Below are positions 1-64,000 of a stretch of DNA of 64,000 nt, piece after piece. Source of the stretch: an uncultured Spirochaetota bacterium. Lineage in GTDB: Bacteria; Spirochaetota; Spirochaetia; SZUA-6; Fen-1364. How positions within the stretch are numbered: the first letter of the stretch is position 1; each line of letters starts with the position of its first letter. The notes beneath the pieces were generated by a model. The model was given only the letters and a program-made list of their open reading frames with translations, was not told where the DNA came from and ran no database searches. A program made the translations under genes and the position numbers. The stretch is from assembly GCA_963820435.1 (NCBI GenBank), contig CAWGAC010000009.1, forward strand, positions 68,991 to 132,990. Direction: 5' to 3'.

Positions 1-955
1 AAAACATCTCCCCGGGTTTTTCCGACATGAGCACATTTTTCAACATCGCGACGCCCTTGGAGAGCCCCTCGCCGATGGACATCATCGCATCCTCATGCTC
101 GATGGAGATGACGTAGTCATATCCCACCATTCGCAGCGCGCTCATTATGTCCTTCCAGGTCTTCTGATCGTGGCCGTAGCCGATGCTCCTGAATGTCCAG
201 GCTCGCCGGGGGATCTGGTCGTACGGCTTGTTGTCGTTGCACCCGTTCACCGACACGTTCAGCGGATCCACAAAGCAATCTTTTCCATGCACGTGAAAAA
301 TCGCATCTCCCAGCTTCCTGATTGCTGCCGGCAGGTCGACGCCATTCCAGAAAAGGTGGCTCGGGTCGAGATTGCAGCCCAGCATTGGGCCCACGGCCTC
401 TCGAAGCCGCAGCATCGTCTCAACATTATAGACAAGGAAACCAGGGTGCATTTCTACGGCGATCTTTATCCCGTTCTCCTGGGCAAACTTCCCCGCTCCT
501 TTCCAATACGGGATCGCCACCGTGTTCCACTGGTAGTCCAGCATCCTCAAGTTGTGCGGCGGCCATGGGCACGTCACCCAATTGGGACAGGTGTCCCCGG
601 GGGCCCCCGCGGGCAGACCGGATGCCACGTTTACCACCGGCACGCTCATGAGCGAGGCAAGCTTCACAGTCTTGCGGAATATTTCATCCGATTCACGGGC
701 CAGCGCCGGGTTGGGGCTGAGCGGCTCATAGTGGCAGCTGAACGCGCTGATGACAAGACCGCGTGACGTGACCGCGTTCATGTATTCTTTTCGCTTCGTT
801 TCCTTTCCCAAAAGCTCGTCGACCGGACAATGGCCGTTCCCCGGATAGCCGCCGGTCCCGATTTCCACTGCTGAAATGCCGGCAGCAACGACCCGATCCA
901 GGGCCTTCTCGAAAGGCATGTCCTGAAACAAGACCGTGAAAACTCCAATACGCAC
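1..955 (-). CDS. sugar phosphate isomerase/epimerase (xylose-isomerase-like TIM barrel); 3' end runs off the window
   Basis: Own minus-strand translation from GTG at 955 (GGAGG about 6 nt upstream): VRIGVFTVLFQDMPFEKALDRVVAAGISAVEIG...KIAVEMHPGF...NLDPSHLFW...VISIEHED. Absent from the ORF track because no stop lies inside the window. Confidence 0.85.
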   Translation of the reverse strand, partial: MRIGVFTVLFQDMPFEKALDRVVAAGISAVEIGTGGYPGNGHCPVDELLGKETKRKEYMNAVTSRGLVISAFSCHYEPLSPNPALARESDEIFRKTVKLASLMSVPVVNVASGLPAGAPGDTCPNWVTCPWPPHNLRMLDYQWNTVAIPYWKGAGKFAQENGIKIAVEMHPGFLVYNVETMLRLREAVGPMLGCNLDPSHLFWNGVDLPAAIRKLGDAIFHVHGKDCFVDPLNVSVNGCNDNKPYDQIPRRAWTFRSIGYGHDQKTWKDIMSALRMVGYDYVISIEHEDAMMSIGEGLSKGVAMLKNVLMSEKPGEMF

Positions 956-1003
956 GATGTCCTCCTTGTTGGACGCCCCATGGGCTCCCCCGTACCTGCT
1001 ATC

Positions 1004-2098
1004 TCAGTAACGTCCGACCCTATGACCTTCTTCGAGCATCGCGATGAGATTGCACGCGGGCACATATTCGGGTATCGAATTCCCTGAGCCGAGCGCCCAC
1101 CCCCCGCCGGGCGCGCAATTCTCGATGAGGAACCGCGTGTGGGCGCGGACATGCTCCAGATCCATCATGGAAAGCTTGACCATGTCGAACCCGCCGAGGT
1201 GCGCAATGCGGGACCCGTGGCGCTGCTTGGCCTCCCACACAGGCTCGATGACATCTTCGAAAGAATGTCGGGCGTCCCACCCCGTTGCGATTATCTCCTC
1301 GATGACCACGGAAAGGTTGCCGCAGGAATGCAGGATGATCGGTTTGCCGCGGGCATGCGCGGCGGCAACGATCCTCCGGTGCCACGGCAGCAGATGTGTG
1401 CGGAACACATCGGGTGGAATCAGGAGCTGAGTCTTGAATCCCAGGTCATCGCCGTACCGAAGCGCTCCGACGCAGTCGAACAAGGCAATAGTGTCGAAAT
1501 ACTCAAGAACCCGGGATCCGACGGCCTCGAACATGTCGCTGATCAGGCCCGGGTCGTCGTAAAGCAGGTAGGAGATTCCTTCGTATCCCAGAAGCCACAT
1601 GACGTTTTCGAACACTCCCGAGCTGTCTCCAATGACGCGCATCCCCTCCGGCAGGAGGCTGCCGGCGCGTTCAAATGCCGAGTAGTCGATTGAGCGCATG
1701 TCCGGCCAGGGGTATCGCTCGAAATCCTCTCGGCTCGCGATAGTTTTAAGTGCGTGTGTCATGTACGGTCGATCGCCCTCCGCTGTCCGCGCAATCGGCC
1801 TCTCTTTCTGAGGGAAGACAAATCCCGTCATGGACTCCCGCACTGCCGCGTAATCGTAGCCCATCCAGTATTGATGCCGGATGTGGGTGCGGAGATCGCG
1901 TTCCCAGGCGGTCTCCGCTCTATCGGGTTCTCGCATTCCCGGCATGAGAGGATCGCCGATCTCGCGCAGGACTTTGGCCTCTATATTGGAGAATATTTCA
2001 TAGAAGGGCACCCGATCCGGTGTTCCCTGGCGTCGAAGCACCTTTTCGAGCCGACTGAAGTCCGGATCTGCGCCCAGGGATAGATTGCGCGGTTTCAT
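1004..2098 (-). CDS. uroporphyrinogen decarboxylase (URO-D) family protein, MtaA/CmuA-like fold
   Basis: 364-aa ORF, intact. Length and overall pattern (…ILHSCGN…, C-terminal …GGGWALGSGNSIP…) resemble URO-D family members. Recognised from memory only. Confidence 0.7.
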   Translation of the reverse strand: MKPRNLSLGADPDFSRLEKVLRRQGTPDRVPFYEIFSNIEAKVLREIGDPLMPGMREPDRAETAWERDLRTHIRHQYWMGYDYAAVRESMTGFVFPQKERPIARTAEGDRPYMTHALKTIASREDFERYPWPDMRSIDYSAFERAGSLLPEGMRVIGDSSGVFENVMWLLGYEGISYLLYDDPGLISDMFEAVGSRVLEYFDTIALFDCVGALRYGDDLGFKTQLLIPPDVFRTHLLPWHRRIVAAAHARGKPIILHSCGNLSVVIEEIIATGWDARHSFEDVIEPVWEAKQRHGSRIAHLGGFDMVKLSMMDLEHVRAHTRFLIENCAPGGGWALGSGNSIPEYVPACNLIAMLEEGHRVGRY

Positions 2099-2117
2099 GC
2101 TGCCGCTCTATTGGTCG

Positions 2118-3281
2118 CTACACCCTTAGCCACACCGAGCCGCGCTTGGCCGACTCCCCTGCTGTGATCACGAACCTCATGCCGCGCAGCCCATCATAGA
2201 CAGTTGGGAAATTGTATTCGGCGGTTTTCATCGGCTTCCCATCGATGAACAGGCGGATGGCCTCCACGACCCCGCAGTAGATGTTGGCGAATGCCTCCAG
2301 ATAGCCCTCGGGATGTCCAGTTGGCACACGAGTGCTCCACGTCGCAAAATCCGACAGGTATTCCTTGTGGGCGCGAGAAATTGTCTGGCGAGGTTGATTA
2401 TAATGGTATATTTGCATATAGTTCGGATTCTCCTGTGCCCAGAGAATGCCGCCTTTTTCCGCGTAGATGCGAATGGTAAGACCATTCTCTTCGCCTGTGG
2501 CCACCTGACTGACCGTCATCATCCCCTTCCCGCCACCCGAAAGACGCAGAAGGAGATTTGCATCCTCTTCCAGCACTCGATCCGGCAAGAAGGTCGTGAA
2601 GTCCGCACACACCTCAGAAATGCTTTCCCCCGTGATGTATTCAAGAAGGTTCTCGCAGTGGGTGCCTGCGTCCCCCATGGTCCCGACCAGCCCCGCCTGC
2701 TTCGGGTCCGTCCTCCAGACGGCCTGCTTGTTGCCCTGCTTCTCCTGGGGCACCATCAAGAAGTCCTGCAGGTATTCCACGAGCACCTTGCGCACTTTTC
2801 CCATCTGCCCGCTGCGGAAGAGCCCGCGGGCATGGCGGATCAGGGGATGGCCGGTGTAGTTGTGGGTGAGGCAAAACACCCGCCCCGTCTTCTCCACCAG
2901 CTTCACCAGCTCCTGGGCCTGTTCCAGATTGTAGGTCATGGGCTTGTCCATGACCACGTGGATGCCCTTGTTCAGAAACGTCTTCGCGATGTCGAAATGC
3001 GACACGTTCTGCGTGACGACGGAAACGAAATCGATGCGCTTCTCCGGAGGCAGCGCAGCCTCTTTCTCAGCCATTTCCTGCCATGTCGCGTAGACGCGCG
3101 CGGGGTCGAGATAGAGCTGCGCCCCGGTTACCCGCGAGTTCTCGAGGTCGCGAGAGAAGCATCCTGCGACGAACTCGACCTGCCCATCCAGGTTTGCCGC
3201 CATCCTGTGAACCCAGCCGATGAATGCGCCCTGACCTCCCCCGACCATCCCCATGCGGAGCTTTCGTTTCCATGTTTCCAT
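2118..3281 (-). CDS. Gfo/Idh/MocA family oxidoreductase
   Basis: 387 aa. N-terminal Rossmann MGMVGGGQGAFIG, then DFVSVVTQNVSHFDIAKTFLNKGIHVVMDKP, typical of the family. Confidence 0.9.
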   Translation of the reverse strand: METWKRKLRMGMVGGGQGAFIGWVHRMAANLDGQVEFVAGCFSRDLENSRVTGAQLYLDPARVYATWQEMAEKEAALPPEKRIDFVSVVTQNVSHFDIAKTFLNKGIHVVMDKPMTYNLEQAQELVKLVEKTGRVFCLTHNYTGHPLIRHARGLFRSGQMGKVRKVLVEYLQDFLMVPQEKQGNKQAVWRTDPKQAGLVGTMGDAGTHCENLLEYITGESISEVCADFTTFLPDRVLEEDANLLLRLSGGGKGMMTVSQVATGEENGLTIRIYAEKGGILWAQENPNYMQIYHYNQPRQTISRAHKEYLSDFATWSTRVPTGHPEGYLEAFANIYCGVVEAIRLFIDGKPMKTAEYNFPTVYDGLRGMRFVITAGESAKRGSVWLRV

Positions 3282-3306
3282 GACTCTCCCCTCGACGCTT
3301 TTGCGC

Positions 3307-4281
3307 CTATTCTTTCCGCTGCACGAGCACGGCCACGATGATGATGATCCCCTTCACCGTCCCGGCGAGGAAGGGGGAGACTCCCATCAGCGTGAGCATG
3401 TTGCTGAGAATCCCGAGAATCAGCACTCCAAAAAACGTACCCACGACGCTTCCCTTGCCGCCGGTCATTCGCGTCCCGCCAATGATGACCGCCGCGATCG
3501 CATCCAGCTCGTAGCCGTTGCCCGAGCTGGCGGCAGAAACAGAATTGAGTCGTGACGTTTCCACCATGGCCGCGCACGCCACCATGGCTCCCCCGATCAT
3601 GTAGGTGATCAGCTTGATCCTGTTGACGTTGATCGCCGAGAGGTGAGAAGCCCGTTCGTTGGATCCGATCGAGTAGATGTAGCGTCCCAGCGGGATTTTC
3701 TGAGAGAACACGAAGACAATGGCAGTCAGCAGGATGAAGTAGATCACCGGATAAGAGATCCCGAGAAAATCCCCGTTCGAGATGACCCAGTACTCCTTCA
3801 CGTTCGCACTGATGCCCCCCCCGTTGAGAACATACAGCGCGAGTGAGCGGCACGTCGCCATGACGCCGAGGGTGGCGATGAAGGGTGTAACCTTCCCGCG
3901 AGTAATAATCATGCCGTTGACGCCGCCGATGACAATTCCGCTGGCGAGAGTGGTAATGAGCCCAAGGGGTATGCTTCGTGTCTCATTCAACACCCAGATC
4001 CCCGCTGCCCCTACCAAAACGAGCGAAGAGCCGACTGAAAGGTCGATTCCACCGGAGATGATGATCAGAGTCATTCCAAGAGAGATGATGCCGATGATCG
4101 ACGCCGTGCGAAGAATGTTGATGATGTTCGCCTGGCTCATGAAGTTGTCGCCGGCGAGGATCGTCGCGATGACCACCATCGCCACGAAAGCGACAATGAC
4201 GCTGTTCTCTCCGAGGAACTTCACCACGGGCCCCGCGATACGATGCTGCCGAACAATGGCGTACGTTGATTTCAGGCTCAT
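3307..4281 (-). CDS. CUT2 (ribose/RbsC-type) sugar ABC transporter permease
   Basis: 324 aa, multi-TM, GGIDLSVGS motif. 4-nt overlap with the upstream ATPase gene. Confidence 0.9.
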   Translation of the reverse strand: MSLKSTYAIVRQHRIAGPVVKFLGENSVIVAFVAMVVIATILAGDNFMSQANIINILRTASIIGIISLGMTLIIISGGIDLSVGSSLVLVGAAGIWVLNETRSIPLGLITTLASGIVIGGVNGMIITRGKVTPFIATLGVMATCRSLALYVLNGGGISANVKEYWVISNGDFLGISYPVIYFILLTAIVFVFSQKIPLGRYIYSIGSNERASHLSAINVNRIKLITYMIGGAMVACAAMVETSRLNSVSAASSGNGYELDAIAAVIIGGTRMTGGKGSVVGTFFGVLILGILSNMLTLMGVSPFLAGTVKGIIIIVAVLVQRKE

Positions 4282-5816
4282 GAGCGGATCCTTTCCTGCC
4301 GTGCAGGATCCGCCCGATTCTTCGCTCCCGTGGCATACATCATGATGCTTTCCTCCGTTGCGTCGGCGCGATCGAGAATCGTCGCGAGCTGACCGTGGAA
4401 CATGACAGCCACCCGATCACACACTTTCAGGATCTCGGGCACTTCGGAGGAGAGGAAGATGATTGACTTCCCCTCTGTGGCCATTCGCATCATGAGGTGA
4501 TAGATCTCGGCCTTTGCCCCGACATCGATGCCCTGCGTGGGGTTGTCAAGGATCATGATGCGCGAGCCCGCTTCGATCCATTTCGCAAGAACAACCTTTT
4601 GCTGGTTGCCGCCGCTGAGGGATGTGATCGGCGTGTTGACGCTTTGCACTTTTATGTTGAGATTCTCCACGTGCTGCTCGGTCCGCCGCGTCTCCCGCCG
4701 CGCATCGATGAAGGGGCCGCGTGTGAATCCCTTCAGCCGGGCCAAAGTGGTATTTGCGCGAACAGAAAAATCCTTGATGAGCGCGTTCTCCTTGCGGTTT
4801 TTCGGCGCAAGTCCTATGCCGACAGCTAGCGCTTTCTCGGGGTGAGTAATCGATCGGTTTGTCCCGTCCACGAGGATCTGCCCGCCTGATTTCCGTCGGG
4901 AGCCGATAATGCACTCGAAAAGCTCCGTGCGGCCGTCGCCCACGAGTCCTGTGAAGCCGAGGATTTCCCGCCTTTGCAGGCTGAAGCTGACGTCACGAAA
5001 GCATCCCTCGCTGGAAAGATGATCGACAGCGAGAACTACCTCACCCGGCTCTCTCGGCTTGTAATAGTGTTGAACCGCCATTTCCCGGCCCACCATCATC
5101 CGGGCAAGATCTTCTTCCGTCACACCGTCCCCGACCCTGCCGCTCGCTGCAATCGCGCCGTCGCGCAAAACGGTGTAGCCATCGCACACGGTCAGAACTT
5201 CCTTCAACTTGTGCGAGATGAAGACGACGGCGACCCCCTGCTCGCGCAGGGCGCCCATGATGGTGAAGAGATGGCGAATTTCATGCTCGGTGAGTGACGT
5301 GGTCGGCTCGTCCATGATGAGGATCTTCGCCTTCTGCAGAAGGGCGCGGCCGATTTCCACGACCTGCTTGTAGGAGGCATCCAGTTTCCCGACAATTTCC
5401 CGTGGATCGATGGTGACGTCCAGCTGGCTGAGAATCTCCCTGGTCTTCGCACACATGGCCTCTTCTGCAACGAACCCGAAGCGGGTGCGCAGCTCTTCCC
5501 CCAGGAAGAAGTTCTCATAGACGCGAAGGTCGTTGACGAGGTTCAACTCCTGGTGAATGAAACTGATACCGAGCCGTCGGGAAGCCGCCGGGTTCGGAAT
5601 TGCCACCCTGACCCCCGACAGGAAGATCTCCCCCGCGTCGGGCGGGAGGACGCCGCCGAGAATATTCATCAGGGTGGTCTTCCCGGCGCCGTTTTCGCCG
5701 ATCAGCGCGTGGATCTCCCCCACCTCCAGAGAGAAATCAACCCCGCGGAGTGCCGGCTGCCCGAGGAAGGACTTATTTATCCTCTTCATCTCCAGGGTCT
5801 TGCCTTCCATCATCAC
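4278..5816 (-). CDS. CUT2 sugar ABC transporter ATP-binding protein (tandem NBDs)
   Basis: 512 aa. Walker A GENGAGKTT, signature LSGGNQQKV in NBD2, duplicated NBD layout as in RbsA/MglA. Confidence 0.95.
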   Translation of the reverse strand: MMMEGKTLEMKRINKSFLGQPALRGVDFSLEVGEIHALIGENGAGKTTLMNILGGVLPPDAGEIFLSGVRVAIPNPAASRRLGISFIHQELNLVNDLRVYENFFLGEELRTRFGFVAEEAMCAKTREILSQLDVTIDPREIVGKLDASYKQVVEIGRALLQKAKILIMDEPTTSLTEHEIRHLFTIMGALREQGVAVVFISHKLKEVLTVCDGYTVLRDGAIAASGRVGDGVTEEDLARMMVGREMAVQHYYKPREPGEVVLAVDHLSSEGCFRDVSFSLQRREILGFTGLVGDGRTELFECIIGSRRKSGGQILVDGTNRSITHPEKALAVGIGLAPKNRKENALIKDFSVRANTTLARLKGFTRGPFIDARRETRRTEQHVENLNIKVQSVNTPITSLSGGNQQKVVLAKWIEAGSRIMILDNPTQGIDVGAKAEIYHLMMRMATEGKSIIFLSSEVPEILKVCDRVAVMFHGQLATILDRADATEESIMMYATGAKNRADPARQERIRS

Positions 5817-5854
5817 CTCTCACCGCCCGTGGAAAGAGCGGCGGGCCTTCAGCC

Positions 5855-6805
5855 TCAGTAGGGCGAATTGGCGTCGATATATTGAGCAACGTTATCCTTG
5901 GTCACCGCATTCGCCGGAACGATGATCGACTTCTGATCGGGCATCTTGCCGTTCATGATGTCGACCGCGTACTTCACTGCGTCCTTCACCATGAGAGGAG
6001 AATAGAGGAACGATGCAAGAGTGATGGGTCCGCCCGCCTGGATCTGTTTGAAGTACTCCTGCGCACCGCCCGCTCCGGTTTCGATCTTGATATCCTTGCG
6101 CTTGTTCTCTGCGATTGCCTGCAGGACTCCGATGGAAAGCTCATCGTCGATCGTAAACACCGCGTCGATGTGCTTCTCGGCATTGAGCAGGTCGCTCATG
6201 ATCTTCAGCCCGGCTTCTTTGGAGCTGTTCTCCGCGCCGACCTCCTTGGCGATCTTGATGTTGGGGAACGACTGCGTCATGGTGTCCTTGAACGCGTTCA
6301 CTCTGTCAGTATGCACGGAACCGTACGCAGGGACTCCGATCGATACGACAATGCCCTTCCCGCCGAGCTTCTCGCCGATGAACTTCGCGCCGTTCACGCC
6401 AATGCCTGCATTGTCGCCGCCCAGGTAGAAGGTGGGCTCCAGCTCTACCTTGCGATCGAAGATAATAAGCGGGATCTTTGCGTTGAGGACCCTCTGGGCA
6501 GCCGGAGTGAGCGGCTTGGTATCCGACGGCAGCATGACAATCGCGCTCACTTTCTGCGCAATGAGGTCATCCACTTTCGCGGACTGCTCATTGGGGTTTG
6601 CACCGGTTGTCAGGATGTACTTGACCCCAAGCTGTTCTGCCTGGTTCTTCGCGTTGTAGATTACCGCCGCTACCCAGCCGTGGTCAGCCGCCGGGAAGCT
6701 CATTCCCAGCACCTTTTCCTTCGGCTTGGCAGGCCCGCAGCTGGTGATGACCAGCACGGTCGCGATCAATGCGACCGCCACCAGAATCGAAACTCCTTTT
6801 CTCAT
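5855..6805 (-). CDS. periplasmic sugar-binding protein (RbsB-like, lipoprotein-type signal)
   Basis: ORF 5855..6862. I place the start at the second Met (6805) because MRKGVSILVAVALIATVLVITSCG is a lipoprotein-like signal peptide. Confidence 0.9.
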   Translation of the reverse strand: MRKGVSILVAVALIATVLVITSCGPAKPKEKVLGMSFPAADHGWVAAVIYNAKNQAEQLGVKYILTTGANPNEQSAKVDDLIAQKVSAIVMLPSDTKPLTPAAQRVLNAKIPLIIFDRKVELEPTFYLGGDNAGIGVNGAKFIGEKLGGKGIVVSIGVPAYGSVHTDRVNAFKDTMTQSFPNIKIAKEVGAENSSKEAGLKIMSDLLNAEKHIDAVFTIDDELSIGVLQAIAENKRKDIKIETGAGGAQEYFKQIQAGGPITLASFLYSPLMVKDAVKYAVDIMNGKMPDQKSIIVPANAVTKDNVAQYIDANSPY

Positions 6806-6944
6806 TGCCGACTCCTTGGAAAACCATGGCGTAATGCCGCCATATGAATTTAGTCCATCCATGCGGACGGACTCCTCGCGCCCTCAGAGAGCGTTCTGCT
6901 GCCTTCGCAGCTTCACAACGATACTTGTTTCATCAAGCAGCACA

Positions 6945-8176
6945 TCATCCCAGCTGATGACGGCTCCCCTGTTCCACCGGCTTCGCAATCTTCGCTCCGG
7001 GTGCAAGCCCCACGGGAAGCGCGTTGAGCTTCATCGCCTCATCGGCCCTGTCCATGCTGCCGTGGAAGGTGTAGCCGCCGAACGCGTCGAGGGTCTCGCC
7101 CGGGGCGAGATCCTTCTTCGCGATTGTGAGCACCTCCACCACCGGCCGGTCCAGCGGCACCAGCCAGGGCTCGCCATAGAGATGTGCGCGGGCCACTGAG
7201 ATCGGCGCTTCGATGAACCACAGGTGATAGGGTCGGAAGAAGGTCGTGTATCGCCCCTTGCCTGCCTTCAGGTACCTCAAATCCTCTGCGATACGCGCGT
7301 TGTCCACGCGCACGGTGAGGAAAACGCCGCCGGACATGTCGCTCCCCTGCACGAAGTCCACGACGCCGGGGAAGGGGCAGATCCCCCCGTCCTCTTTCAG
7401 TGAAAAGATGTCGCTCACTGTCTGTCTGCTCGCCTCCGGGCCCACCATTCCCCGCTTGATGGGCAGGCATCCGGTGGCATTTGCCACGCAGGTCATCTCG
7501 AACATGGTCTTGGTGCCATCGACGTATGAGGCAATCTGGTAGGGATCCTTGTCGTCCCTGCGTGCGGACTCGGCAACCGTGTCAGGGGTCGCCGACGGTG
7601 TTCAGGGCATTATTCTTTCCCTTTCCAATGGCGATGGGCTGGAAGCCCGAGAGTCTGCACGTAGTCCCAGAGCTCCATAAGGCAGCCCGGCTCGTCCCCA
7701 TTGGAAACGGTGTACAGAATGCCCGCCTCGTCGGACAGCTTCTTGAGAATCCTCCCCACCGTGACATCTGCCTCGATATTCACCATTACTACGTTTTTCC
7801 TGTTCTGGATGCAGGACCATGCCGTCTCCGCCCCAATGGCCGGAGAGGGAGTGACGTCGACCACGATGTCCACATCTCGAAGCTGGGCAGCCAGGCTATA
7901 TGAGCCGGTGACAACCCGCTTGCCCTTTCGCAGCGCATCCTGCGCCTTGGAAACGCTTTCGGCCTCCACGATGGCGTCCGCCGGGACGCCGGTGGACTCG
8001 AAAACCTGCCGCGCCAGTGCAGTGTCCGTGTCTGCCAGGACGGTGACCTCCATGCCCTTCATGCGGGAGACCTGGGTGACGAAGCCGCCGCCAATCCAGC
8101 CGGCGCCGCTCACCGCCGACCCTGATGGCGCTTGCCGTCGGCTCTCCCTTTTCGACAGATCCTGTAATAGCGACAT
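6945..8176 (-). pseudogene. NAD(P)-binding oxidoreductase with C-terminal SAF domain (homoserine-dehydrogenase-like); frameshifted
   Basis: Pieces come from ORFs 7610..8374, 7582..7767 and 6945..7505: MSLLQDLSKRE…SGAGWIGGGFVTQV…EPGCLMELWDYVQTLG|FQPIAIGKGKNNALNTV|ATPDTVAESARRDDKDPYQIASYVDGTKTMFEMTCVANATG… The frame changes at about 7647 and 7592, each explained by one extra C in a C run on the + strand. Confidence 0.7.
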
Positions 8177-8178
8177 CC

Positions 8179-9161
8179 TCATCCCTTTCGTTTTCGCGGC
8201 AACGGCCTCTCGAGCTGCATGCACGATGTCAGCGGCTGCGAACTTGTGTCGGACCATAAGCTCCTCCACCGAGCCTGATTCCATGTGTGCGTCCCGGATG
8301 CCGATGAATCGCATCGGAACCGGATGCTCCTCCGCCACAATTTGCGCGATCGCGGCCCCCATGCCGCCGCGCACCAGGTGCTCTTCCGCGGTGACGATGG
8401 CGCCCGGTCTCCCGCGCCGCCGCCAGGACGGCCTGCCTGTCGATGGGCTTCACGCTGAGCATATCCAGGACGCGCGCATCGATTCCCTGTTCCCGCAGCA
8501 TTTCCGCGGCATCGAGGGCGACCCCGACCATCATGCCGCACGCAGCAAGGGTCACGTCCTTGCCTTTGCGCACCGTATTGGCCTTTCCGAAGGAGAACGG
8601 GCACCTGCCATCCGCGTACACTTGCGGAAACTCCCCGCGGCTGGATCGGATATACACAGGGCCTCGATGCGCGGCCGCGGCCTTCACCGCCGCCGCCATC
8701 GAGGCCTCGTCGCTGGGAACGAGGATGGTGAAGCTCGGGAGCCCTCCCACCAGCGCGAGGTCCTCGATGCTCGTGAGATGTCGGTCCCTCGCGGCCGGTG
8801 GAAATACCGGCGTGGCTGCCCAGCAGCTTCACGTTCAGGCCCTGCGATGGAGACCTGCAGGCGCAGCTGGTCGTACGCATTGGGAAGCAGGAAGCAGGGA
8901 AGGCTCCCGACGAAGGGTATGAAGCCGTTCGCGGCGAAGCCCGCACTGACCCCGACGAGGTTCGCTTCCGCGATCCCGAGGTTGAAAAACCGATCCGGGA
9001 AACTCTTCCGCATCCCGGCCATGCCGGTGGAGCTGGAAAGGTCGCCGTCAAGCGCAATGACGCGGTCGTTGACTCGGGCAAGCCTCGAGCAGCGCATCGC
9101 CAAAGGCATCCCGCATCTGCCTTGTCCCCGGAGGAAGACCGGCTTTCTCACCGATTCGCAT
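8179..9161 (-). pseudogene. transketolase, C-terminal (pyrimidine-binding) subunit; multiply frameshifted
   Basis: MRDAFGDALLEA|ARVNDRVIALDGDLSSSTG…FFNLGIAEANLVG…QLRLQVSIAG|LNVKLLGSHAGISTGREGPT|LTSIEDLALVGGLPSFTILVPSD…ARETG|AIVTAEEHLVRGGMG… Shifts lie near 9080, 8841, 8778 and 8394. The expected stop (TGA, 8179-8181) is reached only if one T is removed from the T4 run at 8191-8194. Confidence 0.8.
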
Positions 9162-10000
9162 TGAGGATCTCCTCCCGGGCCTGCTTCAGTTGCTCGCCGA
9201 CTGGGCGATCTGCGCATGGAACGTGTAATCCTTCTCCATGAAAGAGACGCCCTTTCCCTTCTTCGTGTGCGCGATCACCACCTGCGGCTTGCCCTTGATC
9301 TCCCGGGCGCGGCTCAAAGCGCCGCGCAGCTCCGCCATGTCGTGGCCGTCCGCCTCCTCGACGTGCCAACCGAAGGCCCTCCATTTTTCGGCAAAGGGTT
9401 CGAGAGCCATCTCACGCGCGATGGGTCCGGTCTGCTGGTACTTGTTGTAGTCCACAATCGCGGTCAGGCTGTCCGCCTTGAAATGGGCTGCCGCCATCGC
9501 AGCCTCCCATACCTGGCCCTCGTCGCATTCGCCGTCCCCGGTGAGCACGTAGACCCGGTACTCCTTCCTCGCCAGGCGTCCCGCCAGCACGCTGCCGAGG
9601 CCGAAGGAGAGCCCCTGTCCGAGGGAGCCGCTGGTCACCTCGACGCCGATGGAGATGTCCTGCTTCGGATGTCCGTGGTACGGAGAGTCCATGACGCGGA
9701 ACCGCGCAAGCTCGGAGAGCGGGAAGTAGCCGGCGCGAGCCAGCACGGCGTACAATGCAGGGGCGGCATGGCCTTTGCTCAGGATGAATCGATCCCGATC
9801 CGGCCAATCGGGCTGCCCGCGGCCTCTACCCGCAGGATCCCCCCGTGATAGAGCACAGTGAGGATCTCGACTGCCGAGAAGCAGCTGGTGGGATGCCCCC
9901 CCATGCGCGAGGTCATTTCCAGGACGTCCAGGCGCACTCTCCTGGCGATCTCCGCCAAAGCTTCGCCGTCAAACGTCTCCGAGTTCAGATGCGCTGCCAT
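9148..10000 (-). pseudogene. transketolase, N-terminal (TPP-binding) subunit; frameshifted
   Basis: MAAHLNSETFDGEALAEIARRVRLDVLEMTSRMGGHPTSCFSAVEILTVLYHGGILRV|…DWPDRDRFILSKGHAAPALYAVLARAGYF…LTGDGECDEGQVWEA…GKGVSFMEKDYTFHAQIA|PVGEQLKQAREEILNANR. Shifts at about 9822 and 9204. Confidence 0.8.
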
Positions 10001-10019
10001 GCCCCCTCCTGCTCGGGCC

Positions 10020-10992
10020 TTATGCTTTGCCTACGCTTCCCATGACCCGCGTGATCTTCTGGATATAAAGCTCTTTCATCTCCTGCCTCGCCTGGGAGAG
10101 GTAGGCTCGCGGATCGATGGACGCCGCGTTCTCCGCAAGCGCCCTTCTCAAGGCGGCCGTCATTGCAATCCAGCCGTCGGAAGCGATATTCACCTTGCAC
10201 ACCGCGGACTTCACCGCCCGGATCGTCTGTTCCTCCGGTATTCCCTGGGCCTCGAGGAGGGCTCCGCCAAAACGGTTCACCATTTCCACATAGTGAGGTG
10301 GCAGAGCGGAAGCGCCGTGAAGCACGATGGGAAAGCCCGGGCAGGTTTCGCGCAATCTGCTCTAAAATGTCGAATCGGAGGGATGGAATGCTCTCTCCCT
10401 CCTTCACACGAATCTTCAGCAATCCGTGTGACGTCCCGATGGAGACGGCGAGGCTGTCGACCCTCGTGCTCTGCACAAAATCAGCGACCTGCCCGGGGTC
10501 GGTGAAGCTGGATTCCGCTTGAGCGGAATCGTCTTCCACCCCCGAAAGGGCGCCCAGTTCACCCTCGACCGTGACCCCATGCGCGTGCGCATATTCAACG
10601 ACCCGTGAGGTGACCTCGACGTTCCGCAGGTACGGCAGGGCTGACCCGTCGATCATGACCGAGGAGAATCCTTCGTCGATGCAGGAAATGCAGTCTCCTT
10701 CCGACATTCCGTGATCGAGGTGCAGCGCCATCGGGACCGATTTCCCGGCCCTGTTCATCGTCTCCGCGCAGCCCTGAGCCATGCGGGGAACCATTGCGGG
10801 CCCGATATACTTGCGGACGTTCGCCGAGCATTGCAGGATAAAAGGCGAGCGGGTTTCCATGCACGCCTCGAGGATCGCGAGCATCTGCTCCAGGCAGACA
10901 AAGTTGAGCGCGGGAACTGCGTACTTCCCGGCGTATGCCCTTTTCAGCATGCCCTGCGTGTTGACGAAGCCAAATTGCTCGTAGTTATTCAT
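10020..10992 (-). pseudogene. class II ketose-bisphosphate aldolase (FBA/tagatose-bisphosphate aldolase family); one frameshift
   Basis: ORF 9985..10992 carries LHLDHG, VEGELG and SIGTSHG, then turns Arg/Gly-rich. ORF 10020..10355 supplies ETCPGFPIVLHGAS…KELYIQKI. The junction is DILEQI|RETCPGF at about 10351 (one extra base). Confidence 0.85.
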
Positions 10993-11023
10993 CAGTTGAA
11001 GATGTTTCCTTCACGGCCGGATG

Positions 11024-12448
11024 TCACGCACCCCGAAGAAAAGCCCCGATCTGCTCTGCCGATGGCTGCACCGGGTCCGGTTTCAATCCGGGGATATAGC
11101 GCGTCGCCTCGTAGAGTGCAGGAGAGTACAGCCCGTGGATGCCTGCAACATGGTGAATGTAGGGCCCGCGTACGATCCGCTCCTCCCACAAGGGCCAGTC
11201 GGGGACCTCGACCCACAGGTAGGTGCCGAGCGTGAACGGCCCTCCCGTGCCTTTGCCGTGCCCCATGAGAAGGGAATACTCGCCTCCTACCCGTCGAACC
11301 GCGCGACTGTGATATCCCCGCCCTTGATCTGGAAGTTCCCGGTTCCCGGCCGGTGCGGGGGGATTACGAAATGCGTGCCGAGGAACGCGGTATTGGGCTC
11401 CTTGACGAGCGAATGGGGAAAGTTGCCGCAGTGCCAGAGAAGCTCCGCGTTCTCGTTGGTCGGGTGGCGCACGGTGAGGTCGGCAAAGAAGGGAGGCGTG
11501 CTCCAGCGTGCTGCCGCCTGAAGAAGCAGAGCGCTCAGCGCTCCGTGGATGTCCGTCTCGCAGGTCACCGGGACGCCCATGGTGGCCAGCTCCCCGTTCA
11601 CGAAGCAGGGGTAGATGCCCAGCGCGTCCGGCAGGTCGTCGTGGCACTTGAACGCGATGGCGTCCAGCTCCTCTTTCTCGGCCCAGTCGGCGAGGAAAAG
11701 CTTCAGGGCGGCGACCCGGGTCAGTGCCTCGTCGTCCACCCCTTTCAGCGAGACTCTCGTTCGCATCGACTCCGCTTCATCCTTTACCCGCGGGTCCAGG
11801 GCCGCCATCTCCAGGACCCGCTTCGTGAGGACCACCAGGTCGATGGGCACCATCTCGATGCCCCATCGCTGGAGGAGGTCCTGTTCGTTGACGATCACTG
11901 TGTAGAAATTGGGCGGCCGGGTGCTTACCTGACCGATGCGCGCCCCGAGGAAGGCCTTCGCCGCGGACACGGCTGAGAGGAAGGTCCGCACGCCACTCTC
12001 GAATACCGGCGTCTCCAGCCGGGAGTTCACGATCCAGGAGAATGTGGCCCCGTACTTCTTCAGAACGTTCGCGGTGGCGAACATGCCGCACTGCGTGTCG
12101 CGCAGCCGAGTGCCGTCCGGCAGGGGCGCCTCGTCGCGAGGCCCCCAGATGAGGAATGGCTTTCCCACGTCGCGAGCAAGCTGACAGACCACCTCCTCGG
12201 TGCCGAAGTTCACGTGGGGGACGAACACCGCATCGACGTTCGCCTTCTTGAACAGCTCGGCTGCCGCGGCGGCATGCGTCGCGCTCGTACAGCAGCCCTT
12301 CGTTGTTCACCGAGTCGATGTTCACGAAATCGATGTCCCAGCTCTTCAGCTTCTGCTCCACGAGCACCTTATAGCGCGCCGCGTCCTCGGCGGAGAACAC
12401 GAACCTTCGCGTCGGTGCAAGGCCCAACAGCAGTTTATTCCTTTCCAT
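11024..12448 (-). pseudogene. L-fucose/L-arabinose isomerase family protein; two frameshifts
   Basis: MERNKLLLGLAPTRRFVFSAEDA…NEGLLYERDA|AAAAELFKKANVDAVFVPHVNFGTEE…LLWHCGNFP…ITVARFDG|VGGEYSLLMGHGKGTGGPFTLGTYLWVEV… ends at TGA 11024. Shifts at about 12274 and 11291. Confidence 0.75.
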
Positions 12449-12459
12449 GTATGCTCCTC

Positions 12460-13206
12460 CTATCCCGTGCCGCCTACCAGCTCGTTGTGCAGGATATAGC
12501 GGTCGGCGCGATAGTAGATCCGCAGGTACTCCATGGCGATGTCGTCCTGGGAAAAGGTTACCCGCTCGAAGTACAGGAGCGGAGCACCCGCCTTGATGGA
12601 AAGCATGTGCGCGATTTCAGGCGGCGCGGCGATGGCCTGGATGGTCTGCATGGCCCGTGACCAGCGCACGCCGTATTTCTTCTGCTTGATCTCGCGCAGG
12701 GAGTTCTCCTTGAAATCAATTTCGATGATCCCCGGCAGGTAACGATGCACCAGGAAGGATTCCTCTACGCACATCGGCTCGTTGTCCGCGAGGCGAAGCC
12801 GGTCGATGCGCGCCAGTTCCTCCCCTTCAGGCACCTTTAAAGCGAGGGCGATGTTCGCAGGAGCGGGAACAAGGCCCTGGAACAGGATACGTGTGCCGGG
12901 AACAAACCCCCGCTGGCGCATGTCATCCGTGAAGCTGATGATGCGGGTCAGCCCGTGCTCCAGCTTCGGATGGGCGACGAAAGTGCCCCTTCCCCTCTCC
13001 CTCTTGATATGTCCTTCCTTAGCCAGGATATCGAGCACCTTCCGCACTGTGATGCGACTCACGCCGTACTGGGCAACCAGTTCTGATTCCGGTGGAATCA
13101 TGTCTCCGGGCTCCCACTGCCGGGTGCCGATCTTGCCCTCCAGGAGCTCGTAGAGCTGGTGATACAGCGGCAACTTGCTGTTCGGGTTCAGGGTTTCGGC
13201 TGGCAT
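12460..13206 (-). CDS. GntR-family transcriptional regulator (HutC-like: wHTH + UTRA effector domain)
   Basis: 248 aa. PLYHQLYELLEGKIGTRQWEPGDMIPPESELVAQYGVSRITVRKVLDILAKEG is a GntR HTH; the C-terminal domain is UTRA-like. Confidence 0.9.
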   Translation of the reverse strand: MPAETLNPNSKLPLYHQLYELLEGKIGTRQWEPGDMIPPESELVAQYGVSRITVRKVLDILAKEGHIKRERGRGTFVAHPKLEHGLTRIISFTDDMRQRGFVPGTRILFQGLVPAPANIALALKVPEGEELARIDRLRLADNEPMCVEESFLVHRYLPGIIEIDFKENSLREIKQKKYGVRWSRAMQTIQAIAAPPEIAHMLSIKAGAPLLYFERVTFSQDDIAMEYLRIYYRADRYILHNELVGGTG

Positions 13207-13218
13207 GGTCTCCCCCTC

Positions 13219-14055
13219 TTACCCCTTGATGCTTCCGGCGACGAGGCCCTGGGTGATCCTGTTCTCGAAGGCGATCACGATGATCACGAACGGAACCAGC
13301 AGGAGCGTGCCCAGGGCGCTCATGGTGTCCCAGGGCGTCGCGAACATGCTCGATGCCGAAAGCTCTACGAACCCGACCGGAAGGGTCGTGGCCTTGTTCG
13401 CGGCGAAGATGAGCGGAACCATGAATTCATTGAAAGCGCCTACGAAATCGCAGATGACGAGCGTTGCGATAGCGGGCTTCAGGACCGGCGCGATTATGGA
13501 GAACATGGTGCGGACGAACCCGGCGCCTTCCATTTCCGCGGACTCCTCGAGGGAAACGGGTATCTGGTTGAAAAAACCGTACATGACCCACGTGCCGAAG
13601 GGGATGGGCCCGTTGATATACAACAGCGTCAGACCCCAGACATTGTCTATGATTCTCAAGCTCCGGAAGAGCTGGAACAGGGGCACCAGCACCGCCGTGG
13701 CGGGAAGGATCGTTGAAAGCATGAGCAGACCCATGACGAGATTGGATCCCCTGAACTTTATTCGCGAGAAGGCGTACCCGCCCATGACGGAAAAGAGCAC
13801 CCCGAAAGAAACACCGAGCACTGTTGTGATTACGGTGTTGGTGAAGAGCTTTGGCATGTTCAGGCTCTTGAACAGCATGACGTAGTTGTTGAAGGTCGGC
13901 TGCTTGGGGATATATTGGATCGGGAACTGGAATATCAGCTCCCTCGGAAGAATAGAGGAAAGAACGATCCAGTAGAGCGGCAACAGGATGACGACAGACA
14001 ACACCGCGGTAGATGCCCAGGTTACGATTCTCGCGCCAATGCTCCGTCTCATCAT
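13219..14055 (-). CDS. CUT1 carbohydrate ABC transporter permease (MalG-like)
   Basis: 278 aa, 6 TM, EAA-loop region LEESAEMEGAGFVRTMFSIIAP. Confidence 0.9.
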   Translation of the reverse strand: MMRRSIGARIVTWASTAVLSVVILLPLYWIVLSSILPRELIFQFPIQYIPKQPTFNNYVMLFKSLNMPKLFTNTVITTVLGVSFGVLFSVMGGYAFSRIKFRGSNLVMGLLMLSTILPATAVLVPLFQLFRSLRIIDNVWGLTLLYINGPIPFGTWVMYGFFNQIPVSLEESAEMEGAGFVRTMFSIIAPVLKPAIATLVICDFVGAFNEFMVPLIFAANKATTLPVGFVELSASSMFATPWDTMSALGTLLLVPFVIIVIAFENRITQGLVAGSIKG

Positions 14056-14074
14056 CGCGTCCTTTTACCGCTCT

Positions 14075-14965
14075 CTACCGGGATTCGGCAATTTTCCTCT
14101 GAAGCGCCAACCCGCACACACCCATCAACCCCACGACAACAAACAGGACCATCGAGATGGTCGAGGAGTATCCGAAATTGAAATTTATTATCGCGTGCCT
14201 GTATATCTGGTAGCTCAGCAGGGATGTCACGGTTCCCGGGCCACCTTGAGTCATCGCGTATACCAGCTCGAAGGAGGTGACCCGCCAGATGGTAATAAAT
14301 ATTCCGAGCGTCACTATTGTGGGGAGAATGGACGGAAGCGTGATGGAAAAAAACTTCCGAAAGACACCGGCGCCATCCATTGATGCGGACTCGTATTGCT
14401 GAAGGTCAATGCCTTGCATGGCAGCCAGGATCATCAGCGAAAGGAAGGGCGTGTTTTTCCACACGTCCGCCATGACCACTGACATCCGTGCAAGACCCGC
14501 ATTCACGAACCAGAGCGGCTTGATGCCAGCGATTCTATAGAGAATGTCGTTCACGAGACCGTAGTCGGCGTTGAATATCCAGTAAGCGGAAAAACCGGCT
14601 ATCGGCATGGAAATCGCCCAGGGGATGAGATTGACCACCCTGACGAACTTGCGTCCGAAGAACTTCTGGTTCATGAGCGCGGCAATCAGAACACCTAGGA
14701 CTATCTGCATGCTGACTGAAACGACAACGAAGAATACCGAGAATACCAATGAGTCGAGGATCGCCTGATCCCGAAAGATCTTTATATAATTGTCGAAACC
14801 AATGAACCTTCTTATCCTGCCGATCTGGTTGTAATTGAAGAAGCTGTAGAAGAAGGTCCACACGCTCGGGTACAGGGTCGCAAATACCCTGAAGATCACC
14901 GCGGGGGAAACGAGGATCCATGCCAGGAGGATGCGTTTTGTGCGTGCCCTCAGCCTCTTTCGCAT
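14075..14965 (-). CDS. CUT1 carbohydrate ABC transporter permease (MalF-like)
   Basis: ORF 14075..15049. Start moved to MRKRLRARTKRILLAWILV (14965). EAA loop YESASMDGAGVFRKFFSITLP. Confidence 0.85.
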   Translation of the reverse strand: MRKRLRARTKRILLAWILVSPAVIFRVFATLYPSVWTFFYSFFNYNQIGRIRRFIGFDNYIKIFRDQAILDSLVFSVFFVVVSVSMQIVLGVLIAALMNQKFFGRKFVRVVNLIPWAISMPIAGFSAYWIFNADYGLVNDILYRIAGIKPLWFVNAGLARMSVVMADVWKNTPFLSLMILAAMQGIDLQQYESASMDGAGVFRKFFSITLPSILPTIVTLGIFITIWRVTSFELVYAMTQGGPGTVTSLLSYQIYRHAIINFNFGYSSTISMVLFVVVGLMGVCGLALQRKIAESR

Positions 14966-15082
14966 ACAGTCAGGTTCCTCTCGTCTCACGCTCTGATCCC
15001 GCTGCCTGCGCGGCCCGGGACTGCGGGAAAAGGCGGACCTCTTTCCCATGAGGCCCGCCCTCGAAGCACTCGGGTAAGAACG

Positions 15083-16315
15083 CTACTGGTTCTTCATCTC
15101 TTCGACGCCCTTCTGGCACAGGGCGATGGCCTCATCGATCTTGATCTGCTTGGTCAGGAACCGATGGATGGCGTCGGCGCGCGCCTGCGCTGCAATGCCG
15201 TCACGAGGATCGGTGATCACGGACGCATTACTGCCCGCGGCAGAGTATTGCGCGACGTACTTCAACACCGGGAGTTTCGCGACGATCTTCGGGTCGGACA
15301 TGACAGAGTTGCTCCCCGCGCTCATTGCCGTGGAAAAACTGCAGAAGAATGTCTGGGCATCCTTGGTAGTAAGGTACTTGATGAACTCTGCGGCAGTGGA
15401 CTTGTTCACCGCCTGCGCATTCAAGCCGAAAGACCAGCCGCCGAAGATGGTCTTGTTCGACTTGTACTTGGGGACCGGCGCTATTTCCGCCATGGTCAGA
15501 AATTTCTTCCCCAGCCCGTCGGCGAGATAGGGGTACTGGTAGACCATGGCGTACTTGCCGTCGATGAACTTCTGGTTCAACACGTCCATGTTGTCCGCAA
15601 GGACCGACTCCGGCATGATCTTGTACGTGTAGATCAGGTCGTACATGTACTGGAGCATTTCTTTGTTGTTCGGATTGTTCCAGTTGTAGATGTCCGCGTT
15701 GAACTGGAGAATGTAGCGGGGCAGCTCGACGTTGAGGAAATCCTTCGACCAGTACGCACCCGTTGCGTACACGCCGCCCTTTGTCAGGGCCTTGCCTGCG
15801 TCGATGAACTCCTTCTGCGTCCTGGGGTACTTGAGTCCCGCCTTCGTGAACAGGTCCTTGTTGACGAACAGGAAAACGGACTCAGAGGTGCACGGAAGCG
15901 AGTAGAGCTTGCCGTCGATGATATTCACCCCGTCGAGGATAGTGAAGTCCTTCCGCATCGCCGGCGTCACTATGTCGTCGATGGACGCGATGTATCCCGC
16001 CGCCACATAGGAGGACGTTGTTCCACTGGGGAACTCGGTGGCATCGAAGGAGTCGTCTTTCGACGCCAGCATGGTTGCGAGCTTCTCCATGTACACATTG
16101 CCGCGCTGCGGCGCGACCGTGGTGTTCATCTTGATGCCCGTTTTCGCGAAAAAGTCCTTCTCGAGCGCCTGCCAGTACTGAAGGTCCGTGCTCGCCGCAT
16201 AGTGTGTCCACACGTTGACCACCTTTGCCTGCCCGGCAAGTGGCCCCACGGCGAATACGGTCAATACCAGCGCGGCAATGAATAGAAAGCTTAGTTTCAG
16301 GCTCTTCCGGATCAT
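15083..16315 (-). CDS. extracellular solute-binding protein (family 1) of the CUT1 ABC importer
   Basis: 410 aa. Signal peptide MIRKSLKLSFLFIAALVLTVFAVGPLAGQA. First gene after the promoter at 16374-16403. Confidence 0.9.
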   Translation of the reverse strand: MIRKSLKLSFLFIAALVLTVFAVGPLAGQAKVVNVWTHYAASTDLQYWQALEKDFFAKTGIKMNTTVAPQRGNVYMEKLATMLASKDDSFDATEFPSGTTSSYVAAGYIASIDDIVTPAMRKDFTILDGVNIIDGKLYSLPCTSESVFLFVNKDLFTKAGLKYPRTQKEFIDAGKALTKGGVYATGAYWSKDFLNVELPRYILQFNADIYNWNNPNNKEMLQYMYDLIYTYKIMPESVLADNMDVLNQKFIDGKYAMVYQYPYLADGLGKKFLTMAEIAPVPKYKSNKTIFGGWSFGLNAQAVNKSTAAEFIKYLTTKDAQTFFCSFSTAMSAGSNSVMSDPKIVAKLPVLKYVAQYSAAGSNASVITDPRDGIAAQARADAIHRFLTKQIKIDEAIALCQKGVEEMKNQ

Positions 16316-16366
16316 ACTCGATTCTCCTTTCGTCGACGTGTCAGGGTGCGGCTATCCCGCTTGGAT

Positions 16367-16390
16367 TAATGTCATAATATCACGACATTA
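16367..16390. promoter_or_regulatory. pair of operator-like sites flanking the -10 box
   Basis: TAATGTCATAA (16367-16377) and TCACGACATTA (16380-16390), 13-bp spacing. Together they read TAATGTC-N10-GACATTA. Confidence 0.45.
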
Positions 16391-16403
16391 TAGAGTTTGT
16401 CAA
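16374..16403 (-). promoter_or_regulatory. candidate sigma-70 promoter of the CUT1-GntR operon
   Basis: Minus strand: TTGACA (16398-16403), 18 nt spacer, TATTAT (16374-16379), about 60 nt upstream of the SBP start. Confidence 0.45.
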
Positions 16404-16404
16404 C

Positions 16405-17421
16405 TTAGAGTTTCAAACGCCCCTTCGCGGCGTCCGCGAGGTAGTCATACGGATACGGCAGCGGCGCTTCACTTACGTCGGTCAGCCGGTCCATCTGATC
16501 TGTCGTCAACTTCCAACCCATCGAACCAAGGTTATCCTCCAATTGTTCGACGGTGCGTGCGCCCACAATAGGTCCGGTGATTCCGGGCCTCTGCAGCAGC
16601 CAGCGGAGCGCTACTTGTGCCGGGGAGTGTCCTGTTTCCTTCGCGATGGCCAGCACAGCGTCCAGCACTTGCCATGTCTTCTCGGTGTTCTGCTCCGCCC
16701 AGGGTGCGGCGCCCCCCTTGCCAGGGGTCTTCTTCACGCGCGTGTCTTCAGGCGCCTGCCGCATGTCCCTGCGGTACTTGCCGCTGAGCCATCCCCCTCT
16801 CAAGGGGCTCCAGACGACGACGCCAAGTCCCTCCTCACGGCAGACCGGCAGGACTTCCCATTCCGTCGATCGGCAGAGCAGGCTGTATTGGGGTTGGACG
16901 CACTGGACTCTGCTCCCGCCCATTCGATCGCAGAGGTCACGAACTTTCTGTATCTGCCACCCCGCGTAGTTACTGACGCCTATCCAGCGGATCTTTCCCG
17001 CCCGCACGAGGTCGTGCAGCGCCGCGAGCGTTTCCTCAATCTCGGTAGACCAGTCCCAGTTGTGCAGCTGATACAGGTCGATATAGTCGGTGCGCAGTCG
17101 CCGCAGACTGGCCTCCACCGCCGTGACAATGTGCCCGCGGCTTGCGCCCATATCGTTCAGCCCGCCACCCATGTCGTGATATACCTTTGTCGCCACGATC
17201 CATTGCGCACGGGGCCGCGCCGAGAGCCATGCCCCAAGAACTTCCTCCGAGCGGCCACGATTGTACATGTCCGCCGTGTCGATGAAGTTGCCTCCTGCTG
17301 CGTCGAAGCAGTCGAGGATCCGATGCGAAAGCGCCTGGTCACACTCCATGCTGAAGGTCATCGTCCCCATGCACAACGCGGAAACCTTCACGCCGGTTCT
17401 CCCCAGGTACCGATACTCCAT
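16405..17421 (-). CDS. aldo/keto reductase
   Basis: ORF 16405..17475. Start placed at MEYRYLGRTGVKVSALCMGTMTF (17421). …FIDTADMYNRGRSEEVLG… is canonical AKR. Confidence 0.9.
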   Translation of the reverse strand: MEYRYLGRTGVKVSALCMGTMTFSMECDQALSHRILDCFDAAGGNFIDTADMYNRGRSEEVLGAWLSARPRAQWIVATKVYHDMGGGLNDMGASRGHIVTAVEASLRRLRTDYIDLYQLHNWDWSTEIEETLAALHDLVRAGKIRWIGVSNYAGWQIQKVRDLCDRMGGSRVQCVQPQYSLLCRSTEWEVLPVCREEGLGVVVWSPLRGGWLSGKYRRDMRQAPEDTRVKKTPGKGGAAPWAEQNTEKTWQVLDAVLAIAKETGHSPAQVALRWLLQRPGITGPIVGARTVEQLEDNLGSMGWKLTTDQMDRLTDVSEAPLPYPYDYLADAAKGRLKL

Positions 17422-17435
17422 CCCGTCACTCCTCC

Positions 17436-18179
17436 CTACTGCCGCGTCATGGCTGCGCGGACGGCCGCCATGCACTCGAGCACCTCCGCCAATGGGTCCA
17501 CGGGATTGCCTTCATATTCCAGGGAGAGATACCCGCCGAACGAGACCTTCTTGAGCCGCTCCATAAATTGGGGCAGATCCAATCCGCCCTTCCCGATGAT
17601 GACGTCATACGGCTTGCCTGCCTGGTCGAAGGCAAAGTCCTTCAGGTGTACGCCATACAGCCTGTCGGCGAATTCGTCCACCGCCGCGACGGGATCTTCC
17701 TTGCTGTCAAGGAACCAGGCCGCGTCAAGGCACAGTCCGAAGTTCTTCGAGGTATGCGCAAAGAAGTCGTGGTGCTGACGGAAAGTTCCGAACTGGAAAC
17801 CTCTTCCGTGGTTGTGGATGCAGTATTTGATCTTATACTCAACCGCGAGCCGCTCGAGCATCGGGAGCGCCTTCTCGTCCACGGTCACCACCGTGAGAAA
17901 GTGTGTTCCCGCTTTCAGGGCCAGCTCGCACATCTTGCGCACATCGGCCTCGTCGTTCTTGAGCTCCACCCCCCCGTAGGCGCTGACGGAAATTCCCGCG
18001 TCGCGGATCTGCGCAAGGTCCGCGCCCGTCTTCTTCGGGTCCTGGTGATAATCGATATGACCGGGGTAGATCTCGACGTAGGGCAGGTTCACCTTCTTCA
18101 ACCCATCGATGAGCGAGCGAATCGTCTTGAACTCGCGAAAGCAATAGCTCTGAATGCCGAGAGGGAAATCACCCTTCAT
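17436..18179 (-). CDS. sugar phosphate isomerase/epimerase (xylose-isomerase-like TIM barrel)
   Basis: 247 aa. MKGDFPLGIQSYCFREF…YVEIYPGH…CIHNHG…VHLKD…LSLEYE. Confidence 0.85.
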   Translation of the reverse strand: MKGDFPLGIQSYCFREFKTIRSLIDGLKKVNLPYVEIYPGHIDYHQDPKKTGADLAQIRDAGISVSAYGGVELKNDEADVRKMCELALKAGTHFLTVVTVDEKALPMLERLAVEYKIKYCIHNHGRGFQFGTFRQHHDFFAHTSKNFGLCLDAAWFLDSKEDPVAAVDEFADRLYGVHLKDFAFDQAGKPYDVIIGKGGLDLPQFMERLKKVSFGGYLSLEYEGNPVDPLAEVLECMAAVRAAMTRQ

Positions 18180-18191
18180 TTGATATTCCTT

Positions 18192-19370
18192 TCATCCTTC
18201 TCTCGAATAGACGTGGATGTTCCACTTCTCAGGGCCGTGCAGCGGCTTTGTGACGATGTCCAACCTGCCCGCGCCGAACAGGTCGAGGATCTCCGCATCG
18301 TGGCACCCCGTTCCTTCGTCGACGATGTGCCGCGTGAAGTTTCCCTTTCCCTCGTTCTCAAGCACCATGATCCGTGGCGGGCGCCTGAGATACATATCAG
18401 TCTTGGGGTCCGCCAGACCGACTTCACCGATCAGAATGTCGATCCTGCCGTTCCCACACAGGTTCCCGAGCTTCAGAGAGTGCGCGTCCAGGAGGCCTTC
18501 CTCGAGGATGTGTTCTTCCCACATTTCGGTGATGACCTTCCCTGGTTTGAACCATCCGAGCTTTCCACCCTGGTCTTTCCCGTAGACGAGCGGATCCCCT
18601 TCGGAGAGGAGAATCTCGTTCCTGCCGTCGCCGTCAATATCCCCGACGGCGATTTTCGTCGTGAGATATCCCGAAGCGAACTTGTGGCCTTCCCATCTGC
18701 CCTTTACGCGCTTGTACCAGTGAGTCCCGGCCACCAGTTCGTTCCTGCCGTCGCCGTCGACATCCCCAACCGCGAGACCTTCCTCCGGCTGCATGCCGTC
18801 ATTGCGAAATGGGTGCGCGGGATTAGGCTCGCACTTGGCCGCCGCGATCACTTCGAGGCCCGGCCATGGCACCGCGTAGGGGTCCCGAGGAACGGGGATC
18901 CTGAAAATCGTTGTGCCCCCCTTCGCGAGCTGGTTTGTGAATACGAGACTTCTGGTTCCGTCTCCCGTAATGTCGGCTATCACAGTGTCGTGGAATTGAC
19001 CGAAAGTCGTGTCGGCGATTTCGTGCCGCCTCCATGTGCCGGGTGTATTTCCGGGGTTCTCCCACCAGGAGATGGTAACTCCCATGTAGTCGCTCCCGTT
19101 GATGAGGTCGAGATGGCCTTTGCCCGTGAGGTCGATGAGACACCCTCCGCATTCCTGGTTATGAACTTCATCGATGAGGTGCCTTTTCCACGATTTGCCA
19201 GGCCCGGGATTCTCAAACCAGACCATGGCGCCGTTTCTTCCGCTGATCGCGATATCAGGGCGTCCATCAGAGTTGATATCGCCAACAGTGCCTAAAGTGT
19301 TCATTGCGCCATTCCCCGTAGAGTTCGCAATCTCTCCAATGACCATCTTCTTGAACTTGATCTTCTTCAA
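18192..19370 (-). CDS. FG-GAP/VCBS-repeat beta-propeller protein, no signal peptide
   Basis: 392 aa. Repeated GDxxGDG(R/T) motifs (GDINSDGRPD, ADITGDGTRS, GDVDGDGRNE, GDIDGDGRNE) alternate with W-x-x-H blades. The N-terminus MKKIKFKKMVIGEIANS is not hydrophobic. Confidence 0.8.
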   Translation of the reverse strand: MKKIKFKKMVIGEIANSTGNGAMNTLGTVGDINSDGRPDIAISGRNGAMVWFENPGPGKSWKRHLIDEVHNQECGGCLIDLTGKGHLDLINGSDYMGVTISWWENPGNTPGTWRRHEIADTTFGQFHDTVIADITGDGTRSLVFTNQLAKGGTTIFRIPVPRDPYAVPWPGLEVIAAAKCEPNPAHPFRNDGMQPEEGLAVGDVDGDGRNELVAGTHWYKRVKGRWEGHKFASGYLTTKIAVGDIDGDGRNEILLSEGDPLVYGKDQGGKLGWFKPGKVITEMWEEHILEEGLLDAHSLKLGNLCGNGRIDILIGEVGLADPKTDMYLRRPPRIMVLENEGKGNFTRHIVDEGTGCHDAEILDLFGAGRLDIVTKPLHGPEKWNIHVYSREG

Positions 19371-19404
19371 AATGAAACTCCTTTCATCTCCGATCTGACA
19401 TTAC

Positions 19405-19430
19405 ATTATAACATATTAAAGATTTGTCAA
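19405..19430 (-). promoter_or_regulatory. possible promoter of the FG-GAP/TIM-barrel/AKR operon
   Basis: Minus strand: TTGACA (19425-19430) and TATAAT (19405-19410), but the spacing is only 14 nt, so it is weak as drawn. Confidence 0.25.
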
Positions 19431-19439
19431 GAATCCTTG

Positions 19440-19468
19440 TTGACAAAATAACTAAGGCAGTACATAAT
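19440..19468 (+). promoter_or_regulatory. candidate sigma-70 promoter of the 19612 CUT1 operon
   Basis: TTGACA (19440-19445), 17 nt spacer, CATAAT (19463-19468). Confidence 0.5.
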
Positions 19469-19488
19469 GACATTACCTAATGACATTA
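19465..19488. promoter_or_regulatory. two tandem 11-bp palindromic operator-like sites
   Basis: TAATGACATTA at 19465-19475 and again at 19478-19488 (13-bp spacing), overlapping the -10 box. A further GACATTA half-site lies at 19397-19403. Confidence 0.5.
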
Positions 19489-19611
19489 CTAAAGTCATAC
19501 TTCGAGAGCTAAAGGAGGCGAAAAGAGAAGGATCGAGTGTCAATTGCTCCTTGGTGGAAAAATGGTTCAGCGCGAGAGGCTAGGCAAAGCCGCAATTAAG
19601 AGGAGGTAACG

Positions 19612-20886
19612 ATGAGAATGAGGCTGCTTTCTATTATAACTGTGCTCTTTATGATTTTTGTCGGCGCGGGTCAACTCGCTGCTCAGAAAGCGGAGCCGGA
19701 AAACGCCGAAATCACGATCATGGGGTGGGACCAGATGTCAACCACCTACCTGGACAAAGCCGCGGCGCCCTTTATCAAAGCTCACCCGAATGTGAAGCTC
19801 AATCGACTGGATCTCGCCTCAGGCGATGCAATAAACAAGGTCATCGTCGGTATGTCTTCGGGTGTCGGCTGCCCTGACATATTCATCTGTGATCCGGATT
19901 GGCAGCCCAAGATGGTGGCGCTCAACGGACTTCTTGATATCACGCCCGTTGTCGGCCCCGTAAAGAACAACATCCTCCCAGATCTCTTGCACATGATCAC
20001 GGTGAACGGCAAAATCATCCGCGTGCCCATGGCGTACAACCCGATCTTCTTCTATTACAGGAAGGACATCTTCGACCAGTACGGCGTCAGCGCGCCCAAG
20101 GATTGGACCGTGGATTTCATGCGGATCGCAGACAAAGTGACGAAGGACAAGAATGCAAGTGGCGAACCGAATCATTACCTGGGTGACATAAATGATTGGC
20201 AGGTAGAGTTCTGGATGATCGGCAGGCAGGAGCTCTACAACAACAAGGATGGGAGCCCGAATCTTGACACCCCGGTGAAGGCCGAGGTGCTCAAGTGGAT
20301 CAAGGAAGTAGTGGACAAGAAGTACATGAGGTTTGGGACGTTCCTTTCTCCTGAGGCCTGGGAGCTCATGAAGAACAATGTTGACGTTGCACAGTCAGCT
20401 CCGTTCTGGGAGGTCGGGTTCGGCCTCAAGCGGATGGGGTACAAACCGGAGTTGGAAGGCAAGTGGCGTACCGCCCTGTGGCCCGCGTGGAAGCCAGGAG
20501 AATCGTATCCGGGGGGATCGCATGGAAGTGGAGGCTGGGCGGTGTGGGCAAAAACCAAGTACCCCAAGCTTTGCATGGAGCTGCTTTCCTGGTTCCTGAC
20601 TGACAGTGCCGCCAAGGAAATGGCCATTGGCAGGGTGCTCGGTCCCGCAACGAAGAGCGGCACGGCAGCCCTCGCCGATCAAGGCGATCCTTTCTTCGGC
20701 GGACAGAAGATCTGGAAGCTCATAAGCGACTCTGGTTCAATCGTGAACAACTTCAGCTACGATAAGAATCATAGTGTCTTCAGTGCCGCCCTGAGCGCCG
20801 CGGTGCACAATGTCGTGGAAAAAGGTATGGCTCCCGAAGAGGCCCTGAAACAAGCGCAGGCCCAGGCCCTCAACGATATGAAATAA
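19612..20886 (+). CDS. extracellular solute-binding protein (family 1), CUT1 ABC importer
   Basis: 424 aa. Signal peptide MRMRLLSIITVLFMIFVGAGQLAAQ. RBS AGGAGG upstream. Confidence 0.9.
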   Translation: MRMRLLSIITVLFMIFVGAGQLAAQKAEPENAEITIMGWDQMSTTYLDKAAAPFIKAHPNVKLNRLDLASGDAINKVIVGMSSGVGCPDIFICDPDWQPKMVALNGLLDITPVVGPVKNNILPDLLHMITVNGKIIRVPMAYNPIFFYYRKDIFDQYGVSAPKDWTVDFMRIADKVTKDKNASGEPNHYLGDINDWQVEFWMIGRQELYNNKDGSPNLDTPVKAEVLKWIKEVVDKKYMRFGTFLSPEAWELMKNNVDVAQSAPFWEVGFGLKRMGYKPELEGKWRTALWPAWKPGESYPGGSHGSGGWAVWAKTKYPKLCMELLSWFLTDSAAKEMAIGRVLGPATKSGTAALADQGDPFFGGQKIWKLISDSGSIVNNFSYDKNHSVFSAALSAAVHNVVEKGMAPEEALKQAQAQALNDMK

Positions 20887-20911
20887 GGCGCACAGGTCGA
20901 ATGGATGCAAC

Positions 20912-20938
20912 GGAAAGGCGGGCTGCACCCGCCTTTCC
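20912..20938 (+). other. intercistronic stem-loop after SBP gene
   Basis: GGAAAGGCGGG-ctgca-CCCGCCTTTCC. Perfect 11-bp stem, 26 nt after the SBP stop, no U-tract. Confidence 0.7.
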
Positions 20939-20985
20939 CATCTGATCGGAACTGCTGTGCCCAGGCGTGAGGGAAGGAAAATGCA

Positions 20986-21870
20986 TTGAGGGAACAGAAA
21001 TACACGCCCTATCTATTCATATCGCCTTTCTTCCTGCTTTTCACGCTCTTCTCAGTCGGCCCTCTTGTCTATGCTTTGTACATGAGCTTCAACAGAATCG
21101 AATCCTTCGCTCAAGCTCCCGAGTTCGTCGGCCTCAGGCAGTACATAAACATTCTTACGGATCCGCGTTTTCACAGGAGCCTCCTGAATATCTTCACCTA
21201 CACGGTGGTCGCCGTGTCATTCACACTCGCCATATCTCTGCTTCTGGCAAATCTCCTCAACGTGAGGCTGCCGGGAAGGGTCGTGTACAGGTCAGCGTAC
21301 TTTCTTCCGGTCGTGACTTCCCTGGTGGCTGCGGGAATATTCTTCCGGCTTATACTGGCGGAGCGCGTCGGAATTCTGAATGAAATACTCCGGTCCTTCG
21401 GCCTTCCCTCCTATCGATGGTTGAACGACCCCAAACTCATGATGCCGTCGCTCATCGTCGTGACCACCTGGCGCTCCTTTGGATTTTTCCTGATCATCTT
21501 CCTTGCCGCCATCCAGAACATCCCGTCGGAACTGTACGACGCTTCAAGAGTCGACGGGGCGTCGATCACGCAAACACTGTTCCGCATTACTCTCCCGCTG
21601 CTCTTCCCGACCATCTTTTTCTGTATCGTGACGGCAACGATAGGATCGATTCAGCTTTTCGATGAGCCCTATGTGCTGTTCACGGCCCAAGGGGGGGTTC
21701 CGCCCCGGGACGAGGTGATCACACCCGCCATCTACCTCTATAACTCGGCATTCCAGCAGTTCAGATTTGGAAAAGCGGCCGCGGTCGGGTTCATCGTTTC
21801 GCTCATCATTTTTATTCTCACCCTGGCACAGGTGAGGATCATGGGCAGGAGAGGAGGCTTCTCAACATGA
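20986..21870 (+). CDS. CUT1 sugar ABC transporter permease (MalF-like)
   Basis: 294 aa, TTG start. EAA loop YDASRVDGASITQTLFRITLP. Confidence 0.9.
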   Translation: MREQKYTPYLFISPFFLLFTLFSVGPLVYALYMSFNRIESFAQAPEFVGLRQYINILTDPRFHRSLLNIFTYTVVAVSFTLAISLLLANLLNVRLPGRVVYRSAYFLPVVTSLVAAGIFFRLILAERVGILNEILRSFGLPSYRWLNDPKLMMPSLIVVTTWRSFGFFLIIFLAAIQNIPSELYDASRVDGASITQTLFRITLPLLFPTIFFCIVTATIGSIQLFDEPYVLFTAQGGVPPRDEVITPAIYLYNSAFQQFRFGKAAAVGFIVSLIIFILTLAQVRIMGRRGGFST

Positions 21871-22688
21871 AACCGCGAAGCATCGCCTCTTTCGGCGTCC
21901 TGTACCTGTTCCTGACCGTCGTTGCCGTTGTGACTCTCCTTCCATTTTACTGGGGACTGATCGCCGCATTCCGCCCTTCGAACGATATCTTCAACCCCTC
22001 CCTTTTGCCCGGACCGCTCACCGTCGTCAATTTCATCGACCTCTTCCGGTCGAGCCTCTACCCCCGCTGGTTTCTCAACAGCTGCCTGGTGGCGATTGCG
22101 TACGCCTCTCTCACCCTCTTCTTCTGTTCGCTTGCAGGGTATGCCTTCGCGAAATACGAGTTCAAGGGAAAAAACGCGCTCTTCCTGATCGTGCTTGGAT
22201 CAATGATGATCCCGGTCTGGGCAACGCTCGTCCCCCTCTATTCGCTGTACTCGAAGATCAATTCGCTCAACCGGTACTGGGTGCTCATTGTGCCGGGAAG
22301 CGCGCCGGCCCTCGGGATCTTCATGATGCGGCAGTACATTTTTGGCATACCCTCGGAGATGATCGACAGCGGCCGTGTGGATGGCTGCTCGGAGTTTCGT
22401 ATCTATCTCTCGATAATCGTTCCCGTGATCCCTCCGGCGCTTGGCGCCCTCGCCATCATCATGTTCATGTTCTCATGGAACAATTTTCTGATCCCTCTCA
22501 TCCTCATGCAGAATCAGGTGCGTCTCACCGTTCCCGTCGGTCTCGCCTCGTTCGTTGGCCTCACCCGACCGGTGTATGGGCCTCTGATCGCAGGCACGCT
22601 CATTTCGGTCATACCCGTACTGGTCATTTTCGTCCGGATGCAGAAGGAGCTCGTTTCGGGCATCACTATCGGCGCCGTGAAGGGATGA
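21867..22688 (+). CDS. CUT1 sugar ABC transporter permease (MalG-like)
   Basis: 273 aa. ATGA overlap with the upstream permease. EAA loop IDSGRVDGCSEFRIYLSIIVP. Confidence 0.9.
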   Translation: MKPRSIASFGVLYLFLTVVAVVTLLPFYWGLIAAFRPSNDIFNPSLLPGPLTVVNFIDLFRSSLYPRWFLNSCLVAIAYASLTLFFCSLAGYAFAKYEFKGKNALFLIVLGSMMIPVWATLVPLYSLYSKINSLNRYWVLIVPGSAPALGIFMMRQYIFGIPSEMIDSGRVDGCSEFRIYLSIIVPVIPPALGALAIIMFMFSWNNFLIPLILMQNQVRLTVPVGLASFVGLTRPVYGPLIAGTLISVIPVLVIFVRMQKELVSGITIGAVKG

Positions 22689-22703
22689 TGAAAAGGAGAA
22701 GAA

Positions 22704-23482
22704 ATGGACAAACAGAGGCGATTCGAAGGGAAGGTTGCACTCATCACCGGAGGGGAGCCGGAATCGGAAGGGCAACGGGATTGAGGATGGCCAGGGAGGG
22801 GGCGGCTATTGCGCTTGCGGACGTGCTCGGCGAGCGCGCCCGGGAGGTGCGCCGCGAGATTGAAGACCTCGGCGGAAAAGCGCAGGACATTACCTGCGAT
22901 GTCGCAAAGGAATCGGAATGCAAAAGGATGGTGGCGGAGACCGTTGCACGATTCGGAAGGCTCGACTTCGCCTTGACGAGCGCGGGAATCCATGGACCCG
23001 GCCGGACAGTCGTGGACACAACCGTCCAGACATGGGATGAGGTGATCGGCCTGGATCTCACGGGTACGTTCCTTGCGTGCAAGTTCGCCGTTCCCGAGAT
23101 GCAGAAAGCGGGAGGGGGAGGAATTGTCCTCATTTCGTCTCTGGGCGGCGTTACCGGCTCGCCTCACGGCACGGCATTCATGGCAGCGAAAGGGGCTATC
23201 ATAAATCTTACGCGGCACATGGCAGTAGCCCATGCGCCCGACGGCATAAGGGTGAATTGCGTCGTTCCGGGAGTAATCGAGACGCCGCTGACAGCCAAAT
23301 GGCTCAGTGACCCGGAAATGCGCAAGAAAGTGTGCGCATGGCATCCAATGAACAGGCTCGGTCAGCCTGAAGAGGTGGCGTCGCTCGTTGCGTTCCTTCT
23401 ATCGGAGGACGCATCATTCATAACAGGAGCCATTGTCCCTGTAGATGGCGGATATCTCGCCTGGGGGAGAGGGGAGCCATGA
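22704..23482 (+). pseudogene. SDR-family oxidoreductase; one frameshift in the glycine-rich loop
   Basis: ATG 22704 gives MDKQRRFEGKVALITGG, then a stop after 26 aa. The +1 frame (ORF 22475..23482) continues GAGIGRATGLRMAREGAAIALADV…SSLGG…YMAAKGA…PGVIETPL. The G4 run at 22752-22755 would need to be G5. Confidence 0.85.
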
Positions 23483-23519
23483 CTCCGGTACAGGCGGCTG
23501 ACGTGCGGAAAGGCGGGCT

Positions 23520-24479
23520 ATGAAAGCCTTGGTGAAAAGAGAACCTGGTGCAGGACACCTTTCGCTGGAGGACCTGCCGCTACCGAAGATCGGAGATGAT
23601 GACCTTCTGATCCGAATCTCCTGTTGCGGCATATGCGGAAGCGACCTCCATATCGAGGACGGCGTCCACCCGTGCCAACCGCCCGTCGTAATCGGGCACG
23701 AGTTCTCCGGGGTCATCGAGGGAATGGGACCCAACGTGAGAGAGTTCGCCGTCGGGGACGCGGTTGCCTTTCTCGACGGGTGGGATCCCTTTCCCGGGGT
23801 AGGGAGCAACGGCGGTTTTGCAGAGTTCATGAGAGCGCCTGCATCGTGCATGTGGCGGACGCCTCCCGGGGTGAGCCAGGAGGAGGCGTCTCAGTTTGAG
23901 ACCATTGTCACTCCCATGAGATTGGTAAGAGACGAAGCACAAGCAAACGCGGGCGACCGAGTTGTGGTGACCGGTGTGGGAATCATCGGCTTGATGACCG
24001 CTGCAATCGCCAAACTGTCGGGTGCCCATGTCACTGTGTTCGGGACCGAAGCAGACGAACCCGTCCGCCTGCCGCTTGCCAGAGGAGTGGGTGCCGACGA
24101 GGTTCTGGTATTCAACGAGGAGACGGTGAAATTCGTTCAGCGCGCGCGCCCGAACAAGTGGATCGATGCTTCGGGCTCGCCACTCGCGCTGCAAGCGGCG
24201 ACGTCATGCGTCGAGCCTTCCGGCCTCATTGTCGTGGCAGGATTGGGTCACGGGCCGTATGACCTTGACATGACCCGCGTGACCTATAACAACATTACCA
24301 TCCGCGGCGTTTGGGGGGGAAGACCAAAATACGTACGAGAGGTGGCCGAGCTGATAAGAGAACGAAAGCTCGTGCTGAGCAACATGTTGACGGTGCTGCC
24401 GTTGAGCAGGTGGCGTGAGGCCTTTGATGCATGTCGAGCACGGAAATATGTGAAGATACTGCTGGATCCGTCACGCTGA
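23520..24479 (+). CDS. zinc-dependent alcohol/polyol dehydrogenase (MDR family)
   Basis: 319 aa. CGICGSDLHIEDG…GHEFSGVIEGMG…VTGVGIIGL. Confidence 0.9.
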   Translation: MKALVKREPGAGHLSLEDLPLPKIGDDDLLIRISCCGICGSDLHIEDGVHPCQPPVVIGHEFSGVIEGMGPNVREFAVGDAVAFLDGWDPFPGVGSNGGFAEFMRAPASCMWRTPPGVSQEEASQFETIVTPMRLVRDEAQANAGDRVVVTGVGIIGLMTAAIAKLSGAHVTVFGTEADEPVRLPLARGVGADEVLVFNEETVKFVQRARPNKWIDASGSPLALQAATSCVEPSGLIVVAGLGHGPYDLDMTRVTYNNITIRGVWGGRPKYVREVAELIRERKLVLSNMLTVLPLSRWREAFDACRARKYVKILLDPSR

Positions 24480-24568
24480 GGTCTTGATTCTTCCCGCTTC
24501 TTGCTGGACTCCACTCTGGCCAATGTTCGCAGCAAGGGATCCGAACGCCCCGCGCGAAAGGAGCATTG

Positions 24569-25550
24569 ATGGATATCGTCACCCTCGGGGAGTTGATACT
24601 GGATATGTTTGCTTCGGAATCCGGGCAAGGATTTCACCGCAACCGTGGCTTTTCTCCCTGTTGCCGGAGGGGCTCCTGCGAATGTAGCGGTTGCGGCTTC
24701 TCGACTTGGCATGAAATCGGCATTCATCGGCAAGGTCGGAGAAGATCCGTTCGGACACAGGCTGGAAGCGGTCCTGAAAAGTTATGGGGTCGAAACCAGG
24801 GGCATGCGCTTCGACACGCGGTACCGTACCACGCTGAACTTCATGACTCTGCCGGACCCTCACCACACTGAAATGCTCTTTTACCGCAACCCGGGAGCGG
24901 ACATGCTCCTTGAGCCGGGTGAGCTGGACATCGAGCTCATCGAGGGAACGTCCGTGTTCCATTTCGGGTCGGTCAGCCTGGCGATCGAGCCCTGCCGAAG
25001 CGCTGCCATTGAGGGGGCTCTGTGCGCCCGGAGGGCGGAAGCGCTCGTTTCCTTCGATGTGAACTACAGGCCCGGCCTCTGGGAGAGTGAAGCTCGGGCA
25101 AAGGCCGAGATCGCCGCGACAATCCCCCTGGCGGACATCGTCAAGGTGAACGAGACCGAGCTGCGTCTCATCGCCGGCACCGACGATGCCCGCGCCGGCT
25201 GCCGATCGATCATCGACCGCGGACCCGCGCTCTGCGTGGCAACCCTAGGGCCGCAAGGCAGTGTATGGGCCGCTCGCTCAGGTGCAGACGCAGTTCCCGG
25301 ATTCACCGTACAGGCAGTGGATGCCACGGGATGCGGCGATGCGTTCATGGCAGCCCTCCTGGTCCAAATTCTCGATGCCCTCGGCGGCCGCAAGAAAGGC
25401 CGTCGGAGCGGCCTGGAGAGCCTGGGGGGAGCTGACCTGTCCCGCGCCTTGCGATGGGCCAACGCGGCCGGAGCCCTCACCGCGCGGACGAAAGGCGTGA
25501 TGAACGCTCTGCCTGACACACGCGAGGTGGAAGCTCTGGTGGCCGGTTGA
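24569..25550 (+). pseudogene. PfkB-family carbohydrate kinase (fructokinase/KDG-kinase-like); one frameshift near the 5' end
   Basis: ATG 24569 (RBS AAAGGAG) gives MDIVTLGELILDMFASESG, then goes out of frame. ORF 24609..25550 continues KDFTATVAFLPVAGGAPANVAVAASRLG…DATGCGDAF. There is an extra G in the G3 run at 24623-24625. Confidence 0.85.
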
Positions 25551-25660
25551 GGCGGCTGCCGAACCCAACGCGTCGATTCGAAAGCGAGCCTTCCCGCCTC
25601 GATGAATATCTCAGTGTATTTTCCGGAAGCCGGGCCCGGAGCGCGAGCGGCCCCCGTAAT

Positions 25661-27526
25661 TCAGTTCATGGCGCGCGTCGCGTTCAGGATTGCGACAAGG
25701 GCCACTCCCATGTCGGCAATCACCGCTTCCCACATGGTGGCAACCCCTGACGCGCCCAGCGCAAGGAAGACGCCCTTCACTCCGAGGGCGAAGAAGATGT
25801 TCTCTGCGACTATCGCCCGTGTTCTCCGTGCCCTCTGGATGGCCTCGACGATCTTGCCCGGGTTGTCCGACATGAGAACGACATCCGCGGTCTCCACCGC
25901 GGCATCGGCCCCTGATCGGCCCAGCGCAATACCCACGTCCGCGCGCGCGAGCACCGGCGCGTCGTTGATGCCGTCTCCCATGAAGGCGGTGCGCGCGCGC
26001 CTCCCGCCGGACCGCATGATCGCTTCCAGGTGTTCGACTTTTTGCGCCGGCAGCAGGTCTCCGTGGTACTCGTCGATGCCCAGCTCGACGGCGACCCGCT
26101 CGGCTACCTCGACGCCGTCACCGGTCAGGAGGGCCGTCCGATCCACCCCCAGCGCGCGCAAAGCCCTGATCGCCTCTTTTGCCCCGTGACGGGCCACGTC
26201 ATCGATTGCGAGATAGCCGGCATAGGCCCCGTCCACCGCCACGTGCACCGCGGTGCCGTCAATGCAGCAGGTGTCATGGGGGATCTGCTGGGCATGGAGG
26301 AGCCGGTCGTTTCCGGCCATGATCGCGTGCCCCTCCACCGTGGCGAAAACCCCCTGGCCGCCGAGCTCACGGAATGCCGCCGCGGCGGAGTCATCCACCG
26401 GCCGGCCGTACGCTTCCCGAATGGATGCGGCGATGGGGTGATTGGAATGGGTCTCGGCAACGGCGGCGTAGCGCAGGAGGTCGGGTCCGGAGATTCCGTT
26501 GCGGGGATTCACCGAGGTCACGTGGAAGCTCCCCTTCGTGAGAGTGCCTGTCTTGTCGAAGACCATGGTCTTCACGCGCGCCAGCACGTCCAGGTACGCC
26601 GCTCCCTTCACCAGTATCCCGTGACGTGAAGCTCCGCCCACACCGCCGAAATACCCGAGAGGGATGCTGATGACCAGGGCGCATGGGCAGGAGATGACGA
26701 GCATGGTGAGGGCGCGATAGATCCAGTCGTGCAGGAGAGCGCCCTGAATGAGCAGCGGCGGCAGGAAAGCCACCCCCGCCGCCGCGCCGACCACAAGAGG
26801 CGTGTAGATGCGGGCGAACCGGCTGATGAACCGCTCCGTCTTTGCCTTGGCGCGCGTGGCGCCCTCCACGAGTTGTATGATCTTCGTGGCGCTCGACTCC
26901 CCCGCGCTGCGCGTGACCTGCATTTCAATCAGGCCGTCCATGCAGATGAACCCCGCCAGTACCTCCTGACCGGGCTCCACGCGCCGCGGGACAGGCTCTC
27001 CCGTGAGGGCGGAGGTGTCGACGAATCCGCTGCCCGAAATCACCCGGCCGTCCAGCGGCACCCGCTCACCGGGCCGGACGATGATTTCAGCGTCAATCGC
27101 GACCTCTTCGGGCCGGATCTCCACGAGCTCGCCGTTCCGTCGTACGCGCGCGGAATCCGGCCGCAGATCCAGGAGCTTCCTTATGGACCGGCGGCTGCGA
27201 TCCACCGACAGGTGCTCCAGTATTTCCCCCACCTTGAAAAAGATCATCACCGCGACCGCCTCGGAGGGCAGGCGTATGGCGAATGCGCCGCCCGTGGCCA
27301 CGGTCATCAGGAAGTTCTCATCGAAGACCCTGCCCCGGAAGATTCCCCGCGCGGCCGCGGCCAGCACGTTCCATCCGGCCAGCAGATATGCCGCGCCGAA
27401 GACCATGTACTCAAGCCAGGGCCACGCGGACGCGTGGATCCGACCGCCGGCCGCGATCCCGAATATGAGCAGGGCAACGCCTGCCCCCAGCACCACGAGC
27501 TCCCCGCGCAGGTTGAATCTGCTCAT
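25661..27526 (-). CDS. heavy-metal translocating P1B-type ATPase (Cd/Zn-like), no N-terminal HMA domain
   Basis: 621 aa. TGE (ALTGEPVP), CPC (ISCPCALVISIP), DKTGT (VFDKTGTLT), GDGINDAP. Confidence 0.95.
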   Translation of the reverse strand: MSRFNLRGELVVLGAGVALLIFGIAAGGRIHASAWPWLEYMVFGAAYLLAGWNVLAAAARGIFRGRVFDENFLMTVATGGAFAIRLPSEAVAVMIFFKVGEILEHLSVDRSRRSIRKLLDLRPDSARVRRNGELVEIRPEEVAIDAEIIVRPGERVPLDGRVISGSGFVDTSALTGEPVPRRVEPGQEVLAGFICMDGLIEMQVTRSAGESSATKIIQLVEGATRAKAKTERFISRFARIYTPLVVGAAAGVAFLPPLLIQGALLHDWIYRALTMLVISCPCALVISIPLGYFGGVGGASRHGILVKGAAYLDVLARVKTMVFDKTGTLTKGSFHVTSVNPRNGISGPDLLRYAAVAETHSNHPIAASIREAYGRPVDDSAAAAFRELGGQGVFATVEGHAIMAGNDRLLHAQQIPHDTCCIDGTAVHVAVDGAYAGYLAIDDVARHGAKEAIRALRALGVDRTALLTGDGVEVAERVAVELGIDEYHGDLLPAQKVEHLEAIMRSGGRRARTAFMGDGINDAPVLARADVGIALGRSGADAAVETADVVLMSDNPGKIVEAIQRARRTRAIVAENIFFALGVKGVFLALGASGVATMWEAVIADMGVALVAILNATRAMN

Positions 27527-27527
27527 G

Positions 27528-27875
27528 TCATTCCGCCAGGTGGGTCCGGATGGACTGCAGGACCGCGCTCACATGGTCGTCACTCAGCGAGTAGTACACG
27601 ATCTTGCCTTCCCGACGGTGGCTGACGAGCCGCGCGCTCTTCAGCACGGCGAGCTGGTGGCTCACCGCGGAGACGCTCATGCCGAACGCCTCGCTGAGGT
27701 CGCCGACGCACAACTCTCCCGCAAGCAGCGCGTGAAGAATGCGGAGCCTTGTCGAATCTCCGAGGATCTTGAAAAAGACCTCCATATCTTCGAGCTCACC
27801 GCGACCTGGAATCCTTGCCCTGCCCGCAATCACCGCTTCCGGGTGGAGGGCGCGCGTGCCGGTGCCTGCTGCCAT
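27528..27875 (-). CDS. ArsR/SmtB-family metalloregulator
   Basis: ORF 27528..27893. Start preferred at ATG 27875 (RBS AAGGGAG). FKILGDSTRLRILHALLAGELCVGDLSEAFGMSVSAVSHQLAVLKSARLV. One nt separates it from the ATPase start. Confidence 0.9.
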   Translation of the reverse strand: MAAGTGTRALHPEAVIAGRARIPGRGELEDMEVFFKILGDSTRLRILHALLAGELCVGDLSEAFGMSVSAVSHQLAVLKSARLVSHRREGKIVYYSLSDDHVSAVLQSIRTHLAE

Positions 27876-27894
27876 GAATGCTCCCTTTATCACT

Positions 27895-27908
27895 TGAACA
27901 ACTGTTCA
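27895..27908. promoter_or_regulatory. ArsR/SmtB-type operator
   Basis: TGAACA-AC-TGTTCA, 20 nt upstream of the arsR-family ATG. It matches the TGAACA…TGTTCA core known for SmtB/CzrA/CadC-type operators. Confidence 0.6.
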
Positions 27909-27940
27909 AATGAAAGGATAGCGCGGCAGAAGATTTGTGT

Positions 27941-28032
27941 CAAGCGAGTGGGGCCTGCGTGCGCGGGGCTGGATGCGCGGGGGCCGCAAGCGAGTGGGGC
28001 TGGCCGGGCGAGGGCCGCATGCGCGGGGGCTG
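27941..28032. repeat. GC-rich imperfect tandem repeat, about 46-bp unit x2
   Basis: CAAGCGAGTGGGGC at 27941 and 27987. ATGCGCGGGGG at 27973 and 28019. Confidence 0.6.
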
Positions 28033-28063
28033 CGTGCGAGAAGGCCGCCCGCACGCCTGCCGA

Positions 28064-29488
28064 TCAGGCGTGCATGCGTCCGCGAAACAGGGATGCGAAA
28101 ATGCCGACGCCGCACAGCGCGGCAAAGATGAAAAACCCCGCGCGGAACGCGCTGAGGAACGCGGCGTATCGCTCAGGCGCTATTTCCACTTCGCCCACGT
28201 ACACCGCGATGATCAACGCGGCGATTCCCATGCTCAGCATCTGCCCGATAAGACGCATGGCGCCCGTAGTGGCCGAGGCGACCGCGTAGTACTTCCTTTC
28301 CACGGAACCCATGATGGCGCTGGTGTTGGGGGAGGAGAAAAGCCCGAATCCCAGGCCGCAGAGCATGAGGATGGCGATGATATGTGCAAGGCTCGACGCG
28401 CGGCCGAGGAACGCGGTGAGGAGAAGACCGGCAGTGCTCATGGCCATGCCCGCGGAGGCCACGATTCGCGGCTCCACACGGTCCGAGAGCCGCCCGGCCA
28501 GCGGGGAGAATACCGCCATCATCACCGGCTGGGTGAGCATGATCAGCCCCGCGGAACGCGGAGAGAATCCTTTGATGTACTGGAGGAACAGGCTCAGCAG
28601 GAAGGAAAGGGCAAAGGTCGCCGCGTAGTTGATCAGCGCGGAGAGATTGGAAAGGGCAAACACCGAGTTGCGTCGAAACAGGCTGATGTCCAGAACGGGG
28701 GAAGCGACACGGCTCTCCCTCCACACGAAGGCCGCGAGCAGCACGGCGCCGCCGATAATGAGCCAGAGGCCGGTCACCGCCGGCAGCAGCCGGAAGCCGT
28801 ACATTACGGCGAACAGCGTGCAGGCGTAGAAGAGCGAACCGACCACGTCCATTTTCTGGCCGCGCGCCTCCGCCCATTCTCCCCTCACCTTCCAGAGAGC
28901 CAGCCCGGTCACGAACAGTCCCAGGACCATGGTCAGCAGGAATATGCTCCGCCAGCCAAGGAACTGGGTAAGCATGCCGCCGATGAACGGACCGAGCGCG
29001 CCGCCGGCGTATACGGACGCCACGGTGATGCCGAGAGCGCGCCCCCTCTGGGCGGGCGGATATACCGAGGTAACGATGGCCAGCGAGGTCCCGAACATCA
29101 TGGCGTCGGTGAATCCCTGCAGAGCGCGGAGGGCGATCAGCATGGCCTCGGAGGCGGCAAGCGCGCACAAGAGCGATACGACCGAGTAGCCGGCCATGCC
29201 CGCGAGGAACACTTTCCTCCGGCCGTGGATGTCCGCTACTCTCCCCATGGGAACGAGGAACATGGCGGCGGCAAGCAGATAGGCGGTGCTGATCCAGCTC
29301 AAGGTGATGGCATCGGCGGAAAACTCCCTGCCGATGGAAGGAATCGCGATATTGATCGAGGAGGCCATGAAGGGCGTGAGAAATGAGGCCGTTGAGGCCA
29401 CGAAAAGAACCACCCGTTTGTCGACCGTACCGTCCTGCTGATGCATGCGCTTTCCCGGGCCCTCACTATATGCGGAAATCCGTGCCAA
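28064..29488 (-). CDS. MFS transporter, DHA2 (EmrB/QacA-like, 14-TM) family
   Basis: 474 aa. …GRVADIHGRRKVFLAGM… motif A and many TM segments. The true start may be the internal Met at 29446. Confidence 0.9.
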   Translation of the reverse strand: MARISAYSEGPGKRMHQQDGTVDKRVVLFVASTASFLTPFMASSINIAIPSIGREFSADAITLSWISTAYLLAAAMFLVPMGRVADIHGRRKVFLAGMAGYSVVSLLCALAASEAMLIALRALQGFTDAMMFGTSLAIVTSVYPPAQRGRALGITVASVYAGGALGPFIGGMLTQFLGWRSIFLLTMVLGLFVTGLALWKVRGEWAEARGQKMDVVGSLFYACTLFAVMYGFRLLPAVTGLWLIIGGAVLLAAFVWRESRVASPVLDISLFRRNSVFALSNLSALINYAATFALSFLLSLFLQYIKGFSPRSAGLIMLTQPVMMAVFSPLAGRLSDRVEPRIVASAGMAMSTAGLLLTAFLGRASSLAHIIAILMLCGLGFGLFSSPNTSAIMGSVERKYYAVASATTGAMRLIGQMLSMGIAALIIAVYVGEVEIAPERYAAFLSAFRAGFFIFAALCGVGIFASLFRGRMHA

Positions 29489-29541
29489 TGGCTATTCCGA
29501 CAGGCCGCTGCGCAGGGTATGATCAGCTCTGAGAGACATCG

Positions 29542-30114
29542 ATGCAGGCTGACGAATTAAAAGCTCTATGGGAGAGATACTGCTGCAGGCTCCTTGCGTT
29601 CATACGCGGGCGGATCGCGGACGAATCTGAAGCGGAAGACATCCTGCAGGAAGTCTTCATCCGGATCCACCGCAACCTGTGCTGCCAGGCATGGAACAAG
29701 CCGGAGGGATGGATCTACCAGATCACGCGCAACCTGATCATCGATCACTACCGAAGCCGAAGAGAGACGGTCGAGGTGGACGAAAGCGTGCCGGCCCGGG
29801 AACAGGTGGGCGTGGAGGATGACCCCGTGGCCCGGCTTTCATTCTCGCTCAGGGAAACCATAGACGGGATGCCCGAGCCATATCGCCAGGCGCTGCTGCT
29901 GACCGAATACGACGGGCTCAGCCAGAAGGAGCTCGCCTCCCGGATGGGAATATCGCTCTCCGGCGCCAAGTCACGGGTACAGCGCGCCCGGGAGAAGCTG
30001 CGCGATATGCTCCTGGCCTGCTGCCATTTCGAGCTGGACCGTCGAGGAAGAATCATCGACTACTACAAACGTTGCTGCCGCTGCGGCGCGGCCTCTCAAC
30101 CGCACCGGGCATAA
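29542..30114 (+). CDS. sigZ: ECF-type RNA polymerase sigma factor with C-terminal Cys-rich extension (SigZ-like)
   Basis: 190 aa. Sigma-70 region 2 (EDILQEVFIRIH…WIYQITRNLIIDHYR) and region 4 (LSQKELASRMGISLSGAKSRVQRAREKL), followed by CCHFELDRRGRIIDYYKRCCRCG. Confidence 0.8.
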   Translation: MQADELKALWERYCCRLLAFIRGRIADESEAEDILQEVFIRIHRNLCCQAWNKPEGWIYQITRNLIIDHYRSRRETVEVDESVPAREQVGVEDDPVARLSFSLRETIDGMPEPYRQALLLTEYDGLSQKELASRMGISLSGAKSRVQRAREKLRDMLLACCHFELDRRGRIIDYYKRCCRCGAASQPHRA

Positions 30115-30267
30115 CTTTCCGAAATTCGCCGTCACGATACCTTGCACGAATGTCACGGGGTACCGTGACCGCGGTACTCCGTGCAGTTCCGCGACATTCG
30201 TTGCGTCTTTTTCAGCCGGCCTCCGTCTACCAGGATGTCTCAATACTCGAGCCACGAGGAGGAACGG

Positions 30268-30432
30268 ATGCTGCAGGATTTCACGATGCGGATGTTTTTG
30301 CCCATTCTTCGGCAGGAAGAGCGCGACGACCGATCTCACGTGGAGCCGCGCCCCCTGAGTTTCGCAAGACTTCGAGGATTCTGCTCACAGAGGGCGTGTG
30401 AGCGACCTTGCTGCGGGCGGGCGACCACATGA
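30268..30432 (+). CDS. hypothetical small Cys-rich protein (54 aa)
   Basis: MLQDFTMRMFLPILRQEERDDRSHVEPRPLSFARLRGFCSQRACERPCCGRATT. GAGGAGG lies 5 nt upstream of the ATG. The stop overlaps the permease ATG (ATGA at 30429-30432). No family recognised. Confidence 0.35.
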   Translation: MLQDFTMRMFLPILRQEERDDRSHVEPRPLSFARLRGFCSQRACERPCCGRATT

Positions 30433-31528
30433 CAATGGACTTCATACTGAATCTTTTCGAGCAGTCGGTCAGGCAGGTTCTCCTCTCTCTCCTGCACAAC
30501 TGGCCATATCTTCTGGCCAGCATCCTGATCGCCGCGCTGCTGCAGGTGTTCGTCGATGTGAAGAAGGTATCGGCTTTCCTCGGCCGCCACCGCAGCGCAG
30601 GGGTCGTGGCAGCCACGGCGGCAGCGGTTGCCACGCCGCTCTGCTCCTGCGGCACCACGGCCGTGGTGCTGGGCATGATGGCGAGCACAATGCCCTGGGC
30701 GCCGATCGTTGCCTTCATGGTGTCGTCCCCGCTGAGCTCTCCCGAAGGCATGGTGTACAGCGCGGGTCTTTTCGGCTGGCCGTTCGCGCTGGCATCCTTT
30801 TTCTTCTCCATTGTTTTGGGGCTTTCAGGAGGCTGGATTGCGGCGTCATTCGAACGGCGCGGCTGGCTCGACAACCAGGCGCGCTTCCCGGCTGCGCGCG
30901 CCCCGGCAAGCGCCTGCGCATGCGGGAGCCTTCCTTCCGCCGCGGTTGTCCGGCGCCGGCCTGCGCGTGCAGCCAACCGTCTTTCCCGGTCAGACAGATC
31001 CAGGTGAGAGAAACCGTCGGGCTCCCGCTCGTCGCATGCTGCGCAGGCGGCGCGCCTGTGGAGGCGATAACGGCGCGGATCACCGAAACTGTCTTCATGA
31101 AAACCCTCGCCCGCGTATCAGGTCTGCCAAAGGAGATATGGACCGTCGGCAAGCGGCTTCTTCCGATGTTCCTCGGATTTGCCTTCATAGGCTTTCTGTT
31201 GAACGGTCTTGTGCCGGCCGCGTGGATCAGCGCGCTGTTCGGCAGGGGCCATGTCTACAGCGTTCCGCTGGCAGCCACCCTGGGTCTGCCGCTGTACATC
31301 AACTCCGAAGCTTCCCTTCCGCTGATTCGAGGTCTTCTGGATTCCGGGATGAGCCAGGGGGCTGTCATGGCGTTCCTCATCGCCGGGTCGGGCACGTCGA
31401 TGGGAGCCATTGCCGGTGCCCTGACGATAGCCCGTTGGCGGGTGGTCGGGCTGGTCGTCGGTGTTCTCTGGATCGGGGCAATGTGCGCGGGATTTGCGTA
31501 CGATTTCCTTCTCTTGCTTGCGGGATGA
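30429..31528 (+). pseudogene. COG0701-type permease (YraQ/ArsP-like) with Cys-rich central loop; frameshifted in the loop
   Basis: The N-terminal half is in the ORF 30408..31007 frame (MTMDFILNLFEQSV…ATPLCSCGTTAVVLGM…). The C-terminal half is in the ORF 30398..31528 frame (…CPAPACACSQ…VACCAGGAPVEA…WTVGKRLLPMFLGFAFIGFLLNG…INSEASLP…). The junction is somewhere in 30900-30965, possibly at about 30944. Confidence 0.7.
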
Positions 31529-31564
31529 CCGGCCACGGTAATCCGTGGCATTTTCAGATGCCCC

Positions 31565-32596
31565 GTGATAAGGTGCCGCTATGACGGCAAGAAACGATAC
31601 ATCAGGCTCCCTTGTATTCCTTCACATAACGACGGCCGCGTACATCGGCCGCAAGTATTCCTGACGGAATTGGCGCGGCTCGTTTCTCTTCGAAGGATCT
31701 GGAGCCGCGCGCCCCACAACGCCTTCACTGATCTCGTCCGGTTCAAGGACAGGTGGTACTGCGCGCTGCGCGAGTCGAGGAGCCACGTGGGGGACATCGG
31801 CCGCGTGCGCATCATCACCTCAGCCGACGGCACGGATTGGATATCCGCCGCGCTTTTCTCCGAACGGGGCGTTGACCTGAGAGACCCCAAGCTTTCCGTT
31901 GCGCCCGGGAAGCGGCTCATGCTCCTGATGGGAGGCTCCCGGTACGCGGGGGGGAAATACACGGGCAGGAACCCGAGAGTCGCCTTTTCACTCGACGGCC
32001 GCGCCTGGAGCAGGCCCCGCGGCATTCTCTCGGAAGGGGACTGGCTGTGGAGAGTGACGTGGCAGGGAAGACAGGCCTATGGCGTCACCTACAGGGTCGT
32101 GGACAAGGACAAGTGGACGGTCACGCTGGTGACAAGCGGTGACGGTCTTTCGTACCGCGAGGTGTGCAGCCTGCGCGTCCCGGGCAAGCCGAACGAAACG
32201 ACCTTGCGATTCCAACGCAATGGCCGGGCAATTGCGCTCGTGCGCCGGGAGGGCGGCAGCAGAAAAGCCTGGATCGGCGCCAGCCGGCCCCCGTACACGG
32301 AGTGGCAGTGGCATGCTGCGCGGCATCGGGTGGGCGGCCCCAACTTTCTTGTTCTGCCGACCGGTGACCTGTGGGCCGCGGGCCGCGGCTACTTTCCGGA
32401 GGGTCCGCGCACTCTCATCGCCCGGATGGACGACCACGGGTATACGCCGGTGCTCGAGCTGCCCAGCGCCGGTGACTGCAGCTATCCGGGCCTTGTCTGG
32501 CATCGCGGCCATCTGTGGGTGAGCTACTACTCCTCCCACGAAGGGAAAACGAGCGTTTATCTTGCACGAATCCAATTGAGCGAGGAGGGACGGTGA
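31565..32596 (+). CDS. sialidase-like/BNR-type beta-propeller hypothetical protein
   Basis: 343 aa. [23 protein letters not shown]…[11 protein letters not shown]…RDPKLSV… resembles proteins commonly annotated exo-alpha-sialidase. Start uncertain (GTG 31565 or later). No signal peptide seen. Confidence 0.55.
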
Positions 32597-32939
32597 AAGC
32601 ACTCATCGTGTGGGGAGGCTGGGAAGGGCACGAACCGAAGCAGTGCGCCGACCTCTTTATTCCCTGGCTCCGACAAGAGGGATTCGAGGTGACGGTTTCC
32701 GCCTCCCTCGATTCGTATCTCGATCAGACGCTGATGGGCTCGCTGCCTACCGCGTGCACGTGCTCGATCGCCCGGACCCGATCACCAGGGGCATCGCCGA
32801 CTTCGACATGCTCTCCGAGCAATACTACATGCACGTGGATCCTTCAAACGAGGTGCTCGCCACAACGACGTTCGGCGGCGGCGTGCATCCCTGGATCGAG
32901 GGCACGGTCACGCTGAATGGGGCCCGCTCTCAGGGGTAG
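32593..32939 (+). pseudogene. ThuA-domain protein remnant (internal deletion plus 3' truncation)
   Basis: GTG 32593 (GTGA overlap, RBS GAGGAGG) gives [51 protein letters not shown]. The other frame then gives [56 protein letters not shown] and stops. The middle (about 75 aa) and C-terminal (about 70 aa) parts expected for the family are missing. Confidence 0.75.
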
Positions 32940-33871
32940 AAGAGGAAGATATTGCCCACGTCCGGGATGTGACGCATCGCTTCGGAGGAAAGACGCGTAA
33001 GCTCCTCCGCAACTGCGGGCTCGATGCTGCCGCTGCCGGCCGCGACATTGCTTTCGATCTGCGCGACCCTTCGGGCGCCCACCAGGGAGGCGACGATGCC
33101 GGGCCTGCCGAGCACCCAGCGGATCGCCAGCGTGCTCAAGGATGTGGAGTTTCTTCGGGCCACTTCCCGCATGGCGGCCGCCGCGTCCCGCACGTATGGC
33201 CACACGTCGGATCGATAGTAGAGGGTTTTCCCTCGGGCATCGCCCTCCTCGAATGAATCCGGGCTCCTTGGGGTGTCGGAGAGGAGGCCCTGCGCAATGG
33301 AGCTGAAGGTGACCACCGCAATGCCATGTGCGATACACCAGGGAATGACGTCCCGCTCGGGGTAGCGCCACAACAGGTTGTAGCAGAGCTGGTGCGCGTC
33401 GATCCGTCCGGCCTCGGATGCCATTTCCATGTCCTTGACGCTGAAGTTGCTGACACCGACGAGCCGGATCTTGCCCTGCGCGCGCAGGAGCTCGAGGCCT
33501 TCCATCATGGGACGCAGGTCGAAACCGGTTTTCGGCCAGTGCACGTAGAAGAGGTCGATCCACTGCCTCTTCATCCTGGCCAGGGATTTCTCGACGCCCG
33601 CGATGGTTTCGGCCTTGCCCGCCGCGTGCATCTTTGTGGAGACGAAAGCCTTTTCCGAAAAGGGCTCGATGCCCCGGCCCAGGACCTCTTCAGAATGACC
33701 CATTCCGTAGTCGTGCGCGGTATCGAAATGCCGCATTCCCCTGCGATACGCTTCCCGTATCAGGGCAACCGACGTGTCATCCTCAGGCGTTCCGCTCCCC
33801 ATGTCGCCGAACTGCCAGCATCCCAGGCCCACCCCTTTCGGAATGAGCTCCGTGAGAGAACGCGCGCCCAT
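32930..33871 (-). CDS. aldo/keto reductase
   Basis: 313 aa. GLGCWQFG…[18 protein letters not shown]…. Confidence 0.9.
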
Positions 33872-34326
33872 CAGTCGTTCTCGAGGAGCTCGATGATGAC
33901 TTTCAGGTCCCGGTTCGCGTCCACGTACGCGTAGCGGCCGCCGGTGTATTCGCCCGTCTGCAGGAGGGGCATTGCGCTGGCCTTCAGCTCGGCGACCTTC
34001 TCCTTCATGCCCTTGATCACGAACGCGATGTGGTGAACCCCTTCTCCCTTGCGGTCGAGGTCCTCCCTCCAGGTGCTCGGCTCCTTGTCCGGTTGTATGA
34101 GCTCGATATCCAGGGTGGGGCCGACCTTGAAGAATGCCAGCTTCGACCGCGCCTTTGTGGGGGCACCCTTGTAGCGCGCTTGAGACTTGTCCAGCTCATC
34201 CGTGATCTGGATGGGCGGCTTTTCCACCCCTAGAAAGTCGGCATAGGCCTGGGCCGTTTTTTCTATGTCATGCACGAGAATTCCCACCTGCGTGACTATG
34301 TGGGTGCCAAGGATTTTCTTTTTCAT
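33871..34326 (-). CDS. VOC (glyoxalase/bleomycin-resistance/dioxygenase) family protein
   Basis: 151 aa. …VGILVHDIEKTAQAYADFLG…GEGVHHIAFVI… Paralogue of 37647..38060. Confidence 0.85.
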   Translation of the reverse strand: MKKKILGTHIVTQVGILVHDIEKTAQAYADFLGVEKPPIQITDELDKSQARYKGAPTKARSKLAFFKVGPTLDIELIQPDKEPSTWREDLDRKGEGVHHIAFVIKGMKEKVAELKASAMPLLQTGEYTGGRYAYVDANRDLKVIIELLEND

Positions 34327-34401
34327 TCTGCGTGCCTCCTCTATGTTTGTTTTCCCGTTTCCGGGACAGCTACCCCGACGGGGTGATGGCGTGCACTCTG
34401 C

Positions 34402-35277
34402 TCATTGGCGATAGCCGAAACGCTTCTCCAGCCCCAGGAGCATCGCAATAAGGAAAAGGGCGATGATGAGGAGTATCCAGGCCATCGCGGACGCAAGCCC
34501 CATTTTGAAATACTGGAACGCATTCTGATAGAGGTAGAGCGAGTAGAAGAGGGTCGACTGGTTGGGCCCGCCGGACGTGATGATGAATGATTCCGCGAAG
34601 GATTGAAATATGCCTATGACATAGGTGATCACGTTGAAAAGTATCACGGGGGAAATCATGGGGATGGTGATCCGGAAGGTCCGGTGCATGAAGTTTGCCC
34701 CGTCGATTGCCGCGACCTCGTACAGCGACTGCGGGATATCCTGGAGAGCGGCGAGGTAGATGATCACCGCGCCCCCCGATACCCAGAGGAAGATCATGAT
34801 GAAGGCCGGCTTGGCCAGGAGCGGATCAGCAAGCCAGCCGGGCCCCTTGATGTGCACGTAGGAGAGAAAGGTGTTGATCAGGCCGGTCTGCGGCTGCAGG
34901 ATCCAGACCCAGAGAATGCAGAGGATAACGAGCGGGACGAGCGTCGGCACGAAGAAGATGATGCGGAACACCGAAAGGCCCTTGATCCGCTTGTTGCTGA
35001 GGATGAGGGCAAGGGCGAGGGTGGCAATCGTGATGACGATGGTTCCGACCACGACCATGTACAGGGTGTTGAGAAGCGAGGTGCGGAAGACCGGGTCGGT
35101 GGTCACCAGGTCGATGTAGTTGCCCAGCCCGATGAATTTCGGCGGATCCACCACGTTGTAACGGGTGAGGGAATAGAAGAGGGAGCTGAAAATCGGATAC
35201 GCCGTGAAGACCAGGAAACCGACGATCCATGGCGAAATGAAGAGCAGGCCGTTTCTTCGATCTCTTGAACCGATCAT
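34402..35277 (-). CDS. CUT1 sugar ABC transporter permease (MalF-like)
   Basis: 291 aa. EAA loop YEVAAIDGANFMHRTFRITIP. Confidence 0.9.
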   Translation of the reverse strand: MIGSRDRRNGLLFISPWIVGFLVFTAYPIFSSLFYSLTRYNVVDPPKFIGLGNYIDLVTTDPVFRTSLLNTLYMVVVGTIVITIATLALALILSNKRIKGLSVFRIIFFVPTLVPLVILCILWVWILQPQTGLINTFLSYVHIKGPGWLADPLLAKPAFIMIFLWVSGGAVIIYLAALQDIPQSLYEVAAIDGANFMHRTFRITIPMISPVILFNVITYVIGIFQSFAESFIITSGGPNQSTLFYSLYLYQNAFQYFKMGLASAMAWILLIIALFLIAMLLGLEKRFGYRQ

Positions 35278-35280
35278 CGG

Positions 35281-36132
35281 CTATCCCTTTATTCCCGTCA
35301 TTGCAATCCCCTGGATGAAGTATTTCTGAAGCACAAAGAATATGATCAGCACGGGGAAGGTCATCATGACGCCGAGGGTGAGGAGCATGTCCCATTTCGG
35401 ATCCAGGATGTGCATGATCTGCTGCGCGCCGAGGGAGAGAGTGTACAGCTTGTTGTCCGAGAGGAAGATCAACGGGCCGATGAAGTCATTCCAGGTTCTC
35501 AGGAAGGAGAAGATGATCACCGTCGTGATTGCCGGCGTGGACAGCGGAATGATGACGCGCCGATAGATCATGAAGTCGCCCGCCCCGTCCATTTTTGCCG
35601 CGTAGGAGAGCTCGTTCGGTATCGACATGTAGAACTGGCGCAGCAGGAAGATGAAAAACGCGTTCCCGAAGAAGGCCGGCACGATCAGGGGCAGGAGGGT
35701 TCCGATCCAATGCAGCTGGTGGAACAGGATGAAAAGCGGGATCATGACAACCTGGAACGGCAGGATCAACGTGGCCAGAACGACATAGAAAAGCGCTTCC
35801 CGGCCTTTCCATTCGATCTTGGCAAACCCGTATGCAATGAGCGTATTGGAAAGAACCGCGCCGATGACGTTGAGGACCACCAGGACCATGGTATTGCGGA
35901 AGTCCTGCAGGAAGGGAAACTCGTTGAAGATGCGGACGTAATTGTGCCATTGAGCCTTCTTGGGAAGCCACTGCATGGGAACGACGAAAAGCTCGGCAGG
36001 GACTTTCAACGAGCTCAACGTCATCCACACGAATGGAACAATGAAGACGAGAGCAAGTACGGCAAGGATAAGGGTTGATATGGCGATTTCGCCCGGCGCG
36101 AGATAAACAGCTTCTTTCGCTTTCCGTGGCAT
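35281..36132 (-). CDS. CUT1 sugar ABC transporter permease (MalG-like)
   Basis: 283 aa. EAA loop SYAAKMDGAGDFMIYRRVIIP. Confidence 0.9.
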   Translation of the reverse strand: MPRKAKEAVYLAPGEIAISTLILAVLALVFIVPFVWMTLSSLKVPAELFVVPMQWLPKKAQWHNYVRIFNEFPFLQDFRNTMVLVVLNVIGAVLSNTLIAYGFAKIEWKGREALFYVVLATLILPFQVVMIPLFILFHQLHWIGTLLPLIVPAFFGNAFFIFLLRQFYMSIPNELSYAAKMDGAGDFMIYRRVIIPLSTPAITTVIIFSFLRTWNDFIGPLIFLSDNKLYTLSLGAQQIMHILDPKWDMLLTLGVMMTFPVLIIFFVLQKYFIQGIAMTGIKG

Positions 36133-36165
36133 CAGACAGCTCCCATCCCCAGTGTAGCCTGCGAG

Positions 36166-36196
36166 CCCTACCTTAAGCGATCCCTACCTTAAGCGA
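36166..36196. repeat. tandem direct repeat of a 15-mer
   Basis: CCCTACCTTAAGCGA-t-CCCTACCTTAAGCGA, immediately upstream (minus sense) of the MalG-like permease start. Confidence 0.8.
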
Positions 36197-36217
36197 GCAA
36201 AGCGGCAGTAATAAACC

Positions 36218-36255
36218 GGATGCCCGGCCCGCGCGGGGAGCGGGCCCGGGCATCC
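36218..36255 (-). other. intercistronic stem-loop after SBP gene
   Basis: GGATGCCCGGCCCG…CGGGCCCGGGCATCC, a 14-bp GC-rich stem with one bulge. A second hairpin GGGCGC-ttca-GCGCCC lies at 36267-36282. Confidence 0.7.
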
Positions 36256-36304
36256 GAAATAGTCGTGGGCGCTTCAGCGCCCTCAAGAAAGGGCAGGTCC
36301 GCGC

Positions 36305-37618
36305 TTACTGCGCGAGTTGCTTTTCGAACTTGTCCTGAAGGCCCTCCAAAAGGGGCAACGGATCCTTATTGTTGTAGATTACGTCGTCACGCAGCGCGTT
36401 CAGGTCGTTTCCGAGCTGCGCGGCCACCTTTGTCAGCGCCGCATGACCCGAATTGGGAGAGTTCGCCAGCTCCCTCTCGATCTTATAGATCGGGTCGTTC
36501 TTCATTGTCCAGCTCACCTCGTCGAACTGCTTGTTGTTCGTGGGGATCGAGCGCCAGATGTCGAAATTGTTCGCGCTGATCGGTGTAGTGATGACGAAAT
36601 TGTAGAACCTGTACGCGAGATCAGGCCGCTTTGCGCCCTTGGGGAGCAGGAACACGTTCGACTGGAATGTCGTGCCCCCCGCCCTTCCGCCCGCCGGGGT
36701 CGGGACCTTTGCCACCGCGTATTCGAGGTTCGGGGCGTAAATGCGCAGCGCGTTGGTGAACCAGTTGCCCACCACGGTCATCGCGACCTTGCCGGTCATG
36801 AAGGGGTGGTCCGGAGAGAACAGCACGCCGAACCCCGAGGTGAAAGCCTGCATCTCGGTGGGGCCCTTCTTCTGCGCATACTTGTTCATCCACCTGTACA
36901 CGTCGACGAGCGGCTTTTCCGTCAGGTACAGCTTCTTGCTTGCCGTGTCGAAGATCTTGGCGCCGAACATCCAGCCCCAGTAGAATGGATTGTCGTTGCC
37001 GTAGTCGAGCCAGGGGATGTAGCCGAACCGGTCGATGCTGGTCGCGCTGTACTTGTCGAGCTTTGCGGCAAGGGCATCGAGCTCGTCGAGGGTCTTGGGC
37101 GGCTTGGTAACGTCAAGACCGGCGTCCTTGAAGACCTTCACGTTCATGTAGAGCATGATGACATTGGAGTCCTGGGGCAGCAGGTAGGTCTTGCCGTCGA
37201 TCTGGGTGACCTCTTTCATCCCGGGGAGCATTTCGGGGATCTTCAGGGTGATCTTGCTCATGTCCCAGGGAATCGCCGTGCCGTTGGCCGCGAAGGAATA
37301 TGCCGCGCTCGCGTTATCCGAAAGCGCGATGTCGGGAGCGTCGCCTCCGGCAATGGCCGCCAGGAGCTTGCCCGTGTTGACGCCGCCGGCAGGGGTGGCG
37401 ACAAGGTTGACCTTCACGCCGGGATTGGCCTTCTCGAACTCCCCGACGCGCCACTGGTCCCATTTCAGGGAATCACCCCCGAACGGGGACCAATACACGA
37501 GCGTCCCTGGCCCCGAGGCGGACGCCTGTTCCGATCCACCCGCCGCGAAGACGGGGAATGCGAACGCTGCCATCATCAGCGCCGCGATAAGAATCGTTGC
37601 CCATGATCTTCTTTTCAT
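36305..37618 (-). CDS. extracellular solute-binding protein (family 1), CUT1 ABC importer
   Basis: 437 aa. Signal peptide MKRRSWATILIAALMMAAFAFPVFAAG. Confidence 0.9.
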   Translation of the reverse strand: MKRRSWATILIAALMMAAFAFPVFAAGGSEQASASGPGTLVYWSPFGGDSLKWDQWRVGEFEKANPGVKVNLVATPAGGVNTGKLLAAIAGGDAPDIALSDNASAAYSFAANGTAIPWDMSKITLKIPEMLPGMKEVTQIDGKTYLLPQDSNVIMLYMNVKVFKDAGLDVTKPPKTLDELDALAAKLDKYSATSIDRFGYIPWLDYGNDNPFYWGWMFGAKIFDTASKKLYLTEKPLVDVYRWMNKYAQKKGPTEMQAFTSGFGVLFSPDHPFMTGKVAMTVVGNWFTNALRIYAPNLEYAVAKVPTPAGGRAGGTTFQSNVFLLPKGAKRPDLAYRFYNFVITTPISANNFDIWRSIPTNNKQFDEVSWTMKNDPIYKIERELANSPNSGHAALTKVAAQLGNDLNALRDDVIYNNKDPLPLLEGLQDKFEKQLAQ

Positions 37619-37646
37619 TTTCGCCTCCTCCTAAAATTGGTTACGT

Positions 37647-38060
37647 CTACGAATCGTGCTTCACGTTCAGCAGGACCCCCAGCTTCTGGGCGCTCTCCAC
37701 GAACACGTAGCGTCCCCCTGGATAGTCGCCGCTGTGCCTTTCCGGAATGCCTTTCTTGCCCAGGAACTCGAGAGTGGCCGGCAGATCGTCCACCATGAAG
37801 CCGATGTGGTGGACGCCCTCCCCCTTGGTATCGAGGAACTCCTTCCACGAGCTCGGCTCTCCATCGGGCTCCGTGAGCTCGAGCACGAGAGAGCCCAGAT
37901 CGAAGACAGCCAGCTTGGCGCGCGTCTTTGTCGGTTTTCCTCGAAACCTCGTGTGGGCTTCTTCAGCAGGAGGGATTTGGAATATTTTCGGCATCGGCAA
38001 TCCGAAGATCTCACAGAAGCTTTTCGCTGTTTTTTCAATATCAACAGCTAACGGTTCCAG
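37647..38060 (-). CDS. VOC family protein, paralogue of 33871..34326; N-terminus uncertain or possibly degenerate
   Basis: …LAVDIEKTAKSFCEIFGL…GEGVHHIGFMV… aligns along the whole length of the 151-aa paralogue. There is no good ATG/GTG upstream of the first beta-strand (CTG 38060, or internal ATG 37994). Confidence 0.6.
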   Translation of the reverse strand: MEPLAVDIEKTAKSFCEIFGLPMPKIFQIPPAEEAHTRFRGKPTKTRAKLAVFDLGSLVLELTEPDGEPSSWKEFLDTKGEGVHHIGFMVDDLPATLEFLGKKGIPERHSGDYPGGRYVFVESAQKLGVLLNVKHDS

Positions 38061-38092
38061 ACGGCTCCTCGAGATGCCGCCTGCGCCGCTGA

Positions 38093-38106
38093 TGTCAGCA
38101 TTGACA
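38093..38106. promoter_or_regulatory. candidate LacI-family operator
   Basis: TGTCA-GCAT-TGACA palindrome in the 117-bp divergent region between the VOC/ABC operon and lacI-family gene. Confidence 0.35.
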
Positions 38107-38177
38107 GCTGTGGGCTGGAGACGGATACTGGTAGCGCCCGGTCGGTTGCCCGTAGCGGGCGACAAGGAGCTGGTTTC

Positions 38178-39164
38178 TTGAAGGTGACGATAAAAGAAAT
38201 AGCTGCCATATGCGGATTCTCGATCGGCACCGTCGACCGCGCGATGCACAACAGGAAAGGCATCAACCCGAAGTCTCGTGAACGGGTCCTGTCGGTGGCG
38301 CAGGAGCTCGGGTACCGCCCGCACCTGCTGGCGCGGAGCCTGGTGACCGGCTTCACCATGAGCATCGGCGCGGTCGTCCCCAACCTCAAAAATCCCTTCT
38401 TCTCGGAGCTCGTGGAGGTGATCCAGAAAAAAGCGCGGACCGCGGGATACCACGTGTACATGATGCTCAGCGAGTTCGACCCGAAAGAGGAGATCGCTTC
38501 ACTGGATCGGCTGCGGGCGCTGAACGTCGACGGCATCGTCATCATGCCGGTGAATCGGGGCCGCCCGTTCCAGGCCTACCTGAAGAGTCTCGCGACCCCC
38601 ATCGTCACCATCGCGAACCGCGTATCGAAGCAGTGGACGTGGGTGGGAATCGACGACCGGGCGGCGGTGCGGGACGCCGCCCGGTACGTGATCTCCAGGG
38701 GGTACGCGCGCATCATATTCGTGACGCAGCAGCAGGATCCGCGGTCCTTGCAGAGCCTCTACTGCGACGACCAGCGCATCCTGGGCTACAAGGAAGCGCT
38801 CCACGAGGCGGGGAACTCCCACGTTCCCTGCGTGGTGACGGACGAGACGATGATCCGCATGATCGAAGAATCGCGCCTCGAGGGGTGGGAGCGCACGTGC
38901 ATTCTGTGCTCGTGCGATGCCGTGGCCCTGGAGGTCATGTCCGTGCTGAAGACGCATGGCATCGCCATCCCCGACAAGGTCGGCCTGATGGGGTTCGACA
39001 ACCTGGACGAGCTGAAGTACATCACGCCGCGGCTGACCACGGTGGCCAGCCCGATCAAGAAGATCGGCGAACAGGCGTTCGACTACCTGCTGGAAACCAT
39101 AAAGGGCGAGTGCATCGATTCCCGCGTCCTCGAGCACAGGATCGTCGAAGGGGAGACGGTCTAG
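38178..39164 (+). CDS. LacI-family transcriptional regulator
   Basis: 328 aa. VTIKEIAAICGFSIGTVDRAMHNRKGINPKSRERVLSVAQELGYRPHLLARSL plus a periplasmic-binding-fold effector domain. TTG/GTG start. Confidence 0.9.
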   Translation: MKVTIKEIAAICGFSIGTVDRAMHNRKGINPKSRERVLSVAQELGYRPHLLARSLVTGFTMSIGAVVPNLKNPFFSELVEVIQKKARTAGYHVYMMLSEFDPKEEIASLDRLRALNVDGIVIMPVNRGRPFQAYLKSLATPIVTIANRVSKQWTWVGIDDRAAVRDAARYVISRGYARIIFVTQQQDPRSLQSLYCDDQRILGYKEALHEAGNSHVPCVVTDETMIRMIEESRLEGWERTCILCSCDAVALEVMSVLKTHGIAIPDKVGLMGFDNLDELKYITPRLTTVASPIKKIGEQAFDYLLETIKGECIDSRVLEHRIVEGETV

Positions 39165-39216
39165 GACGTCCCGGGAGGCGCTGTGCGTCCCCTTGAGGCC
39201 GCTCCGCGGACCGTAA

Positions 39217-39232
39217 GACGCCTACTGGCGTC
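39217..39232. terminator. hairpin between convergent lacI-family and dihydropyrimidinase genes
   Basis: GACGCC-tact-GGCGTC. Confidence 0.3.
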
Positions 39233-39251
39233 CCTGGAGGCCGCCCCGGCC

Positions 39252-40652
39252 CTATTTCCACGCGCCCCCGCGGGCCGCGCGCTTGATGTAGCTCCCGCGC
39301 CCTGGCTTCCCGAGGTATTCCTGCCCGTCCACAATGACCTCACCCCGGGAGAGGACCATCCGCGCATTTCCGCGCACCGGGAAGCCCTCGAACATCGAGT
39401 AATCCACCTTCATGTGATGCGTCTTTGCGCTGATCGTGTACGGCGCCTTGGCATCCCAGATCACGAGGTCGGCGTCGCTTCCCGGCGCGATCTCCCCCTT
39501 CCGGGGATACATGCCGAAAATCCGGGCCGGCGTGGTGGAAGTCAGCTCCACGAACCGGTTGAGCGTGAGCTTTCCCGAGTTCACGCCATGGTGGTGGATG
39601 AGCTGGAGCCGATTTTCGATGCCCGGGTCCCCCGTTGGGGATCTTCGTGAAATCGTCCTTGCCCAGGATCTTCTGGTCCTTGAAGCAGAACGGGCAATGA
39701 TCGGTGGAGACCACCTGCAGGTGGTCGTTCTTCAGACCGTCCCAGAGCTTCGGCTGGTGCTCCTTGGGCCGCAGCGGCGGAGTGAAGACGTACTTTGCCC
39801 CTTCGAAGTTCGGCCGCGCCAGCTCATCCACGGAGAGGAGCAGGTACTGGGGGCAGGTTTCGGCAAAGGCCGGCACGCCCCGGTCGCGCGCTTCGCGCAC
39901 CTCGTTCAGCGCGTCCTCCGAGGAGAGGTGCACGATGTACACGGGCACGCCGGGCGATCTCCGCCATGGCGATGGCGCGGTGCACGGCCTCCGCCTCCGC
40001 CCGGGGCGGGCGTGTCAGCGCGTGGTAGATCGGGCGCGGTCTTTCCCTTCCGCGAGCGCGCGGGCCACGAGGACGTCGATGACGCTGCCGTTCTCCGCGT
40101 GCATGCACACGAGCGCGCCGTTCTTCGCCGTCTGGGAGAGGGCCTTGAAGATGGTGGCATCGTCCACCATCAGCACGTTGGGATAGGCCATGAACAGCTT
40201 GAAGCTCGCCACGCCCTCTCTCACCATGTCGTCCATGTCTTCAAGGCCTGAAGCGCCAAGGTCGGTGATGATCATGTGCAGGCCGTAGTCGATCGACGCC
40301 TTGCCCTCGGCCTTCTTCCACCAGGTGTCCAGGGCGTCGCGCATCCGCGTGCCGCGCGCCTGGATGGCGAAATCCACGATGGTCGTCGTCCCGCCGAACG
40401 CGGCCGCGCGCGTACCGGATTCGAAGTCGTCCGCCGACGTGGTGCCGCCGAAAGGCATGTCCAGGTGCGTGTGCGCGTCGATCCCTCCGGGGATCACGTA
40501 CATGCCCTTTCGCGTCGATCACCTTCTCCGCCGACCGGGCGGCGATGCCGCGCCGCACCTCCTTGATGCGCTCTCCCTCGATGAGAACGTCCGCCGCTTT
40601 CGTCTCTTTCGCGGTGACGACGGTACCACCCTCGAATCAATGTGTTTCCCAT
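39252..40652 (-). pseudogene. hydA: dihydropyrimidinase (D-hydantoinase); five frameshifts
   Basis: MGNTLIRG|GTVVTAKETKAADVLIEGERIKEV…VIDAKG|MYVIPGGIDAHTHLDMPFGGT…ALAEGKDRA|PIYHALTRPPRAEAEAVHRAIAMAEIA|GVPVYIVHLSS…STDHCPF…IPNGGPG|IENRLQLIHHHGVNSGKLTL…PGSDADLVIWD… Shifts at about 40630, 40506, 40033, 39953 and 39623, all in G/C triplet runs. Confidence 0.85.
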
Positions 40653-40662
40653 GGTTGCCTCG

Positions 40663-42034
40663 TTATTGCCCGGGCTTGCTGTACGCGCGCCCCGCCGTGC
40701 GCTGTTCCCAGCTCTCGCTCGGCTTGCCTGTCTCCACCTTCTCCATCGTGATGCACTCCTCCACCGGGCAGACCAGCGAGCAGAGGTTGCATCCCACGCA
40801 TTCCTCCTCGTCCACGTGGGGAACGCGGGGAGCGGCCGCGGGCCCGTTTCCGTTGCCCCCGCGCGCCTGGTCGAGCTTGGCGATGGGCGTAAGGGTGATG
40901 CGCTGCCTGCTCCGCGCTTCCCGGACCGCGGGAGGCTCCTTGACCTCGTGGTGGATGCACTGGTGCGCCCCGTCCCAGCACGCAACGTAGCAAAGGTCAC
41001 AGCCGATGCACTTGTCGGGGTTGATGCGCGCAACGATCTTGTAGTTCAGGTCGAGGTGCTTCCACTCGGTCGTCTTCGGCACCGTGCGGCCGCGGAAATC
41101 CTCGATGGTCCGGTATCCCTTTTCATCCATCCAGTTCGAAAGACCGTCGATCATGTCTTCCACGATCCGGTAGCCGTAGTGCATCACGGCCGTGCAGACC
41201 TGGACGTTGCCGCAGCCCAGGAGGATGAACTCCGCCGCCTCCCGCCAGCCTGGCAATGCCCCCGATCCCCGAAAGGGGAAGCGCAACCTCCGGGTCCGAG
41301 GCGATCTGCTGAACAAGGTGCAGCGCGATCGGCTTGACCGCAGGACCGCAATACCCTCCGTGCGCGGAGAGTCCGCCCACGTCGGGCCGCGGCACGAGTG
41401 TGTCCAGATCGATCCCGGTGATCGAGTTGATCGTGTTGATCGCGGACAGCCCGTCCGCGCCGCCCTTCTTTGCCGCGCGCGCGACCAGGCGGATGTCCGT
41501 GACGTTGGGGGTGAGCTTCACCATGACCGGCGTGCGCGCCGCCTCCTTGGCCCACTCCGTGATCATGCAGGAGTATTCGGGCACCTGGCCGACCGCCGAG
41601 CCCATGCCGCGCTCGCTCATCCCGTGCGGGCATCCGAAGTTCAGCTCCAGCCCGTCCGCGCCGGCATCCTCGGCGCGCTTGACGATGTCATGCCAGACAT
41701 CGCGCCTGGATTCCACCATGAGAGAGGCAATGACCGCGTGTTTCGGGTAGCGCTTCTTGACCTCCGCCATCTCGCGCAGATTGTCTTCAATCGGACGGTC
41801 GGAGATCAGCTCGATGTTGTTCAGCCCCATCATCCTCTGGCCGTTCCAATCCACCGAAGAGTAGCGGGAGGCCGTGTTCACCACCGGCTCGCCGATGGTC
41901 TTCCACACGGCGCCACCCCACCCCGCGTCGAACGCGCGCATGATCTGCGCGCCGGAGTTGGTGGGTGGCGCCGAGGCCAGCCAGAAAGGGTTCGGGGAGC
42001 TGATGCCCATGAAAAGCGTCTTGAGGTCAGCCAT
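40663..42034 (-). pseudogene. preA: NAD-dependent dihydropyrimidine dehydrogenase subunit PreA (DHOD-like + 2x[4Fe-4S]); one frameshift
   Basis: ORF 41123..42034 (…NFGCPHGMSERGMGSA…LSGIGGIA) joins ORF 40663..41316 (WREAAEFILLGCGNVQVCTAV…CIGCDLCYVAC…CVGCNLCSLVCP) at about 41250. Confidence 0.85.
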
Positions 42035-42045
42035 CGATTACCTCC

Positions 42046-43428
42046 TCATGCCTTCTGCCGCGCCGCGGTACTCCGCGGATTCTGCGCCGCCGTACTCGGC
42101 GGATTTATCAGGAGCTGCGCCATGGCCTGGGCGGCCCTTTTGCCGTCCGCCACGGCATCCACGACCTCACGGCCGCCGTTCACGCAATCCCCGCCGGCAA
42201 AATATCTCGGATTGGCGGTACGACCGGTCGGCCGGTCCACGGAAACGGCCCTCTTGTCGATTGTGATTCCCCGCGAGGTGCGCAGCAGCTCCAGGAACCG
42301 CGACTGGCCCAAGGCGGGTATGACCATGTCGCAGGTGAACACGAACTCGGAGCCCGGCACCGGTTCGGCGTTTCGCCGGCCCGTTGCATCCGGCGCGCCG
42401 AGGGCGGTCTTCACGAACTTGACGCCCGCCGCATGGCCGTTCGACGCAAGTATTTCCACCGGCTGCGCCCGCCAGTGAAACTGCACGCCTTCGATCTTCG
42501 CGTGATCGTACTCGAAGGGAAAAGCCGGCATCTCTTTCTCTGTCCGACGGTAGAAAATATGCACTTCCTCCGCGCCCAGGCGCCTCGCCGCGTTTGCCGC
42601 ATCGATGGCCGTGTTGCCGCCGCCTATCACCGCCACGACTTTGCCCACGGGGAGATCCGGCTGAGTCTTGTAGCGCTCGATGAACCGCAGCGCGTCGATC
42701 ACGCCGCGTGTGTCCTCCCCCGGAACGCCCAGCATGTCCATGGCGCCGAGTCCCATACCCAGGAAAATGAATGCGTACTCCCGTTCCAGGGTATCCAGCG
42801 CAACATCCTTTCCGACTTCCGCGCGGCGGAACTCCACGCCCAGATCCCGGACCATCTCGACTTCCCGCAGGCTGTCCGACGGACGCAGCTTGTACTCCGC
42901 CACCCCGTAGGTGGCCAGGCCGCCGGGCAAGGGGCGGTTGTCGAACACGGCCACCGCAAAGCCCTGCCGACGCAGCTCGGCGGCGCAGGCAATCGACGCC
43001 GGTCCTCCGCCGATGCAGGCTACCTTCTCCGCATGCCGGACCGGAACGGGCGTTCCCGGCTTCCTCTTCTCATGGAAATCCTCCATGGCGAAGCGCTGCA
43101 GCCGCCCGATTTCTATGGGTTTCTTGTTGTACCGATGCATGACGCACGCGCCTTCGCAGAGCACTTCCACGGGACATGCGCGGGAGCAGCTCATGCCGAG
43201 GATATTCGCCTCCAGGATGGTCCGCGCGGAGCCCCGCACGTTGCCGCTTGCGATCTTCTTGATGAAGCCCGGCACGTCGATGTGCGTGGGGCAGGCGTCC
43301 ATGCAGGGGGCGTCGAAGCAGCCCAGGCAGCGGTTCGCTTCCGTGACCGCGGACTTCGAATCCAGCGCAGGGTGCAGGTCCGCAAAGCGCTCGAGATTTC
43401 GTTTGAGGGGAAGCCCCGGATCGCTCAT
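42046..43428 (-). CDS. preT: NAD-dependent dihydropyrimidine dehydrogenase subunit PreT (glutamate-synthase small-subunit-like)
   Basis: 460 aa. CLGCFDAPC…CPTHIDVP…, VACIGGGPASIACA, VIGGGNTAIDAA. Confidence 0.85.
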   Translation of the reverse strand: MSDPGLPLKRNLERFADLHPALDSKSAVTEANRCLGCFDAPCMDACPTHIDVPGFIKKIASGNVRGSARTILEANILGMSCSRACPVEVLCEGACVMHRYNKKPIEIGRLQRFAMEDFHEKRKPGTPVPVRHAEKVACIGGGPASIACAAELRRQGFAVAVFDNRPLPGGLATYGVAEYKLRPSDSLREVEMVRDLGVEFRRAEVGKDVALDTLEREYAFIFLGMGLGAMDMLGVPGEDTRGVIDALRFIERYKTQPDLPVGKVVAVIGGGNTAIDAANAARRLGAEEVHIFYRRTEKEMPAFPFEYDHAKIEGVQFHWRAQPVEILASNGHAAGVKFVKTALGAPDATGRRNAEPVPGSEFVFTCDMVIPALGQSRFLELLRTSRGITIDKRAVSVDRPTGRTANPRYFAGGDCVNGGREVVDAVADGKRAAQAMAQLLINPPSTAAQNPRSTAARQKA

Positions 43429-43493
43429 GTCGTGCTCCTCGCGGGTCCGAAGTTTTGGTGCACCCTACTATAGTAATAACAGGGCGCAGGAGC

Positions 43494-43522
43494 GGAAATA
43501 AAAATGCCGCGAAACTGCGCGG
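43494..43522 (-). terminator. possible rho-independent terminator after methyltransferase gene
   Basis: Minus strand: CCGCG-cagttt-CGCGG followed by CATTTTTATTT. It is preceded by the GGTACC-ttgcac-GGTACC hairpin. Confidence 0.4.
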
Positions 43523-43552
43523 AGTACCGTGCAAGGTACCGCGGCCGCAATA

Positions 43553-44308
43553 TCAGCCGGGCTTTGCCGCACGGTGAAATCCGAGCGTGCCGGCAAACAG
43601 CGTCCTGGCGGCAACGCTTCGGAAGCCCTGGGCGCGCAGTACATCGGACAGCTCATCGGCGGAGTAGAACATCTCCAGCGCGTTTATGAAGTATGTCCGC
43701 GCGCTCAGGGCCGTCGGGCCGCTTCCGAACAGAACGGCGGTGAACGAGAGGCAGAACCGCAGGTATCCATGATAGAGCTTCTCCACGACTCGATTGCGCG
43801 GGCGCAGCATGTCGCAATGATGAAAACAGCCGCCGGGCTTGAGCACGCGGAAAACTTCCTCGAAGACGCGCCGGATCCGCAGGTGGCGGGAAGCCCATTG
43901 CAGCGTGACGACGTCGAAGTGATTGTCCGGGAAGGGGAGCTCGTGCACGTCGCCAATGAGGCTCTGGATGTGAAAGCCTCTTGCCTCTGCCCTGTCGCGT
44001 CCGACTTCCTGCATGGCCACGCTTCGGTCGATTGCCAGGAGCTCGAGGCTCGGCTCGCGCTGGAGGAGCGCAATGCCCACGGCATTCGTGCCGGCGCAGA
44101 CATCCAGCACACGCTGCCCGGACCGTAAGTCGATTGTCGCCATGAACCTGCCCAGAATCCAGTTCCACAGCCCGAGACTGGCGACAAGATTCGCGCGGTC
44201 GTAGTAGGGGGCAACATCGGCGAACACCTTGTCGAGCTGCCGCCTCCAGACCGTATCGAAACGCCGTTGGCGCGCCTGTTCGCGCGACGCAAGTGGCGGA
44301 GGGCTCAT
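43553..44308 (-). CDS. class I SAM-dependent methyltransferase (UbiE/MenG-like)
   Basis: ORF 43553..44410. Start preferred at MSPPPLASRE (44308). VLDVCAGTNAVG motif I, LKPGG motif. Confidence 0.8.
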   Translation of the reverse strand: MSPPPLASREQARQRRFDTVWRRQLDKVFADVAPYYDRANLVASLGLWNWILGRFMATIDLRSGQRVLDVCAGTNAVGIALLQREPSLELLAIDRSVAMQEVGRDRAEARGFHIQSLIGDVHELPFPDNHFDVVTLQWASRHLRIRRVFEEVFRVLKPGGCFHHCDMLRPRNRVVEKLYHGYLRFCLSFTAVLFGSGPTALSARTYFINALEMFYSADELSDVLRAQGFRSVAARTLFAGTLGFHRAAKPG

Positions 44309-44430
44309 AGTACCGACCTTCCTGGCGGTGCACGTCGCGCGGGCAAAGCCCGCCGCGTGGTCTTCCGGCCGGAAAACAAGAAAGATATTGCTCCTGTTCC
44401 CGGGCGTCAACCGCCTGTCCCCGCCCCATC

Positions 44431-44459
44431 TTGACGGACTTCCTCGTCGGGGCTATATT
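44431..44459 (+). promoter_or_regulatory. candidate sigma-70 promoter of the membrane-protein/wHTH/ABC cluster
   Basis: TTGACG (44431-44436), 17 nt spacer, TATATT (44454-44459). Confidence 0.5.
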
Positions 44460-44465
44460 TCAATT

Positions 44466-44484
44466 AAGTTTATACCATAAACTT
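44466..44484. promoter_or_regulatory. 19-bp palindromic operator candidate
   Basis: AAGTTTAT-ACC-ATAAACTT with perfect 8-bp arms, between the -10 box and the RBS. Confidence 0.5.
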
Positions 44485-44500
44485 GTTTATGGAGGCGCAT

Positions 44501-45208
44501 ATGAGTGCGACGGATCTGAATACTCTCCTTCGCGACGTGGAGGAGCTGCGGCGCGCGGTGAGGCGGAACAGCCCGTTCCTGCGCGAAGTGATCTCCTCGC
44601 GCCTCTTCGCCGCCTACGCGCTGGCCATCGGCCTCGCGGCAACCGCGTTCTGCCTGGCAAGCCAGATCCTTATCGGATGGTACGGCTCCTTCCCCGCCAT
44701 CCCGCAGGGGTGGAAGACAGGCTTCTGGTCGGCTCTCGTGCTGCTCGGCGCCGCAGCCGTGGTCAGCAAGCCGCTGATAATCGGACGGCGCGCCGCCGAA
44801 GTGGACACGCGCGCAACATTCATCACGGTCATCAAGGTGCTGTATGGCGGCCTCGTCTCCAATATCTACGCCCCGGCCTTTCTCTGCATGGTGGCGGCGT
44901 CCGCCTTCGCCGTGACCATCGGTCACCCCTGGTACATCGTCCCGGCCATTGCCGTCTTTTACACCTTCGCGGCCAATGGCGTCGGCCTGTTTGTACAGCG
45001 TCCCGAGTATTTCGCCTCGGGCTGGTATGCCCTGGCCGCGGGGATTGCTTCCGTCTTCTTCCTGGAAAGAGCCCCCTTTATCTGGACAGCGGTCGTGGCG
45101 GGCGGCATGTGCCTGATCTTCGGCATGGTCTCCCTCATCTGGGGCGGCGGGCGCCGCGGAGGCAAGGACGGCTCTGAAGCGCGCAATGCCGAGCCGGGGA
45201 AGAGATGA
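44501..45208 (+). CDS. hypothetical polytopic membrane protein
   Basis: ATG 44501 after GGAGG. About 6 hydrophobic segments. No family recognised. Stop overlaps the next ATG (ATGA). Confidence 0.7.
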   Translation: MSATDLNTLLRDVEELRRAVRRNSPFLREVISSRLFAAYALAIGLAATAFCLASQILIGWYGSFPAIPQGWKTGFWSALVLLGAAAVVSKPLIIGRRAAEVDTRATFITVIKVLYGGLVSNIYAPAFLCMVAASAFAVTIGHPWYIVPAIAVFYTFAANGVGLFVQRPEYFASGWYALAAGIASVFFLERAPFIWTAVVAGGMCLIFGMVSLIWGGGRRGGKDGSEARNAEPGKR

Positions 45209-45588
45209 GCGCGAAGGAGGGCTCGGACCGCAGGGAGCGCGCCCTTTCCGGGCTGGAGCTGGATCGTGTGATCCACGGGCGGGCGCGGCTCGTTCTGCTC
45301 ACGTACCTGGCCTCTTCAGAACGGACGGAAACGAGCTTCACGGAGCTCAGGGACAAGCTCGGCTTCACCGCGGGAAACCTCTCCGTACAGCTCAGGACGC
45401 TCGAGGAGGCCGGCTACGTGAAAATAGACAAGCGCTTCGTCACCCACAAGCCCTTCACGGGCGTGAGGCTCACCGTGAAAGGGGAAAAAGCCATTACGGC
45501 ATACCTGGGGAACCTGGAAGTGATCGTGACGGCCCTTCGAGGCGGAGCACCGGCAGGTCCTCCGGGGGGCGAGCCGGCGGCAAAGTGA
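45205..45588 (+). CDS. winged-helix transcriptional regulator (HTH_34-like)
   Basis: 127 aa. VIHGRARLVLLTYLASSERTETSFTELRDKLGFTAGNLSVQLRTLEEAGYVKIDKRFVTHKPFTGVRLTVKGEKAITAYL. Confidence 0.8.
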   Translation: MSAKEGSDRRERALSGLELDRVIHGRARLVLLTYLASSERTETSFTELRDKLGFTAGNLSVQLRTLEEAGYVKIDKRFVTHKPFTGVRLTVKGEKAITAYLGNLEVIVTALRGGAPAGPPGGEPAAK

Positions 45589-45606
45589 AAGAGAGGGAGC
45601 AGCAGT

Positions 45607-46317
45607 ATGGCGGTATTGCATCTTGAGAAGATCACCAGGGTGTATCGGAAGGGAGACACCGAAGTGCGCGCACTGGACGGCGTTGACCTCGACATCGAGG
45701 CCGGGGAGTTCCTGACCGTGGTGGGGCCTTCGGGCTCGGGAAAGACCACGTTCCTCAACATCCTGGGCTGCCTCGACTCGCCGACCGAAGGACGCATCGT
45801 GTACGACGGGACGGAGCTGCAGGGGCTCGGAGAGAAAGGAAGGTCGGCCTACCGGCGGGAGCGGATCAGCTTCGTCTTCCAGTCCTACAATCTCATTCCC
45901 GTCCTCACCGTCCGGGAGAATGTCGAGCTGCCGCTGGTGATCGAGCGGAAGCGGGATACCGCGGAGATCCGGCGGCGCGCCGAGGAGATGATCGCCGCGG
46001 TGGGCCTTGCCGGCATGGAGAGCCGGTTTCCCCGCGAGCTTTCCGGGGGGCAGGAGCAGCGGGTGGCAATTGCCCGCGCGCTGGTGAAACAGCCGCTCGT
46101 CATTCTTGCGGACGAGCCCACGGCGAACCTGGATTCGCACACGGCGGAGGAGATCGTGGACCTCATGCGCGGCATCAACGCCGCAAGGGGCAGCACGTTC
46201 GTGTTCTCCACGCACGACCGGCTGGTCATGGAGCACGCGCGCCGGGTGGTGACCATCCGCGACGGCCGTGTGACCGCGGACGAACGCAAGAATCCGCCTT
46301 CGGCGGCGGGGAAATAA
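45607..46317 (+). CDS. ABC transporter ATP-binding protein (MacB/LolD/FtsE type)
   Basis: 236 aa. [31 protein letters not shown]. Confidence 0.95.
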
Positions 46318-46319
46318 AC

Positions 46320-47576
46320 GTGGGTACCCTCTGGAAAATCGCGCTGCGCAACACGGTCCGGCACGCGCGGCGGACCATCATCACCGCGGTGGTAATGATG
46401 GGCGGCATTGCCGTCTTCATATTCTACGATTCCCTGCTGGCAGGGCTGGATCGCATGGCGGTGGACACCATGGAGAGCTACACACTATCGTCGCTGAAGA
46501 TCCGGACTCCCGCCTACGTCCAGGACATCCAGGGTGCGCCGCTGGACAAGGGCCTGGCCCACCCCGAGGAGACGCTTGCCGTGGTGACCGCGCAGGGCCT
46601 GCAGGCCACGCAGCGGATCCGCTTCGTGGCCAGGCTCTCCAACTACACCGACGAAATCCCGGTTCTGGCCGATGCGGTGGACCCTGCCGCCGATCCGAAG
46701 GTGTTCAGGCTCGCCCAGGCCGTCACCGAGGGTGCATGGCTTTCGCGCGCCTCGCCCCATTCAGTCGTGCTCGGAGCGGAGCTGGCGCGCGAGCTTTCGC
46801 TGAATGTGGGTGACACGGTGCTCGTCACCGCGCAAACCGTCCATGACGTCACGAACGCGGACGAATACACGGTGGCGGGGCTCCTGAGCACGCCCGCACC
46901 CGAGGTCAACCGCGGCGGGCTCTTCATGCCGCTGGATGAGGCGCGCGCGCTGCTGGACACGCCTGCGGGGCCGGGCGCGCTCGTGACCGAGGTGGACGTG
47001 GCCCTTCCCCGCGCACCCAGCCTGGCGGCGGCGCTCGCGCAGGGGGAGGCGGCCGCCTCACGTCTTCGCGCCGCGCTCCCGGCGGAACGCATTGATCCGA
47101 TCGGGTCCCTCGCCGCAGGCTACCTCGCGCTTCGAAATGCCAAGGCGAGCTATTCGCTGATACCCGTGATCATCGTGCTCATGATCGCCGCCGTCGGCAT
47201 CGTGAACACCATCCTCATGTCGGTTTTCTCCCGGGTCAGGGAGATCGGCGTCCTGCGGGCATACGGCATGACGGCGCGCGACATCAAACGGCTGTTCACC
47301 CTGGAGGGACTGGCCCTGGGGCTGGCCGGCTCCACCCTTGGCGTGGCACTCGGGGCGGCTCTGGATCTCCTCCTCGTGGTTCGGGGGGTGAGCATGGGCT
47401 CCCTCTCGCAGAGCCTGGGGTCACTTCCGATCTCCGGCGTCCTGCATGGCGAGTGGAACCCGAAGACCATGATCATCGGCTTCCTCTTCGGGGTCGTGGT
47501 GTCCCTGATCGCCGCGCGCATCCCCGCGCGCCGGGCCTCACGCCTTCAGCCGACCGATGCGCTCAGGTTTCAGTAA
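46320..47576 (+). CDS. ABC transporter permease, FtsX/MacB-type (large periplasmic loop)
   Basis: 418 aa, GTG start. 4 TM with a periplasmic domain of about 230 aa. FtsX C-terminal module …[16 protein letters not shown]…. Confidence 0.9.
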
Positions 47577-47588
47577 GGAGGAGCCTTC

Positions 47589-48836
47589 ATGAACGTGCTT
47601 GGCATGGCCGTCCGAAACCTCGGGAGAAACCGCCGTCGAACCTTCCTCGCCGTGCTCTCCGTGCTCATCGCCATTACGCTGGTGGTCTTCATGGACGGGA
47701 TCATCGGCGGGATCCTGGATTCAATGGCGCGCAACTTCACCAAGAACGAAACAGGTCACGTGAGCGTGACGACCTCCGAGTACCGGGCCCGGGAGCGGTT
47801 CATGCCCGCTTCCGCGGCGATGGCGGACTCTGATGCGGTGGAGGAAGCAATCCGCTCAACCCCCGGCCTGGAGGGACGCATCGTGCAGGTCGCCCCCCGG
47901 GCGCTCTTTGCAGTCGTGCTTTCCTCCGCGTCGGCCACGAAGGCCGCACGGGGAATCGGCGGCGATCCCGATGGGGAGAAACGCCTCCTCATGCTGGACC
48001 GGGCGCTCCTGCCGGGCAGCGCGTACCTCGACCCGCACGGAGGCACCGCCATCATGGGCGCGAAGCTCGCCGAGGACCTGGGATTGAAAGTGGGGGATAC
48101 CCTGAAGGTCGTCTGTGAAAAAGCGGATTACGGGCTGGGCTTCAAAAAGTTCAGGATCGCCGGTGTTTTCCGCACGGGAGTGGACACCTTCGATGCATCG
48201 ACCTTCCAGGTAGGCCTTGCCGATGCGCGGGAGCTTCTTGGGCTGGGCAAAGGGGCATCGCAGATCCTCGTGATGCTGAAGGACTATCGGGACTCCGACG
48301 CGGCGGCAAAGCTCATCTCGGCCCACCTCGCGTCGGCGGGCCTCGGGAAACTCTCCGTGCAGAGCTGGACGTCCCTCGGAGACATCGCGGCGCTCATCAC
48401 TTTGTCGGGGAGAATCTATCTCTGGGCGGAAATCATCGTGGCGTTCCTCGGGGCGTTCATCATCGCCAACGTCATGATGATGGTCGTTCTGGAGCGGCGG
48501 CGCGAGATCGGCGTCCTGAAATCCATGGGCATGGAAGGGTCGCGGATCCTGCGTCTTTTTCTCGTTGAGGGAGTGTTCCTCGGTGTCATCGGCTCCGCGG
48601 TCGGGGCGATTTTCGGGACAGCGCTGAACGCGTGGCTTTCCGTGAAGGGCCTGGATTTCAGCGCGAGCATCTCGGGCAGCGGCATCGCGATGGACAACGT
48701 CATCTACACCGGCGTGCATCCGCTCCACGTTGCCCTGCTCTTCGCGCTCGGTGTGGCGGTGTCCGCAATCGTGTCCTTCCTGCCGTCCCGCAGCGCGGCA
48801 CGAATGGACCCGATTGAAGCGATACGATCGGTATAG
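47589..48836 (+). CDS. ABC transporter permease, FtsX/MacB-type (second copy)
   Basis: 415 aa. …RREIGVLKSMGMEGSRI…. Confidence 0.9.
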   Translation: MNVLGMAVRNLGRNRRRTFLAVLSVLIAITLVVFMDGIIGGILDSMARNFTKNETGHVSVTTSEYRARERFMPASAAMADSDAVEEAIRSTPGLEGRIVQVAPRALFAVVLSSASATKAARGIGGDPDGEKRLLMLDRALLPGSAYLDPHGGTAIMGAKLAEDLGLKVGDTLKVVCEKADYGLGFKKFRIAGVFRTGVDTFDASTFQVGLADARELLGLGKGASQILVMLKDYRDSDAAAKLISAHLASAGLGKLSVQSWTSLGDIAALITLSGRIYLWAEIIVAFLGAFIIANVMMMVVLERRREIGVLKSMGMEGSRILRLFLVEGVFLGVIGSAVGAIFGTALNAWLSVKGLDFSASISGSGIAMDNVIYTGVHPLHVALLFALGVAVSAIVSFLPSRSAARMDPIEAIRSV

Positions 48837-48847
48837 GGGGAGAGGCC

Positions 48848-49591
48848 ATGCAACTGTTCAAATCCGCGGCGTTGGCCGTCGTGTGCGCGGGCGTGGCGGC
48901 AGCGGCCGCATCCGGACAATCGGTGGAAGACATTCTTGCGAGGCTCGACGCGAACGTCTCATATGAGAGCATCCGCTACAGCGGGCGGATGGAAATCACG
49001 GTGGGCGGGGAAACCCGCTACAAGACCATGGACGTCATTGCAGAAGGAACGAACAAGGCGTTTGCCGAGTTCACCAATCCCGAGGATCGAGGCACCCGGT
49101 ATCTGAAGCTGGACAAGAACCTCTGGATCTATTTTCCGAAGGAGCAGGACACCGTCAAGATTTCCGGCCACCTGCTCAAGGAAGGGATGATGGGCTCCGA
49201 CGTCTCCTACGAGGACGCGCTCGAATCAGCGGACTACAGGGCGCGCTATTCTCCCGCTCTCAAAGGCGAGGATACGGTGAACGGCCGGCGCTGCTACGTG
49301 GTGGAGCTCAGCGCAAAGGTGCCGACCGCTTCCTACGATAAACAGCTTCTCTGGATCGACGCGGAGCGGTTCGTGAGGCTCAAGGCCGAGATGTACGCCA
49401 AGTCGGGGAAGCTTCTCAAGGTGGGCTATACGCTCGATGTCGTTCATCTGGGGGACCGGTGGTTCCCCGCGCGGACGGAGCTCGTGTCGAAGCTGCGCAA
49501 CAACACGAAGACCGTGTTCAGCATGGACAGGATCGACATCGGCGCCGCCGTGGACGACAGGCAGTTCTCCCTGGCGGCGCTGTCCAAATGA
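48848..49591 (+). CDS. outer-membrane lipoprotein-sorting (LolA-like) protein
   Basis: 247 aa, signal peptide. …YLKLDKNLWIYFPKEQ…GRRCYVVEL…QLLWIDAERFVRLKAEMY… is typical of the LolA_like family. Confidence 0.8.
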   Translation: MQLFKSAALAVVCAGVAAAAASGQSVEDILARLDANVSYESIRYSGRMEITVGGETRYKTMDVIAEGTNKAFAEFTNPEDRGTRYLKLDKNLWIYFPKEQDTVKISGHLLKEGMMGSDVSYEDALESADYRARYSPALKGEDTVNGRRCYVVELSAKVPTASYDKQLLWIDAERFVRLKAEMYAKSGKLLKVGYTLDVVHLGDRWFPARTELVSKLRNNTKTVFSMDRIDIGAAVDDRQFSLAALSK

Positions 49592-50698
49592 AAATCACGA
49601 CCCTCGCTGCCGCGGCGGTGATTGCCGGCATGATTGCCGCCCCTGCCAGTGCCCAGGACACGGCCTCCTGGAGCCTGGGCGGGTCCGTGACCGCGCAGCC
49701 CTATGCTGCCTATGCCGGCAACGGATCCCTGGGAGCCGCGGACTTCTCATACGGCTCGGATACGACCCTCGGTCTCGACCTGCGCGCCCTGGGCGAGCGC
49801 GCCCGGGCCGAAGCCTCGGTGGAGGCTGCCGTGCTGACCGGCGCATCGGCCCTTGCCGCCTGGGCTGCATCGGCATCCGGTCTCGCGCGGCCGGACGAGC
49901 TGCTTGTCCCCGGCACCGCCCCTGCCGCGCCCGCGGCGGAAACTCTCGTGGCCTTCAGGCTTCGCACCCTCTACCTCAAGCTCGACTTCGACTGGGCTTC
50001 ACTGACTGCGGGGCGCCAGGTGGTCAATTACAACCGCGGCGTTCTGTGGAGCCCGACTGACCTGTTCAACGAGCTCGACCTGACAGGGCTCTCGCCGGTC
50101 CGCCTGGGAAGCGATGCGCTCCGCGCGGCCGTCCCCCTGGGCGCGACAGACCGGCCTCGATCTCGTGGCGGCGCCCACGACCGCGCCCGCCGACGGCCGC
50201 TACTCCGCCCGTCTGTCAGCTCTTATTGCCGGCGTGGACGGCGCGCTCACCGCGGCCCGTGCCGGGAAGGGCTGGATGTTCGGCGCTGACTTCAAGGCCG
50301 ACATCGAAGTCGGCATCTATGGCGATGTCGCCTGCTCCCTGCCGGACTCGGGCCAGGCAGGCGCGCTTCGCGCGGCGGCCGGGGTCGACTGGTCCATTGG
50401 CGACTTTGTGATGGCGGCCGAGTATTACTATAACGGAGGCGGCGCCGAGGCAGACCCCCTGTTTCCCGGCACTCACAACCTCTATGCGTCCCTCCTCTGG
50501 AATGCCACGGAGCTGTTCAGCCTTTCGGAAACGGTCATCTGGGATATCGCGGACGGGTCGGGCACGGCCCTGCTTCTCGGATCCCTCAGCGCGGCCCAGA
50601 ACGCCACGTTCCAGGCCTACCTGAAAGCCGGCTACGACCCGGCGCTGGCCGCGCGGGCCGGCGTGCAGGCGGGATTGAACATAGAGGTGAAGTTCTAA
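49588..50698 (+). pseudogene. putative outer-membrane beta-barrel protein; one frameshift
   Basis: ATGA overlap with the LolA-like gene. MKITTLAAAAVIAGMIAAPASAQ signal. Frame changes at about 50151 (AVPLGATD|GLDLVAAP). Alternating-pattern strands and a C-terminal …GLNIEVKF (aromatic terminus). Confidence 0.6.
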
Positions 50699-50817
50699 TC
50701 AACGGATTAAATCACTCGATCATTTCCTGAAGGGTTTCTCCCCTCGGCATCGTCAAATCCTCCGGAGACGCGGCAGGCGGACGGCGGCCGCGCCCTGCAT
50801 CGACAAAGGAGAAAACA

Positions 50818-52194
50818 ATGTCACCACGAACAAACGGGGGATTCACCCTCCTGCAGCGTCTGGGGCTGTTCGCTCTCCCCATCGGGCTCACGATCCTCGG
50901 ACCTGCATGGGCGCAGGACAAGGGCGCGGCGGCCGGGCCGGGCGGGACGCCCCCTGACGGCGCACCTGCCGGCACGGGCAGCGAACGGGCGGCAGGGCGC
51001 CCCTGGTACGATCTGCGAATGATGCCCGATCCGATCCTCGACCAGGTTCTGCTCTTCTACCTGGGCGAAGCGCGGATGGGCATGACGGACGTGGGAGAAG
51101 TCCTGGATACCGCGAGCCGGGTGAGGGGGGATGACGAGTACAGCTGGACTCGGGAATGGGAAAAAACCGCCGCGCGCATGCGCGCCGCCGCGGAAGCGGG
51201 GGAAAAGGCGGGGCATCGGCTCGGCGCCGGGGAGTCTTTCATGCGGGCAGCGGCCTATTACCGGGCTGCGTTGCACCGGCACCCGGACCCCGCGGCACCC
51301 GAGGTGCGGAGGCTTTCGGAGAATGAGGTTGCCTGCTTCGCGCGCGCCGTGCGGCTCCTCTCTCTCCCCGTCCAATCGGTAAGAATACCCTATGACGACA
51401 CGACTCTTCCCGGGTATTTTTTCAGGTCTGCCAATGCGGGAAAGAAAGCGCCGATTCTCATTGTCCACTCGGGCCGGGACGCATGGGCGGAGGATGACAC
51501 ATACATCGCCCAGGAGGCTCTCCGGCGCGGCTGGCATTGCCTGCTCTTCGACGGTCCCGGGCAGGGCCAGACCCTCCGCCTGCAGGGGCTTGCCTTCCGT
51601 CCTGACTGGGAGAAGGTGATCACCCCCGTGGTGGATTTCGTTGTCAAACAGCCGGGCGTGGACTCCAGTCGGATCGCGCTCATGGGCATATCAATGGGAG
51701 GGGCCCTGGCCCCGCGGGCCGCGGCATTCGAAAAACGCCTGAAGCTCCTGGTTGCCAACCCCGGGGTCCTGGATTGGGGGCGGGTCGTCACGGGATTCAT
51801 CGCCGAGCGCTATCCTGAGATTGCCGACATGCCGGAAAAAGATCCGCAGGGCTTCAATGCCCTCATGGCCCAGGTAATCGCGGGAAACCCCTTCATGCGA
51901 TGGGGACTCAGGGACACGATGTGGAAGCAGGGGTGCGCGACCCCGGCCCAGCTCGTCCAGGAAATGAAGAAATACACCAACAAGGGCTTTGCCGAGAAGA
52001 TCACCGCAAAGACCCTTGTCGTGGACGGTGAGGCGGAGGAGTTCGGCCAGGCAAAGGAGCTCCTCGCGGCGCTCCGCTGCCCGAAGGACTACATGCTGTT
52101 CACTGCTGCCGAGGCGGCGCAGCTGCACGTGCAGACGGGGTCGTCCGCCGTCTCCTGCCAGCGGATCTTCGACTGGCTTGAAGAAAACCTGTAA
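50818..52194 (+). CDS. secreted alpha/beta hydrolase
   Basis: 458 aa. Signal peptide plus a Gly/Pro/Ala-rich linker. Nucleophile elbow GISMGG. Confidence 0.8.
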   Translation: MSPRTNGGFTLLQRLGLFALPIGLTILGPAWAQDKGAAAGPGGTPPDGAPAGTGSERAAGRPWYDLRMMPDPILDQVLLFYLGEARMGMTDVGEVLDTASRVRGDDEYSWTREWEKTAARMRAAAEAGEKAGHRLGAGESFMRAAAYYRAALHRHPDPAAPEVRRLSENEVACFARAVRLLSLPVQSVRIPYDDTTLPGYFFRSANAGKKAPILIVHSGRDAWAEDDTYIAQEALRRGWHCLLFDGPGQGQTLRLQGLAFRPDWEKVITPVVDFVVKQPGVDSSRIALMGISMGGALAPRAAAFEKRLKLLVANPGVLDWGRVVTGFIAERYPEIADMPEKDPQGFNALMAQVIAGNPFMRWGLRDTMWKQGCATPAQLVQEMKKYTNKGFAEKITAKTLVVDGEAEEFGQAKELLAALRCPKDYMLFTAAEAAQLHVQTGSSAVSCQRIFDWLEENL

Positions 52195-52245
52195 ACGCCT
52201 TGCCCGGGGCGCGCGCAGCAAGTAACTTCAACCGGGGGGCTCATC

Positions 52246-53286
52246 ATGGTCAAAATATCAGGCAGGAAGCTGGAGCGGCTGGAGCATCTGGCCGACTCGC
52301 GGGGCGTGATCGCGGCGGCCGCGATGGACCAGCGCGGCTCGTTGAAAAAGTCCATTGCCAAGGAAAAGGGCGTGGATCCGTCACAGCTCTCCGATGACGT
52401 GATGAGCGAGTTCAAGGAGGCGGTCAGCAGGGTGCTCACGCCGCATGCCACCGCCATCCTCCTGGATACCGAGTTCGGCCAGCGCGCCATCAAGGCGCGC
52501 GCCAGGAACGCGGGCCTTCTGCTGGCATATGAGAAAACCGGCTACGATGCAACGCAGCCGGGAAGGCTGGGTGATCTGCTGGATCACCTGAGCGTCCAGC
52601 GCCTCGCGGCGTTCGGAGGAGATGCGGTGAAGCTCCTCCTTTACTACGCCGCGGACGACGATCCCCAGGTCAACGACATCAAGCACGCATGGATCGAACG
52701 GATAGGAGCGGAGTGCGCCGCGGAGGAGATGCCGCTGTTCCTCGAAATCGTGACGTATGATCCCAGGGGCGGGGAGGAAAAGAGCGTCTCATTTGCAAAG
52801 CGCAAGCCCGATCTGGTCATGGGGTACATGAGGGAGTTCTCCAAGCCCCAGTATCGCGTGGACGTGCTGAAAGTCGAGATCCCCTTCGATATCGCATTCG
52901 TCAAGGGGTCCAAGGCGAACAAGAGCGGCCAGGCGGCCTACGAAAAGCAGGAGGCCAAGGACATCCTCCTGCGAGCCGCCCGGTGCACGCACCTGCCGTT
53001 TATCTATCTTTCAGCCGGCGTGGACGATGACGTCTTTCGCGAGTCGCTCATCATGGCGGGAGAAGCCGGCGTGCCGTTCGCGGGGGTTCTCTGCGGCCGG
53101 GCCACGTGGAAAGAGGGAATACCCGTCTACGCGAAACGCGGGGCAAAGGCGCTGGAAGACTGGCTTGCCGACCGCGGCGTGAAAAACATCGAGACGCTGA
53201 ACGATGTATTGAAGCAGTACGCAAAGCCCTGGTACGCCGCGTACGGCGGACGTGACAAGGTGCAGGCGGTCGCGCGGACGGATTGA
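52246..53286 (+). CDS. class I tagatose-1,6-bisphosphate aldolase family protein (LacD-like)
   Basis: 346 aa. LADSRGVIAAAAMDQRGSL…AILLDTEFG…VKLLLYY…. Confidence 0.8.
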   Translation: MVKISGRKLERLEHLADSRGVIAAAAMDQRGSLKKSIAKEKGVDPSQLSDDVMSEFKEAVSRVLTPHATAILLDTEFGQRAIKARARNAGLLLAYEKTGYDATQPGRLGDLLDHLSVQRLAAFGGDAVKLLLYYAADDDPQVNDIKHAWIERIGAECAAEEMPLFLEIVTYDPRGGEEKSVSFAKRKPDLVMGYMREFSKPQYRVDVLKVEIPFDIAFVKGSKANKSGQAAYEKQEAKDILLRAARCTHLPFIYLSAGVDDDVFRESLIMAGEAGVPFAGVLCGRATWKEGIPVYAKRGAKALEDWLADRGVKNIETLNDVLKQYAKPWYAAYGGRDKVQAVARTD

Positions 53287-53316
53287 ACCCTCAGGGTTGG
53301 CCTCTCGGCGGCTCTC

Positions 53317-53337
53317 GGCGTTTGCTTTGCAAACGCC
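53317..53337. terminator. hairpin 1 in convergent intergenic region
   Basis: GGCGTTTGC-ttt-GCAAACGCC, perfect 9-bp stem. Confidence 0.5.
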
Positions 53338-53348
53338 TGCCGCCCTCC

Positions 53349-53365
53349 GCACGCCTTCGGCGTGC
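53349..53365. terminator. hairpin 2 in convergent intergenic region
   Basis: GCACGCC-ttc-GGCGTGC, perfect 7-bp stem. Confidence 0.45.
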
Positions 53366-53403
53366 TACGCATCCCTGGCCTCGGCCACCCTCGCCATCCA
53401 ACT

Positions 53404-53419
53404 CCGCGGAATACCGCGG
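53404..53419. terminator. hairpin 3 in convergent intergenic region
   Basis: CCGCGG-aata-CCGCGG, 6-bp stem, 6 nt from the quinone-reductase stop. Confidence 0.4.
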
Positions 53420-53424
53420 AAGGG

Positions 53425-54387
53425 CTACGGAATCAGCACGATCTTGCCGAACGCGCCGGGCTCCAGCACTTTGCGGTGAGCCTCCGCAGCGTTTGCAAGC
53501 GGCAGCTCGGCTCCCACCACGGGGCTCAGCGTCCCATTGTCCAGCCCGGCAACGAGAGCGGCGTGGGCAGCCTCCACGTCCTGGTCGGAGATGTTCCACA
53601 ACAACATGCCATAGACCGCCGCGTCCCTGGACATCAGGTCCCGCGGATTGATGGTCGCCTCCCCGCGATTGCCGATCACCACAACGCGTCCGCGCGGCGC
53701 CAGCAGCTTCAAGTCAGCGCCGAGGTTGACGTTGGCGAGCATCTCGAGGATGACATCGACCCCCCTGTCCCCCGTCAACTCCCTCACCTGATCCTGGTAG
53801 CCGGCCGTCCGGTGATCCACCACGTGGTGCGCGCCCTCGCGGAGGACCAGATCCCGGCCCTTGTCCGTGCCGGCGGTGCCGATCACCCTCATGCCCCGGG
53901 CCCGCGCAAGCTGCACCGCCGCGACGCCGACCCCGCCGCTCGCGCCATGGACGAGGAGCGTTTCCCCTCCGCGGGCATGCGCAAGCTGCTCGAGCGCCCG
54001 ATAGGCGGTGGTGTAGGGCACGAACACGGCGGCGCCCTGGGCCCACGAGATCCGCTCGGGAAGCGGCTGGACCTGGGACTCCAGCGCGAGAGCGTATTCG
54101 GCGTACGTCCCGCTCACCGTCCGGGCCGTGTACACACGATCACCCGGCTTCACCCGGCGAATGCCGGATCCCACGGTCTCTATGACTCCGGCGCCGTCCG
54201 TGCCCGGTGTGTAGGGAAGCTCGGGCTTGCGCGAGTAGCTCCCGCTGCGCACATAAGTGTCGGCCGGATTGACGCCGGCCGCCTTGATGCGAACCACGAC
54301 CTGCCCCGGACCCGGCTTCGGCAGGGGGATCTCAGCGAGCTTCAGCACCTCGGGTCCGCCAAACTCCTTTACGACGATCGCTTTCAT
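53425..54387 (-). CDS. NADPH:quinone oxidoreductase (MDR/zeta-crystallin family)
   Basis: 320 aa. MKAIVVKEFGGPEVLKL…VHGASGGVGVAAVQLA. The ATG overlaps the kinase stop (ATGA). Confidence 0.9.
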   Translation of the reverse strand: MKAIVVKEFGGPEVLKLAEIPLPKPGPGQVVVRIKAAGVNPADTYVRSGSYSRKPELPYTPGTDGAGVIETVGSGIRRVKPGDRVYTARTVSGTYAEYALALESQVQPLPERISWAQGAAVFVPYTTAYRALEQLAHARGGETLLVHGASGGVGVAAVQLARARGMRVIGTAGTDKGRDLVLREGAHHVVDHRTAGYQDQVRELTGDRGVDVILEMLANVNLGADLKLLAPRGRVVVIGNRGEATINPRDLMSRDAAVYGMLLWNISDQDVEAAHAALVAGLDNGTLSPVVGAELPLANAAEAHRKVLEPGAFGKIVLIP

Positions 54388-56258
54388 GGTTCCTCCTCAG
54401 CGTCAGCCGTCGATTCAGGCAGCCGGATATCGAATTGGCACCCGGAGCTTTCGAGGTTCTTGACGCTCATGCTCCCTCCGTGCCTCTGCACGATCTGGTA
54501 GCAGATCGATAAACCGAGCCCGATGTTGTCCCCCTTCCCCTTCCGTGTCGAGTAGAAGGGTATGAATATGTCATTGAGGTTCGTATCCTGGATTCCCGGC
54601 CCTGAGTCGGTAAATGTCACATTCACCGCGCCCCTGCCCTGCTCATCCCGCGTCCGGCGGGTTTCTATGTTGATGATCCCGCCGGCGGGCATGGCCTCGA
54701 AGCTGTTCTTCACCAGGTTGAGGACCACCTGCTTCATCTCGTTCCTGTTGACCGTGGCCATGAGCGTCTTTTCCGGCGAATCGAACGTGATCGTGATGTG
54801 CTTGTAATCCGCGTTATGACGGAGGAGGCTCAGTATGTTGCGGATCAGGTCATTGAGGTCGATCTCCTCCCTTTCCACCGTGTCCATGTTCGAAAGGGAA
54901 AGGAGATTCTTCACGATGCCCGCGATATAGGTGATCTCCTCATGCAGCTCGTCGACCGCCTCGTGCAGCTTCTTGTCATCGAACGAGAACTTGATGTGCG
55001 TCAGATAGTTGTAGACGATTTCCAGCGGATTATTGATCTCGTGCGCGACCCCGGCGGCGAGCAGGCCGAGTGAAGCGAGCTTCTCCGAGAGGATGACCTG
55101 TTTCTGCAGCTTGTCGAACTCGGTGACGTCTTCGATGATGATGATGTTCCCGATGCGCGCTCCCTCGTCATAGATGGGGAGGGTCCTGACATTGTTCACC
55201 GTGTCCGCTCCGCCAATGACCAGCGGGACGTGGTAGAATGCCCTGCCTTCGTCGGAGAGCAGCGCATCCCGTATGAGCCCGAGCGTCCCGCTGTTCCGCG
55301 CCCCCAGCAGGTCCGCGAGCGGCTTGTCCTCGAATTGCACGCCTTCGAGGCGGAAGTATTCCCTGCAGCGCTCGTTCACGATCTTGACGTTCTCCTGCGC
55401 GTCACTCACGATGAGGTTCACCGGCAGATTGAGCAGGACCGCCTCGTTGTACTTGAGGAACTGGTTGAACTCGCGTTTCAGGTTTCCCGAATCGTTGCGC
55501 GCGTAGACCTGCGTATAGGTGAGCTTGAGCAGGTTCATCCTGTCGATGTGCTCGACGTCATCCGTCACCAGGATCTCGCCGTTCTTGACTATGCTGACAC
55601 GGTCCGCCACGTCGTAGACGTCGTCAATGCGGTGCGTGATGAAGAGAACGGCCATGCCTTCCTTTTTCATCCCGTCCACGATGCGCAGCACCCGGGCGAG
55701 ATCTCCCGAGGACAGCTTCTCCAGGGCTTCGTCCAGGATCAGCAGTCTCGGTCTTTTCTGCAGCGCGCACAGGATCGAGGTCAGGACCCGGTCGGGAAGG
55801 TTGAGGTGGCTCACCGTCGCGGAAGCGTCGAGATTGAAGTCGTGGGAAGAGAGGTATTCCTCCGCATGGCGCAGGATGTCCCTCCTGCTCAGCATGCCCC
55901 AGCGCTTCAACTTTCCGTCCAGGAAAAAGATGTTCTCGGCCACGGAGAAATAGTCGTTGAGCTGGACCTGCTGGTGCACCATCTCGATGCCCATGCGATG
56001 CGCAAGACTCGTGGACAGGGCGGCGTATCTCCCGCTGCCGAATTCGATGGATCCCCTCTTGGGCTTCATGTTGCCGCTGATGACCATGCCGAGCGAGGAT
56101 TTTCCCGCTCCATGCTCCCCCACCACCGCATGGACCTTCGAGGGAAAGAGGGAGAGGCTGACGTCTTTCAGCGCTTCGATCTGGCCATAGTCCAGCGATA
56201 TGTGGGCAAGACGGAGCAGCTCGTGGGTTTCGCCCCCGATGCTACGCATTGATCCCAT
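54384..56258 (-). CDS. soluble sensor histidine kinase with N-terminal ABC-type nucleotide-binding domain (NBD-PAS-HisKA-HATPase_c)
   Basis: 624-aa uninterrupted ORF. NBD: GEHGAGKSS, VHQQ, LLILDEA, ITHR. PAS-like region at about aa 265-385. HisKA AAGVAHEINNPL. HATPase DSGPGI…GLGLSICYQIV. No TM segment. Confidence 0.9.
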   Translation of the reverse strand: MGSMRSIGGETHELLRLAHISLDYGQIEALKDVSLSLFPSKVHAVVGEHGAGKSSLGMVISGNMKPKRGSIEFGSGRYAALSTSLAHRMGIEMVHQQVQLNDYFSVAENIFFLDGKLKRWGMLSRRDILRHAEEYLSSHDFNLDASATVSHLNLPDRVLTSILCALQKRPRLLILDEALEKLSSGDLARVLRIVDGMKKEGMAVLFITHRIDDVYDVADRVSIVKNGEILVTDDVEHIDRMNLLKLTYTQVYARNDSGNLKREFNQFLKYNEAVLLNLPVNLIVSDAQENVKIVNERCREYFRLEGVQFEDKPLADLLGARNSGTLGLIRDALLSDEGRAFYHVPLVIGGADTVNNVRTLPIYDEGARIGNIIIIEDVTEFDKLQKQVILSEKLASLGLLAAGVAHEINNPLEIVYNYLTHIKFSFDDKKLHEAVDELHEEITYIAGIVKNLLSLSNMDTVEREEIDLNDLIRNILSLLRHNADYKHITITFDSPEKTLMATVNRNEMKQVVLNLVKNSFEAMPAGGIINIETRRTRDEQGRGAVNVTFTDSGPGIQDTNLNDIFIPFYSTRKGKGDNIGLGLSICYQIVQRHGGSMSVKNLESSGCQFDIRLPESTADAEEEP

Positions 56259-57574
56259 ATCGCTCCATCTTGTTGTACAGCGTCTTCCTGCTCATGTTCA
56301 GAAGCTGCGCGACCCGGGACCTGTTGTAGTTGGTGCTCTGGAGGGTCTTCAGGATCAGGTGCTTTTCCATATCCTCACGGATGTTGCGAGGGGTCGCGTT
56401 CAGCCCGCCGTCCAGGAAGCTGACCGGGAGGTCCTCCATCCCGATCCGTTCGCCCGCCGACATTGCCACCGAATAGTTGATCGTATTCTTCAGCTCTCTG
56501 ACGTTCCCCGGCCACGAGTGATCGAGGAACCGGGCCAGGACTTCCGGGGCAACCTCCTTCCGGGCGCCGGGGCTGGAATCGTGATACTCCGCCAGGAAAT
56601 GTTCGACGAGCAGAGGGATGTCCTCTTTCCTCTCCCGGAGGGGAGGAACGGTAAGCACCGCCGCATTGAGCCTGTAGAAGAGGTCTTCGCGGAACAGGTT
56701 TTTCTCCATCAACGCTCCGAGGTCCTTGTTCGTGGCGGCGATGAAGCGCACATCCACCCGGATCGTCTCGCTCCCCCCCAGCCTTCTGATCTCGCTGTTC
56801 TGGAGGGTCCGGAGGATCTTTGCCTGGATACCGAGGGGCATGTCTCCGATCTCGTCGAGAAACAGGGAGCTTCCATTGGCCTTCTCGAACACCCCCTTGA
56901 AGGCGGAATCCGCGCCGGTGTATGCCCCCCTCTCGTGCCCGAACAGCTCGTTGTCCAGGAGGGTCTCGGGAAAAGCGACGCAATTGATTTTGATCATCTT
57001 CCGGGCGCCGCGCGCGGAGCTCGGCATGGATATTGTCCGCGATGACCTCCTTGCCGGTCCCGCTCTCGCCGCAAATCAGAACCGGGAGATTGGTGGCCGC
57101 GAGCTTCTCCACCTTCCGGCAGAGGTCGAGCATGCGTGCGTCCTGGGTGACGATGGTCGCGGAGAGCTCCATGAGCCGGCTGCGCAGCTGGACGTTTTCT
57201 TCCCGCAGCCTCGAGCACTCGTACGCGTTCTCCACGGTCTTCAGAAGCTCGTCGAAATCAAGCGGCTTCTTCACGTAGTCGAACGCCCCCAGCTTGATCG
57301 ACTGTACAGCCGTATCTATGGACGCGTACGCGGTGATCATGATCACGGGGACCCGGGCGTTGATTGCCAGGAGGCGCTTGAGGATATCAATGCCGCTCTC
57401 ATCGGCCAGCATCACGTCCAGAAGAACGACATCGATCCTGTTGTCGGAAAAAACCGCGACTGCCTGCTGGCCATTGGTCGCGTAGAAAGCCTTGTAACCG
57501 ACGTGCTCGAAGTTCCAGGCCAGGCTCTTGCAGAGCTTCTCTTTATCGTCGATGACCAGGATGCTGCTTTTCAT
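56242..57574 (-). pseudogene. sigma-54-dependent response regulator (NtrC/Fis family: REC + AAA+ + HTH); one frameshift
   Basis: ORF 56375..57574 (REC: ILVIDD…VVLLDVMLADESG; Walker A GESGTGKEVIADNIHA) joins ORF 56242..57027 (SSARGARKMIKINCVAFPE…ERGAYTGA…VRELKN…SRVAQLLNMSRKTLYNKM) at about 57022. Confidence 0.9.
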
Positions 57575-57659
57575 CTGTTGATTGTCACCAAGTTACCCAA
57601 TCGCCCCTCGCAATATGAGTAATTTTTACGCACTCACTATAGGGCCGTTGCCTGCGGGC

Positions 57660-57679
57660 TGTCAACGATTTTCTTGACA
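57660..57679. promoter_or_regulatory. candidate enhancer (UAS) for the NtrC-type regulator
   Basis: Perfect inverted repeat TGTCAA-N8-TTGACA centred about 80 bp upstream of the -24 element. Confidence 0.45.
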
Positions 57680-57703
57680 TCAGCATAATTCCTTACAAGA
57701 ATG

Positions 57704-57717
57704 CTATTTAAAAATAG
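57704..57717. promoter_or_regulatory. AT-rich palindrome between UAS and sigma-54 promoter (possible bending/IHF-type site)
   Basis: CTATTT-AA-AAATAG, the only A/T-only stretch in this intergenic region. Confidence 0.3.
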
Positions 57718-57746
57718 AGTGCTTCCCAGCCCTGGGTCGAGACGAT

Positions 57747-57762
57747 TGGCATGAGAAATGCT
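57747..57762 (+). promoter_or_regulatory. sigma-54 (-24/-12) promoter
   Basis: TGGCATGAGAAATGCT. The GG and GC are 12 nt apart, exactly as in TGGCAC-N5-TTGC. It lies 61 nt upstream of the SBP ATG, next to the NtrC-type regulator gene. Confidence 0.7.
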
Positions 57763-57822
57763 TGGGAGGATAGCAAATCTGGAAGTTTTCCAGGGTTCCC
57801 ATCCGAAGAAGGAGGAGAGAGC

Positions 57823-58767
57823 ATGAAGAAATTGCTGTTCATTCTCGTTGCGGTGTCGCTCGTATTTGCCGCAACATCCGCGACAGCCCAGGCAAAGGGA
57901 CAGATCAAGCTCGCCATGGTGAACCTGGCGCTCACGAGTCCCTATTTCATCGGCATGTCCCAGGCGGTCAAGCAGGAGTGCGATCGCTTCACGAACATCA
58001 AGCTCGTCACCACCGATGCAAAGGGCGACGCGCAGAAGCTGACCTCTGACGTGGAGGACGTCCTGGCCCAGAACGTGAACGGGCTCATCATCAGCGCTGC
58101 ATGGCTGGAGGCGGCCCCTGAAGCACTGGACGCCATCCAGAAGGCAGGAGTACCCGTGGTGCTCGTGGACAGGAAGCTGAAAGGCGGAGACTATACGAGC
58201 TGGGTCGGCCCCGACAACACGCGCATCGGCGTCCAGGACGGCGAGTACATCGTGAAGCGGCTGAACGGCAAAGGCCGGGTCGTGGTCCTGCGGGGCGGGC
58301 CCGCGGACAACTCCATTGGCCTGGATCGGACCAACGGGATGCTTTCCGCGGTAAAGAAGGCGGGCATGGAAGTCGTCATGGCCCCGAACTTCGGCGGCTG
58401 GAGCTCCGACGGCGGGTTCAAGCTCATGGAAGACATGCTTGCCAAGTACAAGAAGATCGACGCGGTCTTCGCGGAGAACGACTCCATGGCACTGGGCGCG
58501 CAGAAAGCCATCGCCGATGCGGGACGCTCCAAAGAGATGTTCCTTTGCGGCGCTGACGGCGAGAAAGCCGCCCTCGTTGAAATCAGCAAGAAAGCGAACT
58601 TTGCCGCCACAGGGCTTAACAGCTCGGACCAGATCGGCCGCGCGGGGTTCACCCGACTCATGTCGCTCCTGGCAGGCGCGCAGTCTGAAAAGGACACGAT
58701 ACTGCCCTCACCCCTCATCACCATCGACAACGTCGCTCGGTTCCTCATTCCCGAGAGCGTATTCTAA
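57823..58767 (+). CDS. periplasmic sugar-binding protein (RbsB-like, CUT2)
   Basis: ORF 57751..58767. Start moved to ATG 57823 (RBS GAAGGAGGAG; signal MKKLLFILVAVSLVFAATSATAQA). Confidence 0.9.
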   Translation: MKKLLFILVAVSLVFAATSATAQAKGQIKLAMVNLALTSPYFIGMSQAVKQECDRFTNIKLVTTDAKGDAQKLTSDVEDVLAQNVNGLIISAAWLEAAPEALDAIQKAGVPVVLVDRKLKGGDYTSWVGPDNTRIGVQDGEYIVKRLNGKGRVVVLRGGPADNSIGLDRTNGMLSAVKKAGMEVVMAPNFGGWSSDGGFKLMEDMLAKYKKIDAVFAENDSMALGAQKAIADAGRSKEMFLCGADGEKAALVEISKKANFAATGLNSSDQIGRAGFTRLMSLLAGAQSEKDTILPSPLITIDNVARFLIPESVF

Positions 58768-58774
58768 GCCATTG

Positions 58775-58802
58775 CCATGACCTCCCTTCGGGGAGGTCAT
58801 GG
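58775..58802 (+). other. intercistronic stem-loop after SBP gene
   Basis: CCATGACCTCCC-ttcg-GGGAGGTCATGG. Perfect 12-bp stem with a UUCG loop, 8 nt after the SBP stop. Confidence 0.75.
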
Positions 58803-58823
58803 CCTGTTTCAGGGAGAACGTCA

Positions 58824-60287
58824 ATGCAAATGCTCATCGACGGCAGGTGGGTCGACGCCCGCGACGGAAAGACCCGCTCCATTCGAAATCCGGGAAACGG
58901 CGAGGCGATCGATACCGTCCCTATGGCCACGCTCCGGGACGTGGACGCTGCACTGGAGGCGGCCGTTGCGGGAAGCGCGCGCATGCGCGCCACCCCCGCC
59001 CATGCGCGATCGGCAATCCTCGCCCGCGCGGCCGACATCATAGGCTCGAGGAAAGAGGAGCTCGCGACGCTTCTGGCCCGGGAGAACGGGAAGCCGATCC
59101 GCCAGACGAGGGACGAGATCGAGGTCGCCTCCCGGATTTTTCGCGGGTTCGCCGAGGAGGCCAGGCGGCTCTTCGGCCGCACCGTCCCCATGGACGCGAT
59201 ACCCGGGCAGGAGCGGCATTTCGCCATGACCATCAGGCAGCCGCTGGGAGTCGTGGCCGCGATTGTTCCCTTCAACTACCCGGCGGAGCTCTACGCGCAC
59301 AAGGCCGCCCCCGCGCTCGCGGCAGGCAACGCGGTGATTGCCAAGCCGCCCAGCGACTGCCCTCTCACGATGCTCCGGATTGCCGCGATACTGGAGGAGG
59401 CGGGCCTCCCCCGCGCGGCCCATCAGATGATCACAGGGCCGGGTCAGCTTGTCGGCGAGCGCCTGGCCATGAGTCCCATCGTGCGACTCGTCTCGGTGAC
59501 GGGAAGCACGGCAGTGGGAAAGCGGCTCGCGCAGCTCGGCGCGGAGACACTGAAAAAGATCCACCTGGAGCTCGGCGGCAACGATCCGGTCATCATCTGC
59601 GCGGACGCGGATCTGGAGAAGGCGGCCGAGGCCGTGGTCCTGGGCCGGCTGGCGCGCGGGAACGGGCAGATCTGCTGCGCGGTCAAGCGCGTGTTTGTCG
59701 ACGCGCGCGTCATGGACAAGTTTGCGAAGCGTCTCGTGGAAAAGGCCGCGGCCCTCAAGGTGGGGGATCAGCTTGACGAGGACACCGACGTGGGACCGCT
59801 CATCACGGAGGAGGCCGCCCGGAAGGTGGAGGACGCGATTGGAGACGCGGTGAAGGCGGGCGCAAAAATCCTGTTCGGCGGCGGGCGTCGTGGTTCGTTC
59901 ATGATGCCGACCGTCCTGACCAACGTGCCCGTGGGGACGCATCTGTTCAAGGACGAGACCTTCGGCCCCGTGGCGCCTCTGGTCGCCTTTTCCACCGAAG
60001 ATGACGCGGTGCGCATGGCCAACGACAGCCCCTTCGGGCTGCAGGCAGCCGTATTCACCGCCGATATCACGCGGGCAATGAACATGGCCTGGCGCCTGGA
60101 GGTGGGGGGCGTGATCGTGAACTGGTCCTCGGCCCTCCGTGCGGAGAATCTCCCCTTCGGGGGAACCAAGGCGAGCGGGTACGGCCGCGAGGGTCTGCAC
60201 GACACGCTCCTCGAAATGACGGAACAGAAGGTGATCCTGTTCCACAACGCGCTCTCGGTGTACGATGCCGGGCAGGCCGGTGCATGA
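58824..60287 (+). CDS. NAD(P)-dependent aldehyde dehydrogenase
   Basis: 487 aa. …FNYPAEL…, ELGGNDP, …GQICCAVKR… (catalytic Cys), …PFGGTKASGYGREG. Confidence 0.9.
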   Translation: MQMLIDGRWVDARDGKTRSIRNPGNGEAIDTVPMATLRDVDAALEAAVAGSARMRATPAHARSAILARAADIIGSRKEELATLLARENGKPIRQTRDEIEVASRIFRGFAEEARRLFGRTVPMDAIPGQERHFAMTIRQPLGVVAAIVPFNYPAELYAHKAAPALAAGNAVIAKPPSDCPLTMLRIAAILEEAGLPRAAHQMITGPGQLVGERLAMSPIVRLVSVTGSTAVGKRLAQLGAETLKKIHLELGGNDPVIICADADLEKAAEAVVLGRLARGNGQICCAVKRVFVDARVMDKFAKRLVEKAAALKVGDQLDEDTDVGPLITEEAARKVEDAIGDAVKAGAKILFGGGRRGSFMMPTVLTNVPVGTHLFKDETFGPVAPLVAFSTEDDAVRMANDSPFGLQAAVFTADITRAMNMAWRLEVGGVIVNWSSALRAENLPFGGTKASGYGREGLHDTLLEMTEQKVILFHNALSVYDAGQAGA

Positions 60288-61819
60288 GCAATGAGAGCTT
60301 CCTCCGCATGGAGGCCATACACAAAAGGTTCGGCGGCACGGTGGCCTTGCGGAACGTCTCCATGTCCGCCGCCCTCGGCGAGGTCCACGCCGTCGTGGGG
60401 GAAAACGGAGCCGGCAAGTCCACGCTCATGAACATACTCTCCGGAGCCGTCACTCCGGACTCGGGAACAATTGCAATAGGCGGCAGGACGGTCGTTCTGG
60501 ACACGCCGCACGAGGCAAACCGGTTGGGGATCCGCGCGGTGCACCAGGAGTTCAGCCTTGTGCGTCACCTGACCATTGCGGAGAACATCCTCATGGGCAA
60601 GATGCCTACGCGCGGCTCAGGACGCGTGTGGGTGGACTGGGCCGGCACCAACCGACGCGCCCGCTCGATCCTGGACGACCTCGGGTTTCCGCACCTGGAC
60701 GTGCGCACGCGCGTCTCACACCTGAGCGTATCCCACCAGCAGATCGTGGAGATTGCCAAGGCCCTCGCCGAGAAACCCCGCATCCTCATCCTGGACGAAC
60801 CCTCGGCCGTTCTCTCCAAGGATGAGCTGACGCTGTTGTTTTCCCTCATCCGGAGGCTTGCGGCGGAGAATACCCTCGTCATCTACATCTCCCACAGGCT
60901 GGAGGAGGTCTTCGAGATAGCCGATCGTATCACCGTTCTCAGGGACGGTGAGGTCGTGGGCACCGTTCGCCGGGACGAGGTGGACCAGAACGCCCTGATC
61001 CGCATGATGGTGGGCCGTTCCGTTGAAGAGATCTATCCCGCGCGCGCCGCGCGGTCCGCGGAGGAGATCCTGTCCGTGCAGGGGCTTGGCCGCGCGGGGG
61101 AGTTCCACGACGTTTCCTTTTCTCTCCACGGGGGAGAGGTCGTCGGAGTGTTCGGCCTTGTGGGGAGCGGAAGAACCGCCGTGGCCCGCAGCATCTTCGG
61201 GGCTGAGCCGCCGACATCCGGCAGCGTCTTTCTGGACGGCAGGAAGGTACACGTGAAATCCCCCCAGGACGCGGTGAACGCGGGGATCTCCTTTGTGACG
61301 GAGGACAGGAAGCGGGACGGGCTGGTGATGAGCTGCACGCTGCGTGACAACATCAGCCTGGCCACTCTGCGTCACATGAGCCATGGATTGATCCTGGATC
61401 GACGGCTGCAGGACAGGATGGTGCAAAGCAAGGTGGATGAGCTGGCCATCCGTCCGTCGGACATCGGGCAGAAGGCCTGGACGCTGAGCGGGGGCAACCA
61501 GCAGAAGGTAGTCATTGCGAAATGGCTGCTCTCCCGCACCAGGGTCCTGCTGCTGGACGAGCCTACCCGGGGCGTGGACATCGGCGCGAAGGTCGAGATC
61601 TATCACATCATCAATGGTCTCGTGGAGGCGGGGATCGGGGTCCTGCTCATCTCGTCGGAAATGTCCGAGGTACTGGGCATGAGCGATCGAATCATCGTCA
61701 TGAGGGAGGGACGGCTCGTGGGAAATCTCACCAGGGCGGAGGCCGACGAAGAGAAGCTGCTCCAGTACGCCGCCGGCGTGGACGGGGCGGCCACCATACA
61801 GGCGAGGGGAACAACATGA
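60284..61819 (+). CDS. CUT2 sugar ABC transporter ATP-binding protein (tandem NBDs)
   Basis: 511 aa. GENGAGKST, LSVSHQQIVEIAKAL, LSGGNQQKVVIAKWL. ATGA overlaps on both sides. Confidence 0.95.
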   Translation: MSNESFLRMEAIHKRFGGTVALRNVSMSAALGEVHAVVGENGAGKSTLMNILSGAVTPDSGTIAIGGRTVVLDTPHEANRLGIRAVHQEFSLVRHLTIAENILMGKMPTRGSGRVWVDWAGTNRRARSILDDLGFPHLDVRTRVSHLSVSHQQIVEIAKALAEKPRILILDEPSAVLSKDELTLLFSLIRRLAAENTLVIYISHRLEEVFEIADRITVLRDGEVVGTVRRDEVDQNALIRMMVGRSVEEIYPARAARSAEEILSVQGLGRAGEFHDVSFSLHGGEVVGVFGLVGSGRTAVARSIFGAEPPTSGSVFLDGRKVHVKSPQDAVNAGISFVTEDRKRDGLVMSCTLRDNISLATLRHMSHGLILDRRLQDRMVQSKVDELAIRPSDIGQKAWTLSGGNQQKVVIAKWLLSRTRVLLLDEPTRGVDIGAKVEIYHIINGLVEAGIGVLLISSEMSEVLGMSDRIIVMREGRLVGNLTRAEADEEKLLQYAAGVDGAATIQARGTT

Positions 61820-62769
61820 AAGCGACACTCCCGCTCATGGAGAGGGCACGACAGATGGTGAGGCTGCGGTGGTCCGACTTCATCTTCATGGGGATTTTCG
61901 TCGTGTTGATACTGATCAGCTCCCTCATTTCCGAGACCTTTTTCACTACAAGGAACCTGATCAACATCTCCCGCCAGATCGTCACCAACGGTCTCATCAG
62001 CCTCGGCATGCTGATCGTGATGCTCACCGGCGGCGTGGACCTTTCCGTAGGATCCATCGTGGCAATCTGCGGCATCATGGCCACCGGATTGCAGAAACAG
62101 ATGCCCACCCCGGTGGCAATCCTCGTCGCGCTCATGGTCGGGACTACCGTCGGGATGGCCAACGGCTTTTTCATCGCACGTTTCAAGCTGCAGCCCTTCA
62201 TCGTGACCCTGGCCACCATGGGCATCATTCGCGGCGCGACCTACGTTTACTCGGAAACGCCGCAATCACCCGTGGATCCGCTGTTTCGTTCGCTCCTGGG
62301 CGGTGGTTTCGTCGGACCTATTCCGAGGTCGGCAATCATCATGCTCGCCTTCTTCATAGTCGTGTGGTTCTTTCTCAACAGGACAATCCCGGGTCGCGCC
62401 GTTGTGGCCATTGGGGGGAACGAGGAAGCGGTGCGGCTTGCCGGCATAAACGTCAAGGGTCACCTCCTCATGGCCTACATGGTCTGTGGTCTTTTTGCGG
62501 GCTTCGCGGGTGTCCTCCTGGCCTCCCGGCTTGGCATCGCGCAACCGAGCTTCGGGCTCGGCTTCGAGATGGATGCGCTTGCCGCCGTGGTCATCGGGGG
62601 GGGAATCATGGGCGGGGGTGGCGGCGGAGCCATCGGGACGTTGTGGGGGGTGCTCATCCTGGGGGTCATCGACAACCTGTTGAACCAGTACAACGTCCAG
62701 TCGTATTATCAGCAGATCATCAAGGGTCTCATCATTCTTGCCGCGGTGCTCTCGCGGAGGAAAAAATGA
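61816..62769 (+). CDS. CUT2 (RbsC-type) ABC transporter permease
   Basis: Start at ATG 61816 (MKATLPLMERARQ…) inside ORF 61522..62769. GGVDLSVGS motif, multi-TM. Confidence 0.9.
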   Translation: MKATLPLMERARQMVRLRWSDFIFMGIFVVLILISSLISETFFTTRNLINISRQIVTNGLISLGMLIVMLTGGVDLSVGSIVAICGIMATGLQKQMPTPVAILVALMVGTTVGMANGFFIARFKLQPFIVTLATMGIIRGATYVYSETPQSPVDPLFRSLLGGGFVGPIPRSAIIMLAFFIVVWFFLNRTIPGRAVVAIGGNEEAVRLAGINVKGHLLMAYMVCGLFAGFAGVLLASRLGIAQPSFGLGFEMDALAAVVIGGGIMGGGGGGAIGTLWGVLILGVIDNLLNQYNVQSYYQQIIKGLIILAAVLSRRKK

Positions 62770-62803
62770 GATCAGAGTATCCGCGCAGGGGGAGGATTGG
62801 GCA

Positions 62804-63445
62804 GTGAGCGATATCAACAGGCCGGACTACGAGAAGCGCGTGCGTGACCTGGGCTTCGCCATCCCCCAGGTGCCCGCGGCCATGGGTCTCTATGTTCACG
62901 CGGTGAGGACCGGTTCCCTTGTGTTCTGTTCGGGGCAGGGACCCTCCGTAGAAGGAGTGTTGAAGTACATCGGCAAGGTCGGGGACACCCTGACGCAGGA
63001 GGACGGATACCAGGCCGCGCGCATTTGCGCGCTCAACTGCCTGGCAGAGGTCCGCTCTGTGATCGGCTCCCTGAACAAGATACGCCGGATCGTGAGCCTT
63101 CGGGGATTCGTGAACAGCGCACCTGATTTCTTCGACCAGCCCAAGGTCGTGAACGGGGCTTCCCAGCTCATGCTGGACGTGTTCGGAGAGGCGGGCAGGC
63201 ACGCGCGCGCCGCGCTGGGCACATCCAATCTCCCCTTCAACATCGCCGTCGAGCTGGAGATGGTCGTCGAGGTGGCCGAGGATGACCGGGAGAGCGGCGA
63301 AGTCAGTCGGGCCGTCGCCGCCTTCAGCCCAGCTTTCCCTCTCCGCGAGACAGCGCGTATCTGCCAGGACCGAGAAAAAAAATCACCACCGCGGTCAGCA
63401 GGTAGAAAGCCTCCAGCTCGATGCCCCATCCGCCGCCGCGGCTGA
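62804..63445 (+). CDS. RidA/YjgF-family protein; 3' end uncertain
   Basis: GTG 62804 after GGGGGAGGA. …LVFCSGQGP…RARAALGTSNLPFNIAVELEMVVEV covers a complete RidA domain by about 63285. The ORF then runs 160 nt further and overlaps the convergent DoxX gene by 122 nt. Confidence 0.75.
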   Translation: MSDINRPDYEKRVRDLGFAIPQVPAAMGLYVHAVRTGSLVFCSGQGPSVEGVLKYIGKVGDTLTQEDGYQAARICALNCLAEVRSVIGSLNKIRRIVSLRGFVNSAPDFFDQPKVVNGASQLMLDVFGEAGRHARAALGTSNLPFNIAVELEMVVEVAEDDRESGEVSRAVAAFSPAFPLRETARICQDREKKSPPRSAGRKPPARCPIRRRG

Positions 63446-63728
63446 TGGTGGGGGCGAGCCTCCATGCCTCCAGGGAGATCGCCATGACCATGTTGAAAGC
63501 GACCACGAGCGCCGCAACACGCGTCCAGAGACCAATGATGATGAAGATCGGCGCCACGACCTCTCCGACGTACACCCCGTAGGCGATGAACGCGGGCAGG
63601 TGCATGGCGGCGAGGGGTCCGCTCGGGCCTGTCATGAACGCGATACCGTAGATGAGCTTGTGGATGCCGTGAAACAGGATGAGGCCCGCCAGCGTGAGGC
63701 GCAGGATCAGTTTTCCGGTGTCTTGCAT
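63324..63728 (-). CDS. DoxX-family membrane protein
   Basis: ORF 63324..63848. Start preferred at MQDTGKLILRLTLAGLILFHGIHKL (63728). 4 TM. Confidence 0.8.
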   Translation of the reverse strand: MQDTGKLILRLTLAGLILFHGIHKLIYGIAFMTGPSGPLAAMHLPAFIAYGVYVGEVVAPIFIIIGLWTRVAALVVAFNMVMAISLEAWRLAPTISRGGGWGIELEAFYLLTAVVIFFLGPGRYALSRGEGKLG

Positions 63729-63892
63729 ATTGAAAAAGCTATGGTCCCGGGCCGCCCGGGTCAAGCGGCGGAAGCCATTTACTGCGGCGGCGCGAGCGCT
63801 GCCGGCTCGAATCGCAGCCCTGCGGCCCGGGTATCTTGTGATCCTCAACTGATGCTTATAAAATGCGCAGAAGGCGGGGCGAGGGTACGCGC

Positions 63893-64000
63893 ATGGAGAA
63901 CCTGATCTACCAGGAGATGACCGAGGAAGAAAAGAGCCTTGACTGGTTCATCGCGACGACCGTGCTGTCCGACGCACTCCTCCTGAAGTCGTTGGAGGAA
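63893..64000 (+). CDS. hypothetical protein, 5' fragment (runs off window)
   Basis: Own translation from ATG 63893: MENLIYQEMTEEEKSLDWFIATTVLSDALLLKSLEE… No family recognised. Confidence 0.3.
   Translation, partial: MENLIYQEMTEEEKSLDWFIATTVLSDALLLKSLEE

Follow-up and report, generated by a model that had tools for sequence, protein, structure and literature searches.

A CUT2-type ABC nucleotide-binding domain fused to a soluble PAS histidine kinase encoded beside sugar importer operons

In the Bce-type systems of Firmicutes (BceAB-BceS), the histidine kinase lacks an extracytoplasmic sensor and takes the activity of a linked ABC transporter as its input, inducing the transporter genes (PMC6978683). 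In the PstSCAB-PhoU-PhoR system, a PAS-containing kinase, also without a periplasmic sensor, reads an ABC importer at the side of its nucleotide-binding domain (NBD), with PstB acting via PhoU (PMC6978683). XylFII-LytS-YesN is placed among the SBP-dependent sugar-sensing two-component systems (PMC8050422). The mechanism by which an ABC transporter signals to a kinase is still obscure for Pst-PhoU-PhoR and BceAB-BceS, which rely on non-covalent contacts that are difficult to capture. A transporter motor domain fused to a kinase would offer a defined, soluble, single-polypeptide system that experimentally links the nucleotide state or closure of an NBD to DHp signalling.

Such a fusion is encoded in the window, the 64,000-nt stretch of DNA analysed here. 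The gene and its domains are as follows.

54384..56258, minus strand: sensor histidine kinase of NBD-PAS-HisKA-HATPase_c architecture, a continuous ORF with four Pfam domains above cut-off
55509..56219, minus strand: ABC NBD of the CUT2 NBD1 type, residues 14-250 (Pfam, NCBIfam, BLASTP, AF2 and Foldseek)
55119..55442, minus strand: PAS domain, residues 273-380 (PAS_4, 8.7e-08; AF2 pLDDT ~80)
54882..55070, minus strand: DHp/HisKA domain with phospho-acceptor H406, AHEINNPL being identical in 74/74 family members
54411..54743, minus strand: HATPase_c catalytic domain, with N box N514/N518, G1 D551-G555 and G2 G580-G582 invariant

The kinase ORF, whose strand the initial annotation had left unstated, translates into 624 residues with no internal stop; gene callers on other assemblies picked Met4 (position 56249) as the start, which gives a protein of 621 residues. 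Pfam profiles matched ABC_tran (PF00005, residues 30-179, 68.3 bits versus a cut-off of 25), PAS_4 (residues 277-381, 32.8 versus 23.1), HisKA (residues 397-459, 34.4 versus 26.9) and HATPase_c (residues 506-616, 76.5 versus 26.4), confirming both the four-domain order initially proposed and the assignment of the N-terminal 250 residues to an ABC NBD. Residues 251-272 form a linker and a helix ahead of the PAS domain, modelled with low confidence. The motifs AAGVAHEINNPL, DSGPGI and GLGLSI are present in the ORF, and with the HisKA and HATPase_c profiles, the H box, the N box, G1 and G2 all in place, the C-terminal half has the sequence features of a HisKA-type histidine kinase. No transmembrane segment was found in the kinase, as had been noted before; on the Kyte-Doolittle scale no 19-residue mean exceeds 1.37, a maximum that falls inside the DHp helix. 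None of the NCBIfam family models reached its cut-off, the AtoS and ZraS models scoring 209 bits versus 646 and 150.7 bits versus 479, respectively, with both matches limited to residues 260-620.

The AF2 model of the NBD has a pLDDT of ~90. Structural similarity search using Foldseek matched it to the NBDs of LptB, MJ1267 and MetN, and the target-normalised TM-scores of the model against solved NBDs are ~0.8-0.87. The N-terminal half also aligns over ~400 columns to NBDs with C-terminal regulatory domains, namely MetN, FbpC and a MalK-like protein; for the C-terminal half, the resemblance is to cytoplasmic kinases with a linked PAS domain (YF1/LOV-HK type). No Foldseek target spans both halves, and a search of the PDB turned up neither a close relative nor a protein with all these domains, its sequence matches being generic NBDs (~1e-17).

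The probability that half of an ABC ATPase gene and a PAS kinase gene were joined by an assembly indel, or that the ORF is a decaying pseudogene, is next to negligible. The window sequence is not error-free, because the regulator gene adjoining the kinase does contain a one-base indel. However, at least 23 independent contigs (ENA, JGI and Logan assemblies) encode an identical 621-residue kinase. Four of them are 99.5-99.65% identical to the window across 5.47 kb and carry the kinase gene without an indel. Moreover, the full-length architecture is kept in more than 120 clusters, whose identity falls as low as 48%, as well as in genomic relatives as distant as ~38%, with all catalytic motifs conserved. 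Altogether, the independent contigs and the family-wide conservation rule out an artefact of assembly fusion.

The NBD has an A-loop (Y24), Walker A (G47-S54), a Q-loop (Q96), a degenerate signature (L152-R157), Walker B with E177, and an H-loop (H209). All motif strings quoted in the initial annotation for the kinase and for the neighbouring importer ATPase are present: GEHGAGKSS versus GENGAGKST in Walker A, VHQQ versus VHQE in the Q-loop, LLILDEA versus ILILDEP in Walker B, ITHR versus ISHR in the H-loop, and LNLPDRVL versus LSVSHQQI in the signature. The kinase signature is indeed degenerate, as first described, but the string chosen for comparison is itself degenerate, which is the normal state of NBD1 in this subfamily. 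Canonical LSGGQ is absent from the kinase NBD, which has LNLPDR in the window and the consensus L-x-L-[S/P]-[D/E]-[R/Q/K] in the family, both glycines being missing in all members. By contrast, G47, G52, K53 and D176 are conserved in 74 of 74 NBDs, Q96 and E177 in 73 and H209 in 68, and Y24 is also among the conserved residues of the ATP site; by this measure the ATP-site residues are under purifying selection. The NBD keeps every residue needed for binding ATP and, probably, for hydrolysing it. The degenerate signature and the DEALEKLS segment after Walker B are themselves conserved across the family, which argues for a dimer face that is in use.

Several lines of evidence relate this NBD to the first NBD of CUT2 ATPases, as had been suggested. 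Residues 14-255 align to the first NBD of YtfR (9e-45), AraG, XylG and RbsA in NCBIfam, the YtfR and AraG models scoring 153 bits versus a cut-off of 850 and 146.5 bits versus 689, respectively, with the NBD1 half alone matched. BLASTP of residues 1-260 gave 35% identity over 244 residues (3e-41) to NBD1 of the neighbouring ATPase, compared to 25% (3e-11) to its NBD2, so that the reported alignability of residues ~1-250 to the neighbour's NBD1 is borne out. A neighbour-joining tree computed from identity distances, without bootstrap, places 78 kinase NBDs in one clade of their own, which stands as the sister of the NBD1s of 65 neighbouring ATPases rather than inside them; NBD2 served as the outgroup. 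On average, kinase NBDs share 45% identity with one another, compared to 28% with NBD1 and 20% with NBD2. These data suggest that the kinase NBDs derive from a CUT2 first NBD in one single origin. Repeated recruitment, or gene conversion from the neighbouring ATPase, does not agree with the monophyly in this tree or with the rank of the kinase's own neighbour, whose NBD1 is only the 27th closest of 65.

Compared to the NBD1 of the CUT2 tandem ATPases (RbsA, XylG, AraG, MglA and YtfR), to which it is 28-38% identical, the kinase NBD shares the A-loop, Walker A, the Q-loop, the Walker B glutamate and the H-loop, and both lack the D-loop aspartate. It differs in a signature that has decayed further (L-x-L-S/P-D/E-R), in a histidine that replaces asparagine in the P-loop (GEHGAGKS), and in DEALEKLS, which takes the place of DEPTSSLS. 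In addition, it is a single NBD without an NBD2, fused to PAS-DHp-CA and forming a clade of its own, whereas the CUT2 importer ATPase is a polypeptide of ~500 residues with two NBDs. NBD1 of the neighbouring ATPases combines a degenerate signature with Walker A, Walker B and H-loop motifs that are intact. NBD2 carries the canonical signature LSGGNQQK, but its Walker A is degenerate (GSGRT) and its H-loop lacks the histidine (ISSE). The tandem ATPase therefore has one consensus site, whereas an NBD1-like homodimer would have two sites, in each of which the P-loop side is intact and the signature opposite is degenerate. The earlier idea that paired kinase NBDs mimic the tandem CUT2 ATPase does not agree with this geometry.

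The kinase lies between a regulator gene and a dehydrogenase gene on the minus strand, and a divergent importer operon lies on the plus strand.

53425..54387, minus strand: Zn-dependent alcohol dehydrogenase, its start overlapping the kinase stop by 4 nt
56242..57574, minus strand: predicted cognate NtrC-type response regulator (REC, sigma-54 AAA+, lid and HTH_8), in split ORFs
57823..58767, plus strand: RbsB-like sugar-binding protein of the periplasm (Peripla_BP_4), encoded first in the operon
58824..60287, plus strand: aldehyde dehydrogenase, inside the transporter operon
60284..61819, plus strand: CUT2 tandem-NBD importer ATPase (AraG/XylG/RbsA-like)
61816..62769, plus strand: CUT2 permease (RbsC/AraH-like; RbsC model 4.6e-74)

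The regulator is split in the window by a one-base insertion at 57023/57024, the sole indel relative to the four assemblies; the two ORFs hold complementary parts of Sigma54_activat, and in near-identical contigs the gene is intact and encodes 443 residues. The end of the regulator gene extends 8-17 nt past the start of the kinase gene, to which it is predicted to be translationally coupled, and the 4-nt overlap at the other end of the kinase gene suggests that the alcohol dehydrogenase is probably co-transcribed with the regulator and the kinase. In the near-identical contigs, the sugar-binding protein is called as 314 residues and the permease is a BPD_transp_2 protein (PF02653). The aldehyde dehydrogenase gene order recurs in loci L002 and L085.

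This arrangement is conserved across the family. An NtrC-type regulator (REC-AAA+-HTH_8 in Pfam) lies directly upstream of the kinase in 74-75 of 75 loci, and the flanks contain a CUT2 permease within 10 kb in 50/51 loci and a tandem ATPase in 48/51. Nine loci have a second permease paralogue that lacks an ATPase of its own and converges on the 3' end of the kinase gene. The family comprises more than 120 full-length clusters of the same architecture at 90% identity (about 100 at 50%), mostly from Spirochaetota and KSB3/Modulibacteria, and species-representative genomes contain at least 180 relatives. There are often several paralogues per genome (four on one Vecturithrix contig), each adjoining its own CUT2 operon. 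The PAS domain is family-specific: it was found in 99 clusters at 50% identity (E<=1e-10), nearly all of the same architecture and ~600-645 residues long. No other architecture with the family-specific linker and PAS was found, the matches outside the family being generic PAS proteins (E>1e-9). Some shorter matches to the linker and PAS look like fragments. As to whether the architecture is catalogued, sequence databases do list the proteins, with automatically assigned names such as 'signal transduction histidine kinase/ABC-type ... ATPase' or 'ATP-binding cassette domain-containing protein', but no NCBIfam model matches them at its cut-off. Full-text searches of openly accessible papers yielded no publication on an NBD-fused kinase and only reviews of transporter- or SBP-coupled sensing, in agreement with the earlier remark that no sensor of this kind is known to have been characterised experimentally. 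The family is widespread and apparently unstudied.

The intergenic region upstream of the importer operon contains the following elements.

57592-57599: GTTACCCA, an extra half-site of the palindrome below
57616..57632, no strand assigned: palindrome TGAGTAA-N3-TTACGCA, conserved in an alignment of 14 orthologous intergenic regions
57747..57762, plus strand: sigma-54 -24/-12 element TGGCATGAGAAATGCT, ~60 nt upstream of the start codon of the sugar-binding protein gene
57779..57793, plus strand: conserved 5'-leader element of the transporter operon, CTGGAA-GTT-TTCCAG, a 6+6 inverted repeat

The sigma-54 element is kept in 14/14 orthologous loci of the intergenic alignment, and across the family a -24/-12 element on the divergent strand occurs in 53/75 loci, versus 0.017 expected per region. 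The palindrome may serve the NtrC-type regulator as an upstream activator site. In other loci, the leader repeat reads CCGGAA..TTCCGG, where both arms have changed while the inverted repeat is kept, and it may be an operator or an RNA hairpin; an Rfam scan of the whole window gave no matches.

The synteny in ~50 loci and the conserved sigma-54 promoter support the functional link between the kinase and the neighbouring importer that had been assumed. Good support exists for a circuit that runs from the kinase through the NtrC-type regulator to the sigma-54 promoter in front of the importer operon; the kinase would pass its phosphoryl group to the adjacent regulator, which would activate the operon. 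Since a CUT2 importer and a sigma-54 activator adjoin the family kinases, the kinase probably reads the transporter directly. The absence of an extracytoplasmic sensor, the genetic linkage to a CUT2 importer and the sigma-54 promoter facing the operon all fit a transporter-coupled kinase. Moreover, several paralogues, each beside its own CUT2 operon and devoid of transmembrane or periplasmic domains, would need a partner-specific input.

We favour the reading that the soluble kinase and its upstream regulator switch on the CUT2 importer/catabolic operon and that docking of the NBD on the cognate permease mediates sensing, with a probability of roughly 0.5. In detail, the two NBDs of the kinase dimer would bind the cognate CUT2 permease dimer at its coupling helices, replacing the transport ATPase, and the external sugar-loaded binding protein would drive ATP-dependent closure of both kinase NBDs. 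This tweezer motion would be transmitted through the linker and the PAS domain to the DHp helices and would switch the kinase/phosphatase balance, so that the kinase and the regulator would turn on the sigma-54 promoter of the divergent operon. As the loci also encode a complete ATPase, the kinase would either face competition from it or be confined to part of the permease pool. In a mirror-tree analysis, NBD distances follow those of the cognate permease and ATPase better than PAS or DHp-CA distances do (partial Mantel r of 0.44-0.48 for the NBD and 0.23-0.28 for the PAS), a signal that lends weak support because co-inheritance of linked genes confounds it. The second permease paralogue of nine loci and the ~400-column Foldseek alignment to NBDs with C-terminal regulatory domains also speak for docking. 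Against docking, the kinase NBD is no nearer to the NBD1 of its own neighbour than to others (rank 27 of 65), and the extra permease of some loci could simply pair with the first one in a heterodimeric permease. A more elaborate form of the docking reading, which we put somewhat below even odds, is a receptor built from an ABC importer: a permease dimer with its binding protein would be capped on the cytoplasmic side by the kinase NBD pair and not by the transport ATPase, ligand-induced ATP-dependent closure would lead to histidine autophosphorylation, and the duplicated permease would be a non-transporting receptor subunit in some lineages.

The variability of the PAS domain also counts against docking, as it fits a ligand-binding PAS too. 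With a mean identity of 38%, it is among the most variable regions of the kinase, together with the helical subdomain of the NBD (35%), as if PAS pockets differed between paralogues. The PAS might then bind the imported sugar or a catabolite, and the NBD might serve as an ATP/ADP-dependent dimerisation or energy-charge switch that makes no contact with the transporter. Invariant ATP-binding residues, the solubility of the kinase and the likeness of its C-terminal half to PAS-linked cytoplasmic kinases are consistent with such cytoplasmic sensing. Nevertheless, we consider it unlikely, for it leaves unexplained why an input derived from CUT2 NBD1 should sit beside CUT2 operons (50/51 loci) and no other transporter types; in addition, one paralogue per transporter would be superfluous for an energy sensor, and many PAS positions are invariant between paralogues with differing operons.

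Two further readings engage the importer in other ways. The kinase NBD might pair with the transport ATPase itself, for example with the LSGGNQQK of NBD2 when the tandem is open, and report on the ATPase cycle, by analogy with PhoR, which reads PstB through PhoU. The intact P-loop, Walker B and H-loop of the kinase NBD alongside its degenerate signature, with the reverse pattern in NBD2, would suit such a pair, and NBD distances correlate with those of the ATPase as strongly as with those of the permease (r = 0.69, partial 0.45-0.48). However, NBD1, being covalently tethered to NBD2, would out-compete an external partner, which makes this pairing quite improbable; we know of no precedent for it. 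Retention of the catalytic glutamate and the H-loop histidine would also allow the NBD dimer to stand in for the ATPase and drive transport through the permease, its signalling being incidental, but 48/51 loci encode a complete tandem ATPase, and an NBD homodimer would have no consensus hydrolytic site, because both signature glycines are missing in all members. Such a bifunctional energiser is very hard to credit.

With the NBD-kinases, the known input modules of histidine kinases come to include a P-loop ABC cassette. They appear to be a main control of CUT2 sugar importers in Spirochaetota and KSB3/Modulibacteria, with several copies per genome, and understanding them would thus improve regulon prediction in these largely uncultured groups. 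If the importer-built receptor proves true, the power stroke of ABC transport would be converted directly into histidine autophosphorylation.

Compared to the known systems, the NBD-kinase resembles BceS of the BceAB-BceS system in lacking an extracytoplasmic sensor of its own and in being genetically linked to an ABC transporter. However, BceS is a membrane kinase with two transmembrane helices that makes non-covalent contact with a MacB/FtsX-type exporter, whereas the NBD-kinase is soluble and has an NBD covalently fused to it. The transporters differ as well, a CUT2 binding-protein-dependent importer (BPD_transp_2) versus the FtsX-type exporter BceAB, and so do the regulators, an NtrC-type sigma-54 activator versus an OmpR-type protein. 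With PhoR it shares a cytoplasmic PAS domain, the absence of a periplasmic sensor and an ABC importer as the likely input; PhoR, by contrast, is membrane-anchored, requires the adaptor PhoU, has no NBD of its own and acts on PhoB. The NBD-kinase instead contains an NBD paralogue within its own polypeptide, and no PhoU-like gene is conserved near the family kinases in the loci examined. AtoS-, ZraS- and NtrB-like kinases likewise adjoin an NtrC-type regulator, although the NBD-kinase does not reach the AtoS and ZraS equivalog cut-offs.

In XylFII-LytS-YesN, a paralogue of a CUT2 component has also been recruited as a sensor to induce a CUT2 importer, xylFGH. The recruit there is a periplasmic binding protein that acts on a membrane kinase from outside, whereas the component recruited here is a cytoplasmic NBD fused to a soluble kinase. 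MalK, MetN and ModC share with the NBD-kinase an NBD followed by a C-terminal dimerising domain beneath it. Their C-terminal domain either controls transport or is bound by a regulator, and MalK also sequesters the activator MalT; in the NBD-kinase, the corresponding C-terminal part is predicted to be a complete histidine kinase.

The sensor histidine kinase is encoded at 54384..56258 by an ORF of 624 residues, uninterrupted as the initial annotation had stated, and lies on the minus strand, which that annotation had not mentioned. Profile search of the translation against Pfam yielded the four domains it had predicted, all above their gathering scores:

Kinase residues 30-179, ABC_tran (68.3 bits)
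Kinase residues 277-381, PAS_4
Kinase residues 397-459, HisKA
Kinase residues 506-616, HATPase_c

Every motif string listed in that annotation was found either in the kinase or in the neighbouring tandem ATPase of the CUT2 sugar importer (60284..61819). Moreover, residues 1-260 share 35% identity with the first nucleotide-binding domain (NBD1) of this ATPase (3e-41) and 25% with the second (NBD2), which bears out the proposed alignment of the N-terminal ~250 residues with NBD1. In NCBIfam, residues 14-255 align with the N-terminal half of CUT2 ATPases (YtfR, 9e-45; also AraG, XylG, GguA, RbsA and MglA), and residues 260-620 match AtoS/ZraS-type kinases; none of the equivalog cut-offs is reached. 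With only one NBD and scores well short of those cut-offs, the kinase does not belong to the CUT2 ATPase equivalogs. No stretch of the whole protein is hydrophobic enough for a membrane helix, in agreement with the claimed lack of a transmembrane segment. The AlphaFold2 model, with an alignment of 43 family members as input, has a pLDDT of ~90 for the NBD and ~80 for the PAS domain, in addition to a low-confidence linker (residues 241-271). Structural similarity search using Foldseek revealed that the N-terminal half of the model resembles the solved NBDs of LptB, MJ1267 and MetN, and the C-terminal half resembles PAS-linked kinases such as YF1. The search found no solved chain spanning both halves, and no PDB entry is closely related in sequence to the NBD. 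Profile and motif tests place the protein in the ABC NBD superfamily as well as among the HisKA kinases.

The fusion is real and not the product of an assembly indel, a possibility raised by the initial annotation that we rejected. An identical kinase, called from Met4 as 621 residues, is present on at least 23 contigs from assemblies made independently (ENA, JGI and Logan). Four of these match the window at 99.5-99.65% identity over 5.47 kb, with no indel within the kinase gene. The sole indel of this comparison is one extra base at 57023/57024 (C on the coding strand, within CATGCCGAG), which splits the gene of the NtrC-type response regulator, the presumed partner of the kinase, into two ORFs. 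It is absent from the four assemblies, where the regulator is an intact protein of 443 residues, and reflects an assembly error or else a pseudogene specific to this strain. The regulator gene of L010 (~8685-10020), the kinase locus of a related Spirochaetota MAG, has an extra G of its own compared to the window and to another locus, L005, ~150 nt upstream of the window insertion site, which suggests the kind of indel error that long-read MAGs typically contain, or else separate decay events.

The same architecture, sought in other genomes as the initial annotation had advised, proved widespread. By word-indexed search, over 120 clusters (90% identity level) were recovered with ~97% query coverage, 48-100% identity and an unchanged set of four Pfam domains. 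HMMER, run exhaustively with the linker and PAS domain only (157 residues; E<=1e-10), gave 99 representatives (50% identity level), nearly all of which are 600-645 residues long and match at positions ~230-390, and therefore have one architecture in common. Species-representative genomes contain at least 180 relatives, the best 80 of which all span the NBD and PAS domain. The hosts belong to many Spirochaetota lineages and to KSB3/Modulibacteria (Vecturithrix, Moduliflexus), in addition to single hits in one Opitutae MAG and one Bacteroidia MAG, and one Desulfomarina protein among the clusters. The nearest genome is the MAG of L010, with a kinase 95% identical. Several genomes carry two to four paralogues, including four on one 7.29-Mb Vecturithrix contig. 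Databases hold the architecture under automatic names only; NCBIfam has no family for it, and no published description of an NBD-fused kinase was found in full text outside the subscription-only literature.

A neighbour-joining tree on identity distances, with no bootstrap, was built from 78 kinase NBDs and both NBDs of 65 neighbouring ATPases. In it the kinase NBDs fall into a single clade whose sister is the NBD1 clade, and NBD2 branches outside the two. Their mean identity is 45% among themselves, 28% to NBD1 and 20% to NBD2, and the NBD1 of a kinase's own neighbour is no closer to it than other NBD1s (median rank 27 of 65). Judged from this monophyly and the lack of excess likeness to the own NBD1, the fusion is ancient and was made once; repeated re-making of the kinase NBD from the neighbouring ATPase, or homogenisation with it, was rejected on the same grounds.

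Motif comparison showed that the tandem ATPases are asymmetric. NBD1 has an intact Walker A, Walker B glutamate and ISHR motif with the signature LSVAQQQ, whereas NBD2 has GSGRT, ISSE (lacking the histidine) and the canonical LSGGNQQK. The kinase NBD takes the NBD1-like pattern further. Over 74 species-level members, the A-loop Tyr24 is conserved, as are Gly47, Gly52 and Lys53 of Walker A (each 74/74), Gln96 (73/74), Asp176 (74/74), Glu177 (73/74) and His209 (68/74). The signature reads L-x-L-[S/P]-[D/E]-[R/Q/K], and Walker B is followed by the segment DEALEKLS; both are non-canonical yet conserved, which suggests a dimer face in use rather than in decay. The initial annotation had envisaged that two kinase NBDs would mimic the tandem CUT2 ATPase. 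This does not hold: given its NBD1-like motifs, the kinase homodimer would have two sites, each combining an intact P-loop side with a degenerate signature, unlike the tandem with its one consensus site.

The kinase lies between its regulator and a set of putative catabolic genes:

56242..57574, minus strand, NtrC-type regulator, first in gene order on the kinase strand
54384..56258, minus strand, kinase, its start overlapping the regulator stop
53425-54387, minus strand, Zn-alcohol dehydrogenase, its start overlapping the kinase stop by 4 nt (translationally coupled)
52246-53286, plus strand, DeoC/LacD-family aldolase, beyond the dehydrogenase
50818-52194, plus strand, alpha/beta hydrolase, beyond the dehydrogenase

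The divergent plus-strand operon encodes the binding protein, an aldehyde dehydrogenase, the tandem ATPase, the permease and a RidA-like protein. This aldehyde dehydrogenase, together with the Zn-alcohol dehydrogenase, aldolase and hydrolase, suggests a sugar or polyol pathway. The KSB3 paralogue loci carry instead an FGGY kinase, two glycerol-3-P-dehydrogenase-like genes and RpiB.

The gene-neighbourhood comparison proposed earlier covered 80 non-redundant kinase loci, 75 with enough upstream DNA and 51 with long flanks. In 74-75 of the 75, a regulator of the same type directly precedes the kinase on its strand; a BPD_transp_2 permease is present in 50 of the 51 long-flank loci and a tandem ATPase in 48. 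Binding proteins were detected in 38 loci by tblastn with one query, which has low sensitivity for divergent ones. In addition, 53 of the 75 loci have a sigma-54 -24/-12 element within 450 nt that is directed away from the regulator gene, compared with an expectation of 0.017 per region. The intergenic region of the window contains the following elements:

57592-57599, half-site GTTACCCA, conserved
57616-57632, palindrome TGAGTAA-N3-TTACGCA (consensus TGAGTAA-N3-TTACNCA), conserved in 14 orthologous loci
57659-57665, CTGTCAA, conserved separately from the half-site and palindrome
57747-57762, plus strand, sigma-54 -24/-12 element TGGCATGAGAAATGCT, ~60 nt ahead of the start codon of the binding-protein gene, also conserved in the 14 orthologous loci
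57779-57793, plus strand, leader inverted repeat CTGGAA-GTT-TTCCAG (6+6), between the sigma-54 promoter and the binding-protein ribosome-binding site

The half-site and palindrome, close to the regulator start codon and ~115-130 nt upstream of the -24 element, are likely binding sites of the NtrC-type regulator. The leader repeat is kept in the 14 orthologous loci, including a two-sided change (CCGGAA..TTCCGG) that preserves it, and could be a second-regulator operator or a leader RNA hairpin. The longest version of the binding-protein ORF starts at 57751, which would put the sigma-54 promoter inside the ORF; the conserved ribosome-binding site AGGAGGAG (57810-57817) and the 314-residue calls on near-identical contigs point to the ATG at 57823 as the start. 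Altogether, the synteny and the conserved sigma-54 promoter and upstream palindrome strongly support, on comparative grounds, a circuit from the kinase via the NtrC-type regulator to the sigma-54 promoter of the CUT2 importer/catabolic operon, in which we infer phosphotransfer from kinase to regulator.

The window contains a second CUT2 operon, after which come genes for a GFO/IDH/MocA oxidoreductase and a URO-D-like protein:

5855..6862, minus strand, binding protein
4278..5816, minus strand, tandem ATPase
3307..4281, minus strand, permease

Neither an NBD-kinase nor an NtrC-type regulator is found beside this operon (3307-6862); some CUT2 systems of this genome do not use an NBD-kinase sensor.

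As for the input signal, the kinase is soluble with no part facing outside, and each of the several paralogues in a genome is associated with its own CUT2 operon and therefore needs a specific input. Its input domain goes back specifically to the motor domain of the transporter, the part in contact with the permease, and its ATP site is under strong selection. We favour sensing by docking on the cognate permease: the two NBDs of the kinase would dock on the permease dimer, the binding protein and ligand would drive their ATP-dependent closure, and closure would be passed via the linker and PAS domain to the DHp domain. The main rival is that the PAS domain binds a cytoplasmic sugar or metabolite, the NBD being an ATP-dependent switch. 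Within the kinase, variability is greatest in the NBD helical subdomain (mean identity 35%) and the PAS domain (38%), and conservation in the RecA C-half (55%) and DHp (56%). The variable helical subdomain leans towards transporter contact but is ambiguous, because this subdomain varies across ABC ATPases as a class.

NBD distances track those of the cognate permease and ATPase (r = 0.64-0.69) better than PAS or DHp-CA distances do; given DHp-CA, the NBD retains a partial r of 0.44-0.48 and the PAS domain one of 0.23-0.28. This co-divergence leans weakly towards transporter contact and is confounded, since linked genes co-diverge anyway. The distances concern permease and ATPase alike, and the kinase NBD might, less probably, pair with NBD2 of the transport ATPase. 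A further observation that leans towards transporter contact, though ambiguously, is that nine loci of one sub-family (L028, L029, L042, L045, L046, L051, L052, L065 and L070) have a second permease paralogue without an ATPase of its own, exemplified in L028 by:

11838-12905, minus strand, second permease, 72% identical to the operon permease

This paralogue is the last gene of a catabolic operon (Zn-ADH, FGGY kinase, RpiB/LacAB, SDR and AraA-like isomerase) that converges with the kinase gene, whose 3' end it adjoins or overlaps. Its product may serve as a dedicated receptor subunit, or may just be one of the two different subunits of a heterodimeric permease.

In XylFII-LytS, the recruited part is a paralogue of the binding protein. 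This system is listed among sugar-sensing two-component systems in the review PMC8050422, and BceAB-BceS flux sensing and PstSCAB-PhoU-PhoR are transporter-coupled two-component systems (PMC6978683). Transporter-coupled systems of this kind are functionally nearest to the kinase family. The kinase itself was rejected as a Bce-type kinase, being soluble with a fused cytoplasmic NBD. Compared to all three systems, the family has recruited the cytoplasmic NBD as its transporter part, fused it covalently to the kinase, and combines a soluble kinase with a sigma-54 activator as output. We rate it as a form of transporter-coupled two-component sensing whose input module is new and fused to the kinase.

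What the first reader, a model, noticed from the sequence alone, without database searches (positions are those of the whole stretch)
53425..63445. Candidate transporter-coupled signalling system: NBD-kinase, NtrC-type regulator, sigma-54 promoter and CUT2 importer/ALDH/RidA
Gene order and overlaps indicate one functional unit. On the minus strand the regulator (57574→56242) overlaps the kinase start by 17 nt. The kinase stop overlaps the quinone-reductase ATG (ATGA). Divergently, a sigma-54 promoter precedes SBP, ALDH, tandem-NBD ATPase, permease and RidA, joined by ATGA overlaps at ALDH/ATPase and ATPase/permease.

The kinase NBD is a paralogue of the importer's own ATPase. The simplest hypothesis is that it senses transport activity or occupancy of this importer, conceptually like flux-sensing by Bce-type transporter/kinase pairs, and feeds back on sigma-54 transcription of the operon. 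The substrate is unknown. The presence of ALDH, RidA and Qor hints at an aldehyde- or imine-generating catabolic route.
Basis: inference. Interest (0 to 1): 0.7.

Follow-up and report, generated by a model that had tools for sequence, protein, structure and literature searches.

The report
Histidine kinase carrying a transporter ATPase domain
A soluble sensor kinase whose input domain is a copy of one half of a sugar-importer ATPase sits, with its sigma-54 regulator, next to such an importer in at least four bacterial phyla; this looks like an undescribed way of tying gene control to a transporter, though the mechanism is only inferred.

Summary
One thing was missed: in this window the regulator gene carries a 1-bp insertion at 57024. 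It reads as two ORFs here but is an intact 443-aa gene in six independent assemblies.

The kinase (624 aa) is cytoplasmic, with the domain order ABC NBD – PAS – HisKA – HATPase. It belongs to a large unnamed family: at least 120 full-length clusters at 50% identity, reaching down to about 27% identity. Members occur in Spirochaetota, KSB3, Planctomycetota, Verrucomicrobiota and Desulfobacterota.

A sigma-54 response regulator lies immediately upstream of the kinase in all 26 related loci outside the window's own population (L007-L019, L042-L047, L126-L130). A CUT2 importer lies beside the pair in 10 of 11 informative module groups, with differing cargo genes and gene orders, and a -24/-12 promoter precedes the importer operon in all 10. 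The control set was 78 loci around similar kinases that lack the NBD; none has a CUT2 importer.

The kinase NBDs form one clade, sister to the N-terminal NBD of CUT2 ATPases. They keep the Walker A, Q-loop, Walker B and H-loop motifs but lack an ABC signature.

The most likely function is that the NBD reports the importer's state to the kinase. This is inferred, not shown. The main rival is that the PAS domain senses a cytoplasmic ligand. I found no description of this family in the literature searched.

The parts
54384..56258 (-). Cytoplasmic sensor histidine kinase, 624 aa (alternative start 56249 gives 621 aa). Domain order: ABC NBD, PAS, HisKA/DHp, HATPase_c.
   Evidence: Pfam ABC_tran 1.3e-18, PAS_4 8.7e-8, HisKA 2.3e-8, HATPase_c 2.7e-21. 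AF2 model pLDDT 86.5. No hydrophobic segment: maximum KD19 is 1.37. A 100% identical 621-aa protein, P0001, is found in 23 contigs read; the search output lists 14.
55515..56219 (-). NBD input domain, residues 14-248, of CUT2 NBD1 type. Walker A GEHGAGKSS (K53), Q-loop Q96, Walker B LLILDE (D176/E177) and H-loop H209 are kept. The ABC signature is degenerate (LNLPDR, 152-157) and the D-loop is lost (LEKL).
   Evidence: Motif alignment. Conservation across the family in 120 representatives. NCBIfam best NBD hits are the N-terminal halves of YtfR, AraG, XylG and RbsA. Foldseek: LptB TM 0.87. NJ tree places it sister to CUT2 NBD1.
55116..55430 (-). PAS domain, residues 277-381.
   Evidence: Pfam PAS_4. 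AF2 strands and helices over residues 281-377. It is the fastest-diverging domain between paralogous modules.
54411..55115 (-). DHp (H-box AAGVAHEINNPL, phospho-acceptor H406) and the catalytic ATP-binding domain.
   Evidence: Pfam HisKA and HATPase_c. G403, A405, H406 and E407 are invariant in 50 diverse members. Foldseek matches YF1 (4gcz), ThkA and ZraS.
56242..57574 (-). NtrC/AtoC-type sigma-54 response regulator (REC, AAA+ with GAYTGA, HTH_8). In this window it is frameshifted by one extra base at 57024.
   Evidence: Pfam hits on the two ORFs. Single-base insertion relative to L001, L002 and L005, with catgCCgag in place of catgCgag. blastn against L001-L006 shows the same insertion. The gene is an intact 443 aa in L001-L006.
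57593..57632 (.). Conserved half-sites TTACCCA (57593-57599), TGAGTAA (57616-57622) and TTACGCA (57626-57632). Candidate regulator-binding sites, about 115-155 bp upstream of the -24 element and inside the leader of the regulator-kinase operon.
   Evidence: Phylogenetic footprint in 12 Spirochaetia intergenic regions. Coordinates. Binding is inferred, not tested.
57636..57665 (-). Sigma-70-like promoter for the divergent regulator-kinase operon: TTGACA, 18 nt, TATAGT.
   Evidence: Matches 11 of 12 consensus positions. Both hexamers fall in conserved blocks of the 12-locus alignment. A GTCAAG-type block recurs in distant clade A loci.
57747..57762 (+). Sigma-54 -24/-12 promoter, TGGCAT-N5-ATGCT, 61 nt upstream of the SBP start codon.
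   Evidence: Only match in the window, against 0.17 expected. The GGCAyG...TGC core is conserved in 12 loci. Equivalent elements precede the importer operons of L042-L045, L126-L129 and the second module of L128.
57779..57793 (+). Near-invariant palindrome CTGGAAGTTTTCCAG in the leader between the sigma-54 promoter and the ribosome-binding site. Function unknown: an operator or a small leader hairpin.
   Evidence: The core GGAAGTTTTCC is exact in the leader of 17 related loci; in L012 the leader copy differs by one base. The only other exact copy in the window lies inside a coding gene. The leader as a whole folds no better than shuffled sequence, z -0.27.
57823..58767 (+). Periplasmic substrate-binding protein, RbsB/AlsB-like, 314 aa with a signal peptide.
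   Evidence: Pfam Peripla_BP_4 5.2e-47. NCBIfam RbsB 6.6e-39, below the family cut-off.
58774..58803 (+). Intercistronic hairpin after the SBP gene (13-bp stem, UUCG loop).
   Evidence: -29 kcal/mol, z -3.96. The stem is kept through different sequences in 11 related loci.
58824..60287 (+). Aldehyde dehydrogenase, 487 aa.
   Evidence: Pfam Aldedh 1.4e-156. The nearest NCBIfam model is lactaldehyde dehydrogenase, 489 bits against a cut-off of 650. It occupies the same position wherever that stretch is on the contig: 12 of the 13 Spirochaetia loci L007-L019, L010 being cut off upstream of the regulator.
60284..61819 (+). CUT2 tandem-NBD ATPase, 511 aa. NBD1 has canonical Walker A, Q-loop and H-loop but a degenerate signature. 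NBD2 has degenerate Walker A, Q-loop and H-loop but a canonical LSGGNQQK signature.
   Evidence: Pfam ABC_tran twice. NCBIfam AraG, XylG and RbsA at 1e-150 to 1e-158, below the cut-offs. Motif table.
61816..62769 (+). CUT2 permease (BPD_transp_2, RbsC/AraH-like), 317 aa. It is the only permease gene, so presumably a homodimer.
   Evidence: Pfam 1.4e-46. NCBIfam RbsC 4.6e-74, below the cut-off.
62804..63445 (+). RidA/YjgF-family gene with a GTG start. It is 158 aa in relatives. In the window the stop is lost in a variable patch (63276-63315) and the ORF runs on to 63445.
   Evidence: Pfam YjgF_endoribonc 6.3e-27. Alignment with L005.
53425..54387 (-). Quinone-oxidoreductase-like MDR reductase, translationally coupled to the kinase (ATGA). 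Not part of the conserved module.
   Evidence: Pfam ADH_N and ADH_zinc_N. NCBIfam PIG3-type, 234 bits against a cut-off of 297. Present only in the window's own population (L001-L006) and in L016.

Best explanation
This is one copy of a conserved four-part regulatory module:
(1) a cytoplasmic histidine kinase whose N-terminal input domain is an ABC nucleotide-binding domain of the CUT2 NBD1 type, followed by PAS, DHp and CA domains;
(2) a cognate NtrC/AtoC-type sigma-54 activator;
(3) a sigma-54 promoter;
(4) the CUT2 sugar-type ABC importer operon that this promoter drives, here SBP-ALDH-ATPase-permease-RidA.

Shown by sequence and comparison: the architecture, the conservation of the module, the promoter, and the specific association with CUT2 importers.

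Inferred mechanism: the kinase has no membrane or periplasmic part. It therefore learns about the external substrate through the importer.
- Its NBD1-like domain binds ATP. It docks on the importer, either on the coupling helices of the homodimeric permease or against the signature-bearing NBD2 of the tandem ATPase.
- Docking of substrate-loaded SBP, or transport cycling, changes the position or closure of the two NBDs in the kinase dimer.
- The PAS and coiled-coil region passes this change to the DHp domain. H406 is autophosphorylated and the regulator is phosphorylated.
- The regulator binds the TTACNCA-type sites and activates sigma-54 transcription of the importer and catabolic operon. It probably also damps its own sigma-70 promoter, which those sites overlap.

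In this particular window the regulator is frameshifted. This is most likely an assembly or sequencing error.
For: Architecture: Pfam, AF2, Foldseek, no TM segment.

Family: at least 120 full-length 50%-identity clusters among the top 150 hits, down to about 27% identity.

Neighbourhood: the regulator is always directly upstream of the kinase. A CUT2 SBP, tandem ATPase and single BPD_transp_2 permease are adjacent in:
- the Spirochaetia loci: 12 of 13 (L007-L019) show the importer genes, L010 being cut off upstream of the regulator;
- L042, L043, L044 and L045, clade A;
- L126, L127 and L128 (two modules), clades C and A;
- L129, clade B.
Gene orders, orientations and cargo enzymes differ among these. 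The one clear exception, L130, has an NBD with a lost Q-loop and DE changed to DQ.

Control: 0 of 78 loci (795 kb) around NBD-less AtoS/ZraS-like kinases have any CUT2 component. 26 of these loci have a sigma-54 regulator.

Promoter: a -24/-12 element lies upstream of the importer operon in every CUT2-linked module.

NBD: the kinase NBDs form one clade, sister to CUT2 NBD1. Walker A, Q-loop, Walker B and H-loop are conserved across the family while the signature is not. The complementary canonical signature, LSGGNQQK, is found only in NBD2 of the CUT2 ATPases.
Against: - No physical or genetic interaction was or could be tested here.
- Every locus encodes a complete tandem ATPase, so no NBD site on the permease is obviously vacant. 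The kinase would have to compete for a site or bind elsewhere.
- The NBD1 tree of the importers is only partly congruent with the kinase tree. For example, L129 groups with clade A importers, and L044 groups with an importer that has no kinase. The pairing has therefore been reshuffled.
- The kinase NBD is no closer to its own neighbour's NBD1 than to others.
- Between paralogous modules the PAS domain diverges fastest: in clade C, PAS 0.31 against NBD 0.56. A ligand-specific PAS sensor would give this pattern.
- Adjacency alone is expected for any two-component system that regulates a neighbouring operon.
- In this window the regulator ORF is broken.
Confidence: 0.5

Rival explanations
1. Cytoplasmic ligand sensing by the PAS domain. 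The imported sugar, or a catabolite of it, binds the PAS domain and switches the kinase. The NBD is only an ATP-dependent dimerisation or energy-state module inherited from a CUT2 ATPase, and it never touches the transporter. The importer lies next to the kinase simply because it is the regulated target.
For: - PAS is the most divergent domain between modules with different cargo: clade A, PAS 0.48 against CA 0.60; clade C, PAS 0.31 against NBD 0.56.
- The central PAS residues are poorly conserved across the family.
- A complete ATPase is always present.
- The importer and kinase trees are partly incongruent.
- PAS-DHp-CA kinases of this YF1/ThkA type are known to sense through PAS; the Foldseek matches are.
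Against: - It does not explain why the partner is a CUT2 importer in 10 of 11 module groups whatever the cargo, while 0 of 78 related NBD-less kinases have one.
- It does not explain why the ATP-site motifs specific to the NBD1 half are kept under selection down to about 27% identity.
- It does not explain why the one module without a CUT2 neighbour has a decayed NBD.
Confidence: 0.3
2. Energy or ATP sensing. The NBD pair in the kinase dimer closes on ATP and reports the cellular ATP/ADP level, so that costly ABC import is induced only when energy is available. Substrate specificity would come from another regulator, for example one that binds the conserved leader palindrome at 57779-57793.
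For: - Walker A, Walker B and H-loop are conserved while the signature is not. This predicts stable nucleotide binding with slow hydrolysis.
- A near-invariant palindrome sits downstream of the promoter and could be the operator of a second, substrate-specific regulator.
Against: - A general energy sensor would not need to be duplicated once per importer in the same genome. Vecturithrix has at least 3 such modules and GCA_040772385 at least 2.
- No repressor gene is conserved in the loci.
- The palindrome is confined to the Spirochaetia orthologue group.
Confidence: 0.1
3. In this organism the system is a pseudogenised remnant. The regulator frameshift is real, so the operon is not controlled by this two-component system in the sequenced strain.
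For: There is a single-base insertion at 57024, and the window as given encodes no intact regulator.
Against: - Six independent assemblies from other samples, 99.7-99.9% identical, have the intact gene.
- The window carries a second isolated 1-bp insertion, at 50150, that likewise breaks a gene intact elsewhere.
- Related long-read MAGs (L012, L016, L018) show many such breaks. This pattern is typical of consensus errors.
- All other genes of the unit are intact.
Confidence: 0.15

Closest known systems
Bce-type flux-sensing modules (BceAB transporter with the BceS/BceR two-component system; PMC4513084, PMC10314905)
   Same: A histidine kinase without an extracellular sensor domain of its own. 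It is encoded next to an ABC transporter, is thought to read the transporter's activity, and induces that transporter.
   Different: - BceS is a membrane kinase with two TM helices that contacts the BceB permease in the membrane.
- BceAB is a MacB/FtsX-type exporter-like system, and BceR is an OmpR-type, sigma-70 regulator.
- Here the kinase is soluble, carries a fused NBD, partners with a CUT2 importer that has an SBP, and uses a sigma-54 activator.
MalK-MalT control of the maltose regulon (from my own knowledge of the E. coli system)
   Same: The conformational state of an ABC importer's NBD, resting or transporting, is passed to a transcription activator. This couples induction to transport.
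   Different: - MalK is the working ATPase of the transporter. It sequesters a separate STAND-type activator through its regulatory domain.
- Here an extra, non-transporter NBD is fused covalently to a histidine kinase, and the working ATPase is encoded separately.
PhoR-PhoU-PstSCAB phosphate signalling (own knowledge; the PstSCAB structure paper PMC12976172 appeared)
   Same: A PAS-containing histidine kinase receives its signal from the cytoplasmic face of an ABC importer, not from a ligand in the periplasm.
   Different: - The link runs through the adaptor PhoU and the transporter's own PstB.
- PhoR is membrane-anchored and has no NBD.
- The regulator is OmpR-type.
Transporter-domain-fused kinases such as CbrA and CrbS, which have an SLC5/SSS domain fused to a histidine kinase (own knowledge)
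   Same: Part of a transporter is fused covalently to a histidine kinase as its input module.
   Different: In those proteins the fused part is the membrane permease of a secondary transporter. Here it is the soluble ATPase domain of a primary (ABC) transporter.
AtoS/AtoC and ZraS/ZraR sigma-54 two-component systems
   Same: - The PAS-HisKA-HATPase half is closest to AtoS (NCBIfam 9.5e-62 over residues 260-620).
- The regulator is closest to AtoC (1.4e-135), with the same REC-AAA+-HTH_8 architecture.
   Different: - Scores are far below the equivalog cut-offs: 209 against 646 for the kinase, and 453 against 714 for the regulator.
- AtoS and ZraS are membrane proteins with periplasmic or TM input domains. 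Here that input is replaced by an NBD.

Membership tests
Two-component system with an NtrC-type sigma-54 activator | HisKA H-box with a phospho-acceptor His, plus a HATPase_c catalytic domain | tested here: met
   Pfam HisKA and HATPase_c. H406 and the G403/A405/E407, N518 and D551/G553/G555 boxes are invariant in 50 members.
Two-component system with an NtrC-type sigma-54 activator | Regulator with REC, an AAA+ sigma-54 interaction domain (GAFTGA loop) and a Fis-type HTH, intact | tested here: inconclusive
   All domains are present, including GAYTGA. In the window the ORF is broken by a 1-bp insertion at 57024. It is an intact 443 aa in L001-L006.
Two-component system with an NtrC-type sigma-54 activator | A -24/-12 promoter (GG-N10-GC) in front of the target operon | tested here: met
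   TGGCATgagaaATGCT at 57747-57762, unique in the window. It is conserved in orthologues and present in all distant CUT2-linked modules. Activity was not tested.
CUT2 (carbohydrate uptake transporter 2) ABC importer | Peripla_BP_4-type SBP, a single polypeptide with two NBDs, and a BPD_transp_2 permease | tested here: met
   Pfam. The best NCBIfam hits are RbsB/AlsB, AraG/XylG/RbsA and RbsC/AraH, all below the equivalog cut-offs, so the substrate is unassigned.
Catalytically complete ABC-transporter NBD (applied to the kinase's NBD) | Walker A, Q-loop, Walker B with catalytic Glu, and H-loop | tested here: met
   GEHGAGKSS, Q96, LLILDE and H209, conserved across the family.
Catalytically complete ABC-transporter NBD (applied to the kinase's NBD) | ABC signature LSGGQ and D-loop SALD | tested here: not met
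   LNLPDR in the window; the family consensus LSLSDR is weakly conserved. LEKL stands in place of the D-loop.
Bce-type flux-sensing module | Intramembrane-sensing kinase (two TM helices, no input domain), BceB/FtsX-type permease, OmpR-type regulator | tested here: not met
   The kinase has no hydrophobic segment. The permease is BPD_transp_2 and the regulator is sigma-54 type.
Bce-type flux-sensing module | Physical kinase-transporter complex and a response proportional to flux | not testable with these tools
   This needs interaction and reporter experiments.
AtoS/AtoC equivalogs | NCBIfam equivalog score above the cut-off | tested here: not met
   Kinase 209 bits against a cut-off of 646, over the C-terminal half only. 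Regulator 453 against 714.
NBD-PAS-HK family (unnamed; defined here) | About 600-625 aa, with full-length collinear NBD1-type NBD, PAS, HisKA and HATPase_c; a sigma-54 regulator gene directly upstream | tested here: met
   Full-length matches to at least 120 representative clusters. The regulator is upstream in all 26 related loci outside the window's own population (L007-L019, L042-L047, L126-L130).

The most novel reading that the evidence does not exclude
The kinase dimer places its two NBD1-like domains on the coupling helices of the homodimeric CUT2 permease, in place of the tandem ATPase. This would form a non-transporting receptor complex (SBP, permease dimer, kinase dimer). In it, docking of substrate-loaded binding protein is relayed across the membrane by the ABC transmission mechanism itself and read out as histidine autophosphorylation. 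That would be an ABC 'transceptor', a new class of transmembrane signalling in which a soluble kinase borrows a transporter's membrane domain.
Probability: 0.2. Interest if true: 0.88.

Novelty: new variant of a known kind. Interest (0 to 1): 0.72.

Why it matters
How bacteria tell that an ABC importer has substrate is understood for only a few systems, such as MalK-MalT, Pst-PhoU-PhoR and BceAB-BceS. In each of these the link is non-covalent and was hard to find.

Here the link is written into the domain architecture. A transporter-type NBD is fused to a kinase, and the fusion is kept next to CUT2 importers across several phyla, often in several copies per genome.

If the NBD really reads the transporter, three things follow:
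- It would give a compact and widespread model for transport-coupled signalling.
- It would explain how many environmental anaerobes (peat Spirochaetota, Planctomycetota, KSB3) induce sugar uptake through sigma-54.
- It would offer a modular part for biosensors, because specificity would be set by the SBP.

If the NBD does not read the transporter, the family still defines an unstudied ATP-binding input domain for histidine kinases.

Tried and rejected
- The exact-sequence look-up of the 624-aa ORF failed. Public gene calls start at the second ATG; the 621-aa form (P0001) was found.
It returned 78 generic NBD-less kinases and just two true family members, L046 and L047. Their contigs stop at the regulator, so the upstream importer position cannot be seen. 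I reused the 78 loci as a negative control.
- The look-up of the Desulfomarina member P0093 failed.
- I looked for a solved CUT2 ATPase or transporter in the PDB, to map the coupling-helix groove onto the kinase NBD. There is none by sequence; the best hits are LivG-like and other unrelated NBDs. Interface conservation could therefore not be scored.
- Six literature searches on NBD-kinase fusions and transporter co-sensing found no description of this architecture. The library lacks most subscription journals, so this is not proof of absence.
- Rejected: that the kinase NBD is a recent duplicate of the neighbouring ATPase.
- Rejected: that the kinase supplies a missing ATPase. A full tandem ATPase is always present.
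- Rejected: that the leader palindrome GGAAGTTTTCC is a site for a global regulator. The only other copy in the window lies inside a coding gene.
- Rejected: that Qor belongs to the conserved unit.

Full report
**1. What is in the window**

On the minus strand:
- a quinone-oxidoreductase-like reductase (53425-54387);
- a 624-aa kinase (54384-56258) with ABC_tran (residues 30-179), PAS_4 (277-381), HisKA (397-459) and HATPase_c (506-616);
- an NtrC-type regulator (57574 to 56242).

On the plus strand:
- a Peripla_BP_4 binding protein (true start 57823);
- an aldehyde dehydrogenase (58824-60287);
- a tandem-NBD ATPase (60284-61819);
- a BPD_transp_2 permease (61816-62769);
- a RidA/YjgF-family gene.

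The junctions are as stated. The kinase stop and Qor start share ATGA, as do ALDH/ATPase and ATPase/permease. The regulator stop overlaps the kinase start by 17 nt, or by 8 nt from the second ATG. The -24/-12 element TGGCATgagaaATGCT at 57747-57762 is the only match to TGGCAY-N5-WTGCW in the 64 kb, against 0.17 expected.

**2.

The span 57574-56242 is 1333 nt, so the regulator is split into two ORFs. I aligned it with six independent assemblies that carry an identical kinase (L001-L006; JGI, ENA and Logan samples; 99.7-99.9% identical DNA).
- The window has one extra base at 57024 (catgCCgag in place of catgCgag). The other assemblies encode an intact 443-aa protein reading ...NIHASSAR....
- Over the 18 kb shared with those assemblies, the only other isolated indel is another 1-bp insertion, at 50150. 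It breaks a gene that is intact elsewhere.
- Related long-read MAGs (L012, L016, L018) show many such breaks.

I therefore read both insertions as probable consensus errors, about 85:15 against a real pseudogene.

The window also differs in two other ways. A variable patch (63276-63315) removes the RidA stop codon. A 135-bp hairpin-rich insertion (53297-53431) lies between the convergent aldolase and Qor genes.

**3. The kinase**

- It has no hydrophobic segment: the maximum 19-residue Kyte-Doolittle mean is 1.37.
- The AF2 model (mean pLDDT 86.5) gives a confident NBD (15-248), a disordered linker (249-258), a helix, a PAS domain (281-377), a two-helix DHp and a CA domain.
- Foldseek matches the C-terminal 370 residues to PAS-kinases (YF1 4gcz, ThkA, ZraS) and the N-terminal 235 to ABC NBDs (LptB TM 0.87, MJ1267).
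- No NCBIfam model reaches its cut-off. The NBD is closest to the N-terminal halves of CUT2 ATPases (YtfR, AraG, XylG, GguA, RbsA). The remainder is closest to AtoS, and the regulator to AtoC.

**4. The family**

- The word-indexed search found 120 or more full-length homologues at 48% identity or above. They are annotated only as 'ATP-binding cassette domain-containing protein' or 'histidine kinase', and come from Spirochaetia, KSB3/Vecturithrix and Desulfomarina.
- In the exhaustive search against 50%-identity representatives, 120 of the best 150 hits are collinear full-length proteins of 585-660 aa, reaching down to about 27% identity. The list was truncated, so the family is larger than this.
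- Clustering gives three major clades. Clade A holds the window protein. Clade B is Planctomycetota. Clade C holds Spirochaetes, KSB3, Verrucomicrobia and the cultured Oceanispirochaeta sp. M2.
- Several genomes carry two or three paralogues.

**5. Neighbourhood test**

Within Spirochaetia, 13 species-level loci with 65-95% kinase identity have the regulator directly upstream of the kinase. Twelve of them also show the divergent SBP-ALDH-ATPase-permease operon, as far as their contigs reach; L010 is cut off upstream of the regulator. Qor appears only in the closest relatives. RidA appears only in the window's own population, L014 and L016.

Outside that orthologue group:

| Locus | Clade and source | Neighbouring genes |
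|---|---|---|
| L042, L043 | A; KSB3 and another genome | regulator-kinase divergent from ATPase-permease-SBP-FGGY kinase-2x G3PDH-like-RpiB |
| L044 | A | GFO_IDH-AP_endonuc_2-ATPase-permease-SBP |
| L045 | A | SBP-ATPase-permease |
| L126 | C; Oceanispirochaeta | importer downstream on the same strand |
| L127 | C; Spartobacteria | importer and an MCP upstream |
| L128 | C and A; Vecturithrix | two complete modules side by side |
| L129 | B; Planctomycetota | SBP-ATPase-permease-glycyl-radical enzyme |
| L130 | B; Planctomycetaceae | Opp/Dpp-type importer operon upstream; no CUT2 within 10 kb |

L130 is the one clear exception. L046 and L047 are uninformative, because their contigs stop at the regulator.

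In summary, the regulator is adjacent to the kinase in every case, and a CUT2 importer is adjacent in 10 of 11 informative module groups.

As a control I used the 78 loci (795 kb) that the metagenome scan returned for NBD-less kinases with the same H-box. Twenty-six of them have a sigma-54 regulator. None contains a CUT2 permease, SBP or tandem ATPase. The association is therefore specific to NBD-bearing kinases.

**6. Regulatory region**

A -24/-12 element lies just upstream of the first gene of the importer operon in every CUT2-linked module. My stricter scan finds about 2-4 such sites per 20 kb on both strands, so chance placement in the right 250 bp and orientation has a probability of roughly 0.02 per locus.

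Alignment of the 12 Spirochaetia intergenic regions shows five conserved blocks:
- three TTACNCA/TGNGTAA half-sites (57593-57632);
- ACTATAG and CTGTCAAC, which on the minus strand form TTGACA-18-TATAGT, an 11/12 sigma-70-type promoter for the regulator-kinase operon;
- the -24/-12 core;
- a near-invariant palindrome, CTGGAAGTTTTCCAG (57779-57793);
- the ribosome-binding site.

The half-sites lie 115-155 bp upstream of the -24 element and inside the leader of the divergent operon. This is the geometry expected for an enhancer-binding activator that also autoregulates. That reading is inferred.

**7. Origin and state of the NBD**

An NJ tree was built from kinase NBDs, the NBD1 and NBD2 halves of the neighbouring ATPases, and outgroups. 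It puts all kinase NBDs in one clade, sister to CUT2 NBD1. Mean identities are 0.29 to NBD1, 0.20 to NBD2 and 0.23 to the outgroups. Identity to the cognate NBD1 (0.297) is no higher than to non-cognate NBD1s (0.285). The fusion is therefore ancient and not a local duplication.

The motif table shows three things.
- CUT2 ATPases have one consensus ATP site. It is built from the Walker A, Q-loop, Walker B and H-loop of NBD1 together with the LSGGNQQK signature of NBD2.
- The reciprocal site is degenerate: in NBD2 the Walker A Lys is Arg and there is no Q-loop Gln or H-loop His, and NBD1 contributes only an LSVxxQQ signature.
- The kinase NBD keeps exactly the NBD1 half (GEHGAGKSS, Q96, LLILDE, H209). 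These motifs are conserved across 120 representatives. Its signature is more degenerate still (LNLPDR) and the D-loop is gone.

So the domain is under selection to bind ATP, and perhaps to hydrolyse it with a partner. A kinase homodimer cannot form a canonical ATP sandwich on its own. The only canonical signature available in the module is that of the transporter's NBD2.

In the L130 exception, the Q-loop Gln is lost and Walker B reads DQ.

**8. Mechanism**

Shown:
- the module anatomy;
- its conservation;
- the specific link to CUT2 importers;
- the sigma-54 promoter.

Inferred: the soluble kinase obtains information on substrate availability from the importer through its NBD1-like domain. 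It would do so either by docking on the coupling helices of the single-gene, presumably homodimeric, permease, or by pairing with NBD2. The signal would pass through PAS and DHp to phosphorylation of the regulator.

The main argument is specificity. The cargo enzymes, gene order and lineage all vary, while the CUT2 machinery stays constant, and NBD-less relatives never have it.

Counter-evidence:
- a full ATPase is always present;
- the importer and kinase trees are only partly congruent;
- PAS is the fastest-diverging domain between paralogous modules, which fits the rival in which PAS binds a module-specific cytoplasmic ligand.

My estimates are about 0.5 for transporter coupling, 0.3 for PAS sensing with a transporter-independent NBD, and 0.1 for energy sensing. 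Separately, I put the chance that the frameshift in this window is real at 0.15.

**9. Comparison with known systems**

Conceptually the module resembles Bce flux sensing (PMC4513084, PMC10314905), MalK-MalT and Pst-PhoU-PhoR. It fails every testable defining feature of the Bce family: its kinase is soluble, its permease is BPD_transp_2, and its regulator is sigma-54 type. In none of those systems is an NBD fused to the kinase.

The nearest architectural analogy is the permease-fused kinases such as CbrA (own knowledge), with the ATPase domain of a primary transporter in place of a secondary-transporter permease.

Six full-text searches found no description of an NBD-histidine kinase. No NCBIfam model names the protein.

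I classify the module as a new variant of a known kind: transporter-coupled two-component signalling with a previously undescribed input domain.

**10. Substrate**

The substrate is unknown. The SBP, ATPase and permease are ribose/allose/arabinose/xylose-like, but all score below the equivalog cut-offs. The ALDH is nearest to lactaldehyde dehydrogenase, also below its cut-off. A LacD-family aldolase (52246-53286; NCBIfam PRK12858, above its cut-off) and an FrsA-like hydrolase lie next door, but only in the closest relatives.

Noticed in passing
window 57024: Single extra base (G on the + strand) that frameshifts the sigma-54 regulator. It is absent from six independent assemblies that are 99.7-99.9% identical.
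   Followed up: yes
window 50150: Second isolated 1-bp insertion relative to five of the six related assemblies (L005 does not cover this position). It splits a 369-aa gene with no Pfam match (ORFs 49459-50289 and 50114-50698) that is intact elsewhere. This suggests consensus errors in this assembly.
   Followed up: partly
window 53297-53431: A 135-bp insertion between the convergent LacD-like aldolase and Qor genes, absent from L001-L006. It folds into several perfect hairpins (-67 kcal/mol, z -5.2). Two partial matches occur in the related MAG L016. It looks like a small REP- or MITE-like repeat.
   Followed up: partly
window 63276-63315: Variable patch at the 3' end of the RidA gene. It removes the stop codon used in L002 and L005 (158 aa), so the ORF runs to 63445 and overlaps the convergent DoxX-family gene.
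   Followed up: partly
window 57779-57793: Palindrome CTGGAAGTTTTCCAG in the leader, between the sigma-54 promoter and the ribosome-binding site. It is near-invariant in the Spirochaetia orthologous loci (the leader copy in L012 differs by one base) and absent from distant modules. It could be an operator for an unidentified regulator or a small leader hairpin.
   Followed up: partly
window 58774-58803: Strong hairpin (13-bp stem, UUCG loop, -29 kcal/mol) between the SBP and ALDH genes. The stem is kept with different sequences in 11 related loci. It is probably a transcript-stabilising or attenuating element that raises SBP expression relative to the downstream genes.
   Followed up: partly
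window 57674-57702: A plus-strand sigma-70-like promoter (TTGACA-17-AAGAAT, 10 of 12) upstream of the sigma-54 promoter. It is not conserved in relatives. It might give basal expression of the importer.
   Followed up: no
window 44431-50698 (L001 11819-17311): Upstream neighbours: a small HTH regulator, a MacB-type ABC exporter (one ATPase and two MacB_PCD/FtsX permeases), a TP_0789-like lipoprotein and a 369-aa protein with no Pfam match. This looks like a separate, spirochaete-typical export cluster.
   Followed up: no
L128 10001-21815 (Candidatus Vecturithrix granuli): Two complete NBD-kinase, regulator and CUT2 modules from different clades (C and A) lie back to back. With L042, this genome has at least three such modules, which makes it a natural test case for insulation between paralogues.
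   Followed up: partly
L130 1-11863 (Planctomycetaceae MAG): The only module without a CUT2 neighbour. The regulator and kinase follow an Opp/Dpp-type importer, then RidA, a SelA-like gene, a hydantoinase and URO-D. Its NBD has lost the Q-loop Gln and the catalytic Glu (DE changed to DQ).
   Followed up: partly
L127 5658-8633 (Spartobacteria MAG): A 991-aa methyl-accepting chemotaxis protein is inserted between the CUT2 permease and the regulator-kinase pair on the same strand. This hints that the same importer may also feed chemotaxis.
   Followed up: no
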